From: a bacterium
GTDB lineage: Bacteria > Patescibacteriota > Patescibacteriia > UBA1558 > UBA10009
Reading direction: 5' to 3'
Assembly: GCA_018672055.1 (NCBI GenBank)
Contig: JABHGM010000001.1
Span: forward strand, 736,977 to 800,976
DNA length: 64,000 nt
The notes below the pieces were generated by a model. It worked only from the letters and a program-made list of their open reading frames with translations. It was not told where the DNA came from and did no database searches. Made by a program: the position numbers and the translations under genes. Below are positions 1 through 64,000 of this stretch, piece after piece. Within the stretch, counting starts at the first letter, position 1; every line of letters starts with the position of its first letter.

Positions 1-1186
1 CAGTTAACGTAGTACCTAATGGATAATTAAAGTAAAAATCATGATAATAACTTTGATATGTACCATTTACTTCATTTTCCCAAAATAATCCATATTCCCT
101 TGTTGACTTTGGATAGTCAGGAAAACCAAAGTATTCGTAACATGATTTAAAATATTTTTGCCCATTAAACTTATTAATCTTTAAACAATATGATATGTCA
201 TTTATTTTTGCTACTTCCAATTGACAATCATGGCTATGATCACCATGCCTTATACCTGAACATAATTTAATATTATTCTCAGTTAAAGCCATAGTAGTTA
301 TTTCTTCATCTGTTAAACCAGCAGTCTCTTCTCTAAGAAGAACAAGCTTAATACCACTAATACATTTATTACTTGAATGCTTATTTATTAATAACCCATC
401 CATTATCATACAAACTTCTTCATTCTTTGTATTAACTGCAATTGCAGATAAACATTTGTACAATGGACTATATCTGGTATCTTCATTATCATTTAATCCC
501 ATACATATTTCAGTATCATTATATTTTTTAGATAAATTTAATTTACAGAAACTTTCACTCTTTGCAGTTAAACATAATGCTAAATCATTTGTTTCTAAAG
601 CTTTTTCAAAAACTACATTATTTTTAAAGTTCTTTAATCTCCTAATATCATTAGATACTTGAGATAATATATAAGGAGTAACTATTATAATTATTATAGT
701 ACTAATAATTAATAATTTTCTACTTATAGGTTTTAATTTATGAGCAGTAACACAATAAATAATATTAAAAATAATTAGTATCATTACTGGAGTTAATAGT
801 ATAAACTCTGAAATATCTTCAATTAATTCTCCTCTATCTTTTGATAAGACGTACCTTATAATAATAAAAGCTAAATAATAAAAAAATACTAATATACTAT
901 ACATTAAATAAACTATACTTATTTTCTTCTGACTCCTATAATTAATCTCTTCTGGGCTAGGTAAATGTTTAAATTCATACACCAAATATATTAATACTAC
1001 AACTATTATTTCAAGTATCCACATAAAATAAAATATGATACCACCCATTCCATAACCACCTCTAGGTTCAAATAAAAAAGGTAAAATAGCAATAAAACCA
1101 GCAATACCTAATATAATTGAATAAAAAATTACTCTTTCAGACTTTAAGAATTTAATATTTTTTAATTTTTCTATTAATCTGTTCAT
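1..1186 (-). CDS. Partial CDS running off the window start. Hypothetical membrane protein: N-terminal TM helices followed by a Cys-rich extracytoplasmic domain. Absent from the supplied ORF track, presumably because it is truncated at the edge.
   Basis: Hand translation of the minus strand from ATG at 1184-1186 (MNRLIEKLKNIKFLKSERVIFYSIILGIAGFIAIL...) stays open to position 1. Hydrophobic N-terminal segments, many Cys later. No competing long ORF on the other strand. Confidence 0.4.
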   Translation of the reverse strand, partial: MNRLIEKLKNIKFLKSERVIFYSIILGIAGFIAILPFLFEPRGGYGMGGIIFYFMWILEIIVVVLIYLVYEFKHLPSPEEINYRSQKKISIVYLMYSILVFFYYLAFIIIRYVLSKDRGELIEDISEFILLTPVMILIIFNIIYCVTAHKLKPISRKLLIISTIIIIIVTPYILSQVSNDIRRLKNFKNNVVFEKALETNDLALCLTAKSESFCKLNLSKKYNDTEICMGLNDNEDTRYSPLYKCLSAIAVNTKNEEVCMIMDGLLINKHSSNKCISGIKLVLLREETAGLTDEEITTMALTENNIKLCSGIRHGDHSHDCQLEVAKINDISYCLKINKFNGQKYFKSCYEYFGFPDYPKSTREYGLFWENEVNGTYQSYYHDFYFNYPLGTTLT

Positions 1187-1291
1187 ATTTTTTTATTTAA
1201 ATTAAAGGATAAACTCGTTTAAGTGTATCTTTTGAATTATCCCAGGTTAATGTATTAATAGCTTCTTCATAAGTATACCATTTAGCATCTA

Positions 1292-1627
1292 TTACTTCAT
1301 TATCACAGATGATAACTTATTATTCTTAGCTTTAACTAAATAAATTGGTCTTATTACATATTGATCTTCTCTACCATCTTTATTTGAATCATATTTAAAT
1401 TCTTCTGTTAAATCTGTTTTTTTTATTTCAACATCTTTTATATCTAAACCTAGTTCTTCCTTTATCTCCCTATACAACCCATCTTCTATACTAGCATCCT
1501 CATCATCAAATCCGCCTCCAGGTAAAGAAAAACCTCTTTTACTATGGACAATAGCAAATTTCTTTACTTCTTCATCTAGATATACTACACCTACTACTCC
1601 TGAATAATTATTTATTTGTTTTAACAT
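1292..1627 (-). CDS. Nudix hydrolase. The Nudix box is present, but the gene is frameshifted near 1305-1312: the C-terminal ~40 aa continue in another frame down to the stop at 1197-1199.
   Basis: Motif GGGFDDEDASIEDGLYREIKEELGL matches Nudix box GX5EX7REUXEEXGU. The shifted frame encodes IICDNEVIDAKWYTYEEAINTLTWDNSKDTLKRVYPLI, a typical Nudix C-terminus. Confidence 0.6.
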   Translation of the reverse strand: MLKQINNYSGVVGVVYLDEEVKKFAIVHSKRGFSLPGGGFDDEDASIEDGLYREIKEELGLDIKDVEIKKTDLTEEFKYDSNKDGREDQYVIRPIYLVKAKNNKLSSVIMK

Positions 1628-1683
1628 ATTTAATACTTATTATATATACAATGTTTTCATTTATTACATTAATTGTCAATAAT

Positions 1684-1713
1684 TAAAAAAGGACGTACTC
1701 GTAAGTACGTCCT
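1684..1713 (-). terminator. Rho-independent terminator for the 1734..2258 gene.
   Basis: Perfect palindrome AGGACGTACTCGTAAGTACGTCCT followed, on the minus strand, by TTTTTT. Confidence 0.55.
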
Positions 1714-1733
1714 ATTAAACTTAATAAAGTTTA

Positions 1734-2258
1734 TTAGCTTCTTGTCCAAGAAAGATGTTGTCTGTATGCGATTTCAAAGAGACGACCTTGCATTCTAGAA
1801 AGATCTAGAAATTTAGGATGATTTCTATCAAAATACTTAAAATCAGGCAAACATAAATCTACTGGGTCATTAGAACTTGCAAGATGCATAGAACATAAAT
1901 CACCCATCAGTTTATTGTATTTATTCTCATCTTTCTTACAATCTTCACAATCTGGTTTACATAGCTTAAATTTCTTTTCTTCCCTTTCAATATACTTAAC
2001 AAAGTACTCACTAGTTATTTCAACATCTTTTCCATTATCATTTTTAAAATGAAGCATAAATAGAGGATGTCCATCTCTTGGAAAATATTCTACTTTCAAA
2101 AGAACAAAAGGTCCGCTTCCGACTTTTTTAATCATTTCCATAGAGATTCTTTTTTCTCTTTCTTCAAGACAATCAAGACTTGGAAAGCAAAACTTATTCC
2201 CTATTCTAACTATTACTCCAGATAAACGAACTAAACGTCTTATCTTACCTTTTACCAT
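1734..2258 (-). CDS. Hypothetical Cys-rich protein.
   Basis: 174-aa ORF with multiple Cys pairs (CKPDCEDCKK, CLPDF). Own terminator downstream. No recognisable family. Confidence 0.45.
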   Translation of the reverse strand: MVKGKIRRLVRLSGVIVRIGNKFCFPSLDCLEEREKRISMEMIKKVGSGPFVLLKVEYFPRDGHPLFMLHFKNDNGKDVEITSEYFVKYIEREEKKFKLCKPDCEDCKKDENKYNKLMGDLCSMHLASSNDPVDLCLPDFKYFDRNHPKFLDLSRMQGRLFEIAYRQHLSWTRS

Positions 2259-2403
2259 TGTACTATCTCCTATAATTTATTGTATTGGATTACCCAACAC
2301 AAATAACACTAAAACTTATGGCTATATTATCATATCATTAAAAAAAGGCAAATAATAAATAATGCGTAATATAAGCATTAAATTAATACTATTTTATTTA
2401 ATA

Positions 2404-2432
2404 TTGACAGATACATATAATTGATATATATT
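2404..2432 (+). promoter_or_regulatory. Sigma-70-like promoter driving a short plus-strand transcript.
   Basis: TTGACA (2404-2409), 17-bp spacer, TATATT (2427-2432). Also reads as an extended -10, TGATATATA. Confidence 0.35.
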
Positions 2433-2435
2433 GAA

Positions 2436-2528
2436 ATTAGCACTTGTGAGGGCCTAGGCTCTCCCACGGTCAATGGTTTTCCAAAACCGTAGACAAGTGC
2501 TAACAAAAGACACTAAAATTTAGTGTTT
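2436..2528 (+). ncRNA. Candidate small structured RNA of ~90 nt with its own promoter and intrinsic terminator. Family not recognised.
   Basis: GC-rich island in AT-rich DNA. Nested stems AGCACTTGT...ACAAGTGCT, GAGGGCC/GGCTCTC, ACGGT...ACCGT, GGTTTTccAAAACC. Ends with hairpin ACACTAAAATTTAGTGT plus TTTTTT. No plus-strand ORF. Confidence 0.25.
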
Positions 2529-2532
2529 TTTG

Positions 2533-2946
2533 TTAATCTAGATCAGGTCTTCCGTTATGTAGTTTTCTTTTATCACTTATCTTATTAATATTCATAAAAT
2601 CAATTATTCTTTGTTTTCTCTCATTCTTTTGTTTTGCTTTGAAATAAATTTCTAAAAATACTATTTTTTGAAAACTAGGAAAATATGCATAAATTACTCG
2701 AATACCACTTTTAGCTCCTCTACCTTTTAAACTCTTACATTGAAACTTTTTAATCTTAAAAAATTGTAACTCATCAGTATTACCAACACCTTGAATTTTA
2801 AAAATACTTCCACTATTAATTTCTTTGCCATGAAATAAATCTATACGATATTTCTTATTTACTTCTAAATCTTCAGTTAATGAAGAAAACTTCTTCATTA
2901 ATTTTTTAATATCTCTGGTAAATTCTTTCGTTTCCTCATATTTCAT
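2533..2946 (-). CDS. RelE/ParE-superfamily-like toxin, the downstream partner of the HTH-Panacea protein.
   Basis: 137 aa. Segment LKGRGAKSGIRVIYAYFPSFQKIVFLEIYFKAKQKNE resembles the RelE/HigB core (LKG...G.R.IY......I.LL.I). Abuts the antitoxin-like gene with a 1-bp gap. Confidence 0.45.
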   Translation of the reverse strand: MKYEETKEFTRDIKKLMKKFSSLTEDLEVNKKYRIDLFHGKEINSGSIFKIQGVGNTDELQFFKIKKFQCKSLKGRGAKSGIRVIYAYFPSFQKIVFLEIYFKAKQKNERKQRIIDFMNINKISDKRKLHNGRPDLD

Positions 2947-2947
2947 C

Positions 2948-3709
2948 CTAGTACTGTCTTACAGAAAATTCATCTGTCCTAGAAAAAACAGCTTCATAAT
3001 CAATAACTTTTAAATTATCTGTACCAATCCATGGTACATCTTTATGGGAGTATTCTTTTATTCTAGTTGCATTAAAATCTTTAAATCTTTCAATTTCCCA
3101 ATCAATAAAATCTTTTTCACGAGCAGTAAAACTTGATAAATCTGCATTTCTGAATGGAAGATACTTTTTTTGATCGTGTTGAAAATATTTATTTACAATA
3201 GCCCCTAAATCACCATCTTTTTCCATTTGTTTAACAATTTTTGTGAAAGCTACTGGTGTTGGACCAAAATGATTTTTTATATACTTAGCGCCTATTAACT
3301 GTTCTTCAAACTTTTCATAATAATCAAAATCAATAAAATACATTAATTTACAAATAACAGCTTCACCAACATTAGAACGAGCGCCAATTCGTTCTAAAAT
3401 ATATAATAATACTTCTTTAAATTTCTCTATTCTTTCTTGTGGTACAGAAATACGCATCTCTGGCTTTGGCTTTACTTTCTTTATAGTTTTAGCAAGTTTT
3501 ACTTTTGGTTCTAAATTTTCTTTACCAGCTAAAAAATCATCTAAAGACAATCCAAAAAATTTAGCAAAAGTTTGTGCTTCTTCAACAAGAAGCTTGCGTT
3601 TACCAGCCTCAATTTGTACATAAGTTGGCCTTGATACACCAATTCTTTTTGCTAAAAAATCCTGACTAATACCTTGTTTTTCTCTAAGTTTTTTTAAAAA
3701 AGTAGTCAT
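2948..3709 (-). CDS. Antitoxin-like protein: N-terminal XRE-family HTH fused to a C-terminal Panacea (DUF4065/SocA-like) domain.
   Basis: N-terminus LREKQGISQDFLAKRIGVSRPTYVQIEAGKR is a Cro/C1-type HTH. C-terminus KLMYFIDFDYYEKFEEQLIGAKYIKNHFGPTPVAF...DGDLG matches the DUF4065/Panacea signature. Confidence 0.55.
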   Translation of the reverse strand: MTTFLKKLREKQGISQDFLAKRIGVSRPTYVQIEAGKRKLLVEEAQTFAKFFGLSLDDFLAGKENLEPKVKLAKTIKKVKPKPEMRISVPQERIEKFKEVLLYILERIGARSNVGEAVICKLMYFIDFDYYEKFEEQLIGAKYIKNHFGPTPVAFTKIVKQMEKDGDLGAIVNKYFQHDQKKYLPFRNADLSSFTAREKDFIDWEIERFKDFNATRIKEYSHKDVPWIGTDNLKVIDYEAVFSRTDEFSVRQY

Positions 3710-3879
3710 AGTATTATAAATGAATTATTATTTATACTATGACTATATCAAATGTAAAAAATACTGTCAAGCTATATGTTGATAACTTTTACATTGCTAA
3801 TTTAAGAACCCTATCCACTTCTGATTATAATATTATACTTACCTTTATGCTTATTATATATAATTTAAAAATAATTATT

Positions 3880-4167
3880 CTAAAAACTATCCTTTAATTT
3901 CTCTAATAGACTAGGTTTACTTTCAACACACTTATCAATTACATCCAAACATTTTGGACAACTAGATGTCCGTTTTATTTTACAATGATTATCAGCTTCA
4001 CAAGGAGTATAATCTCTATTACTAGGTATTACATTTGCATATCGTTCATTACAAGGTACAAGATTTATTTTATAAATTGTATATCCTATAATAAAAGATA
4101 AAATAGATAATACAATAATTATTAATACAATTTTTCTTTGTTGATAATAAGTAAGTTTACTTGTCAT
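3880..4167 (-). CDS. Small membrane-anchored Cys-rich protein.
   Basis: 95 aa. N-terminal TM (IVLIIIVLSILSFIIGYTIY) then 6 Cys. Preceded by a conserved repeat and an 8-codon uORF overlapping its start (ATGA). Confidence 0.4.
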   Translation of the reverse strand: MTSKLTYYQQRKIVLIIIVLSILSFIIGYTIYKINLVPCNERYANVIPSNRDYTPCEADNHCKIKRTSSCPKCLDVIDKCVESKPSLLEKLKDSF

Positions 4168-4240
4168 ATATTTATATTTACTTCTTTCATTCTTTTAATG
4201 GTTTAAGCTGATTTGATTGGTTTTTTATGGTTTTCTTTTT
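4168..4240. repeat. Conserved intergenic repeat, copy 1 (core TTTAAGCTGATTTGATTGGTTTTTTAT).
   Basis: About 90% identical over ~68 bp to 11723..11795. Core shared with 4562..4607 and 5405..5455. Confidence 0.7.
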
Positions 4241-4279
4241 ACTAATTCTCTATTATTAATTTCTTAAACAATAATAAAA

Positions 4280-4561
4280 TTATCTATCAATAATCCAAGT
4301 AATAATTAATAGTATCAATACTATTGAATACACGGAAATTGCAAAACGCCAATTACCTGCCCAATATAAACCCATAACTGTTTTATCAGGATTTTTTTCT
4401 AAAAATGATTTAACAGAAGGATTAAATTTACTTATAAAACGTTCTCTGCTCATGTTAACTTTATGCATACATCTATTACAAATATTATCCTTATTTAAAT
4501 ACTCATTTAAAACTGATTTATTACAGAGTTCGCATTTTGCTAATTTTGTATTGTCTTTCAT
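4280..4561 (-). CDS. Small zinc-ribbon protein with a C-terminal TM helix.
   Basis: 93 aa. CELCNKS...CNRC motif. C-terminal hydrophobic segment ISVYSIVLILLIITWII. Confidence 0.4.
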   Translation of the reverse strand: MKDNTKLAKCELCNKSVLNEYLNKDNICNRCMHKVNMSRERFISKFNPSVKSFLEKNPDKTVMGLYWAGNWRFAISVYSIVLILLIITWIIDR

Positions 4562-4607
4562 ACTTTTATTCTTTTAGTAGTTTAAGCGGATTTGGTTGGT
4601 TTTTTAT
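4562..4607. repeat. Conserved intergenic repeat, copy 2 (core TTTAAGCGGATTTGGTTGGTTTTTTAT).
   Basis: Exact core match to copy 4. Overlaps the stop codon of 4604..4987 and lies just upstream of the 4561 start. Confidence 0.7.
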
Positions 4608-4987
4608 ATAAAATCCTTTAGTTGATTAGGATTACTTTTTAAGTCTACTAATACTAATTTATCAAAACATTCATTTTTAAGCAATATACGTTTTTCAGCT
4701 TCTAATACATAATCATCAAACCATTTAAACTCTTTTTTAAAGTCTATAGCTTCAGTTTTAAGCATATCCCAATTAGTAGGCTTTATCTTATTTAAATAAA
4801 TAAAACAATTTTTATCTAAAAATTGTTTTAAGTATTCTAATGTATTACTTTCTTCTCCTTTACAATGAGTAGTTAACCAATAACATTCATGATTATCTGT
4901 AACATACTTTAAAAACTCATATACATTCTTTGCAGGCTTTAAATCCTTAGTAATTAATACTTGATCTATATCTAAGTAGATGTTCAT
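4604..4987 (-). CDS. Hypothetical small protein with a possible HAD-like N-terminal DxD motif.
   Basis: 127 aa, begins MNIYLDIDQVLI (hhhDxDxT/V-like). Otherwise unrecognised. Confidence 0.35.
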   Translation of the reverse strand: MNIYLDIDQVLITKDLKPAKNVYEFLKYVTDNHECYWLTTHCKGEESNTLEYLKQFLDKNCFIYLNKIKPTNWDMLKTEAIDFKKEFKWFDDYVLEAEKRILLKNECFDKLVLVDLKSNPNQLKDFI

Positions 4988-5388
4988 ATTAATTCTTTAA
5001 TCTTTTTAATAAATTCATCTCCAAATTTATCTATTTCCATATAATCTTTTCTAACCACATGTTTAACACCTAATTTCTCTACTTCTTCATTGTATTCTAC
5101 ATTAGTTGAGATAGCAATTACATTATTCACATTAAATTTGTTTAAATCTAATACATGGAAAGAACCTCCTAATTTACAATCTTTATCTAATATTATTAAA
5201 TCAAAATTATTCTTTTCTAAGCTATTTACATAATCTTTAACCTGTATATACGTAGAAAACACAGTAACTGAGAAATCAAGAGGTTTAGATGTATTAAATA
5301 ACTCTTCTTCTAGTTTAAATAACCTATCCATAATAATAGATAGGGTCTTTAAATCATCTTCTAATATTAATATGTTTAGAGTTTTCAT
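4984..5388 (-). CDS. Orphan response-regulator receiver (CheY-like) domain protein.
   Basis: 134 aa. ILILEDD acidic pocket, DLIILDKD phospho-acceptor region, conserved K near the C-terminus. No kinase or output domain nearby. Confidence 0.5.
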   Translation of the reverse strand: MKTLNILILEDDLKTLSIIMDRLFKLEEELFNTSKPLDFSVTVFSTYIQVKDYVNSLEKNNFDLIILDKDCKLGGSFHVLDLNKFNVNNVIAISTNVEYNEEVEKLGVKHVVRKDYMEIDKFGDEFIKKIKELI

Positions 5389-5404
5389 ATTATATATTAC
5401 TCTT

Positions 5405-5455
5405 TTACTTTTTTTTCTAAGGTTATATCCGGATTTGGTTGGTTTTTATTTTTAA
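5405..5455. repeat. Conserved intergenic repeat, copy 3 (core CCGGATTTGGTTGGTTTTTAT).
   Basis: Shares the 21-bp core with copies 1, 2 and 4. Lies between the stop of 5482..5832 and the start of 4984..5388. Confidence 0.6.
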
Positions 5456-5481
5456 TCTTGATTTAATTATTCCTGCTGCTT

Positions 5482-5832
5482 TTAACTAAATAACCAAATA
5501 TAAATATTTTTACAATAATCATAATGTTTAATAGTAAAATCTCTTTCATAAATACCTATATAACCTTCACTAGATAAATATATCAATAAAAAGAAAGCAA
5601 CTAAATATAGTAAAGGTACAATATAATATATTATTTTTACATTAATACTATACTTATGTAATTTATAAGCAATAAATGTGCTTATGAATAATAGAACAGT
5701 TTGAAAAAATAATACCCCATTAATAACAGTACAATCCGTATGTTCGTTTATTTTATTAAAAATTAAACTAAATCCATATATAGCTAAAATACCTAACAGA
5801 AATTGTATAATAATTAATAATACCTTTTTCAT
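5482..5832 (-). CDS. Small integral membrane protein (about 3 TM), last gene of the mod-res-nuclease operon.
   Basis: 116 aa, hydrophobic throughout. Starts 4 bp after the nuclease gene. Confidence 0.45.
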   Translation of the reverse strand: MKKVLLIIIQFLLGILAIYGFSLIFNKINEHTDCTVINGVLFFQTVLLFISTFIAYKLHKYSINVKIIYYIVPLLYLVAFFLLIYLSSEGYIGIYERDFTIKHYDYCKNIYIWLFS

Positions 5833-5836
5833 ATAT

Positions 5837-6583
5837 TTAAATAATTTTATTTACTTCATCTCTATACTTACAATAATCACATTCAATACCAGCTTTAGGT
5901 ATACTTTTACTTTTTAAACATGTGTCAGCTTCTATAATCGCTTCATCTACCCAATTATCGTTCCCTTCATATGGTATAAGGGTTACTTCAAACTCTAACT
6001 TAGCATCAAAGGCTTCTTTATCTGTAATACCATTACAATACACAAAATAGCCTGTATTTGAGACTTTAAAGCCACTTTGTCTAAGTAGCCACTGATATAC
6101 TTCCATTTGCCTCTTATATGATATTTGCCAGTCTTGATCTAAAGCTTCAATCTTACCTTCTTTACTAGTAGATTTATAATCTACTACATATAATATACCT
6201 TTTTTATCTACCCAGATATCATCTATAGCGCCAAATATTATTAAACCTGTTTTTTTATGATTAACACGTATTCCTTTAAAATTCTCTCTCCATTCATCCA
6301 TCATATCGTGTTTAAAAGGTACTAAATCTATATTATATGATTTGAGTAATGGATGTACCTTATTCTTAGCTCTATGTATATCAAATTCTTTTTTGAGTAA
6401 AGTATCTACTGCACTATTTAAATTAAAAGGATAACCTGGAGGTCTTTTAATTCCAAGCTTATTATCTAAATAAAAGCATTTAGGACATTCAATAAATAAA
6501 TCTATTTTAGATCTAGATAATTTCCATTGACTTCCTTTATAATTCCATTCTGCTTTTCTTGGGATGTTATAGTATTGGGACAT
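5837..6583 (-). CDS. Standalone Cas4/RecB-family PD-(D/E)xK nuclease with a putative 4-Cys Fe-S cluster.
   Basis: Motifs GAIDDIWVD (motif I), VVDYKST (DYK, motif II), RQMEVYQWLL (QhxxY, motif III). N-terminal CPKC plus C-terminal C...CDYC. 1-bp gap after res. Confidence 0.6.
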   Translation of the reverse strand: MSQYYNIPRKAEWNYKGSQWKLSRSKIDLFIECPKCFYLDNKLGIKRPPGYPFNLNSAVDTLLKKEFDIHRAKNKVHPLLKSYNIDLVPFKHDMMDEWRENFKGIRVNHKKTGLIIFGAIDDIWVDKKGILYVVDYKSTSKEGKIEALDQDWQISYKRQMEVYQWLLRQSGFKVSNTGYFVYCNGITDKEAFDAKLEFEVTLIPYEGNDNWVDEAIIEADTCLKSKSIPKAGIECDYCKYRDEVNKII

Positions 6584-6584
6584 G

Positions 6585-9503
6585 TTATATTAATTTACCC
6601 TTAGCATTTGCTTCTGTAACTTTAGCTAATTCACAAATTTCACTTATTGAAGCATTGTTATCTTTTAGTCCATAAAAATGATTTTGACCTAACAAAATAT
6701 ATATCCATTTTCTTTCCATTCTATCTTTTGGATTTAATTTATTTATCCTTTTAACCCAATCAAGTGTTGCTAATTGTTTTTGTTTAACATTCAAATCATT
6801 TAAATCTTTATCCGATTTTGTTTCAATCAAATAAATTTTTTCTTTTGTTTTCACTATGAAATCTGGATAATATAATGATAATAAGCCGTCAGTTCTAATA
6901 TAAGTTATATGTGCGAATGGATGACGATATTCATCAATTTTTATAAAACTTTCAACTTTTGAATCTCCGTCGATATATTCAATAAAATCTTTTTCAAGAC
7001 CTCCTTTATTTGATGGAAATGGTAGTCTTTCATAAATACTTTTAGCTACCTTTAAAGAAAAGCTTTCTCTCATTTTCATTTCCGTAATTTCTGAAAAATT
7101 TTGTTTTCTTACAATCCCTTCGCTAGATTCTATGCTACTCTGCATTTCAAAAATTAGTTTTCCAACTTCTTTTACAATATGCTGAGTAACGATTCCATTT
7201 TTTAATAAGAGAACTTTCCAATTACTGCCATCAAATGGATCAAACCTTTTACCAAACAATTTTGTTCTAATATATTTATCAATAGTTTTTACTAAGTTTA
7301 TATTGTTTATTTGCATAGTAGGAAAAGCTCTAGCAGCTTTTCTACCAATACGTCCCATCCTATTCACTACTGTATTTAAAACTTTTTCTAAATATTCATT
7401 ATAACTTTGTGAATTGAATAAATTTGCATTTACTATATAATCACCAAATCTTGTTTTTACAGTAACCTCTTCTGAAAAAAATGATTCACCATCTTTTTTA
7501 AAAAATTGTTGCAGCTGTTCTAATTTAAAAGCCTCAAATTTTTCTAATTTATCTAGTTTCAAATCTGTAGATTTTAACTCCTCATCTGAATCTTTAACTA
7601 TATATGGCCAAAACAAATCATATTTTTCATAACCATCTTTAAGTTTAACTTTTATTAAATCTCCAACTACATCTGAACCAGAAGTAATTTCTACATTAGA
7701 CTCACCAATCAAACCTTCTGCTAAGAGATCGTCATAAAATTGAACAAAAGATGGATGTTCAATAATCGATAATATATCTAAATAATTAGTTGGCTCCTGT
7801 TTATCTAATAATAATTTTTTTCGATTCTCATTTTTAATATCCTGAAATTCTGGATCCCTCCACATCAAACGTAAACCTCTTCCAATTGTTTGCTCTAATA
7901 ATATTGGTGCATCAGAAGCTCTTAAAGGTACTATTACACATATATTATTCACATCAAAACCTTCTCTAAGCATCAAAACAGAAACTACTACTCTAGGATT
8001 TTTATGTTTATCCATATTAAACAGCCTTTGTTTAATATCAAACCATTCTTTTTCTGGCACTTCACCTTTTTTATTAGAGTCAATTTGCATGACCTCTTCT
8101 ACTTTTAATCCTTCTTGAATTAAAAATTCTGTTACTAAAGGTGTAACTTTAGTATCCTCGCACATTACCATCATTTTAGGATGCTTATTACTCTCTCCTT
8201 TTTCATCCCCAAAAAATTCTACAAAATGTTTTTCTAACTTGTTCAATTTTTTTAATCCAGCTCTTAACATTAATCTTTGACCATCTGATAAATCTATGGG
8301 TTTATTACCCTCTCTTATAGCTTTAAATTCTAATGGTAATTCTGCAATCTCCTTTCTTTTATCAATTGCTATAATTTTTACCATTCCTTTTTGAATTGCT
8401 GTTTTTAATTCAAAATCAACAATAATATAAGGAAAAAAATGTTTTGTTCTTTTTTGCCCACTTCCGGTAGTATCATAGGGCGTTGCAGAAAAATCGACTT
8501 GCATCATCTTTTTCTCTTTTCCAGCTGTAATTTGATTTAAACTTTTCTGCCATTCTACTTCTTGTATTTCTCCATAACTTTTATTTTCATGAATATGATG
8601 AGCTTCATCATTCATAATTACTAAATCATCTAAATCTACTAAATACTCTAACTCTTTACCTCTAGCATAAGCAGCATCTAAAGCTCTTAAATCATTGCCA
8701 GTTGCTTTTCCTGGGCTTATTGGCATAATGTCACGAATTATAGAACTTGGATTTTCTAATGGACTATTTAATTCTTCATCTAATTTTTCTTTTTCTAAAA
8801 ATAAATGCCAATTAGTAATACCTATCATTCCATCACCTGTAACTTTTGTTCCAATTTCCTCCTTCTTAGCTACACTACCTTGAATAAAACCAAATAACTC
8901 ATCTCTATAACTTGGTGGTATAAAAACATCTTGAAATAAATAAAAATCAGATTTCTCAAATTCTCTTTCACCTTTATTATTTTCTTTTCCTAAAAATGCA
9001 TCTAATAGTCTCTCGTAAACTATTAATCCAGGTGCAACCAAAAGAAAATTCTTTGAATATCTATTAGTTTTTTCTTCCTCATATTTAGCGTTTAAGTATT
9101 GCCAAATCATTAAAGCGTGCATAACCCAAGTTTTACCCGTACCTGTAGCCATCTTAATGGCATATTTGGGAATTTCATATTTTGGTTTTTTTAATTCTAC
9201 TGAATTAATTTCTAACAGCAATTCTGAATTAATATTCTGATATATATCTACCACTGATGTAGTTTTTAAAATTTCATGAAGGTAAATCACATTCAAAATT
9301 GCTTGCTTCTGACCTTCGTGAAAATTTATTTTACGAGTATCAATATGTGGCTCCTTAAACCAAAAATTTAAAAGATCTTTAGTAATAGGAGAAACCTTCG
9401 ATATAATTTCCCCGCTATCCCAAAATCCTAAAACTACTTCAGTTATATTTTTAGCTAATTTTAATGGAATATCTCGCGTTCCTATATTTAATGGTGTTGG
9501 CAT
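6585..9503 (-). CDS. res: Type III restriction endonuclease Res subunit (SF2 DEAH helicase plus C-terminal PD-ExK endonuclease).
   Basis: Walker A MATGTGKT, DEAH box (IMNDEAHHI). C-terminal YYPDF...IYLIETK endonuclease motif. Lies directly downstream of mod, the Type III arrangement. Confidence 0.8.
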   Translation of the reverse strand: MPTPLNIGTRDIPLKLAKNITEVVLGFWDSGEIISKVSPITKDLLNFWFKEPHIDTRKINFHEGQKQAILNVIYLHEILKTTSVVDIYQNINSELLLEINSVELKKPKYEIPKYAIKMATGTGKTWVMHALMIWQYLNAKYEEEKTNRYSKNFLLVAPGLIVYERLLDAFLGKENNKGEREFEKSDFYLFQDVFIPPSYRDELFGFIQGSVAKKEEIGTKVTGDGMIGITNWHLFLEKEKLDEELNSPLENPSSIIRDIMPISPGKATGNDLRALDAAYARGKELEYLVDLDDLVIMNDEAHHIHENKSYGEIQEVEWQKSLNQITAGKEKKMMQVDFSATPYDTTGSGQKRTKHFFPYIIVDFELKTAIQKGMVKIIAIDKRKEIAELPLEFKAIREGNKPIDLSDGQRLMLRAGLKKLNKLEKHFVEFFGDEKGESNKHPKMMVMCEDTKVTPLVTEFLIQEGLKVEEVMQIDSNKKGEVPEKEWFDIKQRLFNMDKHKNPRVVVSVLMLREGFDVNNICVIVPLRASDAPILLEQTIGRGLRLMWRDPEFQDIKNENRKKLLLDKQEPTNYLDILSIIEHPSFVQFYDDLLAEGLIGESNVEITSGSDVVGDLIKVKLKDGYEKYDLFWPYIVKDSDEELKSTDLKLDKLEKFEAFKLEQLQQFFKKDGESFFSEEVTVKTRFGDYIVNANLFNSQSYNEYLEKVLNTVVNRMGRIGRKAARAFPTMQINNINLVKTIDKYIRTKLFGKRFDPFDGSNWKVLLLKNGIVTQHIVKEVGKLIFEMQSSIESSEGIVRKQNFSEITEMKMRESFSLKVAKSIYERLPFPSNKGGLEKDFIEYIDGDSKVESFIKIDEYRHPFAHITYIRTDGLLSLYYPDFIVKTKEKIYLIETKSDKDLNDLNVKQKQLATLDWVKRINKLNPKDRMERKWIYILLGQNHFYGLKDNNASISEICELAKVTEANAKGKLI

Positions 9504-9514
9504 ATAATTTTGAT

Positions 9515-11095
9515 TTATAATTCTTCTATTACAATGCTTTCAAAACCAAAAACATCTACTGCTTTAACACATACTTTTCTTTTTGATTTTTTAGGCACTC
9601 TTAATGTAGTTTTTTTTATTACATGATATGGATCATTATCATTCTCTATATTTTCTCTATAATCTTGCCATTTGCTCCTAAATGTTTTACCGTCATAATC
9701 TGGATCAATACTCCAATATTCAATAAGGCTTAAAGGATCGCTAGATATAATTTCTTGTAGCTTCTCTTTGTCTTTATCGTCTAATGGTATATTGTCTGGG
9801 GACAACAAAACATAATTTTCTAATTCAATATTTATAACCTCCTCGTCCTTTTTACCCCCTACTTCTAATTGAATAGGTTTTATAGTTAAATATTGTAACG
9901 ATGAAAATCTAACTTTTCCACTATCAACTAGCTTATCATAACCTTTCTTACTTTTTAGTGTGTCTAATAAATCTGGAGGAATTACTAAAACCTCTAATTT
10001 ATCATCATTTAAGCTTTGAATAGCTTGAGTAATATCATAAGTAAAATTCCAGCCTAAAACTATGACCTTTTTCCACCCGCCCATAAATGAATTACGTAAT
10101 TCCATAGCTTTTTGTAAAGTATTTAAGCCAGTTAATTTATTAGGAGAATCAACAAAAATCAAAGTTTTAGAATCCTTGATATAACCTATATTCCTAATAT
10201 AACTATCTTCATCTTTAAAGGGAATTGCACCATACAATTGCAAAACTACATGAGATAAATCACCTATTCTTTTATATAATTTTGAAGAGGCTAAAACTTC
10301 CTTTTGATAATCTCCTATAGATTGATATAAAAATGGTTTTGTATCTTCGTCAATAAATCTTTTTCTAGAAATTAAATTAGCTGGCTTCCCTATATCAGAT
10401 ATAATCCACCTTCTATTTAATTTTTCAGAAACCGAACCTATAGTTCCAGAACCTGCAAAAAAATCAGCAACAATAGAATTTTCATTCGAAGATGATTCTA
10501 TTATCCGTTGAATAAGTGATTCTGGTTTTTGAGTTTTATAGTTTTTATTTTCAGAACTCATTGGATTAAGCATACTAACATACCATACATCTCCAACTCT
10601 CCTGCCTTTGAACTCCGCTATAATATCATCTTCAACTGGCTCTCTATCGTGTAATTTTATAAACTTTTTCAAATAAGGTTTAAATTTTCCATCATCATAA
10701 GGTGCATTATTTGCAAATATTTTACCATCTTTAATATAATTCTCCCATCTTTTTATTACACCACTATCTGTTCTTTCTTTTTCATAAAGAATATTAAAAA
10801 TAGCATTTTGACTTTTTGTATAATAAAAAATCATCTGACTTCTTTTTGGAAAATTATTTTCACTTTCCACCCACGACCCTTGATATTCCCAAGTAATATG
10901 TGATCCAAAATTATTTTTACCAAAAATATCATCCAACAATAATTTTACATAGTGACCAACATGCCAATCTATATGTACATATATGGATCCTTTGTCTGAT
11001 AATAATTCTTTCATTAAAGCAAGTCTAGGATACAACATTTTAAGATATGAGACCGTCCCTTCTCTCCAGGTATCAGAATATGCAAATTGTTCCAT
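9515..11095 (-). CDS. mod: Type III N6-adenine DNA methyltransferase Mod, C-terminal portion. In frame with 11108..11476 but separated from it by a TAG stop.
   Basis: [62 protein letters not shown] parallels the region after DPPY in Type III Mod proteins. Later FAGSGT (SAM-binding motif I). Confidence 0.75.
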
Positions 11096-11107
11096 AGTAG
11101 TAGGTTT

Positions 11108-11476
11108 CTACTCCAAATCTTTTCCTTTTAATTTAATCTTGATTCTATAATCAGCTTTAGAATCGAACGGTGGATCAATATATATAAGATCTATCTTGCC
11201 TCTTAAAGAATCTAAATTACTAGCTGGATCACCAGCTAGTAAAGCTTGGATTACTAGTAAATTATCTCCATAAATTAAACGATTAATCCAATCGACTTCT
11301 GATTCCTCAGGCATTCTCCCACTAAACAAACCAGCGGAGTCCTTAGCTGGTAAAACCAATTCATTTGTTTGTAATGTAAGTTTGCTTTTACTAGATAACC
11401 TTTCTAATATCTGTTCTACCTCTTTTTTACCCTCTTTTACGATCTTTGGTAATTCTTCTATTAAAGATTTTGTCAT
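11108..11476 (-). pseudogene. mod: Type III Mod, N-terminal portion ending right after catalytic motif IV (DPPF). An in-frame TAG at 11108-11110 separates it from the rest of mod.
   Basis: IDLIYIDPPFDSKADY (DPPF motif). Same reading frame as 9515..11095, with only 4 codons between the TAG and the downstream ATG. Confidence 0.65.
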
Positions 11477-11537
11477 ATAATATAAATTTATTTATTTACT
11501 CTTATTTTTCCACTTTTTACCTAAGTTGTCAATAAAA

Positions 11538-11566
11538 ACAGAGTTTTACTCTGTTTTTATATTATA
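11538..11566 (-). terminator. Intrinsic terminator after the 813-aa gene. A probable mod promoter (TTGACA) follows on the minus strand.
   Basis: AAAAACAGAGTTTTACTCTGTTTTT hairpin with a T-run on the minus strand. Confidence 0.45.
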
Positions 11567-11722
11567 ATTAACTAAATTATTAATTAGTATCTGATTCATT
11601 TTTTAGTATAAAAGCTTGTTTATCATTTTTCTCATTAAATATACATGATGGTTCTAACATATGAAAATGCCACTTCTTACCTTCTTTATGTAGCTTATAT
11701 GCTATTTCTTTTATTTTATTTT

Positions 11723-11795
11723 ATTTATATTTACTTCTTTCATTCTTTTAAGGATTTAAGCGGATTTGGTTGGTTTTTTATGTTTTTCTTTTTGA
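11723..11795. repeat. Conserved repeat, copy 4, overlapping the stop codon of the 813-aa gene.
   Basis: ATATTTACTTCTTTCATTCTTTTAAGGATTTAAGCGGATTTGGTTGGTTTTTTATGTTTTTCTTTTTG is about 90% identical to 4168..4240. Confidence 0.7.
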
Positions 11796-14219
11796 TTTAG
11801 ATTTGTTTAATTTTTTCTTTCTTTTTCTTTCCCATTCTTCGTGCCACTCTGTATGCCAAGAAGGCATTTTCAAATAAATTTGTTGCGTGGCATTGCATAG
11901 ATTAATAAGACCTGGTATACGATCATGTTCTTTCTTTGTTTTTTTATCCCAGCAATAAGGTGGTCCCAATTGATTTAATAACTCATTACCAGTTAAAATT
12001 AAAACAGGATTAATAGGTCTTTCTGACTTCCAATATTTTCTTCCTGATTTAGTGATTTTTTTTAGTTCTATAATTTCATTTCTTGTTAGTGATTTTCGTA
12101 AAGTACTAAAAACTAATATAGCGCCTGGAAAAGTTTTTGCTAGATATCGCATTCTTGTAAAATCTTTTTTTTCAAACATTCCATATGTTTTGCACTCACT
12201 AAACAATAAGCCATCTTTTTTCTGACCGTAAACTGAATCCTGCCAAAATGCTGCAAAATCTGCTTCTATATTTTCTTTGTCAGCAGTAATAGCAGAAAAA
12301 CTTAATAATGGTGTTATACGCATCGTGGTCATTTTATATTCATTGAAAAAATCTAGTGCTAAAAGAACTGCATAAGCACCTTCTGCATAATTCGGTATAC
12401 TAAATGGTCCAACAGTCTTATAACACCATATAGAGTTTTCTAAATTACCAATAGCAGAAAAATCATTGAGACATAATTGACACAAAAAGTTATTACTAAT
12501 TTTTTCAAGCTCAAACCAGGACTTTCTTGAACAATATGGACATTTAATACGTATCCCTAATTTAAATACTCCTTTTTCAACTAAATAATTATGTAACTTG
12601 TCACCTCTTGTTTTATCACTCAATCTTCTTTTTATTTCGCCAATTGGCATTTCTCTTTCTTGATTGATCTTATTATTTGCTTTTGGACTTCCAGCTATAT
12701 TTACACTACCACCATTCATATGCTCAAAAATGTTTAGTAGCTTTTCATTTTTTAAAGTTGATAAATAACCATTAAGTTGTTTATGAATTTGCTTTGCTAA
12801 TTTTCCTGAAGACGATAATTTTGGTTCCCATCCTAAATCTTTCAGCCAAGCAATAACAATATTTTCAGATAATGGAATATTTATTGTTTCGTTAGAATTA
12901 TCTTCAACAAGTCTCACGAGTCCGTTATTTCCAACTCGCCAATTACCTCGTAAAGCCATAAGGCCAGATATCTCTCGTATAAAATTTTTAGCAGAAGATT
13001 TAGGAAAAACTTCTGCAATATATTCATCTGCACCATAAAAACTAAATATAACTTCATTTGCACAACGTGGATTTCCATGATAACTGTATTTATCAGCAAA
13101 ATCTGGCAGTAAAGTAGTGAATCTTATATTATTTTTCAAATCTGCAACATCAAATGATTCTTCTTGACTACCATATATATTGTCTGGTATTGCACCATCT
13201 TTATCACGAGCCCACTCATCCCAAACCCTTGGATACCAATGTTGTAGTACGTAAAAACTATCTTTAGATAGGTCATTAGAATCTGGTTTTATTTTTATGG
13301 TCTTTGCAAAATTTTCAACCTCCTCCATCGTACAATTACGTGATCTGATAATTGAAGCCCTATCACAAACGGTCGGATTATGTTTCCATGGACGACGATA
13401 CATTTTTAAAAAATTAATAACAATTTTTTTTATTACAGGCTCACTCTTCATCTGTTTTGCTACAGGCATCACCACTCTACCCATTGCCCTTAAATTCCAA
13501 TAATCAACTATATCTTCAACCTTGTTTGCATCCATAAAGTAAATACAAGCATCTCTACCAAAACGTGTATGGCTATTATTATTTATTTTGTGTAGCGTAA
13601 TTCTACGTGGAAACAAAATATTGTTCTTTAACATTTTATTTAAATTTTTAATTTCAAATTTTGGAGTCTCTATTTCAAGTGGTCCATAATAATGTTTTTT
13701 TAAATTTGGAATTACCTCAGGTAAAATTTCACCAAAAAAACTAGACCAAAATAAAGAATATTTTCTTGGTAATTCAGGAAATGCAATTTTCATTGGATAT
13801 TTCATTTTATATTTAAAGTCTTGTTCAAAAATATCATCTAATATTTCATAAATACCAAGCCCATATGAAGGGATTAAATTAAAATCTTCATTTATATTAT
13901 CCCAAATTTCATTTGATTTTATAATTTTTAAACCACTATCAACAATATATTTAGGAACTGATTTTGATAATTGTATAAGAATATCCGGATCAAATGCATC
14001 AAGATAACCGAGTATTACATCTTTTGCTAAAGGAGCTTTTATGGTTCCATCTTTCCATGTAGCAGGCATTATTTTATATAATTGTATAATTGGAAAAAAA
14101 GATCCCCCCCACAAAGTTGAGCTTAATTGAATTGCCTTTTTAACTTGTGTCGAACTTTTTGGATCAACTAAAAAAGCAATTTTCAATGGCCTAGTTTTAA
14201 TATTAATTGTACCTATCAT
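11778..14219 (-). CDS. Large cytoplasmic protein of unknown function with an internal zinc ribbon and a basic C-terminal tail.
   Basis: 813 aa with no TM and no Walker motifs. CPYCSRKS...CQLC zinc-ribbon. C-terminal RKRKKKLNKSKSKRKT. Sits between the glycan cluster and the R-M operon with its own terminator. Confidence 0.5.
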   Translation of the reverse strand: MIGTINIKTRPLKIAFLVDPKSSTQVKKAIQLSSTLWGGSFFPIIQLYKIMPATWKDGTIKAPLAKDVILGYLDAFDPDILIQLSKSVPKYIVDSGLKIIKSNEIWDNINEDFNLIPSYGLGIYEILDDIFEQDFKYKMKYPMKIAFPELPRKYSLFWSSFFGEILPEVIPNLKKHYYGPLEIETPKFEIKNLNKMLKNNILFPRRITLHKINNNSHTRFGRDACIYFMDANKVEDIVDYWNLRAMGRVVMPVAKQMKSEPVIKKIVINFLKMYRRPWKHNPTVCDRASIIRSRNCTMEEVENFAKTIKIKPDSNDLSKDSFYVLQHWYPRVWDEWARDKDGAIPDNIYGSQEESFDVADLKNNIRFTTLLPDFADKYSYHGNPRCANEVIFSFYGADEYIAEVFPKSSAKNFIREISGLMALRGNWRVGNNGLVRLVEDNSNETINIPLSENIVIAWLKDLGWEPKLSSSGKLAKQIHKQLNGYLSTLKNEKLLNIFEHMNGGSVNIAGSPKANNKINQEREMPIGEIKRRLSDKTRGDKLHNYLVEKGVFKLGIRIKCPYCSRKSWFELEKISNNFLCQLCLNDFSAIGNLENSIWCYKTVGPFSIPNYAEGAYAVLLALDFFNEYKMTTMRITPLLSFSAITADKENIEADFAAFWQDSVYGQKKDGLLFSECKTYGMFEKKDFTRMRYLAKTFPGAILVFSTLRKSLTRNEIIELKKITKSGRKYWKSERPINPVLILTGNELLNQLGPPYCWDKKTKKEHDRIPGLINLCNATQQIYLKMPSWHTEWHEEWERKRKKKLNKSKSKRKT

Positions 14220-14319
14220 ACTTATAAATTGAATATATTATTATCAGAACCAGAGAAGGGTCATATTTCCTCTTATTAAATAAAAAATAATAGCTAATAC
14301 TATAAAATTGATATCCATA

Positions 14320-15726
14320 TCACAACCCAATAACCTCCCCATCCATATCATGAAGTACCTCTACATTAAAATGATTTAATATAGTAGGTGCATAATCTAA
14401 TATATTAATATCTTTCTTACTATTTAATACACCTTCACCATAAGCTAAGAATATACCTTTTTTTTCATTTTCACCAGTCCAATGGTCTGGAGCCTCAAAA
14501 ACATGTTTAGAGCCTAAAGAACCACTAAAATGAGTATGAGGAGCTTGATCTACTATTAAATCAGGAGCTTTACTTAAATCAGAAGACTTATATATTTCTT
14601 CCCGAGTAAATACCTTATTTACTATACTCATACCCTTATACTCTAATTCTTCTAACTCACGTATTAATTTATTCTTAAATTCTAAGTCTTTACTTAGTAA
14701 GTATATAGGGCCTTGACCAGAAGCAAAACATTTAGAATTATCCCAATCTATTTTATCTGCTTTACCTGCATACATTACTTGTCCTTCTTTATTTGGTATC
14801 ATTTCTTGTACTTTACGTGGTACTAGTTTTTTAGCTAGTTCTTTTAAATGTAGCTTAGTAAATAGTTTAATTAAAGATTCTCGGTTAATACCTATTTTTT
14901 CTAGTTTGGAACTAGTATTATCTTGTTTAATCTTTAAATAGCCTTTTTCTTGTAAATACGTATTAATATTGAATTTAAATTTAATTTCATTAGTACCATG
15001 ATCAGACATTAAAAAGAATAATCTATCTGGGTACTTAGTAATTAATGAATTAATACCCTCATCTATTATTTGCCAAGCTTTAAATACTTTATCATCTCCA
15101 TAGTGGTAATGCTGTAATACGTTTATTAAATAAACAGCTACCATAAAGAAATCAAAGTTACCTTCTTTTAAAAGATACTCAGCAACTTCAAAACGTACTT
15201 TAATTAGTCTATATATTTCATCTATTACTGAAGTCTCATCTTTTTTCATTAAACTAATATTCTGAGGTAATGCTCTATAATCAAATTTATTCTTTAAAAG
15301 CTTTTCTAAAGGTTCAGGATAGGTATACTTAGATTCCATAGCATCTGGGCCACCTGAAACCATTACTCCATTTATTTTATGTGGCGGATAAGTTGTAGGC
15401 ATATTTACAACGCCTACTCGGTAACCAGCATCGGATAAGTAATCAAATATTTCTTTACCTTTAAAATTGTCAGAAGAAGGTATATATATTTTTCTATTGG
15501 CTACATCTACGTTTTCCCACCAATAAACACCAAGTTTAGCTGGATTTAAACCTGTAGAAAAACATTTCCAATTTGGTGATGTTACTGGAGGAAGTTGTGA
15601 TTCTTGAATACCCCAAGTTCCTTGTGTCTGTAGTTTCTTAAATGTAGGTAGTTTATCTTCATCAATCCATTTTTGAATATAGTTCCAACTACCACCATCT
15701 AAACCTATTACTATTACTTTCTGCAT
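14320..15726 (-). CDS. Alkaline-phosphatase-superfamily enzyme (type I phosphodiesterase/nucleotide pyrophosphatase-like), last gene of the glycan operon.
   Basis: N-terminal IVIGLDGGSW metal-binding motif. SGGPDAM and LMSDHGTN motifs typical of the AlkP core. Overlaps the upstream GT gene by 13 nt. Confidence 0.55.
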   Translation of the reverse strand: MQKVIVIGLDGGSWNYIQKWIDEDKLPTFKKLQTQGTWGIQESQLPPVTSPNWKCFSTGLNPAKLGVYWWENVDVANRKIYIPSSDNFKGKEIFDYLSDAGYRVGVVNMPTTYPPHKINGVMVSGGPDAMESKYTYPEPLEKLLKNKFDYRALPQNISLMKKDETSVIDEIYRLIKVRFEVAEYLLKEGNFDFFMVAVYLINVLQHYHYGDDKVFKAWQIIDEGINSLITKYPDRLFFLMSDHGTNEIKFKFNINTYLQEKGYLKIKQDNTSSKLEKIGINRESLIKLFTKLHLKELAKKLVPRKVQEMIPNKEGQVMYAGKADKIDWDNSKCFASGQGPIYLLSKDLEFKNKLIRELEELEYKGMSIVNKVFTREEIYKSSDLSKAPDLIVDQAPHTHFSGSLGSKHVFEAPDHWTGENEKKGIFLAYGEGVLNSKKDINILDYAPTILNHFNVEVLHDMDGEVIGL

Positions 15727-16778
15727 ACTTTAGTAAAAATATTTATTATCTTATCTATTAAATTATATATATTATGGTTATCTATTACAATCTGTCTTAA
15801 AGCTTTACCTGTATTAATACGTTTATCTCTAGGTAACAAAGTAACTTCTTCTAATTTAGAAGCTAACTCTTTATAATTACCATGTTCAAACTGACATAAA
15901 GGAAAATCTTTTAAAATATCGCTATAACCTATATTTGAATTTATTACATATGTACCACATGACATAGCTTCTAAAACTGTTTTATCTAAACTTTTAGTAT
16001 TACCTGTATTTATAAATATATCTGCTTGCTTGTACTTAGTTACTATTTCTTTAAAAGGTATTGAACCTAAAAATTTAATATTTGGAGTAGCTATTTCTTT
16101 TAATTTATTTAAATATGCTTCTTGCGAAGTAAGACCAATGTCTCCTACTATTTCAATATTTAAATTAATTCCTTTTGTGCTTAATATTTTATCTGCTTCA
16201 ATAAGAGTTTCTATATTCTTAACAGGTGAAATTCTACCAACCCATAATACTTTTTTAACTTGTTCGTTACTTTCAGTAAAAGAAAACATATCTGTATCTA
16301 TGCCTTGTCCTGTTATAATACGTTTCTTAGTATTAATTGGAAAACCAGATTCAGATGAGGTTATTATATTCTTTACTAAGTATCTTGCAATTTTAGATTT
16401 AAAACTTAAGTTACCATGAGCTTTCCACCAAACAATTGGTTTTCTATATATAAAAGCAAGAGGCCAAATAAGTAATACGAATATTTCGCTCATGTGAACG
16501 AATATTACATCTACTTCCTTATTTCTAAATAAAGGTATTAACTTTGCGTAGAAGTTACGTATCTTACCTCTTTTGCCTTCACCTCTTTCTTTACCTAGAG
16601 ATATAACATTTATATTACTTTCTATACCAAGTGTCTCCCCTTTTTCTAAACAAACTGCGTTTACTTTTTGTGCACGTTTAGCAATTAAGTTAAGCCATTT
16701 AAAAAAAACAGATAGTATTGGATCTGAAGTGCCTACTTTTTGAGTAATGTATAATATTTTTAAATTGCTTTCTGCCAT
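15714..16778 (-). CDS. Glycosyltransferase, GT4 family (group 1).
   Basis: C-terminal EAMSCGTYVINSNIGY...(E-x7-E region) typical of GT-B/GT4. Translationally coupled to its neighbours. Confidence 0.65.
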   Translation of the reverse strand: MAESNLKILYITQKVGTSDPILSVFFKWLNLIAKRAQKVNAVCLEKGETLGIESNINVISLGKERGEGKRGKIRNFYAKLIPLFRNKEVDVIFVHMSEIFVLLIWPLAFIYRKPIVWWKAHGNLSFKSKIARYLVKNIITSSESGFPINTKKRIITGQGIDTDMFSFTESNEQVKKVLWVGRISPVKNIETLIEADKILSTKGINLNIEIVGDIGLTSQEAYLNKLKEIATPNIKFLGSIPFKEIVTKYKQADIFINTGNTKSLDKTVLEAMSCGTYVINSNIGYSDILKDFPLCQFEHGNYKELASKLEEVTLLPRDKRINTGKALRQIVIDNHNIYNLIDKIINIFTKVCRK

Positions 16779-17866
16779 GCTTCTACTTGTAAATTTAATA
16801 ATTCATCTTCTGTTGGTAACTTACTTATCACACTCAAACTGTTAGAAGATATAGTTTGTTCAAGTTCTTTATCCTCTATTATTCTCTCCATAGCTTTAAT
16901 TAGTTCTTCTTCATTATTTGGCTTAATAATTAAACCATTTTCTTCGTTTTTAACGATTTCTCCGGCTAAACCAACATCAGTCATAATAATAGGCAAACCA
17001 GCTGCTAAAGCCTCAATAACGGTTAAATTATAGCCCTCAGAGTAAGATGTAACCACATAAAGGTTAGCTGAATTATAATATGGGGCTAAATCTGTCTGCC
17101 AGCCCTCAAAATATACTTTATCCTCTATTTTTAAATCAGTTACTAATTGTTTTAATTTATTTTCTTGGCTACCAGTGCCTACCATAACTAAAGCTGAATT
17201 AGAATTATTTAACTTTTTAAATGAGTTAATTAATAATTCATAATTCTTTTCAGCTTCAAATCTACCTACTGTTAGAATAATATATTTATTATTAAACTTA
17301 TCTCTTAAATGGTTTTCGTTCGGCTTATTAAATTCATCTAAATCTACATATATGGGAGCAATGGTTATTCTCTTATAATCTATTTTAAACTTTTTTAAGC
17401 TAGTAGCTATTCTTTTACTTACCACTCTTATGGAACCGGCACTAGGTAGAGTTTTTTTAGCAAGTCTCATTCTTATTTTATTCTTTAAGCTTTTTTCTAA
17501 CCAATAATTTGTAGAAAAGAAATCGCCATGTATTTGAATATTTAAACCTATTTTAAATTTCTTTTTAAGCTTTAAACCTACCCAAGCTGTTTCAAAAGGA
17601 TCTTGTGTAGTTACTAAGTCATACTTATTTAATTTATAAAGTTTTTTTGAAAGCTTTAAAGCATGAGATGGATAAAATAATTTATTATTTGTCTTAGTTG
17701 AATGTACGAAAATATTATCTGCTAGTTTTAAATTATTTACTTTCTGTTTACTATACACAACTATATCTAAACGTTCTACTAAACCTGCATATTTTTTAAT
17801 ACGCTTTGCTACTCTAGAATCTAAATTTAAAATAGCTTCATCTAAGCTAAGCATTAATACTTTCAT
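16760..17866 (-). CDS. Glycosyltransferase, GT4 family.
   Basis: TSYSEGYNLTVIEALAAGLPIIMTDVGLAGEIV motif. Confidence 0.7.
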   Translation of the reverse strand: MKVLMLSLDEAILNLDSRVAKRIKKYAGLVERLDIVVYSKQKVNNLKLADNIFVHSTKTNNKLFYPSHALKLSKKLYKLNKYDLVTTQDPFETAWVGLKLKKKFKIGLNIQIHGDFFSTNYWLEKSLKNKIRMRLAKKTLPSAGSIRVVSKRIATSLKKFKIDYKRITIAPIYVDLDEFNKPNENHLRDKFNNKYIILTVGRFEAEKNYELLINSFKKLNNSNSALVMVGTGSQENKLKQLVTDLKIEDKVYFEGWQTDLAPYYNSANLYVVTSYSEGYNLTVIEALAAGLPIIMTDVGLAGEIVKNEENGLIIKPNNEEELIKAMERIIEDKELEQTISSNSLSVISKLPTEDELLNLQVEAWQKAI

Positions 17867-18996
17867 ATATTTTTTAATATTTTATTTGTTTCTTCTACCA
17901 TATTATTAAAAGTAAACTTATTTAATACTTCTTTACCTTTTTCTATAAACTCAGCTTGTTTACTAGGATCACTTAAAAGAGAATCTATTTTTGTAAATAT
18001 CTCTTCTTTATTATTATATTCTACTAAGTAACCATTTATATTATCTTCTATTACCTCTGGGTTACCACCCATACGACTAGCAATAATTGGAACACTAGAA
18101 GCTAGAGCTTCAAGTAAAACATGAGGCAGACCTTCGTATCCACTATTTAAAAGAAATATAGAAGCTTGGGCATAATAATCTCCTACTTTGTCGTGATCTA
18201 CTTGTCCGACTAATTTAACAGAGTTCTCTAAATTTAATTTATTTATTAAATTATTTAAATTATTTTTTAGAGGACCGTCGCCAACTATGTTAAATAATAT
18301 ATCAGGATACTTATCTTTTAACTTAGGTATTACTTCTATAATAGCTTCTAAGCCTTTCCAGTTAGTTAAACGCCCTACATAGAGTAAATTGTTTTTTTCT
18401 TTTTCTAAATTATTAGTATTTAAAGATTCAAATGAATTATATACTACTTGTATACTATTATCTGGTACTTCCCATTTAGAAATAATAGATTTAAGGTATT
18501 TACTGGGTGTTATTATTGTATTTACGTTTTTTGCTATATAGTGCTCTATATATTTTAATACTTCTATATTAAATGAATACTTTTTATCTTGAAAATCATC
18601 TAATAGCTCTGGTATATCATATTCATTCTTTGCTCGTTCCCAAGCAACGTCACCGACTACTTTAACTACTACTTTAATATTTAAAAACCATTTAACTAAA
18701 ATAGCTGGTATGCCTGAGGCGAATAATCCTTGAGCGTAAATTAAATCAGCTTTTTTTGCTAAATGGTGTAGTTGTCTAAAATAATTAAAGTATTTAAATA
18801 ATATATTAGTTTGTCTTGGTATTTTAAATACCTTATAACCATCAATATTTTCTAAAGTACTTTCCTCTACATCAGCATAAGTTACAACTTGTACTTCATT
18901 GCCTAATTTTAAAAGCTCTGGAACAATACGTGTTACATAGGTTGCTGGACCACCTGGATCTGGTGGAAATATTTCTGAAGCAATTATTATTCTCAT
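17863..18996 (-). CDS. Glycosyltransferase, GT4 family.
   Basis: SGYEGLPHVLLEALASSVPIIASRMGGNPEVIED motif. Confidence 0.7.
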   Translation of the reverse strand: MRIIIASEIFPPDPGGPATYVTRIVPELLKLGNEVQVVTYADVEESTLENIDGYKVFKIPRQTNILFKYFNYFRQLHHLAKKADLIYAQGLFASGIPAILVKWFLNIKVVVKVVGDVAWERAKNEYDIPELLDDFQDKKYSFNIEVLKYIEHYIAKNVNTIITPSKYLKSIISKWEVPDNSIQVVYNSFESLNTNNLEKEKNNLLYVGRLTNWKGLEAIIEVIPKLKDKYPDILFNIVGDGPLKNNLNNLINKLNLENSVKLVGQVDHDKVGDYYAQASIFLLNSGYEGLPHVLLEALASSVPIIASRMGGNPEVIEDNINGYLVEYNNKEEIFTKIDSLLSDPSKQAEFIEKGKEVLNKFTFNNMVEETNKILKNI

Positions 18997-20732
18997 AATG
19001 ATAAATATTTTTTACCTAGTTTCTTAGCTTCTTCTTTATTATAGAATCTTTTAACATCAAATAGGATTGGTTTTTCATTCATAAAAGATTTTAATTTTTC
19101 TAAGGTTAGCTCCTTAAATTCTTTATGTGGAGAAAATACTATAATAGCATCTAAATTATTTAATTCATCTATTGTATTATTCTTTTGTCCAAAGAAACTA
19201 CTAATAAATTCTGGGTTAGCTATTGGATCATGAATTAATACTTCTACATTATTTCTTTTTAATTCAACTAATAATTCTTTAGCCTTACTATTTCTTAAAT
19301 CAGGTACATCTTCTTTAAAGGTTAAACCTAGTATTAATACTCTAGACTTACTTAATTCTTTACCAGCTTCTTTTAAGCTTTCCATTACTTGGTTAGCAAC
19401 ATATGTAGGCATGTAATCATTTACTTCTCTACCCATTAAGATGAACTTTGGATTTAAACCAGATTCTATTGATCTATTTGTTAAATAATATGGATCTACG
19501 CTAATACAATGCCCACCAACTAGTCCCGGTGAATATTTAACAAAGTTCCATTTAGTATCTGCTGCTTCAATTACTTCTTTAGTATCAATATCTAATTTAT
19601 TAAAAATCATAGATATTTCATTCATTAAAGCAATATTTGAATCTCTTTGTACATTCTCTAATATTTTAGTAGCTTCTGCTGCTTTAATAGAAGAAACTGG
19701 ATGAACCCCTGCAGTTATTACTGAACTATACATCTTGGAAATAGTATCTAGAGCTTCTTTATTAGAAGCACTAACTACTTTTATTATTTTATCTAAAGGA
19801 TGTTCAAAGTCACCTGGATTAATACGTTCTGGTGAGTAACCGACTGAAAAATCTTGATTAAACTTAAGACCTGATTCATTTTCTAAAATTGGAATACATA
19901 TTTCTTCTGTACAACCTGGGTAAACAGTACTTTCGTATGTAACAATAGAACCTTTTCTTAAATTTCTACCTACTATACGACTAGCATCTTTTAAGAAAGT
20001 AAGGTCTGGATTTTTATGCTCATCAATAGGTGTTGGTACTGCTACTATAATAATATTCGATTCTTTTATTATGTTAGGATCAAAACTATACTTAATACCA
20101 TATTGTTTTAAATCTTTTATTTCATTTGTTCTATCGTGCCCATTATTTAATTCTTCAATCTTTTTTTCATCAACATCAAAACCAGATACTTCATATTCTT
20201 TAGATAATAAACAAGCTAGTGGTAAACCAACGTAGCCTAGACCTACAATACATATTTTATTATCCATATTCTTTTTATTATGTTTAAATGTTAAATTTTT
20301 GTTACCAAGAAAATTCCATATCATATTTGCTAATGAACTAAATACACGAGCCCAGATATACCACATAGCAAAATATTCTACTAAGAAATATAGGATGGTA
20401 TTATTTATTAATAGACCAATACCAACTACTAAAAAAAATATACTTATTTGTCTTATAAATCTTGGATCTTGACTATTAAATGTCCATTTTCTATTTAAAA
20501 AGTAATTTGTTAAAGCAGCTAGAACAAAAGATATAACTCCAGAGTACAGATACCAAATACCTAAATACTCAGTTAAAGTATATAGGAAAAAGAAATCTAC
20601 TATAGTAGCTAATACACCAACTAAACAATATCTAAAAAAAATATCCCAACTTTTACAACTAATATTTACTTTAATTTTTATTGATATTTTCTCTGCTATT
20701 TGTGAAAAAAATACAATTATTTTATCTATCAT
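18993..20732 (-). CDS. Fusion protein: GtrA-like membrane domain plus a nucleotide-sugar 6-dehydrogenase of the TviB/WbpA/WecC-like clade.
   Basis: N-terminus has 4 TM with LVGVLATIVDFFFLY...NRKWTF (GtrA family). Then Rossmann KICIVGLGYVGLPLA and catalytic GGHCISVDPYYL. Confidence 0.65.
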   Translation of the reverse strand: MIDKIIVFFSQIAEKISIKIKVNISCKSWDIFFRYCLVGVLATIVDFFFLYTLTEYLGIWYLYSGVISFVLAALTNYFLNRKWTFNSQDPRFIRQISIFFLVVGIGLLINNTILYFLVEYFAMWYIWARVFSSLANMIWNFLGNKNLTFKHNKKNMDNKICIVGLGYVGLPLACLLSKEYEVSGFDVDEKKIEELNNGHDRTNEIKDLKQYGIKYSFDPNIIKESNIIIVAVPTPIDEHKNPDLTFLKDASRIVGRNLRKGSIVTYESTVYPGCTEEICIPILENESGLKFNQDFSVGYSPERINPGDFEHPLDKIIKVVSASNKEALDTISKMYSSVITAGVHPVSSIKAAEATKILENVQRDSNIALMNEISMIFNKLDIDTKEVIEAADTKWNFVKYSPGLVGGHCISVDPYYLTNRSIESGLNPKFILMGREVNDYMPTYVANQVMESLKEAGKELSKSRVLILGLTFKEDVPDLRNSKAKELLVELKRNNVEVLIHDPIANPEFISSFFGQKNNTIDELNNLDAIIVFSPHKEFKELTLEKLKSFMNEKPILFDVKRFYNKEEAKKLGKKYLSL

Positions 20733-20819
20733 GTAATTTTAGAGCTTGATTAAATTAAAAAAAAATTATACTCTGTTATTATAGTTAAAAACACCTATTT
20801 AAGTCAATATACATAAAAA

Positions 20820-21974
20820 ATGGAAAATAAGCAAAAAATAATATATTTAATTACCAAGTCTGAGTGGGGCGGAGCTCAGAAGTATATTTTTAATTTAGCA
20901 ACTAACTTAGATAAGGATAAGTATGATGTTTTAGTTTTAGCTGGTGAAGGTAATGATGAATTATTTAATAGGTTAAAAGAAAGTGAAGTAGATTATATTA
21001 AACTAGATAGTTTGAAAAGAGCAATTAGTTTAAAACAAGATTTTAAAGCTTTTAATGAGATATATAAAATTCTTAAAAAAGAAAAGCCAGATGTTATACA
21101 TTTAAATAGCTCTAAGATAAGTATTCTTGGTTCACTGGCTGCTAAAAGATATAATACATTTAGAAGAGATAAAGCAAAAGTAATCTATACTGTCCATGGT
21201 TGGGTATTTAATGAACCATTATCCCCTTTTAAACAAAGAATGTATTTCTACTTAGAAAAATGGACTAGCAGATTTAAAGATATAATAATATGTGTTTCTG
21301 AGCTTGATAAACAAATAGCTACGGCTGCTAATATAGCTTTAGAGGATAAGTTAGTTACTATCCATAATGGAATTGATTTAAAGAATTTAAAATTCTTAAA
21401 TACGAAGCTTGCTAAACAAATATTACTTCAGAATATAAAACGTGATGGTAAGTTTACTATAATCGGAACTATTGCAAATTTATATAAAACAAAAGGATTA
21501 AATAGTTTAATTCAAGCTGCCGGAACTCTTGTAAAGCATAATAATAATCTATTATTTATAGTAATTGGTGAAGGCCCTGAAAGAAAAAACTTAGAAAATT
21601 TAATTAAAGAATATAATCTAGAAAAGAATTTCTATTTAACTGGTAATATAGATAAAGCATATACACTACTAAAAGGTTTTGATATATTTGTACTACCTTC
21701 AGTTAAAGAAGGTTGGCCATACACTATTTTAGAAGCCCTAGCTGCTGAAGTACCAATTATTGCTACTAAGGTAGGTGGTATACCTGAGATTATAAATGAT
21801 TTAAGTAATGGTATTTTAATTAAACCAGGAAGTTATAAAAATATAGCATATGCTATAGCTGAGATAATTGATAATCCTGTTTTAAAAAAAGATTTTAAGA
21901 AAAACTCTCTACTCTCAGTTTCAAAATATAATTTAGAAGACTTTTTACAACAAACATATAATATATATAAATAG
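20820..21974 (+). CDS. Glycosyltransferase, GT4 family (the only plus-strand gene in the cluster).
   Basis: EGWPYTILEALAAEVPIIATKVGGIPEII motif. Confidence 0.7.
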   Translation: MENKQKIIYLITKSEWGGAQKYIFNLATNLDKDKYDVLVLAGEGNDELFNRLKESEVDYIKLDSLKRAISLKQDFKAFNEIYKILKKEKPDVIHLNSSKISILGSLAAKRYNTFRRDKAKVIYTVHGWVFNEPLSPFKQRMYFYLEKWTSRFKDIIICVSELDKQIATAANIALEDKLVTIHNGIDLKNLKFLNTKLAKQILLQNIKRDGKFTIIGTIANLYKTKGLNSLIQAAGTLVKHNNNLLFIVIGEGPERKNLENLIKEYNLEKNFYLTGNIDKAYTLLKGFDIFVLPSVKEGWPYTILEALAAEVPIIATKVGGIPEIINDLSNGILIKPGSYKNIAYAIAEIIDNPVLKKDFKKNSLLSVSKYNLEDFLQQTYNIYK

Positions 21975-21980
21975 GTAAAC

Positions 21981-22013
21981 AAAAAACTCAAGTTATTAAA
22001 CTTGAGTTTTTTT
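21981..22013. terminator. Bidirectional intrinsic terminator between the convergent GT4 and TPR genes.
   Basis: AAAAACTCAAGTtattaaACTTGAGTTTTTTT. Confidence 0.5.
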
Positions 22014-22020
22014 ATATATT

Positions 22021-22710
22021 CTATTGTCCTAATAATCCTCTAACCTCTTCTATTTCTAAATTAACTAGATCTTTCATTTCTTGTTCTGGTGCATGCTCTA
22101 CAAATAACTGTAAATATTCTAAAGCCTTTTCATTATTAGCCATTTCTCTTAAATATGAAGAGTAGAAATAAATTAATTGATAATCATTATTTGTTTTTAC
22201 AATACCTTCTTCAAATATATCCATTACCCTCTGAGTATTATTATAGTCTTGTGCTTTATATACTTTAGCTAAATTAAAATATACTAAGTAGTATGTATCA
22301 CTTAAAGATCTGGCTACTTCAAAAGATGCAATGGTTTCGTCATACATAGCTAATCTATAATAGACATTACCTATATTTAACCAAGGTGTACTATTGGTTG
22401 GAATTAATTCGGATGCTTGTTTAAAATATTCTATAGCTTGTGTAGCATTACCTAATTCTCTTTCAATATTTCCTAAATCTAAATATGAGGTATAGTTACC
22501 TGGAAATAATTCTAAATCACTTAAATTCTTATCTCTTCTGTCCTCAAAATCTTTTCTAGCTTCTTCAGACATATTAACTTCTAGGAATAAGCCTTGTTCT
22601 GTATTATTAACGATATCAAAATTATTTTTAGTAAAATAAAATACTGCTAATACTATAATAATTAGTATTACTATAATATAAAATAATTTATTATTGATCT
22701 TGTTCATCAT
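22021..22710 (-). CDS. TPR-repeat protein with an N-terminal membrane anchor.
   Basis: N-terminal TM (LFYIIVILIIIVLAVFYF) followed by TPR-like A/Y/L periodicity. Confidence 0.5.
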   Translation of the reverse strand: MMNKINNKLFYIIVILIIIVLAVFYFTKNNFDIVNNTEQGLFLEVNMSEEARKDFEDRRDKNLSDLELFPGNYTSYLDLGNIERELGNATQAIEYFKQASELIPTNSTPWLNIGNVYYRLAMYDETIASFEVARSLSDTYYLVYFNLAKVYKAQDYNNTQRVMDIFEEGIVKTNNDYQLIYFYSSYLREMANNEKALEYLQLFVEHAPEQEMKDLVNLEIEEVRGLLGQ

Positions 22711-24982
22711 ATTGATTTTTTATTAATTGTTCTATTTCTTTATATGACTGTAAAGCATTGTAACTATAGCCTGGGTTAATTTTAGATGCTTGTTTTAAAA
22801 TTACTAAAGCTTCTTCATATTGTAAATCCATAACATATAAGCCAACTAAATTATTCCAATGATTTAAATCGGTTGGATCAATCTCAGTTAAAATCGTAAC
22901 TACATTAATTAATTGTTCAACATCTTGTCTTTCATCAAAATAATTTAATAGTTCAAATATATCATTATTTGAAAACGGATAATTATGTTCCATCATTTTT
23001 TTATACATCTCTCCTTGACCATCTACATTACCTTGAGCCTTATAAATAATTGATTTATAGTAATAATTTTGAGCTGTTCCCTCATTAATATTTATAGCTA
23101 TATCTATATTCTCTATAGCTAAATCATATTGCTCATTTAAAAGATACATTTGTGCAATTACCCAATATGGTCTAATTCTATTAGCAGCATATTCTTTAGA
23201 TTCAACAGCAAAGTAAAGGCCCTTGTCAAAATATTCCATATCACCTGTTAATTCAAAAAGATGAGAATAATTTTTAGACTGAATATAATAAAGATACATA
23301 TTAGATGAATCTAAATCTAAAGCTCTATCCATTAAACTAGCAGCTATTTTAAAATTACTAATCTTTGTTTCTGGAGATGCAAAAAAGTTTTGATTATAAA
23401 ATGATTCATCTAAAGCACTAGAAAATAAATGAGCTGGATCTATCTTATTAACTGCTACATCTGCTGCTTGCTTATAATGTTCAACCATTGTTTCGTAATC
23501 AACTCTACCCTTGTCTCTAAATGTTTCAAATATTGAATTATTTGCTTTAACTTCTACTAAATTAATACTAAAGAATAACCAAGTAAAACTAATTATAACT
23601 AAAGGTATTGTTAAAATAGGTCTGGCTAATACCTTAGACTCATTTAAAGACTCATTATTATCTTGAATATACAAACTATAAACAAAGGCAAGTAGTAAAT
23701 AGAATAAGATTAAACTATTTAAAGAATCAAAGACAAATAAATTTTGAATAAAGTATGTTATAAATAATAAGCTAAGTATAATAAATGAAGAATCTGAAAG
23801 TAATTTCCTTTTAAGTAAATTAATTAAATAATAAAATAATGCAATAAAAATTGATAGATAACTAAGCAAACCAAATATACCCATCATTACACCAATGTCA
23901 ATTACTGTATTATGTGATCTATCAAACCAAACTTCATCACCAGTATAATCATAAAATTCAGGATTAATATATTCATTAAAAACATTTTGAAAATTTTCAG
24001 AGCCAACACCTAATAATAAATTATCTTTAAAGCCTTCATAACCTGCTTGCCAAGAAAGAAGTCTAGTTTGTACTGTATTATCTTCTAAAGAATAATTAGT
24101 AAGTCTATTTAAAAAATAATTATCTTTTATAAATGAATTGCTTCTTAAAGCAAATAATGATGAGCCTAGTAGAACTAATATACTTACACCTATTAACATG
24201 TACTTAATTCCTTTATTATTTCTCCATAACTTTAAAACTAAACTAAATATAATGAAAATAATAAGAGAAATAAATAAAGCTAGCTGAGCACCACGAGTAG
24301 CTGCTAAAAATATATTAATTAAAACTAAAACAAATGAAATAATATAAAATATTTTGTATTTAATATCTTTTACTTTAAATAAGTATAATAAAGATATAAA
24401 TAAGTGAAATATTAAATAACTAGATAATAAAGAAGCATTACCAATAGTACTTTTAACTCTGTCTATACCTGCTTCAAATACAAAATTTAAACCTAACATC
24501 TGGGCTATACCATATAAACAAATAACTATAGATGTTACTAATGAAAAATCTAATATCCTCTTCCAAGCTATTTGGGTTTTAAATACTGATATTAAAATTA
24601 AAAACCAAACAAAATAATGGAGATAATTAAATGTACCCATCATTCTTTCCCAATTACCCCACCAACTTCTAGCAATGCTATCTCCAGTAAAAGTAGTTAC
24701 TAACATAACAACAAAGAAAGCTATTAAACTCCATAATAAGAATGATTTTTTAGGTAAATATTTTCTATTAAATAATACTAATACTAAATAAATACCAAAC
24801 AGTAATTCAATAACTATCCTTAAGAGGATAGTCTTTTGAATAACGTATGGAAAATATGATTGAGGTATAAAAATTGCAGGTATAAAAACAATAAAATAAC
24901 TACCCCAAATAAGTAATTTTTTAAGTATATTTTCTAGTTTTAAGCTATTATTTTCTAGCATAAGTATTAATATAAGATACAC
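22691..24982 (-). CDS. Wzy_C/O-antigen-ligase-like polytopic membrane protein fused to C-terminal TPR repeats. Candidate O-oligosaccharyltransferase or polymerase.
   Basis: At least 10 TM. LAATRGAQLALFISL loop typical of Wzy_C/O-antigen ligase. C-terminal ~300 aa is TPR-like. Confidence 0.55.
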   Translation of the reverse strand: MYLILILMLENNSLKLENILKKLLIWGSYFIVFIPAIFIPQSYFPYVIQKTILLRIVIELLFGIYLVLVLFNRKYLPKKSFLLWSLIAFFVVMLVTTFTGDSIARSWWGNWERMMGTFNYLHYFVWFLILISVFKTQIAWKRILDFSLVTSIVICLYGIAQMLGLNFVFEAGIDRVKSTIGNASLLSSYLIFHLFISLLYLFKVKDIKYKIFYIISFVLVLINIFLAATRGAQLALFISLIIFIIFSLVLKLWRNNKGIKYMLIGVSILVLLGSSLFALRSNSFIKDNYFLNRLTNYSLEDNTVQTRLLSWQAGYEGFKDNLLLGVGSENFQNVFNEYINPEFYDYTGDEVWFDRSHNTVIDIGVMMGIFGLLSYLSIFIALFYYLINLLKRKLLSDSSFIILSLLFITYFIQNLFVFDSLNSLILFYLLLAFVYSLYIQDNNESLNESKVLARPILTIPLVIISFTWLFFSINLVEVKANNSIFETFRDKGRVDYETMVEHYKQAADVAVNKIDPAHLFSSALDESFYNQNFFASPETKISNFKIAASLMDRALDLDSSNMYLYYIQSKNYSHLFELTGDMEYFDKGLYFAVESKEYAANRIRPYWVIAQMYLLNEQYDLAIENIDIAININEGTAQNYYYKSIIYKAQGNVDGQGEMYKKMMEHNYPFSNNDIFELLNYFDERQDVEQLINVVTILTEIDPTDLNHWNNLVGLYVMDLQYEEALVILKQASKINPGYSYNALQSYKEIEQLIKNQYDEQDQ

Positions 24983-25004
24983 TATTATTATATATTATTC
25001 AAGC

Positions 25005-25036
25005 AACTCAAAACCCCCTGCCAAAAGGCAGGGGGT
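25005..25036 (-). terminator. Strong GC hairpin terminator after the surface-protein gene.
   Basis: CCCCCTGCCaaaaGGCAGGGGG followed by a T-run on the minus strand. Confidence 0.6.
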
Positions 25037-25075
25037 TTATTATTTCAACAGTATCTTGTAATTAAGTAATAGCTA

Positions 25076-28000
25076 TTAGTTAAGTACTCTAGTAACGTCT
25101 AAAGTCTTAATCTTATAACCATTGTACCAATCAGCTGAACTTGAATCATCAGCAGTAATATCGGCATGGGTATTATTACCATTAGTACCGGTATTATCTG
25201 ACCAAATCATATAAGCTGCAGCATCAGTAGTACCACTAGCATCATCAGTTAAACAGAATTTGCCAGGTACACCACTAACACCAGTTGCATCACAATGAGC
25301 TGTGATGTAATTATAGGCTGTGGTTGAAGAATCACCATCATTCAAGTACATACTAATAGAGTCACTACTGGAAGCTCCAGTATTAACATTACCAGCTGTT
25401 GCTTTTAAGATGAAATACTTACTAGAACCAGCACTGATTAATCTATCATCATTAAAGACAACGATTACATCATGAGAAGTTGAAGAAGTATTACCAGCAT
25501 AGTTTTGATAAACAACACCAGTTGAAGCACTTAATTTACCACCTGTACCAGTACCATTAGCAGTTGTAGTTGTTACACCATAACCGTTATAGACTTGGTA
25601 ACCATCAGTTGCAGTATCACTTTGTGTTAAGACAGTAGCAGCACTATAACTTGAACCTTCATAAACTTGGAAGTTTGTAAGACTCAAGGTAGATGTAGTT
25701 TGAACTGAATCAGTAAGACTTAACTTAAATGATAATTTCTTCAAGCTTAATGCAGTACCACCTTCAGGAGCGCTAACTTGGAATCTGTATAATTCGGCAG
25801 GACCATTAATTAAACTTGCATTTGTAGTATTATCAGCAGTAAATGTTGGTACTGTACCCATTACAGTCATAACGCTACCAGCTCTATCAGTTGTATCAGA
25901 TGGAGCAGTTAGGCTAGTACTTCCAGAATCAGCACTCTTAGCTTCAAAGTTAGCATCACTATCAAAGTTAGCATAAATTTCATCACCAGAATAAGTAGCA
26001 TTAGTTTGATTGATAGCAGGAATATTGAAGTATACATTCATTATTCTATATGTATTAGCTGGGATATAGAATGGATTTGTTGTGATATTGAAGTCAGCGT
26101 TACCACTAATTTCAACATTATTTGCAGTTATAGTTTCACCAGCTTCATTCATGTAACCAATAGTAACTGAATCTACAGCTCTATTACCATCAGCTTGTAA
26201 CTGTTGGATTCTAACCTTATTAAGGTTGAATGCTTCGTTAACAGCTTGAAACTTAAGGTTAAGCATAGGTACATCAGAAGTACCAGCAACTACATTAGCA
26301 ATTGAAGGGTTACTTTCGGTAGTAACATTCAAAGTACCTGCATCAGAAATAAGAACGTAATAAGAACTGGCTACTAATGTAGCAGAACCATTACCATCAG
26401 CAATAGCCCAAGCAGTACCATCATTATCAGTTAAAGTAACATCTGTACCTGTGTCATCATTAATTGATACACCGGCAGCAGTAGCTACATTAATCTTTAC
26501 AGTCTTATTAACTGAACATCCATTTGTATAAGCAGTATTAACTGTATCACCAACAACTCTCATGACATGAGTCTCACCACCTGGAATAGTCCAATTAACA
26601 TTGGAGAAGGTTGCTGCACCTGTAGCAGATGCAAAACTTTCGATGGTTGAATTTAGATTATTAGTCATGTCTGGATCAGCAGTAATATCATACAATGCTA
26701 GAGATGAAATTAGGTTGTTAACAGTTGTATAAACAGCTGCACCACAATCTTGACGTCTTACGACAACATTAGTGGTGTCAGTACCAACATAACCATATAA
26801 AGTTAAGCCAGTTATTGTCATATCTGAACCTGAACCTGCGTTGAAAGCAAATTCACCTAAATTAACATCTTCTGTACCTTGAACTACTGTAACACCAGCA
26901 GCATTACTAGCTAGGGCAATACCTAGAGAAGCAGCTGCTACTGTCATATCATTACCTGTAGTATGAGTAGTAGGGACAATATCAGTAATCCATTGGTTAT
27001 TATCAGTATTCTTAATACCATCAGTTGTATTAATGGTATAAGTACTTCCTGTACTACCTAAAGTAGCATAGTAATTACCGGTTGTACTTAAACTTACGTT
27101 TAAGTCAGCAACTACTTTGAAAGTTCTGGTTTGACCAGCATCAAAATTAAAGTAATCAGTATAGTCATAATAAATACCAGCATCTGATCCACTAATTTCA
27201 GTGAAAGTACCACAATCAACACCTGATGTTGAATCACCATTATCTACGTCAACGATCTTAACGTTAGAAATATAATTACTAGAAGTATCACAAGCAGTAT
27301 CATCATCATCAGTATCTAAGTCAGTAGAATCATTATGTAATTCAAGTCTTAACTTACGTAATTCAGCATTAACACCAGAAGTAATTGAAAAGTTTAATAA
27401 TTCTACTTCTGTACCACCTCTAGCAACAGTTGATGATTGAGGTCCATTTTTAGCAACAGTAATTTGACCACCTTGAACAGTTAAGGTTGTTGTATCAGCA
27501 TCACCACTAACACCATCATAATCACCTGAAGTTACACCAGCACCATAACCATAGAATGAACCTACAGCTAATAGATCGGATGTATTTTCTAAGTAGATCT
27601 TAGTAGTATCACCGTTTCTAGAATCACCACTTATATCACCATAAATCTTAAAAATACGATTTGTATTTTTTTCTAAGATAAATGGACTATCACTTAAATC
27701 AAACACAACTAAACTGTTACTTGTAATACCACTAACAGTACCAAGCAAATCTGCGCCTTGATAAAGCTCTAAATCAGTAATATAAGTACTATTAATACTA
27801 CCAGCTTGATATAGAGTAATTCTACTAATTTCAAGATTTTCAGCAGAACCAGCAGTTAACTTGAATTGAGCAATTTGTGCATTTTGTTGAGCTACAGTTG
27901 GGTTTGCAAGAGTACCATTTTTTGCAATGGTAATTGTACCTGCAACACTTGAACCCAATGTTAATGTGTTACTAACTAATGGAAATGAACCATTAATAGC

Positions 28001-29131
28001 AGCATCAGAACTAACATCATCACTACCTACTTCAAAATAACTAAAGTTACCAGCAGTAGCTGAATTTAAATCAGCAACTAAAGAAACAACCTTAGTTGTA
28101 CCTGCTGGTACATTAAAGTCTAGGTTAATAAATGTAGCTTTATGAGTAGAGCTATTTATAGACTTACCTGAGGTTAGTCTTGTAGCACCATCATAAATAT
28201 ATAAGTTGGAGAAATCACCAGTTGCACCAACACCTCTTCTGGTGAAGGTTAAACCGTCAAGATCAACAGCACCATCAGAAGAAGCAGTTACATTAATTTT
28301 CATTAAAGTAACACCAGTTGCTGATAATGGACCAACTTGTGCGCCAGGATTATCTGAAGCTAAAGCAACAGTTAAACCTGAACCACCAACTACTGTACCA
28401 GGATCGGTAGCACCAGTTGCTGGGTTTGCTAAAGCATCTTCTGTAGCTGTTACAGAAGTACCGTCGCTATATGCTGATAAATCAGTTACAGCAATAACAT
28501 AATCAGCATTAAAACGATTACCAGTCATACCTGCATCTGTTACAGGTCTCTTGGAATCGCCATCAATATAATATACTTGATCATCCATTTGAACCAAAGT
28601 ACCACTTGGGTAAGTTGATGCAGCAGTTAAAGCAGCGCCTGTTGCGCTATAACCACCTGCTAAGTAAGTAGGTACTGCGAAAATCATTGATTCCCAGTTA
28701 GCACCATACAAAGCAACAGCAGCTTCGGCTGAGTCAAGTTTGTGTAATAAACCATCAACAGCAACGCCATAAACTTCAGGAGTATTAGCAGTCAAAAATT
28801 GACTACCATCACTTGAAATTTCAACATACTGTAATAGTTTAGCACCAGGTCTTACGGTAACAGAAGCACCTAAAGTGTAAGAAGTCATTTCATCTTGAGC
28901 AACTGTGACGACATCGCCAAAGTCTTCATACCAAGACATAAATTCTCTTTCACTTGGAAAAGGATGCTTGAAACCGTCAGCGTCTAAATAATAGACAGCT
29001 GTATAACCTTCGGTTTTAATTAGATCTCCAGCTGAAGCAACGTTTTCGGCAGCAACAGGTGTAAAAGCTACACCCATTAAACCAATAACGGCAACCATGG
29101 AGATCAAGAAAGCTTTCTTGATTAAATTCAT
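25076..29131 (-). CDS. Giant secreted T/S/G/A/N/D-rich cell-surface protein. S-layer-like glycoprotein candidate.
   Basis: 1351 aa. Signal peptide MNLIKKAFLISMVAVIGLMGVAFTPVAAEN. Very Thr/Ser/Gly-rich and low in charge. Local GC is higher than its surroundings. Good RBS AAGGAAA. Dedicated strong terminator. Confidence 0.55.
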   Translation of the reverse strand: MNLIKKAFLISMVAVIGLMGVAFTPVAAENVASAGDLIKTEGYTAVYYLDADGFKHPFPSEREFMSWYEDFGDVVTVAQDEMTSYTLGASVTVRPGAKLLQYVEISSDGSQFLTANTPEVYGVAVDGLLHKLDSAEAAVALYGANWESMIFAVPTYLAGGYSATGAALTAASTYPSGTLVQMDDQVYYIDGDSKRPVTDAGMTGNRFNADYVIAVTDLSAYSDGTSVTATEDALANPATGATDPGTVVGGSGLTVALASDNPGAQVGPLSATGVTLMKINVTASSDGAVDLDGLTFTRRGVGATGDFSNLYIYDGATRLTSGKSINSSTHKATFINLDFNVPAGTTKVVSLVADLNSATAGNFSYFEVGSDDVSSDAAINGSFPLVSNTLTLGSSVAGTITIAKNGTLANPTVAQQNAQIAQFKLTAGSAENLEISRITLYQAGSINSTYITDLELYQGADLLGTVSGITSNSLVVFDLSDSPFILEKNTNRIFKIYGDISGDSRNGDTTKIYLENTSDLLAVGSFYGYGAGVTSGDYDGVSGDADTTTLTVQGGQITVAKNGPQSSTVARGGTEVELLNFSITSGVNAELRKLRLELHNDSTDLDTDDDDTACDTSSNYISNVKIVDVDNGDSTSGVDCGTFTEISGSDAGIYYDYTDYFNFDAGQTRTFKVVADLNVSLSTTGNYYATLGSTGSTYTINTTDGIKNTDNNQWITDIVPTTHTTGNDMTVAAASLGIALASNAAGVTVVQGTEDVNLGEFAFNAGSGSDMTITGLTLYGYVGTDTTNVVVRRQDCGAAVYTTVNNLISSLALYDITADPDMTNNLNSTIESFASATGAATFSNVNWTIPGGETHVMRVVGDTVNTAYTNGCSVNKTVKINVATAAGVSINDDTGTDVTLTDNDGTAWAIADGNGSATLVASSYYVLISDAGTLNVTTESNPSIANVVAGTSDVPMLNLKFQAVNEAFNLNKVRIQQLQADGNRAVDSVTIGYMNEAGETITANNVEISGNADFNITTNPFYIPANTYRIMNVYFNIPAINQTNATYSGDEIYANFDSDANFEAKSADSGSTSLTAPSDTTDRAGSVMTVMGTVPTFTADNTTNASLINGPAELYRFQVSAPEGGTALSLKKLSFKLSLTDSVQTTSTLSLTNFQVYEGSSYSAATVLTQSDTATDGYQVYNGYGVTTTTANGTGTGGKLSASTGVVYQNYAGNTSSTSHDVIVVFNDDRLISAGSSKYFILKATAGNVNTGASSSDSISMYLNDGDSSTTAYNYITAHCDATGVSGVPGKFCLTDDASGTTDAAAYMIWSDNTGTNGNNTHADITADDSSSADWYNGYKIKTLDVTRVLN

Positions 29132-29436
29132 ATTTATTTCCTTTGTTAACTTATTTACTCAACTAATCTCTTAAAAACAATTAATTTACTCACACTATTT
29201 CTTAGTGATTTTGCATTTAAAATCTCGACCTTTACTAATTAATAATTAAGGTAATTGTTCCTAATATGAGACGAGCGCAAATAAATAAGCTTTATAATAT
29301 CGATTAGATTATAATTTAAATTTACTAATCGACTTATTAATTATTTAACACGTCCTTAAATTGGACATTATTAACACATTTTTAATTTACATAAATACTT
29401 AAATGGGATTTCCATTTAAGTAAACCATGTATATCT

Positions 29437-30618
29437 TTATTCAATTTCTATAACCTCTGAAGTACTTTCGTCTAATTTCTTTACTTCTATATCTTTTTCT
29501 TCACTTACACCTTTAACTTCTGATATTTCTTCTTCAATTACTTCTTCTTTAGTTATTTCAATTATTTTATCATTAACTTGATTTACTAAATTATTTCCTT
29601 CTTTAAGCTTTTCTAAAGTATCAACAAAATTCTCTTCTACTAATAGCTCACTGCTACTTACCATATATTTTTTAGCTTCTGAAACCTTTTTAAATAAATC
29701 ATTTAATGATTGTTTTTCAATATCAAATAATGGTTCTCTAACACAAATAGTGGTTCCGCCACTTCTTTCACATCTTCTATTACTTAAACCAACTTCTATT
29801 TCATTTAAACTTATAGTAATAACTTCAATCTTTTTATTAATTCTATTTATTTTATCATCAAGTAATGCTGTTAAATCTTCATTAGTAAATTCAATCTCTG
29901 CTATTTCTCCTGATTCTTGCTGTACAGCTAAAATCTTTATAGCATCTTGTTCTGCATTTTCTGAAGAATCAATAACTTCAGCAATTATCTGTTCTACATT
30001 CTCTAATTGAATATCCTCATTTACTTGATTTAAAACTTCAACTGCGTCTTTACTATCAATAGTTATTTGTTTAGCTAAATCAGCAACTTTATCTGATTCT
30101 TCATCTGCTTTATTTACTATACTCAGTGACGCACTAGCTGATGATAAATCTTGTTTTAATTTAGAAACAACAGTATTAATGTATTCTTCTTTTTCTGCTT
30201 TAGTTAAGTTTTCTGACTGAGCTAACTTAATAACTTCATCTTTTCTATTTTGTACATGTTTTAAATGAATTGCAGCTTCTTGATATGAAGACATAGCTAA
30301 AACTAATTCAATCTTTTCTATAGTCTTTTTAACAAAGTATAATGTTCTATCTGGTCTATATTCTGCTTTAGCAGCAAGTCCAGTTGAACCAAGTAAACCA
30401 AATATTAATAATGTAGCCATAATCTTACTTGGAGCTGGTACAAATCTTTTTTGCCAGTCAATCATTAAAACCTTGAAATGATATGTCCAAGGTGTTTGAT
30501 AGGTGATAGTGTCTCTATCAACTTTTTTAACTAAAAAATCACGAGTTGAATTTAACCATTCTTCTCGTGGTTCGATACTATCTAATTTATTAAATTGTCT
30601 AGTAATACGTTCTGGCAT
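29437..30618 (-). CDS. Putative membrane-anchored anti-sigma factor (single TM, extracytoplasmic coiled-coil/acidic domain).
   Basis: Follows the ECF sigma gene with a 5-bp gap. TM IMATLLIFGLLGSTGLAA. Long acidic coiled-coil C-terminal region. Confidence 0.4.
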   Translation of the reverse strand: MPERITRQFNKLDSIEPREEWLNSTRDFLVKKVDRDTITYQTPWTYHFKVLMIDWQKRFVPAPSKIMATLLIFGLLGSTGLAAKAEYRPDRTLYFVKKTIEKIELVLAMSSYQEAAIHLKHVQNRKDEVIKLAQSENLTKAEKEEYINTVVSKLKQDLSSASASLSIVNKADEESDKVADLAKQITIDSKDAVEVLNQVNEDIQLENVEQIIAEVIDSSENAEQDAIKILAVQQESGEIAEIEFTNEDLTALLDDKINRINKKIEVITISLNEIEVGLSNRRCERSGGTTICVREPLFDIEKQSLNDLFKKVSEAKKYMVSSSELLVEENFVDTLEKLKEGNNLVNQVNDKIIEITKEEVIEEEISEVKGVSEEKDIEVKKLDESTSEVIEIE

Positions 30619-30623
30619 TTTAT

Positions 30624-31148
30624 TTAAGTAAATTTTTGTAATTCTTTTATTGCCCTGTGGATAATTACTCTAACGTTGCCACTGGACTTATCAACTATTT
30701 TAGATATTTCTTTTATACTAAACCCTTCTATATATCTAAGAACTATAATTTCTCTTTGATCGCTTTTTAAAGAAGCTATTAATCTTTCTAAGTTCTGCTT
30801 ATCTATCTCTTTGTCAGGATCTATTTTTAATTGATCTGGTATATCCTCAGAGTCATAGATTAAAGGCAATTCTTCTTTTTCACGTGTTCTATAATAATCA
30901 ATTATTAAATTTCTAGCTGTTCTATATATAAATGGTTTAAATTGCTTTATCTTCTTTCCTTCTAATATATACTCCCAAACTTTAAGGAAAGCCTGACTAG
31001 CTAAATCTTCTGCTATTTCTTCGGTAGCTACTTTAAAGTATATAAACCTATATATAGGTTTTGAATACTTATCGAATAACTCACCATAAGCTTCAGAGTC
31101 ACCCCTGCTAGCCTTAAAAAGAATTAATTTTTCATTATCTATAGACAT
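30624..31148 (-). CDS. ECF-type sigma-70 family RNA polymerase sigma factor.
   Basis: Region 2 (FIYRTARNLIIDYYR) and region 4 HTH (IIVLRYIEGFSIKEISKIVDKSSGNVRVIIHRAIKEL). Confidence 0.75.
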   Translation of the reverse strand: MSIDNEKLILFKASRGDSEAYGELFDKYSKPIYRFIYFKVATEEIAEDLASQAFLKVWEYILEGKKIKQFKPFIYRTARNLIIDYYRTREKEELPLIYDSEDIPDQLKIDPDKEIDKQNLERLIASLKSDQREIIVLRYIEGFSIKEISKIVDKSSGNVRVIIHRAIKELQKFT

Positions 31149-31490
31149 TAAATAAGACGGTAAAAACTAAAAAATGTTACAAACATAAGTATATATTATG
31201 TAATAAATTTTGTCTATAGTCAAATAGAATTATAGAAATGGCTAATATTAGCTAAATTATAAAATGGCTGTTAATAAAATAAAAAAAGTTAGATTTTATG
31301 CTTTATCAATTAAACCCAATATTAATCAAATAATTGTTAAATTTTATGTAAATAAGAATACAAAGTGAATACTTAAATACAGATAATATATCTTGTACTT
31401 CTACTGTAATCTAGAAGTAAGTAATATATTTATATTACTATTAACATTTTACTTCTAGAATATTCTACAAATAAATGGTAATATATAAAT

Positions 31491-31790
31491 ATGATTAATA
31501 AAACTAAATTTAGTATGCCTTTAAGAGTCTCTGTAAGTGAAGCTGCCAGACTTTTTGGTGTTTCAACTAAAACTATTCGTACAGCTATAAAAAATGAAGA
31601 CTTACACTACATCGTAGTAAATGGTAGATATAAGCTGAACTTTGATAGTCTTATCAAATGGTCTCAGTTATCCACAAGGCGTCATACTCAATTTAACAAT
31701 CAAGGCTTAGGTCAGTATGTGGATAAATGGAAAATTACTAATAAAAAATATAGTCCTAATCCAGAACTAATAAAAAAGTTAAAATCTTAA
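31491..31790 (+). CDS. Small HTH DNA-binding protein (excisionase/MerR-like HTH_17 type).
   Basis: LRVSVSEAARLFGVSTKTIRTAIKNEDLHYIVVNGRYKL. Confidence 0.45.
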   Translation: MINKTKFSMPLRVSVSEAARLFGVSTKTIRTAIKNEDLHYIVVNGRYKLNFDSLIKWSQLSTRRHTQFNNQGLGQYVDKWKITNKKYSPNPELIKKLKS

Positions 31791-32998
31791 TCTATTTTTC
31801 TAAAACCTATCCTATCACGTGCAATATCTTCAGTTTTCCACATCCTGCCTAAATGAATAGCGTAATCTCCATATACGTTATTTATGTTATCCACAAGCCT
31901 GCTTATTCTTGGATCTTCAGTAATAAATAATGAAAGCTGATTATTTCTAGGGACTAAATTAAAGACTCCTACAGCTAGCATTCTAACCTTATCCTTTAAC
32001 TCAGTATCCCTTAAAACCTTTACAGCTTTATTAAATATAACTTCTGTTGATGTAACAGAAGTTTTTAGTTTAAAACGTTTACCATAACCCTGTATACTAT
32101 AATCAACATAGGTCCAATAAATATAAATACCTTGGGCTAATTGATCTCTGGATCTTAAACGTTTACCTACACGATGTGTTAATTTGTATAGTACCTTCTC
32201 TAAGTACTTTTTATCACGTGTCCAATTAGGTACACAGTAGGAATGGCCAATAGATTTACTTAAGAGCTGATCCTGATCTCTTAAGTAATCAATTTCTAAT
32301 CCATTAACTTTAGCCCATAAAAAATAGCCAGGTTTACCAAGGGCTTGAATTAAATTTTGAATAGGGGATTTTTTTAATTCATTTATAGTATAAATACCTA
32401 TAGCATTTAAACGTTCTTCTAATTTAATATTTATACCCCAAATATCTGTTAACTTATACCTCTCAAACCACTGAGAAAGCTCATTTTTTGACTTAAGAGA
32501 CCTTATTTCATCAACTCCTATAACATCAGAAACAAATTTAGCTAAAAACTTAGTATAGGATATACCAATAGAACATTTAAGGTATGAACCAATTTCTTGC
32601 TTAATACGTATATTCATTTCTTGAGCTAATTTAAAAGCCTCATCATAATCATGAGCTACACCTGTTAAATCTAAAAAAGCTTCATCTATACTATATGGTT
32701 CAAAATCTTCAGAATATGAAGTCATTATGTTAAAAAACTTCTTGGTAACAGTCCTGTATTTATTAGGATCGTTTTCAAGAAGTATGATGTTTGGATATAG
32801 TTGTTTTGCTTTCTTTACTAAGCAACCAGTCTTAATACCTACTTTTTTAGCTTCAATAGATGAAGCTACAATACAACCGTTGTTTGATAAGTAGGCACAA
32901 ACGCCTACTGGTTTACCTCGAATAAATGGATTTGCTTGTTGCTCAACTGTAGCAAAATACGAATTCATATCCAAATGTAAAATAATTCGTTTAGCCAT
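31787..32998 (-). CDS. dinB: Y-family DNA polymerase IV (DinB).
   Basis: N-terminal ILHLDMNSYFATVEQQANPFIRGKPVGVC matches the UmuC/DinB catalytic signature. Sits in an operon with lexA. Confidence 0.8.
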   Translation of the reverse strand: MAKRIILHLDMNSYFATVEQQANPFIRGKPVGVCAYLSNNGCIVASSIEAKKVGIKTGCLVKKAKQLYPNIILLENDPNKYRTVTKKFFNIMTSYSEDFEPYSIDEAFLDLTGVAHDYDEAFKLAQEMNIRIKQEIGSYLKCSIGISYTKFLAKFVSDVIGVDEIRSLKSKNELSQWFERYKLTDIWGINIKLEERLNAIGIYTINELKKSPIQNLIQALGKPGYFLWAKVNGLEIDYLRDQDQLLSKSIGHSYCVPNWTRDKKYLEKVLYKLTHRVGKRLRSRDQLAQGIYIYWTYVDYSIQGYGKRFKLKTSVTSTEVIFNKAVKVLRDTELKDKVRMLAVGVFNLVPRNNQLSLFITEDPRISRLVDNINNVYGDYAIHLGRMWKTEDIARDRIGFRKID

Positions 32999-33257
32999 TG
33001 TTATACATTGTTGATAAGGTCCAAGTTAAAGTTAATGGATTAAATATTAATTGAAAATAATTTACTTTATCTGTAACAGAGAAGTGGTAGAGTAGACCTT
33101 TACCATTTTGAGACGTATGAATAAAATGTACTTTATCTACCTTGTATATTTTACGACGCCAACTAAAGAACTTAGGAAATATTTCACTTTTCTTAAAACT
33201 AGCAACTACTTCTATACTTTCATTTATCTTATCGTACATAATATTAAACAGTTGCAA
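32991..33257 (-). CDS. Small hypothetical protein encoded between lexA and dinB, overlapping both.
   Basis: 88-aa ORF overlapping lexA by 14 nt and dinB by 8 nt. No recognisable family. Confidence 0.4.
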   Translation of the reverse strand: MQLFNIMYDKINESIEVVASFKKSEIFPKFFSWRRKIYKVDKVHFIHTSQNGKGLLYHFSVTDKVNYFQLIFNPLTLTWTLSTMYNNG

Positions 33258-33861
33258 ATTTTCTAATAACAGCTCTTACTATCCCCTGAATTAATGGATC
33301 CTTAGCATAGATAGGTTTCATAGTAGCATTAGCTGGTTGTAAACGTATTCTATTGTTTTCCTTATAAAACTTCTTTAAAGTTGCATAAGCATTATCAAGT
33401 AAAGCAACTACTACATCCCCATTCTGTGGGCTATGATTTCTTTCTACTATTACATAATCTCCATCCCAAATACCCTCATCTATCATAGATTGACCCTTAA
33501 CACGTAATACATATGAGTTATCAGAATTAGTTACAAAATCAGCAGGTATAGCCATGGTCTCATTACCTTCAACAGCTTCAATTGGTTTACCAGCTGTAAT
33601 AAGTCCTACAAGTGGTAAATCAATAGCTATAGCATCACGGTAACTTGATAACATAATAGGTTCTAAAGCTCGTTTTTGGTTCTTAAACGACTTTAAATAG
33701 CCTTTACCTTCTAAAGCCTTAATATGCTGATGAATAGTAGCAGAAGAAGAAACTCCTAAATTATCAGCAATTTCTAAATAGCTTGGAGCATATGAATTAT
33801 CATCAATATATTGATTTACATAATCCAAAACTTCTTTTTGTCTTTTAGTTAATTTTTCCAT
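33244..33861 (-). CDS. lexA: LexA repressor (S24 peptidase).
   Basis: N-terminal wHTH (LTKRQKEVLDYV...YLEIADNLGVSSSATIHQHIKALEGKGYL). Catalytic GQSM Ser and a downstream Lys (RVKGQSMIDEGI...LKKF). Confidence 0.85.
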   Translation of the reverse strand: MEKLTKRQKEVLDYVNQYIDDNSYAPSYLEIADNLGVSSSATIHQHIKALEGKGYLKSFKNQKRALEPIMLSSYRDAIAIDLPLVGLITAGKPIEAVEGNETMAIPADFVTNSDNSYVLRVKGQSMIDEGIWDGDYVIVERNHSPQNGDVVVALLDNAYATLKKFYKENNRIRLQPANATMKPIYAKDPLIQGIVRAVIRKFATV

Positions 33862-33907
33862 ATTTTTTGTTTTAATTATTAGTTATCCCCATATCCCTTT
33901 TTATATA

Positions 33908-33942
33908 TTAATTATATACCGAAAGTTAACCGAAAGTCAAGC
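33908..33942 (-). promoter_or_regulatory. lexA promoter (TTGACT-17-TATAAT on the minus strand) with a tandem direct repeat ACTTTCGGT-TA-ACTTTCGGT filling the spacer. Candidate operator.
   Basis: Read directly: plus strand ATTATATACCGAAAGTTAACCGAAAGTCAA. Its reverse complement gives the near-consensus -35/-10 with the repeat between them. Confidence 0.45.
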
Positions 33943-33956
33943 ATTACTCCCCTGTA

Positions 33957-33985
33957 TTGACAAAATAGCTTAAATATATTAAAAT
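33957..33985 (+). promoter_or_regulatory. Divergent sigma-70-like promoter for the 34096 gene.
   Basis: TTGACA (33957-62), 17-bp spacer, TAAAAT (33980-85). Confidence 0.45.
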
Positions 33986-34095
33986 ACTCTAATCATTTTA
34001 TATACTGAAATGATTATTTTAAACATATAAAGTATCTATTAATATAGATAAATGGTTAAAAGCTCATTGAAAATAATACATAAGAAAGGAAAAAG

Positions 34096-36885
34096 ATGAG
34101 AAATCTTTTTGTCTTACTCATAGTTAATATTGGCCTGATGTTTGGAACAGAATGGTATGTAGATGTAAATGCCTCTAGCAGTACTGAGGTCGGTACTGAA
34201 GAAAATCCATTTCTTACAATTCAAGATGGACTTGACGCATGTTCTGCTGATGATGAAGTCTCTGTTTCCGATGGTACTTACGATGAAAATCTAGCATGGC
34301 CATCTGTTGATGGAATTCAATTAATTGGTAACCCATCGGATGCTAGCGCTGTAATAATTGACGGTGATCTAGGGCATAATAGTGTTATTCAATTTAATTT
34401 TGAATCTGCAGGAACTATTACTAATTCAACATTATTAGATGGATTTACATTAATTAATGGTTTTGGTGTTCAAGGTGCTCAATCCGGAAATGGACATTAT
34501 TACTATGGTGCTGGAGTATATATAAAATATGCAAATCCAGTATTAAATCATATTAATATGAGTGACACAGACACTACTACTGAACCTGCTGACAGAATAT
34601 ATGGTGGTATATATTGTTTGAATTCTACTGTTGTAATAAATAACTTAGAGTCTTCAAATAATGGCGGTATAGTACAACATCATAATGGAACTACACTGTA
34701 TGCTGATAATTCCAACGTAACTATGTCTGATGTTATAATGACAGATAACTTTGGCTACTATGATATTAAAGGAACAGATGGTTCAAACATTACTTTAATT
34801 AATATTGAAGGAACTAATCACTCCAATACTTATAGTACTTCTGTAATAAATATCTATGATGAATCTAGTCTTAATATTACTTCTGGTTCATTCCATGACA
34901 ATGATTTTATAAATAATTCTAGTTCAGTTATAAGCTCATACAACTCTGATTTTACTCTTACTGATGTATTGATAGAAGATAATACTTGTGCTCCAGGTTA
35001 TGATTGTAGCGTCATTCAGGTGAATGATAATGATGAAATCGAAAGAACACAAAATCTTGTTAATGTTAATATAAAAAATAGTGATAACTTTGAATTTCTT
35101 ATGTGGATTGATGCTGATGAAGTAAATATAACAAACTGTGAAATAACTGAAAATGATATGACAATTGCTGCAATAATTTCTATATCTATAAACACGCTGA
35201 ATATTGTTAATTCTACTATAGCAGGTAATAATTCTGGTTATGGAATATACCAAACGTCTGGAGGAACTATTACATTAACTAACTCAATACTTGATAATAT
35301 TAATAGTGGTTATGAAATTAAGCTTAGAAATTTCGATGACCCATTGAGCATATTAATTGCTGATTACAATCTAGTAGAAAATGGTGAATTAGCTATTGAA
35401 ACATGGGGAGATTCTTGGGCAACTGAACCGGTGACTTCCTGGGGAAGTCATAATATTGAAGATGAAGGTCCTGAATTTGTTGGATATTTAACTGGTAACT
35501 ATGATTTAACTCCAGAATCACCTTGCATTGATACAGCAGATCCTAATCTTGATGGCGATGCTTTTGCCTGGAATGAGGATGAAGATGATCAAGATCCAGA
35601 TGGTACAAGAATGGATATGGGTAGTAATTACCTTCATCAAGATTTCCAAGAAATAACTTCCATAGTTGATGCTCCTGGAACTCCAAATGATGAAGTAGTT
35701 ATTAATTGGAATAAACATTCAAGTGATCAAGTATCCTATCCAGGTGTTCATCACTACACTGTTTGGAGATATCTGCCAGATGGTAGAGGCTGGGATGAAT
35801 TAGATGATACTAATGCTTCTGGCTCTACTTCATACTCAGATTTTGCTCCAACATTCTATGATCCTGCAGTTGGTAATGACTTTACTCTTTATAAAGTACT
35901 TGCTTACAGATATGAATCTGGTTGGCCTTTCTGGGAGAGTGAAACTATGTATGGTACATCAGATGGTGCAAAAGGTGATATTGATTTTAATCAAGCTGTT
36001 GATGTAGTAGATCTGGTAATGATGGTTGCATTTATCCTAGAAACAAATACTCCTAATAATTATGAAGCATGGGCTGGTGACTTGAATGATGATGATGCAA
36101 TTGATGTTCTTGATATTGTAATGGCTGTTACGCTAATTCTAGATGAAACCATGATTGAAGATGATGGTGGATCTACTATTGTTGAAAGAATCATTAAACC
36201 AAAGAGTGGTAATCCTCCATATGAAATGCAAGTTAATATGACAACTACAGCTGTAGTTCCCGGTATTCAACAAGAGATACAAATTGATGCTGGTTACAAA
36301 GCAACAGCAGTTTATGCTGGAAGCTATGCAACATCTGCAGATATGGTACTCGCCTATTCATTATCAACTGATGGTTACACTGTTAAATATTTGTACTATG
36401 GTCCAGATGGAGAAGAATTTCCAATTGGTAATGGTAGAATATTGAATATTGATTTAATCTATGAAGGAGTAAGTAGGAATAACTTTATTCTAATCGATTC
36501 AGAAACTACTTCTGAGCTACTTGTAGCTGGTCGTGGTGGTCATGAAAAAGAAAGTTATGAAGTACCTCATGATGAATTTGTTAGGTTAGTTAATGAACAG
36601 GAATTAAGTATTATCACTCCTAATAAATATACACTGTTTCCTGCCTATCCTAATCCATTTAATCCAGAAACTACTATTTCCTATCAATTACCTCAAAATG
36701 ATGAGGTTAGCGTAATAATTTACGATATGATGGGAAGAGAAGTTACTGAATTAGTTAATGGACATCAAGTATCTGGATATCATCAGATACAATGGAATGC
36801 AAAGAATATATCATCTGGTATATACTTTGTTAAAATGATTGCTGGTAACAATATCAGTAATCAAAAAATTATCTTATTAAAATAA
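34096..36885 (+). CDS. Large secreted right-handed beta-helix (pectate-lyase-fold-like) protein with two dockerin-like Ca-binding repeats and a T9SS-type C-terminal sorting (Por_Secre_tail-like) domain.
   Basis: Signal peptide. Repetitive N/T/G-rich beta-helix segments. GDIDFNQAVDVVDLVMMVAF and GDLNDDDAIDVLDIVMAVTL (dockerin repeats). C-terminal NPFNPETTISYQLPQ...SGIYFVKMIAG... Confidence 0.55.
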   Translation: MRNLFVLLIVNIGLMFGTEWYVDVNASSSTEVGTEENPFLTIQDGLDACSADDEVSVSDGTYDENLAWPSVDGIQLIGNPSDASAVIIDGDLGHNSVIQFNFESAGTITNSTLLDGFTLINGFGVQGAQSGNGHYYYGAGVYIKYANPVLNHINMSDTDTTTEPADRIYGGIYCLNSTVVINNLESSNNGGIVQHHNGTTLYADNSNVTMSDVIMTDNFGYYDIKGTDGSNITLINIEGTNHSNTYSTSVINIYDESSLNITSGSFHDNDFINNSSSVISSYNSDFTLTDVLIEDNTCAPGYDCSVIQVNDNDEIERTQNLVNVNIKNSDNFEFLMWIDADEVNITNCEITENDMTIAAIISISINTLNIVNSTIAGNNSGYGIYQTSGGTITLTNSILDNINSGYEIKLRNFDDPLSILIADYNLVENGELAIETWGDSWATEPVTSWGSHNIEDEGPEFVGYLTGNYDLTPESPCIDTADPNLDGDAFAWNEDEDDQDPDGTRMDMGSNYLHQDFQEITSIVDAPGTPNDEVVINWNKHSSDQVSYPGVHHYTVWRYLPDGRGWDELDDTNASGSTSYSDFAPTFYDPAVGNDFTLYKVLAYRYESGWPFWESETMYGTSDGAKGDIDFNQAVDVVDLVMMVAFILETNTPNNYEAWAGDLNDDDAIDVLDIVMAVTLILDETMIEDDGGSTIVERIIKPKSGNPPYEMQVNMTTTAVVPGIQQEIQIDAGYKATAVYAGSYATSADMVLAYSLSTDGYTVKYLYYGPDGEEFPIGNGRILNIDLIYEGVSRNNFILIDSETTSELLVAGRGGHEKESYEVPHDEFVRLVNEQELSIITPNKYTLFPAYPNPFNPETTISYQLPQNDEVSVIIYDMMGREVTELVNGHQVSGYHQIQWNAKNISSGIYFVKMIAGNNISNQKIILLK

Positions 36886-36907
36886 GATAAAATGTCTTTT
36901 TAAAGAC

Positions 36908-36940
36908 AAAAAGCCTTAGGTAAACCTAAGGCTTTTTTAT
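36908..36940. terminator. Bidirectional intrinsic terminator.
   Basis: AAGCCTTAGGTaaACCTAAGGCTTTTTT. Confidence 0.55.
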
Positions 36941-36949
36941 ATACTATTC

Positions 36950-37987
36950 TTAATTTCCTAAGTTTCTAAATAATGGTAAACCAGTTGAAGGGCTAGTTGG
37001 AATATATATTGTACCTTCCCTATCTTTAAGCTCTCTAATGTATAAGTAGTAAAGGTAATTCTGAGATAAGCTTTGATTAATAATAGACTGAGCATCTCTT
37101 TGTCCTTCAGCTTCAATTACTTTTCTCTGCTTTTCTTTTTCTTCTTTAGTTAACAAGAAATCATATTTTTCTGCTTCTTGCTCTGCTTGTAATTTTTCTT
37201 GAATTGAATTAGCTAAATTAGAAGGTAAAACTACATTTCTAAGTAAAACTTCTTCAATGACAATGCCTCTTGGTTCTAAATCCTCTCTTAAACTGTCTTG
37301 TATCTGTATAGTAGCCTCTTGTCTTTTTTCTGAATAAATATCTTTAGCTTCATACTTAGCAATTACTTCTCGAATTACACTTCTAATTGATGGTCTAATT
37401 ATTTTTTCATCATAGGTCAAGCCTACATTTTTATAAATATCAGACGCCTGTTCTTCGTTTAAACGATATAAAACAGTCATATCCAGATCAACACTTAAAC
37501 CTTCTTTAGTAAGCGCAGTAATAGCATCAGCGCCTTTTTTATTACCTTCATCAGAGATAATACTCATAGTGTATTCTTCTGTTCTAATAGTCATCTTAGT
37601 TACTTTAGCTAATGGAATAACTAAATGAAAACCCGATCTTAACTCTTGATCTTTTACTCTACCAAATAAAGAATAAACACCAGTTTCACCAGCATCTACA
37701 ACAATAATTGAAGCAAAAAACAACCAAATAATTAAAACTGAACCAACGCCAACTAAAACATTCTTTTTTATATTTTTATTTGTTTTTAGATTGTCCATGT
37801 CTATTACATTATCCATAGATTTATTTAAGTTAAGTTTATTATGTTTTTTTATATAAAATATTAAAATGATAACAACAATAACAATTAAAAGACCCGGACT
37901 ATTTTTAAATACGGGCATTAACATTATAGCTAAGAATATTAGTAAAGGTATGTTCTTTTTTATTTTATCTTCCATATTATAATTCAC
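36950..37987 (-). CDS. SPFH/band-7 (HflC/K-like) membrane protein.
   Basis: N-terminal TMs, then an SPFH core (FGRVKDQELRSGFHLVIPLAKV...). C-terminal coiled coil EKLQAEQEAEK. Confidence 0.6.
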   Translation of the reverse strand: MNYNMEDKIKKNIPLLIFLAIMLMPVFKNSPGLLIVIVVIILIFYIKKHNKLNLNKSMDNVIDMDNLKTNKNIKKNVLVGVGSVLIIWLFFASIIVVDAGETGVYSLFGRVKDQELRSGFHLVIPLAKVTKMTIRTEEYTMSIISDEGNKKGADAITALTKEGLSVDLDMTVLYRLNEEQASDIYKNVGLTYDEKIIRPSIRSVIREVIAKYEAKDIYSEKRQEATIQIQDSLREDLEPRGIVIEEVLLRNVVLPSNLANSIQEKLQAEQEAEKYDFLLTKEEKEKQRKVIEAEGQRDAQSIINQSLSQNYLYYLYIRELKDREGTIYIPTSPSTGLPLFRNLGN

Positions 37988-39203
37988 CTAAAACTACTTT
38001 AATCTCTATTTCTTCACCGCTTCTCAATATTAGTAAAGTTAACTCTTGACCAGGTGTATATTCCTGAACAAGCTTAGTTAATGAATTCCTCTCATCAATT
38101 TCTTCATCATTTACTTTAAGTATTATATCCCCTGCTTCTAAACCAGCTTCTTCTGCTGGACTACCAATTAAAACAGATAATATATCTTCTGAAGCATTAC
38201 CAAGTAAAACAGCGCCTTTTAACTTACCTTCGGTAATACTTTCATCTAAACCAAGTGTTTCTGACAAATCAACGTAAGTAACACCTAAACTACTTCTAAA
38301 TATTTCAGAACTGTTAGTTAAAAAATTATCAACAGCTGATTCTAAATAATATGCAGGAATAGCCAATCTTAATTCAGAACGTCCTGAATTAAAAATTAAA
38401 CCAACTATTTCAACCTGATCATTAACTACTAAAGCACCATTATATACTTCTTCAAAATCTTTATCTAATTTTAAGTAATGATCAATACTTTCAGTAGTAA
38501 GTAAGAAATAATCAGCTACAGATTGATCATGATAGAAAGATTTTTGAATACTTGTTTTTATAATATCACTTCCATGATTCTGAGCACTAAACCTAGAAAC
38601 AAGCAATGATTTAGTAGGTTGCAGAGAATCAAGATCTGCAAATTTAACAGGTTTTAAATTAGTAGCTGAAACCTGGATTAAAACAACTCCACTAAATTCA
38701 TCATGAACTATACTAATTGGCTCTAAAACTTTCTTATCATCAGTAATAATAACATAATCAGTATCACCAATAACACTTGAATGAGTTAAAATCCAACCAT
38801 CTGATGTCAAAATCATACCACTTCCTAAGAAATCTTTTTCTAAATATATTGAACCCAAAATATCATCAGCTACTCTTTTATCATAAATACCAACTATTTG
38901 ACTTTTAAGTTCAGATAAAACTTGAGTAAATGAATCATCTTCTTTTTTAAGTAAAAAATTAAGATCAATAACCTCTGATTCTGGATCTTTAGTATCTTCT
39001 AAAACAACAGGAGTATATTCATCAAACCAAATATCATGCACAAAACCAGCTAGAAAACCAGCTAACGTTGATAATATTAAAAATAGAATTAATATCTTAT
39101 TTGGAACTTTCTGCTCTTGCAATGGTCTAACCATTTTTTGAGAATATAAGTCCTTAATTATATCCTTTTTAGGAACTTTTTTTTGTGTTGTTTTTTCTTT
39201 CAT
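37977..39203 (-). CDS. HtrA/DegP-like trypsin-fold protein with a C-terminal PDZ domain. The canonical GNSGG serine motif appears degenerate.
   Basis: TM anchor, His-containing LTHSSVIGD, Asp region ITDDKK. The motif reads YNGALVVND instead of GNSGGPLVN. PDZ domain (GAVLLGNASE...EAGDIILKVNDEEI). Confidence 0.45.
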   Translation of the reverse strand: MKEKTTQKKVPKKDIIKDLYSQKMVRPLQEQKVPNKILILFLILSTLAGFLAGFVHDIWFDEYTPVVLEDTKDPESEVIDLNFLLKKEDDSFTQVLSELKSQIVGIYDKRVADDILGSIYLEKDFLGSGMILTSDGWILTHSSVIGDTDYVIITDDKKVLEPISIVHDEFSGVVLIQVSATNLKPVKFADLDSLQPTKSLLVSRFSAQNHGSDIIKTSIQKSFYHDQSVADYFLLTTESIDHYLKLDKDFEEVYNGALVVNDQVEIVGLIFNSGRSELRLAIPAYYLESAVDNFLTNSSEIFRSSLGVTYVDLSETLGLDESITEGKLKGAVLLGNASEDILSVLIGSPAEEAGLEAGDIILKVNDEEIDERNSLTKLVQEYTPGQELTLLILRSGEEIEIKVVLGEL

Positions 39204-39266
39204 GAATATATTTTAAAGTGTATATATTATAATGTTTTTAGCTGAATTTATCAATGTGTATAAACA

Positions 39267-40031
39267 TTAAAACCATTGAGCTGTTATAAATAGTAATAGT
39301 AATATAAATAGGGATATAGCTATTATATTCTTAATATATTTTACTTGATATCTTTTACTAAAATGCCAAATAATTAATTCATCAAATATAAAATAAAATA
39401 TAGTAAAAATTATACCTTTAAAAAAATATACTTGAGGTAGTATAGTTAATCCCCAAAAAACTTGAGCCATTACTAAACTCATTATTAAACGATAATTAAA
39501 AGCTGATATTTTAAGCGACCAACTCTGCCAATTATGATACCAACTTAAAATAAACATCATGATAAAAAAGATTACTAAAGTAAGGTAAGGTGACAAATTA
39601 AAAAAGTCACGAAAACCAAAAAATATTGAAGTAACAAAAAATATTAAAAATAACTTAGCTTGTTTAATATATAACCACAATCTTTCTGATTCTTTTATTA
39701 TATTTTTAAAATATATTATGAATAACTCATTAAAAAAGATAAACAATAATACTAAGTTAGTTAAAACTAAACCTAATTTAAAATAAAAGTTTTCTAAAAA
39801 TAGAAAAAGTGTTAATACTGAATATGATATAAGTAAACTAAATAAAGAAAAATAAAATGTTTTTTTCTTATCTTTAACCTTGTCCATGATAAAAAACATA
39901 GTACCTAGAAAAACAAAGATAAAGAGTAATATATAAAGTAAAAATACCAAATCTTCTTTAAAGAATAATAAACTAATAAGCAAAGAAGATATTAGCGGTA
40001 TTAAATAAGATATTATTCTATAACCTAACAT
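39267..40031 (-). CDS. Polytopic integral membrane protein, unknown function.
   Basis: 254 aa, 7-8 hydrophobic segments. Confidence 0.45.
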   Translation of the reverse strand: MLGYRIISYLIPLISSLLISLLFFKEDLVFLLYILLFIFVFLGTMFFIMDKVKDKKKTFYFSLFSLLISYSVLTLFLFLENFYFKLGLVLTNLVLLFIFFNELFIIYFKNIIKESERLWLYIKQAKLFLIFFVTSIFFGFRDFFNLSPYLTLVIFFIMMFILSWYHNWQSWSLKISAFNYRLIMSLVMAQVFWGLTILPQVYFFKGIIFTIFYFIFDELIIWHFSKRYQVKYIKNIIAISLFILLLLFITAQWF

Positions 40032-40036
40032 TTTAA

Positions 40037-40426
40037 TTAAAAATTATTAATTATAAATAAAGATAACGTCGAAGCTAACCAAGAATAATCATCAACTATT
40101 TTTTTTAGTTTAGCTTGTTCAATACCTTGCTCATCAAGTGTAGTAATTAATTTAAGATGCAATTCTTGATATTTAAGTGGTACAGTTAATTCCATTAAAT
40201 CATCACCTATACTATCCAATGAATTATTTGGCTGACTATACTTTTGTATAAGCTTAGTTAAACTATTCTGATAATCATCTTCTAAAACTTTTTGTTTTAA
40301 ATCAATTCCACTTACAGAGTTACTATAAGGTAAGATGTTGAGTTCAGAAATAAGAGTAATGCCAGTTAACATCATAGCACACACTAAAAGAAAGATAGCT
40401 AAAAAAACTATTTTACTAATATTCAT
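40037..40426 (-). CDS. Small secreted/membrane-anchored hypothetical protein.
   Basis: 129-aa ORF with an N-terminal hydrophobic anchor. Confidence 0.4.
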   Translation of the reverse strand: MNISKIVFLAIFLLVCAMMLTGITLISELNILPYSNSVSGIDLKQKVLEDDYQNSLTKLIQKYSQPNNSLDSIGDDLMELTVPLKYQELHLKLITTLDEQGIEQAKLKKIVDDYSWLASTLSLFIINNF

Positions 40427-40447
40427 AAATTATATTATTTTTATATT

Positions 40448-40873
40448 TTAATTTACTTTAGGTTTAAACATAAGACCAAGTATTATACCAAGTATCATGT
40501 AGTTTATAAGGCTAGATATAAGCCATAGGACAACTAATTCTTCTGGTACAGCCATAGTTACAAAAGTCATAATTAAACCAGGTACAGCGCCAACTAACCA
40601 AATCCAAAAACCATATTGAATACCTTTTCCAACTCCGGAATCAGGTACTGATTTATAAAAAATAGTATAAACTAATGTAAATACTAAACCAACAATAATA
40701 TCAGCAATAAGTGATGTCATCCACCAATTACCTGTCATATCCTTCCAAAGTGATGGATCTGAAGCAGTATATAAACCGCCAAATAAATAACCTTCGATTG
40801 AATGTAAGATAAAGAAGGCAATGCCTACTAAGACACCTATTTGAAATATCTTACCTTGATTATTTTTTACCAT
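40448..40873 (-). CDS. Small integral membrane protein (4 TM).
   Basis: 141 aa, hydrophobic. Confidence 0.45.
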   Translation of the reverse strand: MVKNNQGKIFQIGVLVGIAFFILHSIEGYLFGGLYTASDPSLWKDMTGNWWMTSLIADIIVGLVFTLVYTIFYKSVPDSGVGKGIQYGFWIWLVGAVPGLIMTFVTMAVPEELVVLWLISSLINYMILGIILGLMFKPKVN

Positions 40874-40920
40874 AAAAAAACATTATTAATTATTAATTAT
40901 AATATCCTCATGCTAATATT

Positions 40921-41238
40921 TTATACAAATGAATCTGCACTTATCTCTTGCCAAATACTTCCCTCTTTCTTATATATCTTAAAAGTATGTGTTACTTCAT
41001 CTTCAGAATAAATATATTCTACACTAACATCACCACCAACACGATTTGAATAAGTAGTCTTTTTATCAAGTACTTTAGGACGTGTTATCCATTCTGTTTT
41101 CATTAAACCAAGAGGTCCATTAAATTCAATAGTTTCTATTTCTTGATGTCTTTCTTCATCTTTTTCGTACTTTTCATCAATAACACTAAAATCAGCTTTA
41201 ATCTTCTTTTTTAAATCATTATATCTATCCTCATGCAT
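40921..41238 (-). CDS. Hypothetical protein.
   Basis: 105-aa ORF, no family recognised. Confidence 0.4.
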   Translation of the reverse strand: MHEDRYNDLKKKIKADFSVIDEKYEKDEERHQEIETIEFNGPLGLMKTEWITRPKVLDKKTTYSNRVGGDVSVEYIYSEDEVTHTFKIYKKEGSIWQEISADSFV

Positions 41239-41324
41239 ATTAATAATATTATACCACTTATTTAAACACTTGTCTTATTAAAAAAACATATTATTTAAAA
41301 TATGTTTATTTATATAATTATATA

Positions 41325-42011
41325 TTAATTACCACCAAACGTTCTATTTCTACGTTTATATTCTTTAACAATACTATCTATTACTTTCTCAGTCATGGCT
41401 GGCCAACATGTTTTAATAAACATTAGTTCAGAATAAGCGCTATGCCATAATAAAAAGCCAGATAATCTCATTTCACCAGCTGTCCTAACAATCATATCAA
41501 CTTTAGATAAATTTGGGATATAAAAATAGTTAGATAATGATTTAGGAGTAACACTCTTTACTTTATTCTTAATTAATTTATTAATACCATCTGTTATTTC
41601 AAAATGTCCGCCATAGTTAACTGCTAAATTAATTATTAACTTATTATTATTTTTAGTTTTAAGTTCAGCATCTTTAATTAATTTTAAAACTTCTTTACTC
41701 ATTCCCTGTTCTCTACCTATTATTCTAAACTTAAAACCTTTTTCATGAATTTGATCTAAGTCATTTAGTAAACCTGTTTTTAATAAATTCATTAGATAAG
41801 AAACTTCCTTTTTACTACGATTCCAATTCTCAGTAGAAAAAGCAAAAAAAGTCACTTCTTTAATCTGATGCTTATAACACCAATCAGCAACTTTAAAAAC
41901 CCTATCATAACCTTTCTTATGACCTATTAAAGTAGGTAAACCTCTTTTTATAGCCCATCTTCTATTACCATCCATTATAAAGGCTAAATGATTTAATTTA
42001 TTCTTAGACAT
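41325..42011 (-). CDS. uppS: Undecaprenyl-diphosphate synthase (cis-isoprenyl transferase).
   Basis: HLAFIMDGNRRWA and FSTENW motifs. C-terminal ...RTFGG. Confidence 0.85.
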   Translation of the reverse strand: MSKNKLNHLAFIMDGNRRWAIKRGLPTLIGHKKGYDRVFKVADWCYKHQIKEVTFFAFSTENWNRSKKEVSYLMNLLKTGLLNDLDQIHEKGFKFRIIGREQGMSKEVLKLIKDAELKTKNNNKLIINLAVNYGGHFEITDGINKLIKNKVKSVTPKSLSNYFYIPNLSKVDMIVRTAGEMRLSGFLLWHSAYSELMFIKTCWPAMTEKVIDSIVKEYKRRNRTFGGN

Positions 42012-42164
42012 AATTGATATATATTATATCACTTATTTACTAATAATAAAACAGTCTTAAATAATGATACTTATAACAGGTATTGACAAAATATACTATA
42101 TATGCTATACTATATAGTATAATAAAAATAGAAATAATAATAGCACTTAAACAAGGAGACTATC

Positions 42165-42563
42165 ATGAAAATGATATATGCTTTAATACCTCTACTATTA
42201 ATTGCTTTAATATTAATAGTAAATATAGAACCTCAAGGAATGCCAAGAGAGAATGAAGAAGGCATTATTATTCAATGCATCCCAGAGCTGTTAAGTTATA
42301 TTAACGATCCGCTAGTCCATGAAATATATGCAACTCACCCTGAAACTAAATCAATGTTAACAATTCGCATTGATAATGAATTTGATGAATATAGAGTTAA
42401 TGACTGGGAAAAGATTAATGCTCTTGTTCAAAGAATCATGATAAGTTACAGCTTAAGAAGAGTTCCAATTCTACCAGAAGGAATAAAAGTCCTTACAGCT
42501 GATATAGGATCAGCAAAGGACATATTCCCAGATGTATATTTAGCTGATATGTCAGCTCAATAA
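42165..42563 (+). CDS. Small secreted hypothetical protein.
   Basis: Signal-peptide-like N-terminus. RBS AAGGAGA. GC-rich terminator downstream. Confidence 0.4.
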   Translation: MKMIYALIPLLLIALILIVNIEPQGMPRENEEGIIIQCIPELLSYINDPLVHEIYATHPETKSMLTIRIDNEFDEYRVNDWEKINALVQRIMISYSLRRVPILPEGIKVLTADIGSAKDIFPDVYLADMSAQ

Positions 42564-42581
42564 CTCCAAACCCTACTCTAA

Positions 42582-42608
42582 AAGCCGGACGCTCACGCGA
42601 CGGCTTTT
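42582..42608 (+). terminator. GC-rich intrinsic terminator.
   Basis: AGCCGGACGCtcacGCGACGGCTTTT. Confidence 0.5.
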
Positions 42609-42618
42609 AACTTTAAAT

Positions 42619-42646
42619 AAAAAATCCCTCGAATTTCAAGGGATTT
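42619..42646 (-). terminator. Intrinsic terminator for the convergent 42658..43095 gene.
   Basis: AAATCCCTTGAAATTCGAGGGATTTTTT on the minus strand. Confidence 0.5.
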
Positions 42647-42657
42647 AAGATAAAATG

Positions 42658-43095
42658 TTATCTACATAGATCCGAACTCTTATATTTCATTTTATGTAAA
42701 ATGCTATCTTTTTGCATAATAATAAACTCTCTTAAGTGACGAATCTCTGAAAATGCTTTATTTATATCTTCTATTTGAGAAGCTCGAATTGCAATATTAT
42801 AAATGAAAATACTTTTTAAATCATTAAGCTTATTTATAGCAGAGTCAAAGCGAGCCAACTCAAGATTTATTATAATTGAATTCAAGTAATTTGAATAAGG
42901 TTCAATTAATTTAGCAAGCTCGACTTGTTTAGAATCAGCTGAGTTTAGATTTTCAATCAATTGTTCAATCAATGAATATGCATGAGAACGACCCTCTGCT
43001 TTACAATTACGAAGTATCGTATCAATAACTTTAATCATCTTTTTCTCTAAAGCTACAATCTTATCATATGCCACAGAATCAAAATCTTTTGCCAT
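42658..43095 (-). CDS. Hypothetical protein.
   Basis: 145-aa ORF with a clear terminator. No family recognised. Confidence 0.4.
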   Translation of the reverse strand: MAKDFDSVAYDKIVALEKKMIKVIDTILRNCKAEGRSHAYSLIEQLIENLNSADSKQVELAKLIEPYSNYLNSIIINLELARFDSAINKLNDLKSIFIYNIAIRASQIEDINKAFSEIRHLREFIIMQKDSILHKMKYKSSDLCR

Positions 43096-43242
43096 TGTTA
43101 TCTCCTTTTTTTAAATATCAATAACATAAATATATTTGCACATATATTAAATAAAGTCAATACTATCTACTCCTTACTCATTGACAAATATATTAAATTA
43201 ATGTATTACTAATGTGGTACTTTAAAAGTAAGGAGGCCTCAA

Positions 43243-43560
43243 ATGAATAAAATAATATATATTGCTTTTCTTGGATTTATTTGTAGTGCTATACTCTTAA
43301 ACGTAGGAAATAGACCTATTCAAACTACCTCAAAAGGATTAGAAGTACAATATATAAATAAAGTATTTACCAATCCTTTTGATCCAAAAATCAAATATAT
43401 AATCGTTTATTTAGAAAATGAATCTGCTTCAACTAACTGGCAGATTGAATTCAATCAAAATAACTATCATCATAGTGATAGTGTAATAATTAATGATTGG
43501 GTTGATGGATTTTTTCTAGATAATATACCAGATTCAACTATAACTAAAACTCAACTATAA
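43243..43560 (+). CDS. Small secreted hypothetical protein.
   Basis: Signal peptide MNKIIYIAFLGFICSAILL. RBS AAGGAGG upstream. Confidence 0.4.
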   Translation: MNKIIYIAFLGFICSAILLNVGNRPIQTTSKGLEVQYINKVFTNPFDPKIKYIIVYLENESASTNWQIEFNQNNYHHSDSVIINDWVDGFFLDNIPDSTITKTQL

Positions 43561-43589
43561 CTAGTGTTGTTAAAACAACGCTAGTTTTT

Positions 43590-44786
43590 TTAATTCAATT
43601 GATTCTTATAATTTTCAATATCTGAATAATATCTAGACATATTTTCTTCTTTAATAGCTTCACCTGGAGGTAATACTTCATACCTAGCATCTATCTTAGT
43701 ACCATACTTTACCATTTCATAATGTAAATGAGGACCAGTTGATAGACCAGTTGATCCAACATAACCTATTATCTCACCTTGAACTACTTTTTGACCATAC
43801 TTAACTATTATCCTGGACTGATGAGCATAGTTAGTTGAGTAAGTAGCATTATGTCTAATTTTAGTTAAATTACCATAGCCTCCACTATTCCAACCAGCAA
43901 ACATAACTGTACCATCACCTACTGCTCTAATTGGGGTACCTGAGGCTGCTGCATAATCTAGAGCCCTGTGATTAGTACATAACTGATAATATGATAAACA
44001 TCTAAGACCAGTAGTAAAACCAGATGATATATATTTATATTGTATAGGCGCTTTTAGAAACATCTTCTGTACTGAGTTGCCCTCAGGGTCGAAATATCCC
44101 TTATTCTCATCATGTTCTTCAAAATAGTATATTCTATGCTCAGTTCCAGCATTAACGTACAAGGAAGCGAGTATTTTACCTGGCATCACATATTCATTAT
44201 CTCTATACCTTTCTTCATAAATAAACTTAAAAGTGTCACCTACACGTGGATCTATAGCAAAATCTATATTCCATTGATAAGCATCAGCTAAATCAATTAT
44301 TACCCTAACATCAATATCATTATCTAAAGCTGTTTGATACATAGAAGTAATAAGTTCGCCTTCACTTGTTTTAATACGTATTTCATAAGGTATATCTTTT
44401 CTTTCAGCAACCCATTCATTACCTTCTAAAGTAACAAATAATTCTTCTTCAGTATCAATTTGATAGACAAGCTTTTTAAATTTATTAGATTCAATATCAT
44501 AATACAGATCAAGAGATCTATCAGTTCTAATTTTAACTAAATCATATACTTCCTCTGAAGCTTTAAGTATTTGTGCAGTAACTGTACTTGGTACTCCATT
44601 ATCACTCATTAAAGCGCCAAAGGTAGAGTTAGGTGTTATCTCTATACTCTCCAGTCTTTCAGTAATAATAGGTTCTTTAATATCTAAAGCATCATCACTT
44701 TTTAAATTAGATTGATTATTGAGTAATAAAAAAATAGCTATAGCTACTAGAAATATGATACTTATATATATTCTAATGTTTTTCAT
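43590..44786 (-). CDS. M23-family (LytM-like) metallo-endopeptidase with an N-terminal anchor.
   Basis: HxxxD-like region plus TGLSTGPHLHYEM (the M23 HxH motif). Confidence 0.75.
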   Translation of the reverse strand: MKNIRIYISIIFLVAIAIFLLLNNQSNLKSDDALDIKEPIITERLESIEITPNSTFGALMSDNGVPSTVTAQILKASEEVYDLVKIRTDRSLDLYYDIESNKFKKLVYQIDTEEELFVTLEGNEWVAERKDIPYEIRIKTSEGELITSMYQTALDNDIDVRVIIDLADAYQWNIDFAIDPRVGDTFKFIYEERYRDNEYVMPGKILASLYVNAGTEHRIYYFEEHDENKGYFDPEGNSVQKMFLKAPIQYKYISSGFTTGLRCLSYYQLCTNHRALDYAAASGTPIRAVGDGTVMFAGWNSGGYGNLTKIRHNATYSTNYAHQSRIIVKYGQKVVQGEIIGYVGSTGLSTGPHLHYEMVKYGTKIDARYEVLPPGEAIKEENMSRYYSDIENYKNQLN

Positions 44787-44837
44787 AAGGTTATGTTATT
44801 CTAGCATAAAACTAAAACAACACAAAGCATAAAGAAA

Positions 44838-45110
44838 TCAAGATATAGATATATTTAATTTTACATCTAGGGCTTTAGTAATTTTATTTAAAAAAGATAT
44901 GGTAGGGTTATATGAACCTTGTTCAAAACGAGAAATAGCTGATTGCTTAGTGCCAACCTTTTTAGCTAATTGTGCTTGTGTTAAACCTGATTTTATCCTC
45001 TTTTCAATTATTTTCTGAATAATAATAAACTCTGGTTCTAAATTATTATAAGCATTCTTAACTACCTTATCTTTTAAAATTTCTTTTTTAAAATTTGTAT
45101 ATTTTTTCAT
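44838..45110 (-). CDS. XRE-family HTH protein, HigA-like antitoxin.
   Basis: GLTQAQLAKKVGTKQSAISRFEQG HTH. Immediately downstream of the gp49-like toxin. Confidence 0.55.
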   Translation of the reverse strand: MKKYTNFKKEILKDKVVKNAYNNLEPEFIIIQKIIEKRIKSGLTQAQLAKKVGTKQSAISRFEQGSYNPTISFLNKITKALDVKLNISIS

Positions 45111-45138
45111 ATATTTTAAGTATAACGTATATGTTATA

Positions 45139-45444
45139 TTATGTCAACTCTTTTTTTCGAATATATGCTAAATTAATTTCTTTTTTAGGAATTTGATTAC
45201 TTTTCTTTACTATCCCATGTAGGATTATTATATTGTTATTATAAAAAATATAGAATAATCTAACCTCTTGACTACCACGAATTCTTAATTCAAATAATCC
45301 TTTACCTAATGGTTTACTATGAGGTAATGGTAATTTATAATTAAATTCTTCTAATAAATCTAAAACTCGTAAGACTTTAGCTATAATTTCTTTATTTAAT
45401 GATTTTATAAAATCGCTTATTTCTTTATCTATTAAAATGTCCAT
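45139..45444 (-). CDS. HigB/Gp49-like (RelE superfamily) toxin.
   Basis: KPLGKGLFELRIRGSQEVRLFYIFYNNNIIILHGIVKK matches the phage Gp49/HigB family pattern. Confidence 0.55.
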   Translation of the reverse strand: MDILIDKEISDFIKSLNKEIIAKVLRVLDLLEEFNYKLPLPHSKPLGKGLFELRIRGSQEVRLFYIFYNNNIIILHGIVKKSNQIPKKEINLAYIRKKELT

Positions 45445-45516
45445 ATAAATACAAAAAAGTCACATAATGTGACCCTTTATATATCTAACTTATCATAAAA
45501 TGATAATCTGTCAAAT

Positions 45517-45591
45517 TGGTACCGCCTAGGGGAATCGAACCCCTGTTACCGGAATGAGAATCCGGCGTCCTAGCCACTAGACGAAGGCGGC
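45517..45591 (-). tRNA. tRNA-Glu (anticodon CUC), 75 nt with an encoded CCA.
   Basis: Manual fold of GCCGCCTTCGTCTAGTGGCTAGGACGCCGGATTCTCATTCCGGTAACAGGGGTTCGATTCCCCTAGGCGGTACCA. 7-bp acceptor stem (G1-U72 wobble), D-arm, anticodon stem CCGGA/TCCGG with loop TTCTCAT, T-arm AGGGG-TTCGATT-CCCCT. Close to canonical tRNA-Glu. Confidence 0.8.
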
Positions 45592-45596
45592 AAATA

Positions 45597-46871
45597 TTAT
45601 TGCCAATCAATAGTTTGTCTAACAAGTAACTCTTTTGCTTTATCCGGCTCAGCCATTAATTCTTTTGTAATTTGCTCCATCCTAGCACCCTGAGAACCTT
45701 TAATCAAGACTATATCATTCTCATGTAATCTATTTTGAATAAAAGTACCTGCTTCTTTATTTGTTGCAAAGTAAAATATATTATCTTCACTCATACCTTG
45801 TTCCTTAGCTCCACGCACTATGTCACGAGATCTTTCACCAACACATATTAATGTATCGATATTTGATTCAGATGCTTTAGCTCCTACTTCTTGATGCCCA
45901 GCTTCAGTATAACTACCTAGCTCTAACATTTCACCAAGTATAGCTATTTTTTTACCACTACCTCTTATAGCAACATCTTTTAATATATTTAAAGCAGCTT
46001 TTGAAGATATAGGTGATGAGTTATATGTATCATCTATTAATAATGTATTTTTAATTCCTTTCAGTAAATTAGTTCTACCTGGAGGTACTTTATATTTTCC
46101 AAAATCATCAATTAGCTCAAGTAGATTTACTTTTAAAGATATGCCAACAGCTAAAGCGGCTAGTGCTGCTTTAACTTGTATTGAACCTAAAACATTATTT
46201 AAAAATACAGGTATTACTTTACCATCAATTTCTAATTTAAATGAGGTACCAATATTATTTTCTTTAAATGATAATTTAATATCAGATGCTTTAAATGTAG
46301 AATCATCAGTTAAACCATAGGTAACAATTTTAGCTTTAGTCATGGTTTTCATTTTCATAACATTTGGATCATCACTATTTAGTATAGCTAAGTGACTTGT
46401 CTTTAAATGTTTTACTATTTCACCTTTTTCAGAAATAATATTTTCGAGTGTCTCGAAATATTCAAAATGAACTTTAGATACAGCAGTAACTACAGAAATA
46501 TCACATGGTACCATATCAACTAAGTATTTAATATCCCCTACTTTATCTGCGCCCATTTCTAGTACTAGCATTTCTGGATAATCATTATCTTTTTTAATGA
46601 TAAGCTTAAGTGCTTTAAAAAATATACCTAACCATTTAAATATATTACTATTTCCAGACTTAGAACCTATTATAGTTAGAGGTACACCTATTTCATTATT
46701 ATAATTCTTTATATTACGTCTAACCATAAAATTACCTCTTAAAAGAGCATATATTGCTTCTTTAGTAGAAGTTTTACCTACTGACCCAGTTATACCAATA
46801 ACTAAAGGACGATATTTCTTCAATATCTTAGTAGCTAACGTTTTAAGGATTTTAAATAGTATTTTCTTCAT
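45597..46871 (-). CDS. murF: Mur ligase, most likely UDP-MurNAc-tripeptide:D-Ala-D-Ala ligase MurF.
   Basis: ATP-binding GITGSVGKTSTKE. Mur ligase middle and C-terminal domains. Located within the dcw context. Confidence 0.65.
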   Translation of the reverse strand: MKKILFKILKTLATKILKKYRPLVIGITGSVGKTSTKEAIYALLRGNFMVRRNIKNYNNEIGVPLTIIGSKSGNSNIFKWLGIFFKALKLIIKKDNDYPEMLVLEMGADKVGDIKYLVDMVPCDISVVTAVSKVHFEYFETLENIISEKGEIVKHLKTSHLAILNSDDPNVMKMKTMTKAKIVTYGLTDDSTFKASDIKLSFKENNIGTSFKLEIDGKVIPVFLNNVLGSIQVKAALAALAVGISLKVNLLELIDDFGKYKVPPGRTNLLKGIKNTLLIDDTYNSSPISSKAALNILKDVAIRGSGKKIAILGEMLELGSYTEAGHQEVGAKASESNIDTLICVGERSRDIVRGAKEQGMSEDNIFYFATNKEAGTFIQNRLHENDIVLIKGSQGARMEQITKELMAEPDKAKELLVRQTIDWQ

Positions 46872-46948
46872 ATAACTAATATATCATTAAATAAAAAAAG
46901 GACAAGTGCCTTTATTTTAGTTTTTGTTTTAGTATGAGTTTAATAAAT

Positions 46949-47563
46949 TTAACATAAACTAAAAGAATCTATTAATTTACGACAAGTACAGCCATCACCT
47001 AATTGAAATATAGCTATTTTATTTGACATAAATTCAACAGGAAACTTAATAGTTTCACCTAGATTTTCAAATTCAAGACAACTAAGTGTTATATGCGGAT
47101 TATAATTTTGATTGGAATATAAATCATAGAAATTATTTATTACCTTATTTGATGATTTACTTATCCCAGTTATGTCACCTTCTGCTAACATATCAGGAGA
47201 CTCATATTTAATATATTTATCTGACACACTATTTATTATTTTCTGATGTAATTTTTGTACTTCATCAGTAATACCTATATTAATAATTACTCTTTTTCCA
47301 TAATGTCTTTCTCTAATATCAAACTTTTCTAAATTTAAATGTAATGGTTTTTGATTATTAGAAACTTCTTTAACTATTTCAATAATATCAGCTATATCTT
47401 CTTCGCTACAGCAACCAATTGCTAAAGATATATGTGGTACTATATAATCTTTGCTAAGCTGAAATCTACCTTTGTCATGCTTAAAAGCTTCTTTATTTAT
47501 ATCAATACATAAATCAATTACTTCGTCAGATGGTAATAATACTATGCCTATTGCTTTATTCAT
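46949..47563 (-). CDS. 2H phosphoesterase superfamily protein (LigT/ThpR-like).
   Basis: Two H-x-[ST]-x motifs: VPHISLAIG and NPHITLSCL. Confidence 0.5.
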   Translation of the reverse strand: MNKAIGIVLLPSDEVIDLCIDINKEAFKHDKGRFQLSKDYIVPHISLAIGCCSEEDIADIIEIVKEVSNNQKPLHLNLEKFDIRERHYGKRVIINIGITDEVQKLHQKIINSVSDKYIKYESPDMLAEGDITGISKSSNKVINNFYDLYSNQNYNPHITLSCLEFENLGETIKFPVEFMSNKIAIFQLGDGCTCRKLIDSFSLC

Positions 47564-47575
47564 AAGAAACTTATT

Positions 47576-49324
47576 TTAATTATATGCTGGGGGTACTTGT
47601 AAGTAATTAAGTAAAAACTGAGATATTTCACCAAATAATGGAGCAGCAGATGATGAAGCAAATTCAACGCTCTTTGGATGGTTTAATTTAATTAACATAA
47701 CAAATTTAGGATCTTGAACAGGCGCAAAACCAACAAATGAATGAATTGACTTATCAATTGAGTATTTACCTGTTTCAGAATCAGCAACTTGAGCTGTACC
47801 AGTTTTACCAGCTATGTAATAACCATGAACACCTGCACGTTGTGCATGACCATATTTTACAACAGAGGCAAGCATAGCAGATAGGGTTTGAGCTGTTTGA
47901 TTAGTTATTACTTGCCTGATCATAGTAGGGTCAGTTTTTTCTTGTCTGCCATCAGGATGAATTATTTCTTCAACAATATATGGCTTCATTAATTTACCTT
48001 GATTAGCAATAGCAGCAAATGAATTAATTACTTGAAGTGGTGTAGCTGTAATACCCTGTCCATATGAGGCTGTAGCCATAAATATTTCATTAGGGTAACT
48101 TAAATTCTTAATATCTCCATTTCTTTCTGTTTCTAAACGTATATCAGTTAAATCACCATAACCGAAATTATAGAAATAATTTTTAAAAATATCAGGTCCT
48201 ATTTGACGTGCTGCATAAATAGCTCCAGTATTTAAAGACTCTTCTAAAACTTGTGTCATATTTTTAAGACCATGAGCTTCGCCATCAGAGTTATGAATTG
48301 TAAAACCAGATATTTCAACTGTACCTGTATCAATATATGTAGTAGCTGGAGTAACACCTCCTATATCTACTGCAGCAGCCATAGTAATACCTTTAATCAT
48401 AGAACCTGGCTCATATGGTTCAAAAATAGCACGATTATTATATACTTCAATATTTTCTACTTCATTATAATTATTTGGATTAAAATCAGGATAATTACAC
48501 ATAGCCATAATAGCTCCAGTTTCAGGATCCATAATTATAACACTACCATCCTCTGCGCCATGCTTTAGAACTGTAGCTTCCAAAGCAGAACAAGCAAAGA
48601 ATTGAATAGCTCTATCAATAGTTAAAACAATATTTGCTCCATTAACTTGATCTGCTTTAAGCCTACCACCAATTGGAATTAATCTACCAACAGCATCACG
48701 TTCAAATTCGTAAGTTCCTGATGAACCAGCAAGTTCATCTTGCCAATATCCTTCAATACCATATCTACCAACTAAATCATCACCTTGATAGCCCACAAAG
48801 CCAAGTACCTGAGAGCCAATGTTTTCTTCAGGATAAAATCTAAATACTTCTTCTTGAAAACGTATACCTTCAAGTTCAAGTGATTCTATCTCTAATTTCT
48901 TTAAATCATCTAACTTATGTTTTAAAGGCTCATAAATATCATCTTCTTTACTTAAACGATATAATAAGGTGTCTTCTTCCATTTCTAGAATAGGTGCTAA
49001 GAGCTTAGAATAAGCCAAAGGATTTTTAACTTGATTAGGAACAGCGTAAGCTAAAAAATATTTACGATTTAAAGCAACAGGATAAAGTACATCTTCCCCA
49101 GCTTCCCTGTCATGAATTAGAATAGTACCTCTTTCTGGATTTAATTTAGCCAGGGCTAAATGTTGTTCTTCAGCTAAAGCTAAGTACTTATTATGATTAA
49201 TAACCTGCAAATTAAATAATTTTAAAATAGTAAGTGCAGTTAATAAAAAAAAGACTATACTAATGATAGTTAAACGATCTGCGGAAATAAGAAAAGATCT
49301 TGATTGTCCGTTATATTGATTCAT
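47576..49324 (-). CDS. ftsI: Class B penicillin-binding protein (FtsI/PBP2-type transpeptidase).
   Basis: N-terminal TM and dimerisation domain. SxxK (GSMIK), SxN (SLN), KTGT (GKTGTA). Confidence 0.8.
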   Translation of the reverse strand: MNQYNGQSRSFLISADRLTIISIVFFLLTALTILKLFNLQVINHNKYLALAEEQHLALAKLNPERGTILIHDREAGEDVLYPVALNRKYFLAYAVPNQVKNPLAYSKLLAPILEMEEDTLLYRLSKEDDIYEPLKHKLDDLKKLEIESLELEGIRFQEEVFRFYPEENIGSQVLGFVGYQGDDLVGRYGIEGYWQDELAGSSGTYEFERDAVGRLIPIGGRLKADQVNGANIVLTIDRAIQFFACSALEATVLKHGAEDGSVIIMDPETGAIMAMCNYPDFNPNNYNEVENIEVYNNRAIFEPYEPGSMIKGITMAAAVDIGGVTPATTYIDTGTVEISGFTIHNSDGEAHGLKNMTQVLEESLNTGAIYAARQIGPDIFKNYFYNFGYGDLTDIRLETERNGDIKNLSYPNEIFMATASYGQGITATPLQVINSFAAIANQGKLMKPYIVEEIIHPDGRQEKTDPTMIRQVITNQTAQTLSAMLASVVKYGHAQRAGVHGYYIAGKTGTAQVADSETGKYSIDKSIHSFVGFAPVQDPKFVMLIKLNHPKSVEFASSSAAPLFGEISQFLLNYLQVPPAYN

Positions 49325-49339
49325 GTAATTAAAGTTGTC

Positions 49340-49681
49340 TTAATCTTTTTTAGCTACAGGACCTTTAGGTAAAACATAATCAAAATTGTCAGCTAAAACC
49401 ATATTCAATTGAGCTGAACTAATTTCTTTAATGCGTGGCAATGATTGTAACAAAGTAGCTCTACTTTGTAAATCACGATGCTCTTCTTTAAGCTCTTGAA
49501 TTGCCATTTGCATTTTAGCAATTTCATAACCTTTGGTATTTACATCATTAACTACAACTAAATACGAGAGTAAACTAGTTAATAATAAACAGAATATTAA
49601 AATTCTGAAATTATTAATAAAACCTACTGCTCCTTTTGTATTCTTTAATTTTGAAAACAAAGAAAATTTTGTTTTAGTCAT
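49340..49681 (-). CDS. FtsL-like cell-division protein (TM plus coiled coil).
   Basis: 113 aa with a single TM and a heptad region. Position between rsmH and ftsI. Confidence 0.5.
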   Translation of the reverse strand: MTKTKFSLFSKLKNTKGAVGFINNFRILIFCLLLTSLLSYLVVVNDVNTKGYEIAKMQMAIQELKEEHRDLQSRATLLQSLPRIKEISSAQLNMVLADNFDYVLPKGPVAKKD

Positions 49682-49696
49682 ACTTTTTATTTTTGT

Positions 49697-50674
49697 TTAT
49701 ATTACTTCAAAAGCTCTTAATTTTGCACTCCTGCTACGTGGATTATTTTTAATCTCTAGAGTAGTCGGAGTAATTGGCTTTTTAGTAATTATTTTTACTT
49801 TTTTCTTTTTATTACATCTACAAACAGGTATTTCTACTGGGCAGATACATTCTTTTGCTTCATAGTTAATGAATTTTTTTACAATTCTATCTTCTAATGA
49901 ATGAAAGGATATAACTACTACCCTAGCACCTGATGGTAAAATATTTAAAATATTTTCTAAACTATTTTCTAAAACTCCTAACTCATTATTTACAGCAATG
50001 CGTAATGCTTGAAAGATACGAGTAGCTGGATGAGTCTTAGAACGACCGGAGTAGCGGCTTCGATAAACTTGATTTACTATTGAGGTTAAATCCGAAGCCG
50101 CATCAAAAGGAGTTTCTTCTCGAAAGAGAATTATTTTATTAGCAATTTTAGTTGCTAATCGTTCTTCACCAAATTCTTTAAATATTTTTATTAAATCTTC
50201 CTTCTTATAATTATTTAAAATGTAATTTGCAGTTAGATCCGTATCAGGACCAAAACGCATATCTAGCGCTTCTTTTGATTGGTAACTAAAACCACGTGGT
50301 TCTTCAGGTTCCATTTGAGCTGACGATACGCCCAAATCAAGTAAAAGGCCATTAATGTGTAAATTATTTCTTTGTCCATTTTTATTTTTATTTAAATATT
50401 TATTTATGTTTTGATACGAGTCATTTATTAGAGTAACTCGTTTATTATATTTTTTTAACTTTTTACCTGCTTCTTCAATTGCTCTGGGATCTCTATCAAA
50501 GCCAATTAACTTACCTTGAGGTATAGTATTTTTTAATATTTCATAAGCATGTCCTCCTCCGCCAATAGTACCATCAATTACATTGTAATTACTTTCTAAA
50601 TTTAAATACTTTAAAACTTCTTTAACTAAAACTGGTTTATGTATATACTTCATATTTTTAAACACCAAGTTCAC
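49697..50674 (-). CDS. rsmH: 16S rRNA (cytosine1402-N4)-methyltransferase RsmH (MraW).
   Basis: HKPVLVKEVL, DGTIGGGGHA, FHSLEDRIVK motifs. Confidence 0.85.
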   Translation of the reverse strand: MNLVFKNMKYIHKPVLVKEVLKYLNLESNYNVIDGTIGGGGHAYEILKNTIPQGKLIGFDRDPRAIEEAGKKLKKYNKRVTLINDSYQNINKYLNKNKNGQRNNLHINGLLLDLGVSSAQMEPEEPRGFSYQSKEALDMRFGPDTDLTANYILNNYKKEDLIKIFKEFGEERLATKIANKIILFREETPFDAASDLTSIVNQVYRSRYSGRSKTHPATRIFQALRIAVNNELGVLENSLENILNILPSGARVVVISFHSLEDRIVKKFINYEAKECICPVEIPVCRCNKKKKVKIITKKPITPTTLEIKNNPRSRSAKLRAFEVI

Positions 50675-51089
50675 CTAAAGCTTCAGCAATATTAGAACTA
50701 TCTTTTTCAGTACTAGCTTTATACTTTTCCCAAGCCTTTTCTTCCCATATTTCCAAACGATTCATAAGACCAGTTACAATTACCTTTTTACTAAGTGAAG
50801 CAAATTTCTTTAAATAATCTGGCAAAATAATTCTACCTTGTTTATCGAGTGATACATCCATAGCTCCGGCTAACATTAATCTAGAAAAAGCACGAGTATT
50901 TGATTGACTAATAGGTAGCTTAGATAATTTTAAAGCTAATTCTTCCCATTCTTTTTTAGTATATAAAAAAAGGCAGTTATCTAAACCTTTAGTAACTACG
51001 CAACCTTTAGCTAATACTGCTCTAAATTTAGCAGGAACAGCTAACCTATTCTTTGAATCAATTGTATGCTGATATTCTCCGATGAACAT
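50658..51089 (-). CDS. mraZ: Transcriptional regulator MraZ.
   Basis: MFIGEYQHTIDSKNRLAVPAKFR with a duplicated DxxxR core. Overlaps the rsmH start. Confidence 0.85.
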   Translation of the reverse strand: MFIGEYQHTIDSKNRLAVPAKFRAVLAKGCVVTKGLDNCLFLYTKKEWEELALKLSKLPISQSNTRAFSRLMLAGAMDVSLDKQGRIILPDYLKKFASLSKKVIVTGLMNRLEIWEEKAWEKYKASTEKDSSNIAEALGELGV

Positions 51090-51145
51090 AATTATTACTC
51101 AAAACCTCTATTTTAATTAAGTTATACCCAGTTCACAATGATTAT

Positions 51146-51195
51146 CCCCACATTTATCCACTTTTAACCACTGTATGTACATAATACCCCACTAA
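51146..51195 (-). promoter_or_regulatory. MraZ-box-like direct repeats: GTGG(G) at 10-bp spacing on the minus strand, upstream of mraZ.
   Basis: Plus strand CCCCACATTT/ATCCACTTTT/AACCACTGTA plus CCCCACTA. Its reverse complement gives GTGG-N6 repeats about 60-100 nt upstream of the mraZ ATG. Resembles the known MraZ operator (tandem TGGGN repeats at helical spacing). Confidence 0.45.
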
Positions 51196-51308
51196 GATAT
51201 ATTACGCAACCCCTTTTCACCACCAAAACTGTGAATAACTTAAGTTATGCCATTTTTTAAATAAAAAAACAACGTTTTAAATAATTAACGTTATTTTTTA
51301 AATAGTGT

Positions 51309-51947
51309 CTATTTAATTCCTAAAATTTCTTTAAATTCATTTATATTACGTGCTATATAATTTGGGTTTGCTTTTTTTATCTTTTCTTCATCTTGTAGCC
51401 CCCAGGTTACTGAAATAGATATTAAAGATAATTCATTACTTACATCTGCTTCATTGTCAGTATCCCCTACAAAAATTGTTTCTTTAGGAGCTAAGCCATA
51501 TTTATCTATTATTCTCTTAACACCATTTAACTTATTATGCGCCCCAAACTCTATCTCAGTAAAAATATTTTCTAAATCAAAAGAAACTATTTCACTAGTA
51601 ATGTTTACTAAAGGATCAGAACTTACTACAAACATATTCTTATTTAATCTCTTACATTCTTTTAAAACTTCAACTATACCTGAATATGAGTACGGATGAT
51701 GCTCTTTAATAATTTCATTATAGTATTTCTTATATAACCTCTGCTCTTCTTTTAGAGATAAATCTGGTAAATATTTATTATAAAATAACATAAATGGTTG
51801 TATCCATTCTCTTCTAAACTCTTCAGAAGTAATTTCTGGGACATTAAAATGTTTAAATAACTTATTAGCAGTAAGTAATGTAGTCTCCCAATTATCATTA
51901 ATTACTCCAGACCAATCAAATATTATATTTTTATATTCTTCTTTCAT
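51309..51947 (-). CDS. HAD-superfamily hydrolase.
   Basis: IIFDWSGVIND (motif I, DxD-like) and a downstream VGDTDNEADV (motif IV). Confidence 0.6.
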   Translation of the reverse strand: MKEEYKNIIFDWSGVINDNWETTLLTANKLFKHFNVPEITSEEFRREWIQPFMLFYNKYLPDLSLKEEQRLYKKYYNEIIKEHHPYSYSGIVEVLKECKRLNKNMFVVSSDPLVNITSEIVSFDLENIFTEIEFGAHNKLNGVKRIIDKYGLAPKETIFVGDTDNEADVSNELSLISISVTWGLQDEEKIKKANPNYIARNINEFKEILGIK

Positions 51948-51948
51948 G

Positions 51949-53148
51949 TTATTTATATGATTCTTGATTAATTGAACGTAGAAATAATATCTCTACAATA
52001 ACAGCAAATGCCATAATAACCAAAACATATTGTAATTGTTGAACAGCTAGACTACCAACAAAAAGTAATAATACATAACTTGAGCCTCTACCAAATAAGA
52101 TACCAAACCATTCACGTATCACAATGTACTCTACTCTATGATGAGTGTAATCATCAATTTGATGTACTAAGTTTTCACTAATAACTCTTTTTGGAATTTG
52201 TAAAAATAGACTACCTAATTCTTTAACAATACCGAATATAATATATGTTAAAAGAATTGGAAAGCCAATTAAAGATAAAATAGAAACAAAAAATAACAAA
52301 CCACCAATCGTTGCAAAATTCTTGTAATGTTTGTAATTAATATGCCTACCAAATAATACAGCCAAGAATGCAGAAATCAAAGCAAAAAAAGATAACCAGC
52401 CACCAAGTTCAAACTCATTTTGTAATATATCAAATATAAGTAATGGTAATAATATTCTTAACAATGCACCAGCACGACCAAAACCACCTAAAAAATAAAC
52501 TATCATAGATTTTTGCAAGTCTTTATGCTTCATTATTTCTTTAATAGTTTTTCTTAGATGTAACTTAGTATGAGTACTTTTAGGCAATGGTATATTACCA
52601 ATAAAAAATGATACTAAATATAGGAAAGAACCAAGTAAAAAAACATTACCATAACCATAATTATAAAAATTCTGAACAATTATATACCCACCAAGTATTG
52701 GTAATATTATTCCAATAACTGTACCAATAGCTTTTTCTGTACCAGTGTAATTACCACGATTAGATGTCTTAGTATAATCAAATCTAAAAATATGATAACT
52801 AATCCAATACATTCCATTAAAAAAACCAAAGCCCATAGCAATAGGTATTAAATGCTCTATAGCCCTGTCACCTAATAAAAAAATACTAAAGTATACTGAA
52901 GCACATCCTATTATCCCTAATTTTCTAGGAAAATGCATTACTCCCTTTTTTACTAAACTAGCAAATACAGTAAAAGAAAAAGTATGAATTAATAAATAAG
53001 TAATATAGAATGTAGCAACTAGATTAATGTCTTTAGTTTCAGACCAAATAAAAACACTCATAAATAAACCAAAAAATACTTTACCAGCTACAAAAAAACT
53101 ATGAGCTGTTAATAATCTTTTTACATATGGTTGTGAAATACTATTCAT
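51949..53148 (-). CDS. Polytopic membrane transporter-like protein (MFS-like).
   Basis: 399 aa with about 11-12 TM. Confidence 0.45.
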   Translation of the reverse strand: MNSISQPYVKRLLTAHSFFVAGKVFFGLFMSVFIWSETKDINLVATFYITYLLIHTFSFTVFASLVKKGVMHFPRKLGIIGCASVYFSIFLLGDRAIEHLIPIAMGFGFFNGMYWISYHIFRFDYTKTSNRGNYTGTEKAIGTVIGIILPILGGYIIVQNFYNYGYGNVFLLGSFLYLVSFFIGNIPLPKSTHTKLHLRKTIKEIMKHKDLQKSMIVYFLGGFGRAGALLRILLPLLIFDILQNEFELGGWLSFFALISAFLAVLFGRHINYKHYKNFATIGGLLFFVSILSLIGFPILLTYIIFGIVKELGSLFLQIPKRVISENLVHQIDDYTHHRVEYIVIREWFGILFGRGSSYVLLLFVGSLAVQQLQYVLVIMAFAVIVEILFLRSINQESYK

Positions 53149-53513
53149 TTTTTAGCTTTAGTTATATTAGGCTCCTTGCCATATTTAGGAATAACAGGTT
53201 TAAATTCTTTAGATATTTTAACTTGAGATATATCTTGATCTACTTTAAGCTCCATAACTGGAATATGTAAACTCCAAGCAAGAGCATTAGCTGTACTAAC
53301 ACCTATTCTAAGTGCAGAGAAAGCACCAGGTCCAGAAACTACATAAATAGCCTCTAACTTTTTTAAATCATGAACCACCTTATCAATCATTTTTAAAAGA
53401 AGTTCAGACTGTTTTAGATTCTCATTACTTATTTTCTCTTTAACAAGCTTGTTATCTAAAAAAAGTTTAACTTCAATTAAATCAGTTTTAGAGGTATTAA
53501 TATATAATATCAT
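53145..53513 (-). CDS. tsaB: TsaB (YeaZ)-like protein, N-terminal half only.
   Basis: ILYINTS...VVSGPGAFSALRIGVSTANALAW matches the TsaB N-terminal ASKHA fold. Only 122 aa against about 220 typical. Confidence 0.5.
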   Translation of the reverse strand: MILYINTSKTDLIEVKLFLDNKLVKEKISNENLKQSELLLKMIDKVVHDLKKLEAIYVVSGPGAFSALRIGVSTANALAWSLHIPVMELKVDQDISQVKISKEFKPVIPKYGKEPNITKAKK

Positions 53514-54418
53514 ACTTGAGTCTTACCTTCTTTAATTATAGTAACCCTGTAAATTGAATACATAAGAACTATTGCTCCTAACCACTGTACCCAAGACAAA
53601 ACATTACCACGTATTACATATTCAAAAAGTATAGCAGACAAGGGAAAAGCAAGTTCACAAATTGTAGAAACAGAAGCTGTAACAAACTTTAATCCGTAGT
53701 AGTAAAAGAATAGAGCCAGACCACCTGAAGAAAAAACAATAATTAAAAAATAAAGTAATTGATGCAAAGTAATTTGATCAAAGTTGGATATATTGCCTGT
53801 ACCTAAAACAACTAAAAACATTATTAAAGTAGTTACACCAAATCTAAGATAAACACCAACTCTAAAATTAATTTTTTGTAAAGCTCTTTTACTAAAAACT
53901 GTAGACGAAGCAAAAGAAAAAGAAGCTAAAAGTGAAAATAAAGCAGCTGCTATTATTTTCTCACCAGAACTAAGATTAGGTATGGCTAAGCCAAAAGTAA
54001 CAAAGTAACCACCAATTATCGCTAAACCTGCCCAAACAAAGAATTTTTTTGGTAACTTCTCTTTTAAGACAAGCCAAGCAAGAAGTATAGCAAAGAGAGG
54101 CTGAAACTTCTGTAGAAGTATTACTACAGAAAGATTAACAAAATCTACGTAAAATAAAGCTTTAGTAATAGCCATAGTACCAATAGCTCCGCCAAATACA
54201 GCGATCCAAACAAAAGCACCCCAGTCCCCTTTTTTAAGCTTCTTAACTTCTTTAAACTCTTTAATTAAAAATGGAATTAAAATTAAAAAAGCTAAAGCAT
54301 GTTCTACAAAAACAACAAGTGGTACTGGTAAAGCATACAAAGAAGGTCTTAGAACAATTCCATCTAAGCCCCAAAGTACAGCAGCTATTATTATAAATAT
54401 CGGTGCGTATTTTTTCAT
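53510..54418 (-). CDS. DMT-superfamily (EamA) transporter.
   Basis: Ten TM arranged as two EamA-like halves. Confidence 0.6.
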   Translation of the reverse strand: MKKYAPIFIIIAAVLWGLDGIVLRPSLYALPVPLVVFVEHALAFLILIPFLIKEFKEVKKLKKGDWGAFVWIAVFGGAIGTMAITKALFYVDFVNLSVVILLQKFQPLFAILLAWLVLKEKLPKKFFVWAGLAIIGGYFVTFGLAIPNLSSGEKIIAAALFSLLASFSFASSTVFSKRALQKINFRVGVYLRFGVTTLIMFLVVLGTGNISNFDQITLHQLLYFLIIVFSSGGLALFFYYYGLKFVTASVSTICELAFPLSAILFEYVIRGNVLSWVQWLGAIVLMYSIYRVTIIKEGKTQV

Positions 54419-55194
54419 AAGTATTTTTTAAACCAATTAATTGATAAATTAATTACTCTATCTAAATGTTTAGGGTTACTAAATCCATGATCAGCATTTT
54501 TAATAATAACTTGCTTCTTTTTACATTCAAGTAATTTAAAAATTGTGTAAGCGTCTTTTACCAAAACTCTTCTATCATTATCTCCATGGATGACTAATGT
54601 AGGACTCTCTATCTTGGAGATTAAGTATTTCCTTTTCAAATAGAGACGATCTTTAAAATAATGTTTAGTAATCTTAAAATTGGGTTTTGTGCCACTTGAA
54701 CTGCTCAATAGCCAATAATCTTCTCCTTCTTCTACAACTCTCTTTTCCTTCTTATAACTATCTAAAACTTTAGAACCATCATAAAGACTAGCGACCGAAA
54801 CAACAGACTTAAATTTATTTGATAAACTACTAGCTAATATTAAAGCAGTAAAACCTCCCATACTATGACCAGCCATACCAAGTCTCTTCATATCAATTTG
54901 AGGAAACTTTCCTAAAATTTTTAAAGCTTTCTTAATATCTCTTAAAAATTGTGATACTAATACTTCCTTATAACCCCCTTCGCTTGGTTTATGTCCAGAA
55001 AAAGTAAATCTTAAAACAGCTATTTTCTCTTTCACTAATTCAGGTGCCATTCTTTTTATCATTCTTGATTCATGACTGCCTTTAAAGCCATGACACAATA
55101 TTACTACAGGAAAAGGTCCTTTACCGTGAGGTATGTGTAAAACGCCAACTAAACGTTGGCCTCTAGAATTTTTAAAACTTACCTTCTTATTCAT
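54415..55194 (-). CDS. Alpha/beta hydrolase.
   Basis: Nucleophile elbow AGHSMGG. Catalytic Asp/His near the C-terminus (NADHGF). Confidence 0.65.
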   Translation of the reverse strand: MNKKVSFKNSRGQRLVGVLHIPHGKGPFPVVILCHGFKGSHESRMIKRMAPELVKEKIAVLRFTFSGHKPSEGGYKEVLVSQFLRDIKKALKILGKFPQIDMKRLGMAGHSMGGFTALILASSLSNKFKSVVSVASLYDGSKVLDSYKKEKRVVEEGEDYWLLSSSSGTKPNFKITKHYFKDRLYLKRKYLISKIESPTLVIHGDNDRRVLVKDAYTIFKLLECKKKQVIIKNADHGFSNPKHLDRVINLSINWFKKYL

Positions 55195-55753
55195 TAATTT
55201 TTAATTTATTAACCAAAACTATTTTTTTACTATTTAATATTGAATATAAGAACTTATCAGTTACATTTCTTCTTAAATTATATTCTTGCATTGTAAAATA
55301 AGTATAGCGTATATCCATACGATAAACTTTTTTAAGCTCAGAAATAAACTTTTCCATATTATCTCTACTAACCTTACCAATAAATAAAACATCAGTTGAA
55401 ACTTGTTCCTCGTCGGTAAACATACCAGTTAAAGTTAAGAATTTAACGCCTGGTATTTTTTTAGCTTTTTCACCAAGTTTTCTTTCAGCAAGTACTTTAG
55501 ATTTATCAATTAAAGATTTCAATTCATTTAATATAGGGAACTCTGGATTGATAAAATAATACTTTTTTTGATCTTCTTGCTTAGAAATAAGTAAACCAAA
55601 TTTTTCTAAGTTTTCTAACTCGCGTCTTACAGAATGAATCCTCTCATTAATAGTACGACAGATCTCACGTACATAAAAAGCCTCTTTTATATTCTCTAAA
55701 AAGAGGTGTAAAAGCTTAGTTCTAGTACGTGAACCAAATAGTTGTTCAAGCAT
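55187..55753 (-). CDS. Putative winged-HTH transcriptional regulator.
   Basis: N-terminal TRTKLLHLFLEN...YVREICRTINERIHSVRRELENLEKFGLL resembles an ArsR/PadR-like wHTH. Confidence 0.4.
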   Translation of the reverse strand: MLEQLFGSRTRTKLLHLFLENIKEAFYVREICRTINERIHSVRRELENLEKFGLLISKQEDQKKYYFINPEFPILNELKSLIDKSKVLAERKLGEKAKKIPGVKFLTLTGMFTDEEQVSTDVLFIGKVSRDNMEKFISELKKVYRMDIRYTYFTMQEYNLRRNVTDKFLYSILNSKKIVLVNKLKINE

Positions 55754-55837
55754 TTTTACCTAATTAATTGCTTAAATTCAGGTCTTACCAAACTAACCTA
55801 AATATAGTATAATCATTTTAGTTGATTCTTTCAAGAC

Positions 55838-57922
55838 ATGGCATATAAAATAGCATATTTGAATATACATGATCCTCATCACAGTAAAAAAACTGGAGAG
55901 ATTTTAATACAACCAGCTAGTGAACAAAATGAGTCAGATTTATTTGTTTTAACGGAAATAGATTCAAATAATCAAGAAGATAATCAATTTATTGAAGAGC
56001 TCTTAAGAAGTGCTCTTTTAGAATATCAAAGTAATGAACCATTTAATGGAGAAAAATTACTTGAAGTAATCTTACAAAAATTAAATGTAGAAATACCAAT
56101 TATAATGCCTAAAAAAAAGAATTGGTTAGAATCAATGCATTGCTTTGTAGGTGTTTATTATAAAGATAATCTTTACTTCTCTACTTTTGGTAAAGTAAAA
56201 ATATATTTAATAAAAGATGCTTTAATTAAAAAAATATCAAATAAAGCGCCTGAAGAAGAAAAAGAAGTTTTTGCCTATACTCTGTCAGGTGAAGTTAAAG
56301 AGAAAGATAAATTATTAATAACCACAGAGAGTTTAACAAACTATATTTCTCTAGATAAAGTAAAAAAAATAATTTCAACTCTACCACCTAAAAGTAGTAT
56401 TGCTCATTTTAATAATATTTTAGATTCATCACCTCCTGAAGTATCATTTTTTTCTATGATTATTCAATCAACAACTAGAAATCAAGAAATAGAAGAATTA
56501 AATCAAAGAAATGTTAAATTAACAACACCAACTACTTCAAGAAATTCAATTGATGAGCTACTTAAAGTAGAAAGAGATACTGAAAAAATACTTACTCCAC
56601 CTTCTTTCTTTGAAAATATTAAAGATAGTTTAAAAGAAAAACTAACTCCGAAAAAAGAAAAAAATGAATTAAAAAAACACTTAGAGTATGGGCCAAGTAG
56701 AAATATTTTTAAAAGATTTACTCGCCTTACTAAACAAGTGCTGCCTCAACAAATACCTACTCAAAAATTAAGTTTTAGATTCAATGACTACATAAATCAT
56801 AAAGTAACAAAATTTAAAAAGTTATCTAAATTAAATAGAACTTTAATTATAATAATAATAGTATTACTACTCCTCTTCTCTCAGAATTTAATCTGGCAAT
56901 CAAGACAACAATCAAAAATTAAAGATAATGAAACGTATGAACAACTATTAGGCGAATTAATAAATAAACAAAATGGTATTGAAGCTTCACTTATATATAA
57001 CGATACAGTAAGGGCTAAACAACTCTTACAAGAAATATATGATATATTAAATGACTTACCTAAAGATTCAAAAGATAGAATTGCTAAACATAATGAAATA
57101 AATGAATCAATTCAAGTAATCTATGAAAGAATTTGGAAAGTAAATAATATTGAAGAACCACTATCACTTATTAATTTTAAAGAATTAAATCCAGGAGTAA
57201 ATATTACTAACATAGAAATAAGAGATAATAAATTATATGGCTTTAATAATTTAAATAAGCTCTATGGTTTAGATTTAGAAAATAATGAAAAAATAGTAAT
57301 TGATGATTTTAATCTAGGTTTAAAAGATACACAGTTATTTAATAAGAATAATATAATAATTGGCTATGATTTAAATAAAAATTTCTTTAGCATTCAAGAT
57401 AATGAATCATCTGGTATAAATGCTAGTGTACCAGCTAATCTACTAAATATAGATGATCTTACTTTTTACTTAGATAAGATGTATTTATTAAATAAAGAAA
57501 ATAATCAAATAGTTAGATTAACAAGTAATGGAGATAATTTTGTATCCCAAAGAAATTGGCTAAAAGATGATACAGATATAAGTACAGCTAAAGCAATTAC
57601 AGTCGATGGCTTACTTTATGTATTAATGGAAAACGGAGAAATAAAAAAATTATCTGGTGGTAATAAAAGAGACTTCCCGCAAGTAATAGTAGAACCAGCT
57701 TTAAATAAACCAAGTGACATTACTACTACAGAAAACTCAGATAACTTATACATTTTAGATGAAGAAAATAAAAGAATCGTAGTAATAAATAAAGAGTCAG
57801 GTGAACTAGCTAATCAATACTATTCAGATAAGTTTAACGAATTAAAAGATTTTATACTAGATTATGATAATAATAAGATATATATTTTAAATGATAACCA
57901 AGTCTTTGTAATAGCTATATAA
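55838..57922 (+). CDS. Large hypothetical protein with one central TM and a repeat-rich extracytoplasmic C-terminal half.
   Basis: 694 aa. TM LIIIIIVLLLLFSQNLIW near residue 340. No family recognised. Confidence 0.45.
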   Translation: MAYKIAYLNIHDPHHSKKTGEILIQPASEQNESDLFVLTEIDSNNQEDNQFIEELLRSALLEYQSNEPFNGEKLLEVILQKLNVEIPIIMPKKKNWLESMHCFVGVYYKDNLYFSTFGKVKIYLIKDALIKKISNKAPEEEKEVFAYTLSGEVKEKDKLLITTESLTNYISLDKVKKIISTLPPKSSIAHFNNILDSSPPEVSFFSMIIQSTTRNQEIEELNQRNVKLTTPTTSRNSIDELLKVERDTEKILTPPSFFENIKDSLKEKLTPKKEKNELKKHLEYGPSRNIFKRFTRLTKQVLPQQIPTQKLSFRFNDYINHKVTKFKKLSKLNRTLIIIIIVLLLLFSQNLIWQSRQQSKIKDNETYEQLLGELINKQNGIEASLIYNDTVRAKQLLQEIYDILNDLPKDSKDRIAKHNEINESIQVIYERIWKVNNIEEPLSLINFKELNPGVNITNIEIRDNKLYGFNNLNKLYGLDLENNEKIVIDDFNLGLKDTQLFNKNNIIIGYDLNKNFFSIQDNESSGINASVPANLLNIDDLTFYLDKMYLLNKENNQIVRLTSNGDNFVSQRNWLKDDTDISTAKAITVDGLLYVLMENGEIKKLSGGNKRDFPQVIVEPALNKPSDITTTENSDNLYILDEENKRIVVINKESGELANQYYSDKFNELKDFILDYDNNKIYILNDNQVFVIAI

Positions 57923-57934
57923 ATAAAATATTAT

Positions 57935-58510
57935 ATGAATATAGAATATGAAATAACTTTCCCAAATATTAATAAAGCAGATATCAGGAAAAGATTAAAA
58001 AAAGCTAAAGCTAAGTTAATAAGAAAAACTTTTTTACAAAAAAGACATACATATAATTTACCAAATGGTCATAGAGTTAAACATGGCTGGGCACGTGTAA
58101 GAAATGACGGTGGTCAAATTACTCTGAGCATTAAAATGATAACGGGTAAAAAAATAAGTGATCAAAAAGAAATTTGTTTAAATGTTGATAATTATGATGA
58201 TGCAAATCAAATATTACAAATACTCGGATGTAAACAAAAAGCCTACCAAGAAACTAAAAGAGAATTATGGAAATTAGGCTCTACAGAAATAACTATAGAT
58301 GAATGGCCTTTCTTAGAACCTTTTATAGAAATAGAAGGTAAATCAAAAAAGAAAGTAAAAGAAGTAGTAACTAAACTAGATTTTAATTATAATGAAGGAA
58401 TAATTGGCGCCGTAGACGAATTATATGCTAAGAAATATAATATATCTAAATATAGAATAAATAATAAAACACCAAAGATAGTATTTAAAATGAAAAATCC
58501 ATTTATTTAA
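57935..58510 (+). CDS. CYTH-domain protein (CyaB/thiamine-triphosphatase-like).
   Basis: N-terminal EYEITF (ExExK signature). RVR and ITIDEW / EIE motifs. Confidence 0.55.
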   Translation: MNIEYEITFPNINKADIRKRLKKAKAKLIRKTFLQKRHTYNLPNGHRVKHGWARVRNDGGQITLSIKMITGKKISDQKEICLNVDNYDDANQILQILGCKQKAYQETKRELWKLGSTEITIDEWPFLEPFIEIEGKSKKKVKEVVTKLDFNYNEGIIGAVDELYAKKYNISKYRINNKTPKIVFKMKNPFI

Positions 58511-58519
58511 TACAATAAT

Positions 58520-58903
58520 ATGAAAACAATACTAGTAGATGCAATTAATACTTTTGTAATAAAAGAAGTAGGAATATTTAATGAAATGCACCAAATGCTT
58601 GAAGAATATCCAAATAAAAAAATTATTTTAACTTCTGCAAATGATGAACAAGTGAAAATGTTTAAACTTGATAATATGCCTTATGAAATATTTACTTTAA
58701 AACATGAACCAGAAAAAACCGATCCAAATTATTATAAAACAATGTTAAGTAACTTTAATCTTAATGCTCAGGATGTAATTTATTTCGAACATAATAAAGA
58801 AGCAGTAGAAAGTGCAAAATCAGTAGGTATTAAGACATTTCATTATAATAAAGATACTAAAGATTTAACTACATTAAAAAAATTTATTGATAAAGAACTA
58901 TAA
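58520..58903 (+). CDS. Small HAD-like hydrolase-fold protein (tentative).
   Basis: ILVDAINTF N-terminal motif, ...ILTSAN. 127 aa. Confidence 0.3.
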   Translation: MKTILVDAINTFVIKEVGIFNEMHQMLEEYPNKKIILTSANDEQVKMFKLDNMPYEIFTLKHEPEKTDPNYYKTMLSNFNLNAQDVIYFEHNKEAVESAKSVGIKTFHYNKDTKDLTTLKKFIDKEL

Positions 58904-58927
58904 TAATCTGAATTAAATAATACTATT

Positions 58928-59236
58928 ATGAAATATAATAAACTCATAAGAGATAAAATACCTGAAATAATAAAAAAGAGCGGCTTAAAATCTGTTACTC
59001 ATATTGCTGACGATAAAGAATATAAGCAAAAATTAAGAGCTAAACTTCAAGAAGAAGTTGATGAATTTTTGGAAGAATCAAATGAAGAAGAACTTGCTGA
59101 TATCTTAGAAGTTATTAATGCACTTTGTGATCTATATAAGTTTGATAAAAATAATGTAGAACAAATTAGAAAAGAAAAAGCTGAAAAACGAGGTAGCTTT
59201 CAAGAAAGGATAATTCTTGAGGAAACTAAAAAATAA
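58928..59236 (+). CDS. MazG-like nucleotide pyrophosphohydrolase (small all-alpha NTP-PPase).
   Basis: YNKLIRDKIPEII start and EEL.D..E. acidic motifs typical of the MazG-like family. Confidence 0.45.
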   Translation: MKYNKLIRDKIPEIIKKSGLKSVTHIADDKEYKQKLRAKLQEEVDEFLEESNEEELADILEVINALCDLYKFDKNNVEQIRKEKAEKRGSFQERIILEETKK

Positions 59237-59248
59237 ATAACTTGAAAG

Positions 59249-60430
59249 ATGATTAACCTTGTGCAAAAAAAATTAAAAGCAAATATTTGGAAATATTTTT
59301 TAAATAATTTAACAAACAGAAGAAGTTATTTACCTATTCTGTCAATTTATTTTCTATCTCTACCAAATACTGTTGCTCATCAAATAGGTATATATACTGG
59401 TATTGGCTGGTTAGTAGGATTTTTACTAGAAATTCCATCTGGTTATTTATCAGATATAATTGGTCATAAAAAAACGTTAGTTTTAGCTAAATTTTCTATG
59501 CTATTTTCAACGCTTTTTTTTGTTTTTAGTAATTCAATATTATTTTTTATATTAGGCTCAATTTTTATGGCTTTTGGCTTTGCTTTTACATCAGGAACAG
59601 ATGGAGCCTTTTTACATAATACACTTGTCAGCTTAAAAAGAGAGAAAGATTATGCAAATATCAAAGGCAAAATTAGTGCTAAAGTTTCATTAATCTCTGC
59701 TGGTATGATTCTATTGCTACCAATACTAACAAAAATTTCTTTAACAATGCCTATTAAGGCATATTTAATTTTTGATATTATTGGTATTGTAGTTGCTTTT
59801 TCTCTGTTCTCACCTACAGTAGAATATAGCGCAAAAGATGAAAAAGGAGAAAAACTATTATCACAATTAAAAAGATTTAAAGGTACAGGATTTTATACTA
59901 CTTCATTATTCTTAGGTATCATTGGCGCTTTTATTCTGGTGATTTCTCCATTCAAGGAACTTTTTGTAGAATCCTTAGGCCTTCCTATAGTCTATATTGG
60001 TTCAATAATGGCTTTGTCAAGATTAATTTGGTTTATTGTAGGACATAATCTATCTATAATAAAAAAGATACAGATTAAAAAATTACTATTCTACGAAATA
60101 TTTTTCTTTTCTGGTTTAATTATAATAAGCTCACAATCAAAAAATCCTTATCTTGCAGGCATATTAATAGCTATAATGATTGGATATTATTTTGGCAGAA
60201 GCCCAATATTTGATGAATATTACCTTAATAATTTTTTGATTAATAAAAGATACAAAGCTACTATGCTTTCTACTAAGCAATTAATTAGCAAATTACTTAG
60301 CTCAGGTCTTGTCTTAGCCACAGGTATAGTTATGACCATATCCTTTAACTTAGGATTTCTTATCTCTGGTATATCTATGCTAATTATGCTATTAATAATT
60401 TACCCATTCTTAAAAAAATATATTAAATAA
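59249..60430 (+). CDS. Polytopic membrane protein (transporter-like).
   Basis: 393 aa with about 10-11 TM. Confidence 0.45.
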   Translation: MINLVQKKLKANIWKYFLNNLTNRRSYLPILSIYFLSLPNTVAHQIGIYTGIGWLVGFLLEIPSGYLSDIIGHKKTLVLAKFSMLFSTLFFVFSNSILFFILGSIFMAFGFAFTSGTDGAFLHNTLVSLKREKDYANIKGKISAKVSLISAGMILLLPILTKISLTMPIKAYLIFDIIGIVVAFSLFSPTVEYSAKDEKGEKLLSQLKRFKGTGFYTTSLFLGIIGAFILVISPFKELFVESLGLPIVYIGSIMALSRLIWFIVGHNLSIIKKIQIKKLLFYEIFFFSGLIIISSQSKNPYLAGILIAIMIGYYFGRSPIFDEYYLNNFLINKRYKATMLSTKQLISKLLSSGLVLATGIVMTISFNLGFLISGISMLIMLLIIYPFLKKYIK

Positions 60431-60437
60431 AATCTAT

Positions 60438-60911
60438 ATGACAAAAATATTTAAAATACTATCAGAGGAACATCAAAACATATTAAAAGTAATAAATGAC
60501 TTACTCAAAGAATGTGATACTCTAGAATCTAAAAATGAACTCAATTTAGAATTCTTTAATAAGACAATTGATTTTATAATAAATTATGCAGATAAATTTC
60601 ATCATGCTAAAGAAGAAGATATATTATTTATTGAATTAAATAAAGAAGGTGTTCAAATGCCTTGCAACCCAATAGAACAAATGCTACACGAACATGAACT
60701 GGGCAGAAACTATATAAATGAATTAAAGAAGCAAATTGATGAAAATAATATAGAAAAAATAATTGAAAATTCAAGAGGTTATGCAAGCCTTCTTCAAGAA
60801 CATATATATAAAGAAGATAATATCCTCTACCCTATGGCTGAGGAAGCATTAAGTGAAGATACTAAAAATAAAATATTAAATAAATTTAATGAAATAGAAA
60901 ATAAATTATAA
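60438..60911 (+). CDS. Hemerythrin-like (HHE cation-binding) domain protein.
   Basis: Spaced H..E motifs: FHHAKEEDILF, HEHELGRNYINEL, LQEHIYKEDNILYP. Confidence 0.5.
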   Translation: MTKIFKILSEEHQNILKVINDLLKECDTLESKNELNLEFFNKTIDFIINYADKFHHAKEEDILFIELNKEGVQMPCNPIEQMLHEHELGRNYINELKKQIDENNIEKIIENSRGYASLLQEHIYKEDNILYPMAEEALSEDTKNKILNKFNEIENKL

Positions 60912-60927
60912 TTAATTAAATAATAAT

Positions 60928-61296
60928 ATGAAAACTAAAGATATATTAAAAATATCATCGTTCCCAGTACTTATCGGATCATTATGTTGCCTAGGTCCAA
61001 TTATACTTGTAGCTTTAGGTTTAAGTACTGTTACCTTTGCTGCTTCACTTACTGATACTTTCTATGGAGAATATAGATGGGTATTTAGAATAGTAGCTCT
61101 TATTTTGTTAACAATTTCAGTTATATTCTATCTTAGACGTTCAAAAGATATATGTACTATAGATCAAGCAAAAAGAAGAAGAAATGAAATTATAAACATA
61201 GTAGCAATTGTTTTAATTACAGCTGTACTCGGCTATATCTTCTTTCTTTATGTAGTAGTTCATTATATTGGTGTATGGTTTAATATTTGGCAATAA
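60928..61296 (+). CDS. Small membrane protein with a CC motif in TM1 (MerT-like metal-binding candidate).
   Basis: LIGSLCCLGPII. Three TM. Confidence 0.35.
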   Translation: MKTKDILKISSFPVLIGSLCCLGPIILVALGLSTVTFAASLTDTFYGEYRWVFRIVALILLTISVIFYLRRSKDICTIDQAKRRRNEIINIVAIVLITAVLGYIFFLYVVVHYIGVWFNIWQ

Positions 61297-61351
61297 ATTA
61301 TATATAACGACTGAATTAAGTAATACTTTTTTTTATTTATTAAAAATAACA

Positions 61352-62164
61352 ATGGAAACATTTATACAAGCACTTATTATGTCATTTAGGGAAGGTTTAG
61401 AAGCCTTTTTAATAATTACTATAATATTGAAATTCCTAGACAAAACAAATAGCGCTAATTTTAAAAAAGATGTTTGGAATGGAACTATTATGGGAGTAAT
61501 AATTTCTTTAATTTTAGGAATTACTTTAATGATATTATCCTCATTTATTGGCGGTCTTAGTACCACGGCTAAACTTTGGGAAAGTATTGCTGGTTTTATA
61601 GCTGTAATTCTAATTACAACTTTCATTGTTTGGATGATAAAAAACGGCAGTAAGATTAAAAATCATGTTGAAAATAAAACAGCTCTTAATCTATCAAAAA
61701 AAGGAATATTCCTTTTAGCTTTATTTATGATAACCAGAGAAGGTGCAGAAATTGCTTTATTCTCATTTGCTGGAAAATATTCTATAACGCCTATTATCTT
61801 AGGAATATTATTATCTATTGGTGTTGTTATGTTAATTCACTATTCACTGATAAAAATAAAGTTAAAGACAATTCTATTTATTACACTCGCCTATCTTATA
61901 CTTCAGGCTGGATTCTTATCAGGATACAGTATTCATGAAGGATTATCTGCTGCAAAAAGTTTAAATGTATTAAATGAGAATAACCCAATATTTTTAAAAG
62001 CTTTTGATTTATCAGATACAATATTCTATCATAAAGAAGGAGCTGTAGGTTTACCTTTATATGTAGTATTTGGCTGGTATTCAAAGCCAGAGTGGATTCA
62101 ACTAATATTACAATACAGCTATATATTACTATTTTTCAGTTATTGGTATAAAAAAAATAAATAA
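61352..62164 (+). CDS. FTR1/EfeU-family iron permease. Start taken at the internal Met (METFIQ) of the 61268 ORF.
   Basis: Two REGxE motifs (SFREGLEAFLI and ITREGAEIALF). About 7 TM. Confidence 0.6.
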   Translation: METFIQALIMSFREGLEAFLIITIILKFLDKTNSANFKKDVWNGTIMGVIISLILGITLMILSSFIGGLSTTAKLWESIAGFIAVILITTFIVWMIKNGSKIKNHVENKTALNLSKKGIFLLALFMITREGAEIALFSFAGKYSITPIILGILLSIGVVMLIHYSLIKIKLKTILFITLAYLILQAGFLSGYSIHEGLSAAKSLNVLNENNPIFLKAFDLSDTIFYHKEGAVGLPLYVVFGWYSKPEWIQLILQYSYILLFFSYWYKKNK

Positions 62165-62165
62165 T

Positions 62166-62378
62166 ATGGATTATAATATAATTAGATCAATAATATTCTT
62201 AATAGCTGGTTTAGTATCAATTATTTTTTCAAAGCAGCTTAATAATTTTAAAAATAAAATACTCTTAAAACTAAATCAAGAAAATAAAATAAAAGATGAA
62301 ACAAAGCAATATTATTATTTAGGCATTTTGTTTATAATAATCGCAATAATATTATTTATATACTCATTAAATAATTAA
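62166..62378 (+). CDS. Small two-TM hypothetical protein.
   Basis: 70-aa ORF beginning 1 nt after the FTR1 gene stop. Confidence 0.3.
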   Translation: MDYNIIRSIIFLIAGLVSIIFSKQLNNFKNKILLKLNQENKIKDETKQYYYLGILFIIIAIILFIYSLNN

Positions 62379-62389
62379 ATTAAATAAAA

Positions 62390-62425
62390 AAAGAAGAGTT
62401 AATTAACTCTTCTTTTTTGTATATC
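62390..62425. terminator. Bidirectional terminator after rplL.
   Basis: AAGAAGAGTTAATTAACTCTTCTT perfect palindrome flanked by A/T runs. Confidence 0.55.
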
Positions 62426-62432
62426 TTATATT

Positions 62433-62909
62433 TTACTTTAAAGTAACTTGAGCACCTGCTTCTTCTAATGTTTTCTTCATAGCTTCTGCATCAGCTTTCT
62501 TTACAGCTTCTTTAATAACCTTAGGAGCACTATCTACTAAATCTTTAGCTTCTTTTAAGCCAAGTTCAGTAGCAGCTCTAACAGCTTTAATTACACCAAT
62601 CTTATTATCACCAATACCAGTAAGCTCTACATCAAAACTATCTTTTTCTTCGGCAGCACCAGCATCACCAGCAACACCAGGAGCAGCAGCTACAGCCATA
62701 GGAGCAGCAGCACTAACACCAAATTTATCTTCTAAAAGTGAAACTAATTCAGATAGATCAAGTACTGACATTTTTTCAATCTCTTCAACTAGAGATTTGA
62801 ATTTGCTAGGTACTTTTACTTCTTTAGTTTCTTCTTTTGTGTCCTTTGGAGTTTCCTCTTTTTTAGGTTCTTCCTTAGGAGCTTCGGTCTTTTTTTCTTC
62901 GTCTGTCAT
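62433..62909 (-). CDS. rplL: Ribosomal protein L7/L12 with an unusual ~35-aa K/E/T-rich N-terminal extension.
   Basis: Core [31 protein letters not shown]...[25 protein letters not shown]...GAQVTLK. Preceded by [34 protein letters not shown]. Confidence 0.85.
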
Positions 62910-62937
62910 ATGTTTTTATAATTTAATTATTAATATA

Positions 62938-63462
62938 TTAATTTTTAGTATCTTTAACTGCATTTAAAACGTTTACTAGGTTTCTAATATTGCCACCTAA
63001 AACATTTACAAAACTAGATATTGGAGCTTTTATAGTACCAACAGTTTTAGCAATAAGTTCAATTCTAGATGGTAATAATGCAAGCTCTTTAACTTTATCA
63101 ACATTAATCTGTTCTTGTTCTAAGAAACCACCGTGAATTTGTAATTCTTCATGATCTTTAGAAAAATTATTTAATATTTTTGCAGGAGCTACTTCATCTT
63201 CTGTACCAAAAGCAACGGCTACGTTACCTTCCCATTCAGCCATATCTATTTCTGCAAACTTACTTTGCTTTAAAGCTTCTTTAATAAAAGTCTTTTTTGA
63301 TGCTTGATAGTTTACTTTCTCTTCTCTTAGATTCTTTCTAAGTTCCTGAGCATTAGCTACGCTTAAACCTTTAAACGATGTAAAAACTACTGATTTTGAA
63401 TTACTTAAATTATCAGTTAAGCTTTTTACTTCTTGTTCCTTTTGTTTTCTTGTTTTTGCCAT
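62938..63462 (-). CDS. rplJ: Ribosomal protein L10.
   Basis: 174 aa with the typical L10 N-terminal domain. Immediately upstream of rplL. Confidence 0.85.
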   Translation of the reverse strand: MAKTRKQKEQEVKSLTDNLSNSKSVVFTSFKGLSVANAQELRKNLREEKVNYQASKKTFIKEALKQSKFAEIDMAEWEGNVAVAFGTEDEVAPAKILNNFSKDHEELQIHGGFLEQEQINVDKVKELALLPSRIELIAKTVGTIKAPISSFVNVLGGNIRNLVNVLNAVKDTKN

Positions 63463-63600
63463 ATTTATATATATTTAAAAAATCTGCGTTACCACAGATA
63501 ATTTAGCTAAAGTTAGCTAATTTTTTAACCTACGTAAGATTTATATCATGTTGATACCTACGGTCTGTGGTAATAATTTATATTAGTATATCAAATTATA
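63463..63600 (-). promoter_or_regulatory. Possible rplJ (L10) leader structure.
   Basis: 10-bp inverted repeat TTACCACAGA ... TCTGTGGTAA about 60 nt apart in the 5' leader region. Confidence 0.3.
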
Positions 63601-63810
63601 TTGATAAGTCAAGCCTATTTCATTGTTATATAGTCTATTTGTATAACTATGACCTCTTCATGAGCATAATCGCTAAATACGTCGTTCATGAAATAGATTA
63701 CAGAATAACCAAAAACTACTATTAATAATAGGGCTAGTACTGGTGAAACTTTTTGTTTAAAAAAATTCTTCATAAATATATGATACTTTATATTAATAAA
63801 CTTTTCAACT

Positions 63811-64000
63811 ATTAAGAAAAACTTTTAATCCAGTTATCAAAAATCTCTCGTATTTCTTTTAAATGCTCTACCTCTTTAAAAGTATGTGGAGCTCCCTCAA
63901 TTAAATGAATTTCTTTATTATCACCTGGAATTGCTTTAAATAAAATTTGTTGATGTTTTAATGGTGTACTAGCATCTTTTGTACCAACAATTAAGAGTAC
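63811..64000 (-). CDS. Partial CDS (C-terminus) of an alpha/beta (dienelactone-hydrolase-like) hydrolase running off the window end.
   Basis: Hand translation ...VLLIVGTKDASTPLKHQQILFKAIPGDNKEIHLIEGAPHTFKEVEHLKEIREIFDNWIKSFS* with stop at 63811-63813. Confidence 0.4.

Follow-up and report, generated by a model that had tools for sequence, protein, structure and literature searches.

Why should the same short sequence recur at the boundaries of unrelated genes within one stretch of bacterial DNA? In this study, we addressed this question in a 64,000-nt stretch (hereafter the window), in which the initial annotation had reported a fourfold repeated core. Four copies were indeed found, all on one strand and with the common core AAAAACCAA(C/T)CAAATC(C/A)G (4202-4228, 4581-4607, 5424-5452, and 11755-11781). 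The 27-mer TTTAAGCGGATTTGGTTGGTTTTTTAT occurs exactly at 4581-4607 and 11755-11781 and with two mismatches at 4202-4228, and had no match in 100 dinucleotide shuffles; the 17-mer GGATTTGGTTGGTTTTT recovered the further copy (copy 3) at 5431-5447. When a profile of the four copies was scored over the window, the copies themselves gave E values of 1e-10 to 1e-15 and nothing else had E < 1. Copies 1 and 4, previously estimated to be about 90% identical over about 68 bp, share 67 of 72 nt in their contiguous part and are 87% identical over 85 nt (4156-4240 versus 11709-11793). The copies and the mini-ORFs that two of them contain are as follows.

4156..4240, minus strand: copy 1; block A at 4202-4228 with 2 mismatches; 72-85 nt in common with copy 4
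4554..4609, minus strand: copy 2; block A at 4581-4607, 27/27 identical to copy 4; TAA at 4604-4606, the stop of the 127-aa gene
5389..5452, minus strand: copy 3; core at 5430-5447 and A-run identical to copies 2 and 4; block B a weak match
11709..11793, minus strand: copy 4; block A at 11755-11781; TAA at 11778-11780, the stop of the 813-aa gene
4164..4190, minus strand: mini-ORF in copy 1, MKEVNINI and a stop codon
11711..11743, minus strand: mini-ORF in copy 4, MKEVNINKIK and a stop codon, its first 7 codons being those in copy 1

The junction varies from 20 to 85 bp across the copies, and its parts always come in the same order: the stop region of the upstream gene, a C/A-rich block without structure, an A-rich block, and a start codon. 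Among copies 1, 2, and 4, block A (27 nt) shows 0-2 mismatches and block B (14 nt) one, with a 4-nt linker between them that is different in each copy; copy 3 has retained identity in an 18-19 nt core only. All genes around the copies are on the minus strand. The upstream stop codon (TAA) is inside the motif in copies 2 and 4, and lies 51 nt before the core in copy 1 and 31 nt before it in copy 3, confirming that every copy is 0-55 nt from an upstream stop and that two overlap it. As the TAA in copy 4 terminates the 813-aa gene, the last ~6 codons of this gene are inside the repeat. Here 13 nt that copy 1 has as well encode the K/R tail of the 813-aa protein, which is of native length; in copy 1 these nt are non-coding. 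The next ATG is 19-35 nt past the 27-nt block in copies 1-3 (35 nt in copy 3, where it is the ATG of the 134-aa gene). The TGA of the mini-ORF in copy 1 and the ATG of the 95-aa gene (4165-4167) form an ATGA overlap. In copy 2, as we read the sequence, block B is apparently duplicated in tandem (AAAAGAAT AAAAGTAT) and is followed by ATGAAAGA, the start of the 93-aa gene. A small gene thus follows the repeat in copies 1-3, in line with the three copies given earlier as upstream of small ORFs. Downstream of copy 4 there is no normal small gene but the 10-codon mini-ORF and then a 46-codon start-less ORF in another frame. The features around the copies, in the direction of transcription, are given below.

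11778..14219, minus strand: 813-aa protein of a widespread uncharacterised family
11580..11720, minus strand: start-less 46-codon ORF (NKIKEIAYKLHKEGKKWHFHMLEPSC...), its frame different from that of the mini-ORF
11532..11560, no strand assigned: 13-bp perfect stem with a 3-nt loop and A/T runs on its flanks, terminator-like on both strands
9515..11476, minus strand: Type III mod methyltransferase, a 653-codon frame
6585..9503, minus strand: Type III res helicase-nuclease (ResIII, Helicase_C)
5837..6583, minus strand: Cas4-like PD-(D/E)XK nuclease
5482..5832, minus strand: 116-aa predicted membrane protein of no family, the last gene ahead of copy 3
4984..5388, minus strand: 134-aa protein of a widespread small-protein family
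4604..4987, minus strand: 127-aa protein of a widespread family with 484 cluster representatives
4280..4561, minus strand: 93-aa protein of no family, with Cys-x2-Cys pairs and a hydrophobic C-terminal segment
3880..4167, minus strand: 95-aa protein of no family, with a hydrophobic N-terminal segment and a Cys-rich tail
2533..3709, minus strand: HTH plus SocA/Panacea antitoxin-like gene (253 aa) and its 137-aa partner, the next module of the island

The flanking genes had been described as unrelated, small, and Cys-rich or transmembrane. Unrelated they are, but the 134- and 127-aa proteins belong to widespread soluble families and one of the 'cassettes' is a 6.3-kb Type III restriction-modification (R-M) block, whose mod gene was called as 122 + 526 aa because of a single in-frame TAG at 11108-11110. 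The small proteins matched nothing in Pfam, NCBIfam, PHROG, or PADLOC, and the 46-codon ORF also gave no family match. The 127-aa protein matches its family over the full length, so the stop inside copy 2 is its native C-terminus. The 134-aa family has 278 relatives, many of them in Patescibacteria; elsewhere the family resides in R-M/defence neighbourhoods, and homologues there have ordinary sigma-70 promoters and not the motif. For the 813-aa protein, 560 relatives from several phyla had E<=1e-5 among 8000 candidates scored; the best 120 of the 560 are 50-62% identical, save one 100%-identical partial self-copy, and homologues elsewhere are solitary in defence islands. Its AlphaFold model (pLDDT 84.8) has Cdn1/Can2 and MspJI-type nucleases as best, though weak, Foldseek matches, and its profile matched no PDB sequence; the model weakly suggests a fold like that of CARF plus PD-(D/E)XK nucleases (Cdn1/Can2). 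A role as recombinase was discarded, the weak matches being nuclease-type and not recombinase-like. A conserved pairing with the 134-aa protein, prompted by a 794-aa neighbour in locus L099, was also discarded, as the two large proteins are unrelated by BLASTP, and no conserved small partner was found downstream of the 813-aa homologues. The modules are unrelated, independently mobile genes: outside this locus, members of the 813-, 134-, and 127-aa families are found next to quite different genes. The hairpin at 11532..11560, the only good one, separates the 813-aa unit from the R-M operon; it lies ~150 nt downstream of copy 4, outside the repeat. The 253-aa/137-aa module has its own sigma-70-like promoter (TTGACA-17-TATAGT at 3770-3742) and no copy of the repeat.

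Given that the backbone proteins have their nearest relatives in Patescibacteria (CPR), a Bacteroidota host, which a Por_Secre_tail match had prompted us to consider, was rejected. The copies are inside an island of ~14.7 kb in a slot between a Phosphodiest and a Polysacc_deac_1 gene. In sister taxa (~70% protein identity) the same slot holds 0.3 kb with a transposase-like remnant, or a KAP NTPase. The closest relatives with context (~70% protein identity) are without the whole island and without the motif; the match to a 91%-identical relative is on a 2.5-kb contig. The island is thus demonstrably variable, and the slot is a hot spot in the chromosome where accessory and defence genes accumulate. 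To look for differences between strains, seven look-ups were made with window-encoded proteins (six in or flanking the island), and 23-24 long contigs were read for each. In every look-up all of these contigs had the identical arrangement, and insertion or excision was therefore not directly observed.

In the sequence surveyed, the repeat is confined to the island. The window together with 8.7 kb before its start and 9.5 kb past its end gives 82 kb of contiguous sequence from a genome of at least 0.5-1 Mb; this contains four copies, all within 7.6 kb, the remaining 74.6 kb being free of them. A search for the core relative to gene boundaries, which the initial annotation had proposed as a genome-wide check, found in these 82 kb only the four copies, all in register with stop and start codons. 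GTDB species genomes, IMG/VR, JGI metagenomes, and phage and plasmid records yielded only chance matches to the core. Among the matches rejected were 22 in Saccharibacteria, where the 18-mer occurs by chance inside a conserved coding segment common to them, and an apparent extended copy (L186) inside a low-complexity 477-aa ORF; all other matches in genomes, viruses, and metagenomes scored at most 21.6 bits, against 38-53 bits for true copies. A phage origin was likewise dropped, as megablast and blastn against phage and plasmid collections gave no match.

What kind of element is this? On both strands the copies fold no better than shuffles, with minimum free energies of -0.1 to -10.2 kcal/mol and z-scores of -0.9 to +1.1. 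No inverted-repeat pair is common to the copies; the core is without dyad symmetry or hairpin. In C minus G on the mRNA strand, the copies rank in the top 0.4-5% among 40-nt windows, and they are locally C-rich and G-poor against a coding strand that has more G than C overall. Both properties, an unstructured element and a C-rich, G-poor transcript, had been described beforehand. At none of the copies did an Rfam model match even at E values up to 5, a single tRNA being the only model at gathering score in the window. The earlier impression that the repeat matches no described element holds. Several familiar signals were considered and set aside. Matches to the Bacteroidota-type promoter TAnnTTTG numbered 40 and 51 versus ~46 expected per strand, with none in the copies. 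By eye, the copies are without the 11-6-11 dyad of a Xer/dif-like site; the GG runs of a two-tetrad G-quadruplex on the plus strand are not kept in copies 1 and 2; CGT is missing at the proper spacing for an ECF-type AAC...CGT promoter; and the -1 frameshift heptamer A AAA AAC is in the wrong frame because the stop codon comes before it. Complementarity to the 3′ end of 16S rRNA was considered as well, but the window has no rRNA gene.

The explanation we favour, tentatively and at somewhat less than even probability, is that the four copies go back to one junction that was duplicated, acting as a patch of homology for incoming modules and as the leader common to them. We infer that the 813-aa gene was originally followed by the junction and then by the 95-aa gene, its original downstream neighbour. 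In the source junction, the final codons of the 813-aa gene would have been followed by a C/A-rich spacer without structure, then by an A-rich region for initiation and a start with the first codons. It would have been multiplied as modules were inserted at it, within the accessory/defence hot spot. Between copies 4 and 1 lie the start-less ORF, the terminator, mod/res, and the Cas4-like, 116-aa, 134/127-aa pair, and 93-aa genes; this 7.5-kb segment, presumably inserted, has a junction copy of 72-85 nt at either end, and the shorter copies 3 (18-19 nt) and 2 (45 nt) delimit the two small modules within it. It could have arrived by 'insertion with long target duplication', as for R-M units, or through circles excised and re-integrated via homologous recombination between copies, as in the PeSL cassettes of T4-type phages. 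The copies would persist because each now acts as an intercistronic leader that supplies or abuts the upstream stop and brings an unstructured A-rich initiation region to the following ORF; copies 1, 2, and 4 may also deliver its ATG AAA GA start.

The identity of 67 of 72 nt between copies 4 and 1, which takes in 13 coding nt and seven mini-ORF codons, argues for a duplicated junction, as do the confinement of the copies and the unrelated, independently mobile nature of the modules. The start-less ORF right after copy 4, read here as a putative 5′-truncated gene with which the insert begins on its left, is what would be expected of a truncated insert end. On the other hand, the near-invariance of blocks A and B looks like selection rather than neutral decay, repeated insertion at the same 19-nt core requires site preference or motif-bearing incoming DNA, and the contigs offered no empty-site or variant allele. 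The initial annotation had offered three readings, a shared untranslated regulatory element, a processing or Rho-utilisation site, and the junction of a small-gene cassette array. The third fits best, given the variable island, the bounded modules, and the duplication of 72-85 nt around the R-M genes.

Near-identity of the copies might instead reflect strict recognition, comparable to that in phage promoter sets, if the repeat were selected cis-regulatory DNA. An operator would then precede each small gene, or a promoter read by a foreign RNA polymerase or by a non-sigma-70 holoenzyme, so that these genes are co-regulated apart from the R-M operon. The uniform orientation of the copies, 10-35 nt upstream of a start codon, the two conserved blocks with a variable linker, the perfect core of copy 3 amid unrelated flanks, the use of ordinary sigma-70 promoters by 134-aa homologues, and an ECF-type sigma factor encoded in the window (30624-31148) are all consistent with this. 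We nevertheless consider it unlikely. The best sigma-70-like scores in the copies (7-9/12) equal those of random 91-nt windows and fall at positions that differ between copies, there is no Bacteroidota-type -7 box in them, and the island encodes no polymerase or dedicated regulator. Moreover, copy 4 precedes only the 10-codon mini-ORF and the start-less ORF, and the motif is missing upstream of all other genes in the 82 kb and conserved in no relative. Were the core under selection as a signal, this regulatory site would be unusual in its length and strictness. The signal might also act in RNA, as a rut-like site for Rho loading, an RNase site, a target of an sRNA or RNA-binding protein, or a stand-by or re-initiation leader between cistrons. 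Such a role, for which the unstructured, C-rich mRNA strand, the stop codon within copies 2 and 4, and the ATGA overlap in copy 1 would be suitable, seems to us rather improbable. Shine-Dalgarno sequences precede only 8 of 62 genes, and since this organism rarely uses them, A-rich unstructured leaders are plausible as initiation regions. The intergenic gaps from the R-M genes to the small genes contain no predicted terminator, the sole terminator-like minus-strand match in this stretch being within the 134-aa gene. The composition and absence of folding do resemble rut RNA, but rut sites are usually 60-80 nt long and the C-rich tract here is ~25 nt. The window contains no sRNA-like complement of the motif (the sole opposite-strand match, at 37715, has three mismatches), no Rfam model matches, and an RNA element leaves the joint duplication of 13 coding nt and seven codons in copies 1 and 4 unexplained.

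A true cassette array, with the 19-27 nt core as the site at which a dedicated site-specific recombinase from another part of the genome acts, is very unlikely in our judgement. It would fit the hot-spot location, the unrelated mobile modules, the restriction of identity in copy 3 to a short core, as in att sites, and the co-oriented short genes with a conserved intergenic motif, as rAID arrays are described in PMC12247911. Against it, no integrase, resolvase, or transposase was found in the 82 kb (Pfam, with ORFs of at least 100 aa scanned or with precomputed hits), the 813-aa neighbour is nuclease/sensor-like, and the motif is in no other genome or metagenome searched. The core also has neither dyad nor hairpin nor the R'/R'' consensus of attC. 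With correspondingly small probability, the core may be the recombination site of a hairpin-less cassette-capture system in Patescibacteria that is new to science. With a recombinase encoded elsewhere, such a system would put together defence and ORFan cassettes, which come with a ready leader and start, at a fixed hot spot of the chromosome, and would correspond in function to integrons or rAID arrays within the CPR. Least credible, to the point of being negligible, is that the sequence is a REP-like repeat spread over the genome, or the terminus of an IS or MITE, and is here by chance. A short intergenic repeat in an AT-rich genome may call such elements to mind, and a terminal repeat had been named beforehand as the result that would speak against a junction element. 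However, we found no terminal inverted repeats, target-site duplications, hairpin, or transposase, and no copy outside the island in 82 kb, and the copies follow the orientation of the genes and keep register with their stop and start codons.

How does the locus compare with known systems? It shares with integrons the promoter-less, co-oriented, unrelated small genes with a repeated junction element between them and an adjoining toxin-antitoxin module, such modules being common beside chromosomal integron arrays. It differs in having no imperfect palindrome or hairpin, no R''/R' consensus (the attC patterns RYYYAAC and GTTRRRY were absent within 60 nt of any copy on both strands), and no intI. 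In addition, the junction repeat is 5′ of each ORF and includes the start codon, whereas attC is a 3′ recombination site. The rAID (recombinase-associated acquired interbacterial defence) arrays of Bacteroidales, as far as they are described (Ross et al., 2019, summarised in PMC12247911), resemble it in their co-oriented short genes (here 134, 127, 93, and 95 aa, minus strand), in a motif at junctions (here three), and in an acquired variable locus. Unlike in that description, no tyrosine recombinase is adjacent, the gene ahead of the first copy encodes the 813-aa nuclease-like protein, the small proteins have no immunity-family similarity, the host is Patescibacteria-like, and the array is very short.

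Closer parallels are found in phages and in R-M units. In T4-type phages, promoter-early stem-loop (PeSL) elements act as regulatory cassettes that are mobile (Arbiol et al., 2010; PMC2839356). Like them, the repeat is an intergenic cassette of 50-90 nt that extends from an upstream stop to a downstream start before small unrelated genes in a hyperplastic region, and as direct repeats the copies could swap or excise modules by homologous recombination. PeSLs, however, combine a stable stem-loop terminator with a consensus sigma-70 promoter, the activity of both being shown experimentally (PMC2839356), and neither is present here. The repeat has only four copies, in an island of a bacterial chromosome, and the assembled contigs, all of one arrangement, show none of the mini-circles and module exchanges that go with PeSLs. 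The other parallel is the insertion of R-M units with long target duplication (Nobusato et al., 2000; Furuta et al., 2010; PMC2853133), with Type III systems among the published cases; it has been recognised by the presence of R and M inside, a size < 20 kb, and a repeat > 30 bp (Furuta et al., 2010; PMC2853133). The 7.5-kb segment agrees on all three points, with mod and res and no mobility gene between direct repeats of 72-85 bp and 87-93% identity. The published cases are defined by comparison with an empty site that has just one repeat copy, whereas here there are the repeats alone; the segment also carries several additional genes and two extra shorter copies around modules that are not R-M.

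Since the evidence comes from one clonal organism and four copies, the general importance of the finding is currently limited. If the duplicated-junction explanation is true, the locus records how a CPR defence island was put together from unrelated modules (ORFans, widespread small proteins, and a Type III R-M system), each slotted in at a stop-leader-start junction that could be used again and again, while no mobility gene is seen. The junction would then provide a concrete sequence for finding circles and deletion junctions in reads, and the PeSL idea and R-M 'long target duplication' would be extended to a streamlined uncultured lineage whose plasticity is poorly understood.

The junction elements form a real, non-random and undescribed repeat family. 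The 27-mer TTTAAGCGGATTTGGTTGGTTTTTTAT, which had no match in shuffled sequence, occurs exactly at 4581-4607 and 11755-11781 and with two mismatches at 4202-4228, and a search with the 17-mer GGATTTGGTTGGTTTTT gave an additional copy at 5431-5447. A profile HMM built from the four copies detected each of them with E values of 1e-10 to 1e-15 and gave no further match with E<1 over the 64 kb window. By these searches the four copies were recovered where the initial annotation had placed them (copy 1, 4156-4240; copy 2, 4554-4609; copy 3, 5389-5452; copy 4, 11709-11793). Copies 1 and 4 are 87% identical over 85 nt (67/72 in the contiguous part), copy 2 has about 45 nt in common with copy 4, and in copy 3 the shared sequence is limited to an 18-19 nt core. 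All neighbouring genes lie on the minus strand, on which the element reads as follows:

Minus strand, part 1: TAA
Minus strand, part 2 (block A): AAAAACCAA(C/T)CAAATC(C/A)GCTTAAA
Minus strand, part 3: a 4-nt linker, different in each copy
Minus strand, part 4 (block B): TAAAAGAAT(G/A)AAAG, running into ATG AAA GA in copies 1, 2 and 4

In copies 2 and 4 the TAA serves as the upstream gene's stop codon. In copy 2 it lies at the native end of the 127-aa protein, since this protein is full-length relative to its family, and the 813-aa gene codons inside copy 4 are probably native to that gene, because its K/R-rich C-terminal tail has the length usual for the family. The proposed location upstream of small genes holds for copies 1-3, in which a start codon follows block A after 19-35 nt, but not for copy 4, after which come a 10-codon mini-ORF and, in a different frame, a 46-codon ORF that lacks a start codon. 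In copy 1 the TGA of the mini-ORF overlaps the ATG of the 95-aa gene. Copies 1 and 4 both hold the first seven mini-ORF codons (MKEVNIN), and 13 nt of their duplication belong to a coding sequence in copy 4 but not in copy 1. Folding of the copies on both strands was no better than that of shuffles, no inverted repeat common to them was found, and on the mRNA strand they rank among the windows with the greatest excess of C over G, in agreement with the earlier description of an unstructured, C-rich and G-poor tract.

The suggested search of the core against gene boundaries was run over 82.2 kb, the searchable contiguous genome (the window plus flanks from the source contig), and gave the four copies only, all inside 7.6 kb of one island. 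Exact-pattern scans of 185,579 GTDB species genomes, of IMG/VR and, twice, of JGI metagenomes gave chance 18-mer matches only; the flanks read in the GTDB genomes showed no extension, and no IMG/VR or JGI match reached the flanking blocks. Viral and metagenome matches scored at most 21.6 bits with the profile, against 38-53 for the true copies. The repeat had no match in phage and plasmid collections or Rfam, and the motif is absent from other organisms' loci with homologues of the 134-aa, 813-aa and backbone genes. The 18-mer CGGATTTGGTTGGTTTTT occurs within a conserved stretch, CTTTTTTCTGTTTTTTGGCC...CTAGCGGATTTGGTTGGTTTTTTGGCAAATTCG, in many oral Saccharibacteria genomes (about 22 Saccharibacteria/Nanosynbacter loci), apparently a conserved gene segment unrelated to the repeat. 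As far as public data show, the repeat is private to this island. It was not found to be part of an IS/MITE terminal repeat, and a MITE or REP-like element is essentially excluded.

The organism is present in more than 100 ENA assemblies, with contigs up to 0.96 Mb, and the gene arrangement at the island is a single one, identical in every contig read. The sister-taxa backbone comprises glycosyltransferase, Phosphodiest, Polysacc_deac_1, CysN-like and PAPS reductase genes, and the slot between the Phosphodiest and deacetylase genes holds there either 0.3 kb with an IS200/RayT-like gene remnant or a single KAP NTPase gene (L103/L104). In the "empty" slots (L105/L106, 11445-11700; L107, 3409-3660) the decayed IS200/RayT-like (Y1 transposase-like) gene survives as a 54-aa ORF (YDYTWDGYYFVTICADYGRHFFGE...) with an out-of-frame HDHIIRNE... 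segment downstream. Because the same slot spans about 14.7 kb in the window, the repeats sit in an island of defence type, and the slot is demonstrably a hot spot. Its order is:

813-aa gene (11778-14219, minus strand), then copy 4
start-less ORF and terminator-like hairpin (11532-11560)
Type III mod (9515-11476, minus strand; one frame with an in-frame TAG) and res
Cas4-like nuclease and 116-aa predicted membrane protein (5482-5832, minus strand), then copy 3
134-aa (4984-5388) and 127-aa (4604-4987) genes, minus strand, then copy 2
93-aa gene (4280-4561, minus strand), then copy 1
95-aa gene (3880-4167, minus strand)
HTH-Panacea antitoxin-like gene and 137-aa partner (2533-3709, minus strand)
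174-aa gene, NUDIX gene and 533-aa gene

The closest relatives of the conserved alkaline-phosphatase/Phosphodiest neighbour (14320-15726) are Patescibacteria (65-72% identity), and a Bacteroidota chromosome, suggested by a T9SS-type domain match, was rejected on this ground. The match lies in a 929-aa protein (34096-36885, plus strand) with a Por_Secre_tail (T9SS C-terminal sorting) domain (E 1.5e-11); its gene, which runs on the opposite strand through a stretch of reversed GC skew, is unexpected in Patescibacteria and may have been acquired. The minus-strand region 29437-33861 carries an ECF-type sigma factor gene (30624-31148) followed by a DUF5667 protein, possibly an anti-sigma factor, near a LexA (33244-33861) and Y-family polymerase (31787-32998) pair. 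Near-identical sequences, AAATAAGTG(G/A)TATAATAT, precede two adjacent genes, a 105-aa ORF and uppS (41325-42011), at 41239-41270 and 42012-42045 (minus strand). Both are extended -10 promoters (TGnTATAAT) whose ends lie no more than 10-14 nt from the ATG, a spacing that points to leaderless mRNAs, or mRNAs with very short leaders, in the organism.

The 813-aa protein is one of a large family of uncharacterised proteins from many phyla (Patescibacteria, Acidobacteriota, Desulfonatronum and others), with 560 relatives at E<=1e-5 among 8000 candidates scored, 50-62% identity among the best, and no model in Pfam, NCBIfam, PADLOC or PHROGs. Its homologues are always solitary, near Thoeris-like ThsB-TIR/SLATT genes, Type III R-M or AbiTii. 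The weak likeness of its confidently predicted AlphaFold model (pLDDT 84.8) to the cA4-activated CARF-nucleases Cdn1/Can2 and the MspJI nuclease domain suggests a defence nuclease rather than a recombinase, and the gene may be a defence system on its own. The 134-aa and 127-aa proteins represent widespread families (278 and 484 relatives, neither with a Pfam model) with quite different neighbourhoods elsewhere, and their genes are unlinked in the other genomes inspected; many members of the 134-aa family are from Patescibacteria, and the family adjoins R-M or defence genes (L095, L099), and some members of the 127-aa family are fused to larger proteins. The 93-, 95- and 116-aa proteins had no family match. 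Pfam scans and precomputed Pfam assignments revealed no integrase, resolvase or transposase among the ORFs examined. The mod gene is a single 653-codon frame, called as 122 + 526 aa owing to a TAG at 11108-11110, 14 codons past the DPPF motif, and all assemblies read show the identical split; the gene may be a nonsense pseudogene (Mod inactivated, Res intact), a two-piece enzyme restarting at an ATG 4 codons on, or a case of read-through. The 253-aa HTH_3 + SocA/Panacea protein gene overlaps that of its 137-aa partner, the two probably forming a PanA-type toxin-antitoxin pair; the pair has a near-consensus promoter (TTGACA-17-TATAGT, 3770-3742) and, across the start codon, a 19-nt palindrome (3703-3745), a possible operator.

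The reading that we tentatively favour, short of holding it probable, is that the copies are recombination or insertion junctions of gene modules, similar to the promoter-early stem-loop (PeSL) cassettes of T4-type phages or to long target duplications. It is preferred over a purely regulatory element because all copies fall within the variable island and bound discrete, unrelated, independently mobile modules, because copies 4 and 1 represent a 72-85 nt duplication that includes the nucleotides coding only in copy 4 and the shared mini-ORF codons, and because the DNA right after copy 4 opens with a start-less ORF, as at a cut insert end. The ancestral order would have been 813-aa gene, junction, 95-aa gene, and a 7.5 kb segment would now lie between two copies (4 and 1) of that junction. 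Within the segment, copies 2 and 3 mark off the 134/127-aa and 93-aa modules; the incoming DNA would therefore already have borne the motif or the junction would have been hit repeatedly, both of which would be compatible with the PeSL model. The recombination junction of a small-gene array proposed by the initial annotation thus gains from confinement, module boundaries and duplication, but no variant allele of the island occurs among the contigs read. Also counting against the junction reading, the two near-invariant blocks around a freely varying 4-nt linker look like selection on sequence, as does the perfect core of copy 3 amid unrelated flanks.

Such strict conservation, and the location 5' of starts, would be accounted for by an operator, or by a promoter that an unusual sigma factor or polymerase recognises. 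This is nevertheless unlikely: sigma-70 signals in the copies do not exceed background, copy 4 precedes no proper gene that it could drive, and no cognate factor is evident. A role at the RNA level, putatively in Rho loading, processing, termination-reinitiation coupling or the binding of an sRNA or protein, is in our view quite unlikely. It would fit the unstructured, C-rich RNA, the stop codon within the repeat and the infrequent Shine-Dalgarno sequences of the organism (8/62 genes), but the C-rich stretch is short. It is improbable that the repeat serves a cassette system as a dedicated att site, which would be one without a recombinase, dyad symmetry or any second occurrence; a system that captures cassettes without hairpins in the candidate phyla radiation is likewise very doubtful.

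[quoted passage not shown] PeSL are conserved stop-to-start cassettes 5' of ORFans that recombine, excise circles and shuffle modules (PMC2839356); they require a sigma-70 promoter and a stem-loop, both looked for in the repeat and neither present. The sequence criteria of Furuta et al. for "R-M insertion with long target duplication" are R and M inside, less than 20 kb and a repeat of more than 30 bp (PMC2853133). The 7.5 kb segment between copies 4 and 1 has all three properties; the class itself is defined by comparison with an empty site. The hairpin, R'/R'' sites and intI required for integron attC were not found for the repeat, nor were the tyrosine recombinase, immunity genes and Bacteroidales host required for rAID. 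We tentatively classify the family, four copies in one clonal organism that were not seen to be conserved across species, as junction repeats mediating or recording modular insertion, here in a Patescibacteria-like genome.

Follow-up and report, generated by a model that had tools for sequence, protein, structure and literature searches.

A solo Cas4-like nuclease of CPR bacteria next to a split Type III restriction-modification cassette, and the varied defence cassettes upstream of its relatives

The 248-aa nuclease gene that follows the Type III mod and res genes in the 64-kb stretch of DNA analysed here (the window) is a CPR-wide gene and is not specific to Type III systems. The explanation that we favour, with a confidence only slightly better than even, is a core nuclease of repair or end processing whose gene marks a docking site for defence islands and which possibly acts as a generic helper. 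The longer Type III operon with a membrane effector that was proposed in a preliminary description of the locus is not supported.

The locus and its split mod gene

The gene order on the minus strand is mod, res, the 248-aa nuclease and a 116-aa ORF, with intergenic distances of 11 bp (mod/res), 1 bp (res/nuclease) and 4 bp (nuclease/116-aa ORF). We re-found the arrangement given in the preliminary description, whose observed features were borne out except for the single intact mod gene, which is split by an in-frame TAG into two of the five ORFs. The features of the locus are as follows.

11532-11560, no strand assigned: terminator-like hairpin and T-run between orf813 and mod, setting the upstream gene apart from the mod-res unit
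11504-11532, minus strand: promoter-like site (TTGACA, 17 nt, TG-extended AAAAAT) 5' of the mod start codon, the best consensus match in 4000-12200 (consensus scan only, not functional evidence)
11108-11476, minus strand: Mod N-terminal fragment, 122 aa, with the DPPF motif IV (11165-11176) and, as its last codon, the in-frame TAG (11108-11110) (PADLOC MTase_III 2.1e-11; 93% identity to the N-terminus of the intact Mod of locus L175)
9515-11095, minus strand: Mod C-terminal fragment, 526 aa, with the remaining N6_N4 methyltransferase domain (FAGSG at 10445-10459), the target-recognition region and the C-terminus (PF01555 1.6e-39; PADLOC MTase_III 5e-58)
6585-9503, minus strand: Type III Res, 972 aa, an SF2 helicase with Walker A at 9129-9143, DEAH at 8598-8609 and a C-terminal PD...ExK at 6816-6869 (PF04851 4e-15; Helicase_C; PADLOC REase_III 2e-26)
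5837-6583, minus strand: solo Cas4-like/RecB-family PD-(D/E)XK nuclease, 248 aa, with CPKC at 6476-6487, GAIDD at 6218-6232, DYK at 6173-6181, QMEVY at 6095-6109, Cys222 in 5912-5926 and CDYC at 5870-5881 (PF12705 1.3e-12; PADLOC Cas4 4e-9; invariant motifs; fold matches)
5482-5832, minus strand: 116-aa ORF with three hydrophobic segments by hydropathy, a lineage-specific orphan matching no Pfam, NCBIfam or PADLOC model
4604-4987, minus strand: orf127, 127 aa, HAD-like with an N-terminal DIDxVL and homologues in relatives, listed as context and not claimed as a functional part

The mod-res pair had been called a textbook Type III system, which holds for the gene order and for the motifs of Res. 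As in canonical systems of the EcoP15I/EcoP1I type, mod precedes res, Mod carries DPPF and an FxGxG motif (FAGSG), and Res combines an SF2 helicase with Walker A (GTGKT, aa 121-125) and DEAH (aa 299-302) with a C-terminal PD-(D/E)xK endonuclease (YPDF...IETK, aa 879-896). The RE_endonuc match of Res is weak (0.0028), and its best model, the BPTD_3080 restriction endonuclease, is matched only in part (206 bits, cut-off 800), which differs from the canonical enzymes. Another departure is in mod, which lies in two pieces: a single TAG, falling after motif IV and before the remaining catalytic domain, cuts the DPPF-bearing 122 aa from the other 526 aa. Mod homologues are all 620-700 aa long and unbroken across this position, and the records of 100% identity contain only the truncated 526-aa form, found on 66 contigs. 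In EcoP15I-type enzymes, methylation and restriction both require Mod. Since mod carries a nonsense codon, the Type III system may be inactive here, and we regard it as an ordinary system that is probably disabled. Recoding or read-through of the TAG was considered and rejected, as mod is the sole gene pair in the window split by TAG, the stop codons used in the window are TAA 48, TGA 7 and TAG 5, and its only tRNA is a tRNA-Glu.

A single operon had previously been proposed from the spacing. The gaps are real, and no terminator-like site was found between mod and the 116-aa ORF, but such gaps are usual: among 143 homologous nuclease loci, 87% have a co-oriented upstream neighbour, and the median gap is about 20 bp. 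Because close spacing and co-orientation are the norm at nuclease loci, they are weak evidence for an operon. The nuclease is probably co-transcribed with the mod-res cassette, from a putative promoter 5' of mod.

The nuclease and its family

The profile search recommended in the preliminary description places the 248-aa protein in PF12705, with 48.6 bits against the Pfam gathering threshold of 22, while the Cas4 equivalog TIGR00372 is matched with 24.4 bits, below its cut-off of 65. PF01930 was not reported for the window nuclease in the profile search, and is precomputed for some homologues. In an alignment of 20 sequences, the GAIDD (D121/D122), D135-Y-K137 and Q159xxxY163 motifs named earlier are all invariant, so that the catalytic D/E/K residues are present and conserved. 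Five cysteines (Cys33, 36, 222, 235 and 238) are likewise invariant. They had been described as positioned like the Cas4/AddB cluster ligands, which is true of their placement at both termini and not of their spacing; the protein probably holds an Fe-S or other metal cluster.

The AlphaFold model of the nuclease (pLDDT 86) has its best Foldseek matches in AdnAB, Cas4, RecE, MGME1, AddB and EXO5. A sequence search of the family against the PDB gave 0 matches, and the placement is by fold comparison only. The model shares its fold class with CRISPR Cas4 (PDB IDs 4IC1, 4R5Q, 7MI4, 8D3L) and with the AddB, AdnAB and EXO5 domains (Foldseek probability about 1.0, TM-score 0.35-0.48), together with the D...D/ExK and QxxxY motifs and the cysteines at the N- and C-termini, whereas sequence identity is only 12-19%. 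A further difference is that no helicase partner was found for the window nuclease. The fold and the invariant motifs suggest a metal-dependent DNA nuclease acting on DNA ends.

In contrast to CRISPR Cas4, the gene has neither cas1 nor cas2 in the window, its near neighbours being mod, res, the orphan ORF and small unknown ORFs, and no CRISPR-like tandem array was found in the 64 kb. An association with CRISPR was rejected on the lack of an array, the lack of Cas model matches among the neighbours and the subthreshold Cas4 equivalog score. CRISPR is described as rare in CPR bacteria in the portion of PMC6509639 used here.

The gene instead resembles the solo Cas4/PF12705 nucleases of CPR and DPANN in having a Cas4-family fold and in lying, within CPR genomes, away from any CRISPR locus. 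Both the solo Cas4 genes of CPR and links of Cas4-like proteins to restriction systems were described in 2017 (Hudaiberdiev et al., PMC5704561), and the sections of that paper drawn on here report stand-alone RecB/Cas4-like nucleases in small-genome CPR, mainly vertical inheritance, a proposed but unknown role in defence or repair, and several DPANN genomes in which solo Cas4 adjoins restriction-modification (RM) genes. Compared with that account, the window nuclease scores with PF12705 only, below TIGR00372, and its cysteine pattern is C-x2-C ... C-x12-C-x2-C instead of the canonical C ... C-x2-C-x5-C. The same sections do not describe varied defence cassettes recurring upstream of the CPR nuclease.

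More than 8000 homologues, 63-83% identical, are spread across CPR classes under names such as Parcubacteria, Kaiserbacteria and Magasanikbacteria, and the family occurs in at least 597 CPR/Patescibacteria species genomes. Each of the best 80 loci belongs to a different species genome, in keeping with a single copy. Against this species count, a search of 2.9 million viral contigs (IMG/VR) brought up only 11 relatives, and an origin from a phage or mobile element was rejected.

The usual upstream neighbours of the nuclease include MgtC (29 of 143 loci) and ATP-cone plus Mrr_cat (12-13 of 143), and about 80% of the loci have no recognisable RM gene upstream. Downstream, proteins with an MGMT DNA-binding domain (22 of 137) and UDG (6 of 137) point to DNA repair.

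Defence cassettes upstream of the nuclease in relatives

Defence cassettes (Type I, IIG, III and IV restriction, Shedu, defence reverse transcriptase) stand directly upstream of the nuclease at 26 of 153 distinct loci. Loci of close relatives (>75% identity) were reached via exact-protein look-ups, and among relatives at least 70% identical, restriction genes or systems come directly before the nuclease in all eight contexts; seven are recognisable RM systems, and the eighth, on a truncated contig, is a lone Type I-associated YgjP gene. The cassette types and the loci at which they occur upstream of the nuclease are listed here.

Type III: window, L082, L170
PLD-SNF2 helicase and Type IIG: L085, L087, P0020 locus
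Type II (Dcm/HpaII/Vsr and Dam): L173
YgjP, a probable Type I remnant: L172
Type IIG and Shedu: L090
GmrSD: L100, L105
HsdR: L029, L067
Type III and an AbiP2-type reverse transcriptase: L076

The neighbourhood survey that had been suggested as a check found the res-nuclease adjacency again (L082, L170/L171, L175, L076). The share of restriction genes among ORFs is 11% at position -1, 9% at -2 and 6% at -3, whereas on the downstream side, from +1 to +10, they number 2 in 922 ORFs; the enrichment is one-sided and reaches positions -1 to -6, with 0 of 193 ORFs at -7 to -10 being an RM gene. This positional profile is partly circular because the RM queries were drawn from upstream genes; with the source loci excluded, RM genes are found at 13 independent loci upstream of the nuclease and at 1 downstream. 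The association with defence types requires about 17 parsimony changes for the 26 loci, meaning that it has arisen on many branches. The orientations (42 co-oriented, 3 opposed) and the small gaps are both in line with the CPR background given above. In the window's clade, defence candidates are also found downstream, namely PDC-S18 (L087), HNH/PtuB-like (L082, L085) and GmrSD (L085).

The cassette and the nuclease can be compared separately. The closest cassette to that of the window is in L175, with a Res of 88% identity, whereas the two nucleases are only 60% identical; DNA similarity of about 80% between the two loci begins 14 bp before the mod ATG and ends at the res stop codon. Two further mod-res cassettes of the same family, with Res 66% identical to that of the window, have no nuclease nearby (L176, L177). 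These comparisons indicate that the RM cassette has had a history of its own, apart from that of the nuclease. Swapping at the level of strains is seen in L082 and L170, which share 99.9% identity across the 9.2 kb that follow the nuclease, whereas their RM cassettes are unalignable and their nuclease genes only 87% identical. Between these near-identical strains, the change of RM cassette went along with a change of nuclease allele, and so the nuclease as cargo also fits. A grouping of nuclease alleles by RM type was considered and dropped, with no clear signal in the DNA identities (80-87% within Type III-linked loci, 82% within Type IIG-linked loci, 76-82% between groups).

The three hydrophobic segments of the 116-aa ORF agree with the small three-TM membrane protein described earlier, but a search of 1.84 billion cluster representatives returned only the ORF itself and one weak match, and no homologue was found in 173 related loci, in none of which does it follow the nuclease. 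The downstream gene of relatives is an HNH-like protein of 108-109 aa, a PDC-S18 protein of 290 aa or a response regulator, unrelated to the 116-aa ORF. A conserved small downstream partner was accordingly rejected, the ORF being unlike the HNH-like, PDC-S18 and 133-aa proteins of relatives. The idea of an abortive membrane effector is left without a basis, the membrane protein showing no conserved co-occurrence with the nuclease genes.

Explanations for the adjacency

The favoured explanation takes the 248-aa gene to be the organism's copy of a widespread, strongly conserved CPR solo Cas4-like, RecB-family nuclease, with likely roles in double-strand-break repair or recombination and in linear DNA degradation. 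A horizontally acquired Type III mod-res cassette would have come to sit directly before it, and a nonsense codon would later have split mod. In several CPR lineages, and in the window's clade above all, varied defence cassettes would have been repeatedly placed or swapped just 5' of the nuclease. The adjacency would then reflect a defence-island layout, with the nuclease being no subunit of Type III systems and no accessory dedicated to them, and the 116-aa ORF an unrelated orphan. Against this explanation, the RM enrichment upstream of the nuclease is strong and one-sided, the eight close-relative contexts all show it, and a purely passive hotspot leaves unexplained why cassettes so frequently abut the nuclease start directly.

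It is possible, although we think it rather unlikely, that the nuclease is instead a generic helper of any restriction or defence cassette placed upstream of it, resecting or degrading ends or repairing self-inflicted breaks. In its detailed form, which we put forward just as tentatively, it would play a RecBCD/AddAB-like part after restriction, and selection for co-expression or co-transfer would hold the cassettes immediately 5'. The one-sided enrichment at -1 to -6, the eight out of eight close-relative contexts, the many-branch origin of the association, the joint replacement of nuclease allele and cassette in L082/L170 and the downstream defence candidates of the window's clade all agree with a helper. 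A precedent is ACE1 (PMC12094033), a Cas4-family nuclease beside a DNA-targeting defence nuclease, which assists Argonaute defence. ACE1 has a weaker fold likeness to the window nuclease (TM-score about 0.25) and another partner, and is specific to Argonaute loci, whereas the window family is mostly found outside defence loci. Further precedents, as far as PMC5704561 is drawn on here, are the DPANN solo Cas4 genes beside RM genes and the UvrD-Cas4-like fusions linked to Type III Mod/Res genes, which share a PF12705-type nuclease domain with the window protein. The latter has, at 248 aa, only the nuclease domain without a fused SF1 helicase, and the link of its family is not specific to Type III. 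A helper is harder to reconcile with the roughly 80% of loci lacking a recognisable upstream RM gene, with the mod-res cassettes of the same family standing alone in L176 and L177, with co-orientation and gaps at background level, and with the window itself, where the partner mod has a nonsense codon and the nuclease stays intact.

A bolder reading, which we consider doubtful, makes the CPR solo Cas4-like gene a fixed docking point at which defence cassettes can replace one another, and at the same time the downstream partner that all of them use. Each incoming cassette would be taken up directly 5' of the highly conserved nuclease gene, which may itself anchor the recombination, and the nuclease would supply a common end-processing or degradation step. 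If true, this would amount to a plug-in immunity architecture in reduced CPR genomes. The question of what the widespread CPR solo Cas4-like gene does was already raised in the 2017 account (PMC5704561, in the sections drawn on here), and varied cassettes that cluster upstream and are swapped between near-identical strains offer a testable handle on whether it is a repair enzyme, a general restriction helper or a defence-island landmark.

Chance adjacency, in which a mobile RM cassette landed by an unrelated housekeeping gene and the position is meaningless, seems improbable. Most family members are indeed not beside RM genes, and CPR genomes are compact and co-oriented, so that tight spacing is expected. 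However, chance does not account for the 13 independent upstream loci against 1 downstream, the absence of RM genes at -7 to -10, the restriction genes or systems of differing types in every close-relative context, or L175, where the related RM cassette precedes a nuclease of the same family that has diverged in sequence.

The model of the preliminary description, an accessory or effector module that serves this Type III system and consists of the nuclease and the 116-aa membrane protein, for instance with Cas4-like end processing tied to an abortive effector in the membrane, could draw on the 1-bp and 4-bp gaps, the terminator-free run from mod to the membrane ORF and the renewed adjacency in L082, L170 and L175, but it is largely refuted by the neighbourhood survey and highly improbable, as the membrane ORF is in no related locus, unrelated genes take its place in relatives, the nuclease is just as often paired with cassettes other than Type III, and Type III cassettes of the same family do without it (L176, L177). 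What survives of that interpretation is the D/E/K conservation and the recurring adjacency, not the Type III-specific module.

Apart from the nuclease, orf127 is the only gene kept in the neighbourhood across relatives, with homologues of 46-53% identity downstream of the nuclease in L082, L085, L087, L076 and L175.

Gene layout and the interrupted mod gene

The window has a G+C content of about 27%, and every gene of this region lies on the minus strand.

Features of the locus, in the direction of transcription
11532-11560: hairpin between an 813-aa ORF and mod
11532-11504 (-): promoter-like site from a consensus scan, just past the hairpin
11476-11108 (-): 122-aa ORF, first half of Mod (PADLOC MTase_III, 2e-11)
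11095-9515 (-): 526-aa ORF, second half of Mod (PF01555, 1.6e-39; PADLOC MTase_III, 5e-58)
9503-6585 (-): 972-aa ORF, Type III Res (ResIII, 4e-15; Helicase_C; REase_III, 2e-26)
6583-5837 (-): 248-aa ORF, PDDEXK_1 nuclease (PF12705, 1.3e-12)
5832-5482 (-): 116-aa ORF with three hydrophobic segments (hydropathy)

The ORF map agrees with the preliminary description in gene order and tight spacing, the gaps being 11 bp (mod-res), 1 bp (res-nuclease), and 4 bp (nuclease-membrane ORF), and a promoter upstream of mod and co-transcription of the locus are presumed. The single operon previously proposed from this spacing is less secure, since short gaps and co-orientation are the norm at nuclease loci, where the upstream neighbor is co-oriented in 87% of cases and the gap has a median of 20 bp. 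Against this background, the orientation of restriction-modification (RM) genes relative to the nuclease (42 co-oriented, 3 opposed) is uninformative, as are short gaps. The 813-aa ORF (11778-14219, minus strand), directly upstream of the mod promoter and parted from mod by the hairpin, has no match in Pfam, NCBIfam, or PADLOC, and its only homologue among the fetched loci is in L001, an identical copy of the window locus.

The mod-res pair shows the family matches and motifs of a Type III system, with Res carrying GTGKT, DEAH, and a C-terminal YPDF...IETK, but mod is cut by a single in-frame TAG (11108-11110, minus strand), which had been missed; the ATG of the 526-aa part follows four codons later. 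All Mod homologues are continuous (620 to 700 aa) and align across the stop position, and the only 100% match recorded is the truncated 526-aa product (66 contigs). TAG is an ordinary minority stop in the window (TAA 48, TGA 7, TAG 5), where mod is the only TAG-split gene pair and no suppressor tRNA was found. Because the TAG cuts motif IV (DPPF) off from the remainder of the catalytic domain, the Type III system is unlikely to be active, other than perhaps as a split enzyme.

The nuclease family and the downstream genes

The invariant motifs of the 248-aa protein and the fold matches of its AlphaFold model identify it, as first described, as a RecB/Cas4-like nuclease whose catalytic residues are intact. 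In a diverse 20-member alignment, D121/D122 (GAIDD), D135-Y-K137, and Q159xxxY163 are invariant, and so are five cysteines (33, 36, 222, 235, and 238). The model (mean pLDDT 86) matches the AdnAB and AddB nuclease domains, CRISPR Cas4, RecE, MGME1, and EXO5 with TM-scores of 0.35 to 0.48; a PDB sequence search gave no match. Cas4 models match weakly (PADLOC 4e-9; TIGR00372 24 bits versus a cut-off of 65), and the window contains no CRISPR array or cas gene. The proposed resemblance to the Cas4/AddB iron-sulfur cluster holds in that cysteines lie at both termini, whereas their spacing, C-x2-C ... C-x12-C-x2-C, is non-canonical. The protein would be expected to be enzymatically active and to bind a metal or Fe-S cluster. 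A solo Cas4 from Methanosarcina has been demonstrated to contain Fe-S and to act as a DNA nuclease (PMC12501428).

There are more than 8,000 homologues, the best 120 of which are 63 to 83% identical, and the organisms, where named, are Parcubacteria, Kaiserbacteria, Magasanikbacteria, Paceibacterota, or “Patescibacteria group.” Relatives occur in at least 597 species in a one-genome-per-species scan. No species genome appears twice among the best 80 loci, which fits a single copy per genome. A search of 2.9 million viral contigs turned up only 11 relatives. The window nuclease belongs to the solo Cas4-like genes covered by Hudaiberdiev et al. (PMC5704561), who describe these genes as evolving mostly vertically, as adjoining RM genes in several DPANN genomes, and as having possible uncharacterized defense or repair functions.

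The small protein has three hydrophobic segments but is not a conserved partner of the nuclease. The 116-aa ORF is an orphan: it has no family match in Pfam, NCBIfam, or PADLOC, no homologue in the related loci, and, apart from itself, a single weak match (1e-5) among the 1.84 billion cluster representatives scanned in full with HMMER. Its position is taken by unrelated genes in relatives, namely, a 108- to 109-aa HNH/PtuB-like protein (L082 and L085), a 290-aa PADLOC PDC-S18 candidate (L087), and a 136-aa response regulator (Response_reg; L175). The sole other gene kept near the nuclease is orf127 (4604-4987, minus strand). Its 127-aa product has a HAD-like DIDxVL motif at the N-terminus and matches no family; L082, L085, L087, L076, and L175 have homologues (46 to 53% identity) past the nuclease, with varying genes in between.

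A 134-aa ORF (4984-5388, minus strand) has a receiver-domain-like N-terminus (MKTLNILILEDD...) with no Pfam match and no BLAST-level similarity to the 136-aa protein of L175. A few genes past the nuclease (2533-3709, minus strand), a 253-aa HTH_3 and SocA/Panacea-domain protein followed by a 137-aa ORF looks like a toxin-antitoxin pair.

Neighbors of the nuclease across the family

We collected 173 related loci, which were reduced to 153 with distinct nucleases. By Pfam, the first upstream gene (-1; n = 143) is most often MgtC (29) or an ATP-cone and Mrr_cat protein (12 to 13), with few RM genes (ResIII 4, Eco57I 2, YgjP 2, GmrSD 2); position -2 (n = 127) holds Mrr_cat (17), ATP-cone (14), MnmA (about 7), and N6_N4_Mtase (5), and position +1 (n = 137) MGMT-type DNA_binding_1 (22) and UDG (6). 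From these counts, the family is commonly found among housekeeping genes, those downstream being DNA repair genes. Outside the defense-type loci (L002-L169), a block recurs: the ATP-cone and Mrr_cat protein, which has no PADLOC match, is among the three genes before the nuclease in 46 of 153 loci, as is MgtC in 31 of 153, and one of the two genes after it encodes an 87-aa MGMT-type DNA-binding protein in 24 of 153.

All close relatives inspected (at least 70% identity) carry a restriction gene or system directly upstream on the same strand, and its type differs.

Genes upstream of the nuclease in related loci
L082: helicase and Type III mod/res
L170/L171: Type III mod/res, different from that of L082
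L085, L087, and the P0020 locus: PLD-SNF2 helicase and Type IIG MmeI-like enzyme
L172: YgjP-like gene at the contig end
L173: Dcm/HpaII/Vsr and Dam-like methylase
L090: Type IIG and Shedu SduA
L100, L105 (more distant): GmrSD
L029, L067 (more distant): Type I HsdR
L076 (more distant): Type III and AbiP2-type reverse transcriptase

The res-nuclease adjacency recurs elsewhere (L082, L170/L171, L175, and L076). When 24 RM/defense proteins were searched against all ORFs of the loci, matches made up 11% of ORFs at -1, 9% at -2, 6% at -3, and about 3.5% at each of -4 to -6, falling to 0 of 193 at -7 to -10 and 2 of 922 at +1 to +10. Leaving out the loci that supplied queries, RM genes lie upstream in 13 loci and downstream in 1. 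The 26 defense-type loci (of 153) cluster on a neighbor-joining nuclease tree, yet require about 17 state changes, and never overlap the MgtC, ATP-cone-Mrr, or MGMT contexts.

The reading we lean towards, by a modest degree, is that the nuclease would be a core, solo Cas4-like DNA-end enzyme found across the Candidate Phyla Radiation (CPR), that its neighbors across the family suggest DNA repair, and that its 5' side may be a preferred defense-cassette site in several lineages, the window being one putative instance in which the Type III system is decaying. The main alternative, held to be less likely, is that the nuclease also assists whatever restriction system lies before it, degrading the cut DNA or resecting it. 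The one-sided enrichment would fit such a helper, and there are precedents in the Cas4-family ACE1 protein that assists Argonaute (PMC12094033) and in the PF12705 UvrD-Cas4 fusions, commonly encoded next to Type III Mod and Res according to PMC5704561; however, most family members have no RM neighbor.

In L076, from a Moraniibacteriota genome, a 498-aa reverse transcriptase (RVT_1; 6496-7989) lies between the Type III res and the nuclease, and is probably the source of a PADLOC AbiP2/DRT match (1.8e-174) among the upstream neighbors, for which the output names no protein.

Cassette and nuclease histories

L175 is the closest intact relative of the window cassette (Mod N-terminus 93% and Res 88% identical), with about 80% DNA similarity from 14 bp before the mod ATG to the res stop codon and a divergent target-recognition segment. 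Downstream, its PDDEXK_1 gene follows a 150-aa ORF (12930-13382) without a family match, in which an ...IEVKGD... stretch resembles a small PD-(D/E)xK nuclease. The L175 nuclease is only 60% identical to that of the window, the distance between different CPR classes, and set against the 88% for Res, this indicates separate histories of cassette and nuclease with the same final arrangement. In L176 and L177, Res is 66% identical to that of the window, with no nuclease nearby. L082 and L170 are 99.9% identical over 9.2 kb starting exactly past the L170 nuclease stop codon, whereas their Type III cassettes are different and unalignable and their nuclease genes share only 87% identity, spread evenly over the gene; judged from the alignments, the exchanged segment took in the nuclease. 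In this comparison (L082 10000-11540 versus L170 5100-5860), L082 carries three additional small ORFs (109, 75, and 65 aa) past its nuclease.

Together, the three comparisons indicate a recombination-active junction at which cassettes appear to be swapped, sometimes with the nuclease; a fixed RM-nuclease operon would not yield this pattern. Pure chance adjacency is unlikely. Least probable is the dedicated Type III accessory module with a membrane effector suggested in the preliminary description, which the varied upstream cassettes, the lack of a nuclease in L176 and L177, and the orphan membrane ORF largely refute. What is added here to the published picture of solo Cas4-like genes is the recurrent, type-independent placement of defense cassettes directly upstream of the nuclease gene in CPR and their strain-level swapping beside it, a modestly interesting lead and no new system.

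On the Yanofskybacteria contig of L177, Multi_ubiq, ThiF, and BubE genes (13886-15678) lie beside the same-family Type III cassette and resemble a ubiquitin-like Bil-type defense system.

Follow-up and report, generated by a model that had tools for sequence, protein, structure and literature searches.

A single in-frame TAG in the mod gene of a Type III-like restriction-modification locus from a clonal Patescibacteria-like population

In the Type III enzymes EcoP1I and EcoP15I, Res needs Mod for recognition, cleavage is ATP dependent and involves two inversely oriented sites, and methylation is placed on one strand (PMC3874151). The amount of Res in the cell is positively regulated by Mod, and mutagenesis of EcoP1 yielded only r-m- or r-m+ phenotypes, apart from one lethal r+m- class (PMC3874151). 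In that class, c2, the mutant Mod proteins fail to bind SAM and the cells are r+ in vivo (PMC3874151), which means that their Mod evidently still supported restriction. Many Type III systems are furthermore phase variable, an indication that loss of their expression is not lethal (PMC1557822).

Here, we describe a Type III-like locus in which mod is interrupted by one TAG codon and res is intact. A preliminary description had placed the break just past motif IV, and sequence, translation, and homology all bear this out. It had also held that a broken mod beside an intact res would be lethal unless res was inactive, an expectation that does not hold for Type III systems (PMC3874151, PMC1557822). 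By analogy with these systems, a null mod should be viable.

The interrupted mod gene and its neighbors

Judged from its sequence, the locus appears to be Type III in character (Table 1). Read on the minus strand, mod runs ATG(11476)...GAT TTG GAG TAG(11110-11108) AAA CCT ACT ACT ATG(11095-11093)...TAA(9517-9515). The joined frame has 654 codons and exactly one internal stop, which leaves two ORFs in the same frame: 11108..11476 (122 aa), whose product ends in ...IDLIYIDPPFDSKADYRIKIKLKGKDLE, and 9515..11095 (526 aa). The stop falls at residue 123, inside the methyltransferase domain and 19 residues past the catalytic DPPF, which is absent from the C-terminal ORF. Although the TAG is a single event and not a statistical pattern, the pair of ORFs is more than a chance arrangement because there is homology on both sides of the stop. 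A 55-aa plus-strand ORF that overlaps the stop (10983..11150) was judged to be a chance antisense ORF of the coding region.

Table 1. Features of the locus, numbered within the window (the whole 64-kb stretch of DNA that was analyzed)
Feature	Coordinates	Strand	Description
PD-(D/E)XK (Cas4-like) accessory gene	5837..6583	-	Directly downstream of res; Pfam PDDEXK_1 (E 1.3e-12); PADLOC Cas4 models
res	6585..9503	-	972 aa, intact; starts 11 nt past the mod stop codon
mod C-terminal ORF	9515..11095	-	526 codons + TAA; post-IV motifs, target-recognition region, motif I, C-terminal domain
Linker	11096..11107	-	Four sense codons (KPTT) between TAG and next ATG; homologous to conserved ...QKPT(V/T)(I/M)EQFAY... 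segment
In-frame TAG	11108..11110	-	Codon 123 of mod, derived from Gln codon CAG; seen in sequence and translation
mod N-terminal fragment	11111..11476	-	122 codons; helical region at the N terminus plus motif IV (DPPF, residues 101-104)
Promoter-like site	11504..11532	-	TTGACA-17-AAAAAT with TG before second hexamer; 28 nt upstream of mod ATG; consensus match only
Palindromic hairpin	11532..11560		Flanked by T/A runs; terminator-like; between upstream 813-aa gene and mod

When the two pieces are joined, Mod behaves as one protein in domain searches. The Pfam model N6_N4_Mtase gives an unbroken match to residues 95-364 of joined Mod (E 1.4e-42) and also matches the 526-codon ORF (E 1.6e-39), while the PADLOC model MTase_III matches joined Mod with an E value of 1.2e-74. 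DPPF lies ahead of FFAGSG (motif I, residues 340-345). The variable target-recognition region covers residues ~200-320 and is hypervariable in an identity profile against the closest relative (L086): identity to this nearest allele is 17-40% in the central region and 80-100% elsewhere. Among solved Type III Mod proteins, phmmer matched Mbo45V (1.5e-15), EcoP15I (7.6e-13), and 6k0w (4.3e-10). A Foldseek search with the model of a 73%-identical relative (P0002) retrieved 6k0w (3.7e-20) and 4zcf_A (7.3e-20) over ~600 aligned columns, with low TM-scores (0.34-0.42) from a model of only moderate quality (pLDDT 73.5). The stop position itself falls in a predicted flexible loop, with pLDDT below 50 over residues 114-131 in the model of the closest relative, and gaps at this position in the alignment of homologues mark the loop as indel tolerant.

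Res retains the motifs of an SF2 helicase (GTGKT, NDEAHH, SAT, and GRGLR) and, near its C terminus, YyPDF...ETK, a PD...ETK nuclease motif. It matches Pfam ResIII (E 4e-15) and Helicase_C as well as PADLOC REase_III (E 2e-26), can be aligned end to end (1-971/972) with homologues from ~80 loci, and keeps all 203 of the 203 columns conserved at ≥97%. Matches to the nuclease region (residues ~820-910) were sub-threshold for RE_endonuc (21.3 bits versus a cut-off of 23.4) and TnsA-like models, and scores against NCBIfam models were below their cut-offs. There was no sequence match to Res in the PDB, and a fold search with a model of pLDDT 68 did not retrieve EcoP15I Res.

The order mod then res (here, mod stop codon, 9515-9517; res ATG, 9503) was found in all of the ~80 loci long enough to show it, as well as in L086 and L087. 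These last two also carry the PD-(D/E)XK gene (60% identity), which was not detected in the ~80 other loci. From its distribution in these sequences, it appears to be an accessory gene that is common only to the closest relative and stands outside the family core. Promoter-like sites are not enriched in the region, with 32 found versus 42 expected. One weak site of this kind (11206-11177) was considered as an internal promoter for the C-terminal piece and set aside, in a region where such sites are rarer than expected by chance.

Ancestry and distribution of the stop codon

As the preliminary description had proposed, we looked for a sense codon at this position in homologous mod genes. Among 82 other loci, 45 have CAA and 27 have CAG, so that Gln occupies the position in 72; the remaining 10 have other sense codons, and none has TAG. 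CAG is the codon in the closest relatives, L086 and L087. Because Gln is conserved in 72 of the 82 loci and the nearest relative has CAG, the stop is a CAG-to-TAG (C-to-T) transition. At the protein level, more than 100 full-length homologues with 60-73% identity read through the site as ...DLEQKPT..., and ...EQKP... occurs in nearly all of ~119 protein homologues. Over the corresponding stretch, the 122-aa piece and the closest full-length relative share 93% identity. Neither at this site nor elsewhere in mod was a stop or split found in the homologous loci (0/82). A scan of a genome contig collection supplied 80 of the comparison loci; its best match was 64% identical, and the source species with this system is absent from that collection.

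The TAG is not confined to one assembly. It occurs in five other independent ENA assemblies (L001, L002, L083, L168, and L171), whose DNA is 99.95-100% identical to the window, and the assemblies that share it derive from at least three sets of samples. In protein collections, 162 blocks and 92 contigs carry the exact 122-aa product; for the 526-aa piece, exact copies were found in 120 blocks. The split allele is on 66-92 contigs. NCBI annotations of metagenome-assembled genomes (MAGs) show the identical two-ORF split. Among the top 120 Mod matches from one search of a collection drawn from ~15 billion proteins, none was a full-length allele of this lineage; all others among the 120 covered 98-100% of the query at no more than 73% identity. 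In a metagenome contig collection, a search for the exact pattern with NNN at the codon gave 0 matches, and a protein scan returned only relatives with ≤68% identity. Since the lineage is absent from that collection, it provides no allele count.

Two variant proteins in the public data were set aside. P0127 (190 aa, containing ...KDLEQKPTT...) was a candidate CAG variant, but the DNA of its contig, L083, has TAG; we rejected it as an artefact of a gene caller that had applied a TAG=Q model to a short contig. The 123-aa variant P0126 ends in ...KLKDRKSVV; its two contigs each terminate with the Illumina adapter AGATCGGAAGAGCGTCGTGTAGGGAAAG, which identifies it as an adapter chimera.

Variation within the population is very low. 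Across 7 contigs, there were 7 differences in 68.6 kb, or about 1 per 10 kb (~1e-4 per site), a number that gives dN/dS within the population no power. The DNA changes in mod and res comprise two to three nonsynonymous (one of the changes lying 4 nt from a contig end) versus one synonymous, while flanking genes have two changes, neither of which alters the protein. This excess is a weak hint of relaxed constraint. At the protein level only, a K-to-R change in the N-terminal piece is also recorded (P0128). Codons 390-396 of res show microheterogeneity, and a contig breaks there. Mod retains 177 of 180 near-invariant residues, which is within the normal spread of the family. Because the population is too clonal for a second lesion to be expected, the intact remainder of the gene is uninformative as to whether mod is dead or alive.

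Probable loss of function and competing explanations

A conserved Gln has given way to a stop that every sampled copy of the organism carries and that is unique to this lineage; mod is otherwise undamaged, as is all of res. We consider it probable that this is a genuine CAG-to-TAG nonsense mutation at codon 123 of mod, within a Type III-like operon of mod, res, and the accessory PD-(D/E)XK gene, and that the system is off. The best reading is a young loss-of-function mutation that became fixed in a very clonal Patescibacteria-like population. In that case, ribosomes would terminate after 122 residues, and the resulting fragment would retain just 28 residues from the start of the methyltransferase domain, without the SAM-binding motif I or the target-recognition region. 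A product reinitiated from the ATG 12 nt downstream would be without the catalytic DPPF. Between this truncation and a DPPF-less reinitiation product, no active Mod would be made. Since Mod recognizes the DNA site and stabilizes Res in Type III enzymes, Res would be expected to be inert too. The cell would be r-m-, a state harmless to it that leaves the system nonfunctional. The mutation would be young relative to the mutation rate, such that a second lesion would not yet be expected. As a counterpoint, there is no decay besides the TAG, and a still-functional gene would look alike.

It is possible, but in our view unlikely, that mod still functions at a reduced level. Near-cognate tRNA-Gln could read through the UAG, or the reinitiated 526-aa piece could pair with the 122-aa piece as a two-part methylase, with the stop acting as a throttle. 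Near-cognate misreading of UAG typically inserts Gln, and the stop here stands for Gln, so that readthrough would restore wild-type Mod. An A after the stop is a relatively leaky context in E. coli suppression studies, and A is the base that follows the stop in mod. Splitting the protein in a low-confidence, indel-tolerant loop may be tolerable. Reinitiation is plausible because an ATG lies 12 nt downstream and Shine-Dalgarno sites are rarely used in this genome (6 of 62 genes). The intact remainder of mod, the intact res, and fixation of the allele in all samples also fit with retained function. However, at ~1e-4 differences per site a dead gene is expected to be intact as well, and programmed readthrough would be expected to leave the stop conserved in relatives, of which none has a stop or split (0/82 loci; the other top-120 matches are full length). 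Nor is there RNA structure 3' of the stop: the 121-nt segment around it had a z score of +1.14, and 175 of 200 shuffles folded at least as well. A DPPF-less piece that bound DNA and Res would, moreover, resemble the lethal c2 class, which argues against a C-terminal piece that is active alone. More doubtful still is the stronger version, in which the TAG is a maintained leaky stop that holds Mod at a very low level, through rare Gln insertion or a two-piece Mod, and thereby throttles the Type III system.

Polymorphism of the gene also seems improbable. In this scenario, a CAG (ON) allele coexists with the TAG allele but is too rare to be assembled, and mod is a slowly switching or strain-variable defense gene. 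Restriction-modification genes are commonly strain variable, metagenome assemblers report the majority allele only, and the microheterogeneity in res, with its contig break, lies nearby. Yet the five other assemblies contain the TAG allele only, and against the 66-92 contigs with the split allele stands no full-length lineage allele among the listed protein matches. For the population variant raised in the preliminary description, no sense allele was found in public data; P0127, the sole apparent Q allele, traces to a contig with TAG in its DNA. Phase variation, another suggestion made there, lacks a repeat tract that could drive switching. The stop neither overlaps nor adjoins a tandem repeat; homopolymers reach at most 7-8 nt (A or T) and lie elsewhere, and repeats of 2- to 6-nt units in at least four copies are limited to four dinucleotide runs of the (AT)4 or (TC)4 type.

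We regard it as highly improbable that the organism or a mobile element decodes TAG as Gln, through a suppressor tRNA or a changed code, which would leave mod unbroken. The alignment of TAG with Gln, the low G+C content (~28%), and the choice of a TAG=Q model by a public gene caller for one short contig would all suit such a code. However, the mod TAG is the only in-frame TAG among ~62 genes, in agreement with the preliminary description, which had seen no TAG recoding in the window. Of the 64 ORFs with 100 aa or more, 7 terminate in TAG. TAG ends five other real genes, each with another stop 2-22 codons later, and only in mod is it followed by a long open frame (530 codons). The single tRNA gene in the 64-kb window is tRNA-Glu(CTC), and known bacterial stop-codon reassignments all involve UGA (PMC8629427). 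Pyrrolysine was set aside, given that Gln is the aligned residue and that genes here normally use TAG as a terminator. Finally, an assembly or sequencing error, also raised in the preliminary description, has nothing in its favor beyond the prior probability of such errors and is effectively refuted by the identical base in five other assemblies from at least three sample sets and by the same split in NCBI MAG annotations.

Annotation and comparison with known systems

The mutation is an ordinary event that most likely merely turns the system off, and it has little importance other than for accurate annotation. Databases should treat the pair of ORFs as a single entry, a mod pseudogene or disrupted mod from a Type III-like system, and should avoid labels such as "hypothetical protein" and "partial methyltransferase" for the pieces. 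Censuses of defense systems in this organism should score the system as probably inactive. For a Type III system, there is nothing paradoxical in a broken mod beside an intact res. At least one TAG-as-Gln translation is present in public protein sets; it stems from an alternative-code model on a short contig and might be taken for a sense allele or for evidence of recoding. Where a population is so clonal, freedom from further damage does not tell whether a gene is dead or alive. Should the improbable leaky-stop reading hold, it would represent a new way of tuning a restriction system, a translational dimmer in a Patescibacteria-like bacterium that has a small genome and, ahead of most of its genes, no Shine-Dalgarno site.

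The locus resembles classical Type III systems such as EcoP1I, EcoP15I, and Mbo45V in having mod followed by res on one strand, here with an 11-nt spacer. The sizes are also similar, with a Mod of ~650 aa (EcoP15I Mod has 644 aa in its PDB entry) and a Res of 972 aa. Mod has the features of a beta-class N6-adenine methylase, with DPPF before FxGxG and a variable central recognition region, and in both sequence and fold it comes closest to solved Type III Mod structures; at the motif level, Res combines SF2 helicase motifs with a C-terminal PD..ExK. In contrast to the classical systems, Mod here is only ~18-20% identical to the solved Mod proteins, Res has no PDB sequence match, an extra PD-(D/E)XK gene follows res, and mod is interrupted.

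As in the phasevarions of Haemophilus, Neisseria, and Helicobacter, a premature stop would turn mod off while res stays and the cell survives (PMC1557822), and the sharply divergent central region of mod resembles their hypervariable recognition region. Their switching, however, reflects reversible slippage in repeat tracts, with both ON and OFF states seen, whereas here there is a point mutation and no ON allele was found. The EcoP1 c2 mutants (r+m-) likewise have a mod lesion beside an intact res, but c2 Mod fails to bind SAM and the cells are r+ in vivo and hence inviable (PMC3874151). Here, Mod is cut before its recognition and SAM-binding parts, so that an r-m- phenotype is expected. The naturally split DNA methyltransferases M.AquI and M.EcoHK31I, in which a two-gene arrangement is the normal form, share with this locus a methylase domain carried by two consecutive ORFs. 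Unlike theirs, the arrangement described here is shared by none of 82 relatives, and the break lies a single substitution from an intact ancestor.

An in-frame stop codon in mod

The mod frame comprises 654 codons and, in both sequence and translation, contains exactly one internal stop, which is codon 123. The DPPF motif occupies residues 101-104 of the joined protein. With an X inserted at the stop, the Pfam N6_N4_Mtase domain spans joined residues 95-364 unbroken (E = 1.4e-42), and the PADLOC Type III methyltransferase model matches at 1.2e-74. The preliminary description had reported two same-frame ORFs split by one TAG just past DPPF, in a methylase gene of the Type III kind next to an intact res. 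Our coordinates and lengths agree, as do the domain and profile matches and the end-to-end alignment of Res.

Features of the mod-res locus and its surroundings, with positions in the window
Feature	Position	Strand	Details
mod, stop context	11476->9515	-	ATG(11476)...GAT TTG GAG TAG(11110-11108) AAA CCT ACT ACT ATG(11095)...TAA(9517-9515)
mod N-terminal ORF	11108..11476	-	122 aa
mod C-terminal ORF	9515..11095	-	526 aa
Low-identity Mod block	10100-10500	-	joined residues ~200-320; from comparison with L086
res		-	11-nt spacer after mod; 972 aa; Pfam ResIII + Helicase_C; PADLOC REase_III 2e-26
PD-(D/E)XK (Cas4-like) gene	5837-6583	-	248 aa; starts 1 nt past res stop codon
HTH_3 + SocA/Panacea antitoxin gene, then adjoining ORF	2533-3709	-	253 aa; 137 aa, no family match

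A search of a large protein collection with the joined Mod returned thousands of matches. The best 120, which we inspected, were 60-73% identical to the query and covered 98-100% of it, except for the window's own 526-aa product. Almost all carried the site consensus ...(D/N)(L/I)(E/Q)QKPT(V/T)(I/M)EQFAY.DTW. At the DNA level, we compared 82 homologous loci from bacteria and archaea outside this lineage. As the preliminary description had proposed to check, homologous mod genes have a sense codon opposite the TAG: all 82 do, 72 of them CAA (n = 45) or CAG (n = 27) and 10 another sense codon. No stop was found at this position, or anywhere within mod or res, in these 82 loci. The loci of the closest relatives (L086 and L087) have CAG at the site, and their N-terminal Mod and Res are 93% and 88% identical to those of the window. 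Together, the Gln codon in most homologues and the CAG in L086 and L087 identify the TAG as a single C-to-T transition in a conserved Gln codon.

Probable loss of function and its expected consequence for the cell

We consider it probable that the stop has simply abolished mod function. TAG aside, Mod departs from the family consensus in 3 of 180 near-invariant columns and Res in none of 203; when the cut-off is relaxed slightly to 96% and the window's own row is counted in, the figures are 3/204 and 1/227, both inside the family's normal spread. Deviations this few could mean that selection still acts on both genes. The population diverges by about 1e-4 differences per site, and because it is so clonal, no second lesion would be expected even in a recently killed 5-kb operon. 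DNA differences within the population (two to three nonsynonymous versus one synonymous in mod and res, none versus two in flanking genes) are far too few to serve as evidence; one K-to-R variant in mod was seen at the protein level only. In res, P390P, F393V, and I396V cluster in codons 390-396 (window 8318-8334), coinciding with the end of contig L002, a pattern suggesting that some samples contain a second haplotype of res.

A residual, leaky function of mod is improbable, although several features make it conceivable. The lost residue is Gln, and the stop lies in a loop of variable length among homologues, modelled with pLDDT <50 at residues 114-131. Moreover, an ATG follows 12 nt after the stop, and Shine-Dalgarno-like motifs are rare in this genome, standing at normal spacing before only 6 of the 62 gene starts in the window. 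Against such leakiness, none of 82 relatives shares the stop or the split, and readthrough-type RNA structure is lacking: a 121-nt segment spanning the stop is no more stably folded than its shuffled counterparts (z = +1.14).

In Type II systems, a broken methylase combined with an intact nuclease is lethal. The preliminary description expected the same of this locus unless res were inactive, an expectation that does not hold for Type III systems, as EcoP1 mutants and phase-variable systems attest. In EcoP1, mutagenesis gave rise to r-m- and r-m+ phenotypes only, while the lethal r+m- class (c2) consists of mod mutant proteins that cannot bind SAM yet remain r+ in vivo; the amount of Res is positively regulated by Mod, probably through Res folding and protection from proteolysis (PMC3874151). 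Phase variation is common among Type III systems, indicating that cells survive when these are not expressed (PMC1557822). Here, the 122-aa product would have neither recognition region nor SAM-binding motif, and the 526-aa product, if reinitiated, would lack DPPF. With neither piece complete, family knowledge leads us to expect an r-m- phenotype, in which the cell would be viable and devoid of this defence system.

Polymorphism, recoding, and artefact

Unassembled polymorphism, recoding, and artefact jointly receive only the small remainder of our confidence. The TAG is genuine and, judged by public data, fixed, since it is present in all five retrieved contigs covering the site (L001, L002, L083, L168, and L171) and no full-length Mod allele of this lineage occurs among the best 120 protein matches. 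These five contigs also dispose of assembly error, an alternative raised earlier. Exact-sequence look-ups place the 122-aa piece in 162 collection blocks, representing 92 contigs; for the 526-aa piece, the numbers are 120 blocks and 66 contigs, the longest of 963 kb. In all, DNA of seven contigs besides the window's own was retrieved from several ENA analyses, the five above among them; it matched the window at 99.95-100% identity, with 7 differences over 68.6 kb. NCBI MAG annotations have the identical split, labelled "hypothetical protein" and "partial" methyltransferase. The lineage was absent from the JGI metagenome collection in two scans, and the source species from a GTDB genome scan.

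A population-variant allele, also suggested earlier, finds no full-length listed example, and the sole apparent Gln is encoded by TAG. That protein, P0127, was rejected as a sense allele because its 803-bp ENA contig (L083) has TAG at the DNA level; the gene call rendered it as Gln, consistent with a code-15-type model having been picked for a short contig. Entries of this sort mimic a sense allele and could mislead searches for recoding or population variants. A second protein, P0126, was rejected because its end is translated Illumina adapter. Contigs L169 and L170, from different samples, end in 28 bases of adapter (AGATCGGAAGAGCGTCGTGTAGGGAAAG), joined at AAAAG, 15 nt before the TAG, which yields a spurious 123-aa protein. 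P0126 serves as the representative of its protein cluster.

Among its ~62 genes, the window has no further in-frame TAG and, as the preliminary description had seen, no recoding signal. Its ORFs of at least 100 aa end in TAA (48), TGA (9), or TAG (7). Five other real genes terminate in TAG with another stop 2-22 codons on, and only the mod TAG precedes a long open frame (530 codons). The one tRNA in the window is tRNA-Glu(CTC). Known bacterial stop-codon reassignments all involve UGA (PMC8629427). The suggested phase-variable allele lacks its hallmark, as no simple-sequence repeat was found near the stop.

The locus, its neighbourhood, and known systems

Homologues of Res are uniformly ~970-973 aa, and the window Res aligns with them end to end. 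Of the columns conserved at 97% or more among 131 homologues, it retains all 203, among them the motifs GTGKT, NDEAHH, SAT, and GRGLR and, toward the C-terminus, the nuclease motif YyPDF...ETK; Pfam matches to the nuclease domain are present, all below threshold. Mod has sequence matches to the solved Type III Mod subunits Mbo45V, EcoP15I, and 6k0w, and a model of P0002, a full-length relative 73% identical to Mod, matches them by fold. A fold search with a mediocre Res model did not retrieve EcoP15I Res, so the Res side of the putative Type III assignment draws on motifs, profile matches, and gene order. The order mod then res is kept in all ~80 genomic loci. We infer an uncharacterised Type III-like R-M system.

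Compared with L086, Res is 88% identical throughout and Mod 80-100%, except for a central ~120 residues at 17-40%. This block looks like a target-recognition domain swap, which would imply a recognition sequence different from that of L086.

In L086 and L087, a 60%-identical copy of the PD-(D/E)XK gene also follows res, with an additional 150-aa gene in between, and none was detected in the other ~80 loci with mod and res; its product may serve this sub-lineage as an accessory nuclease. The R-M locus is flanked on one side by a polysaccharide-synthesis cluster and on the other by small unknown genes and the Panacea-domain antitoxin, which probably forms a toxin-antitoxin pair with the adjoining 137-aa gene. 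The region from ~2.5 to 11.5 kb (toxin-antitoxin candidate, small unknown ORFs at 3880-5832, and R-M genes) resembles a small defence island next to the polysaccharide locus. A different genomic context in the closest relative shows that the R-M system is mobile.

The host is a cellular bacterium of low G+C content (~28%) whose RsmH most resembles those of Patescibacteria/CPR. With so few Shine-Dalgarno-like starts, initiation seems largely independent of such sites; some of it may occur on leaderless transcripts. Most starts in the window are preceded by plain A/T-rich sequence, some with TATAAT-like hexamers only ~10 nt upstream. A 929-aa protein (34096-36885, plus strand) has a C-terminal Por_Secre_tail, the domain that sorts proteins for type IX secretion (44.9 bits; cut-off, 27); Patescibacteria/CPR are not known for such secretion. 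A 1351-aa ORF without Pfam match (25076-29131, minus strand) lies where the G+C content of the window is highest (0.33-0.35 versus ~0.28).

The central block of Mod resembles the target-recognition domain swaps described in Type III mod alleles of Haemophilus and Neisseria (PMC1557822). At the sequence level, the locus resembles classical Type III R-M systems, except that mod is not intact. It differs from phasevarions, having neither a repeat tract nor an observed ON allele, and its split, unique against 82 relatives, is unlike that of natural two-gene methylases. A nonsense mutation silencing mod is an event well known in kind, and the locus is a damaged mod copy, itself not characterised before, within the known Type III kind.
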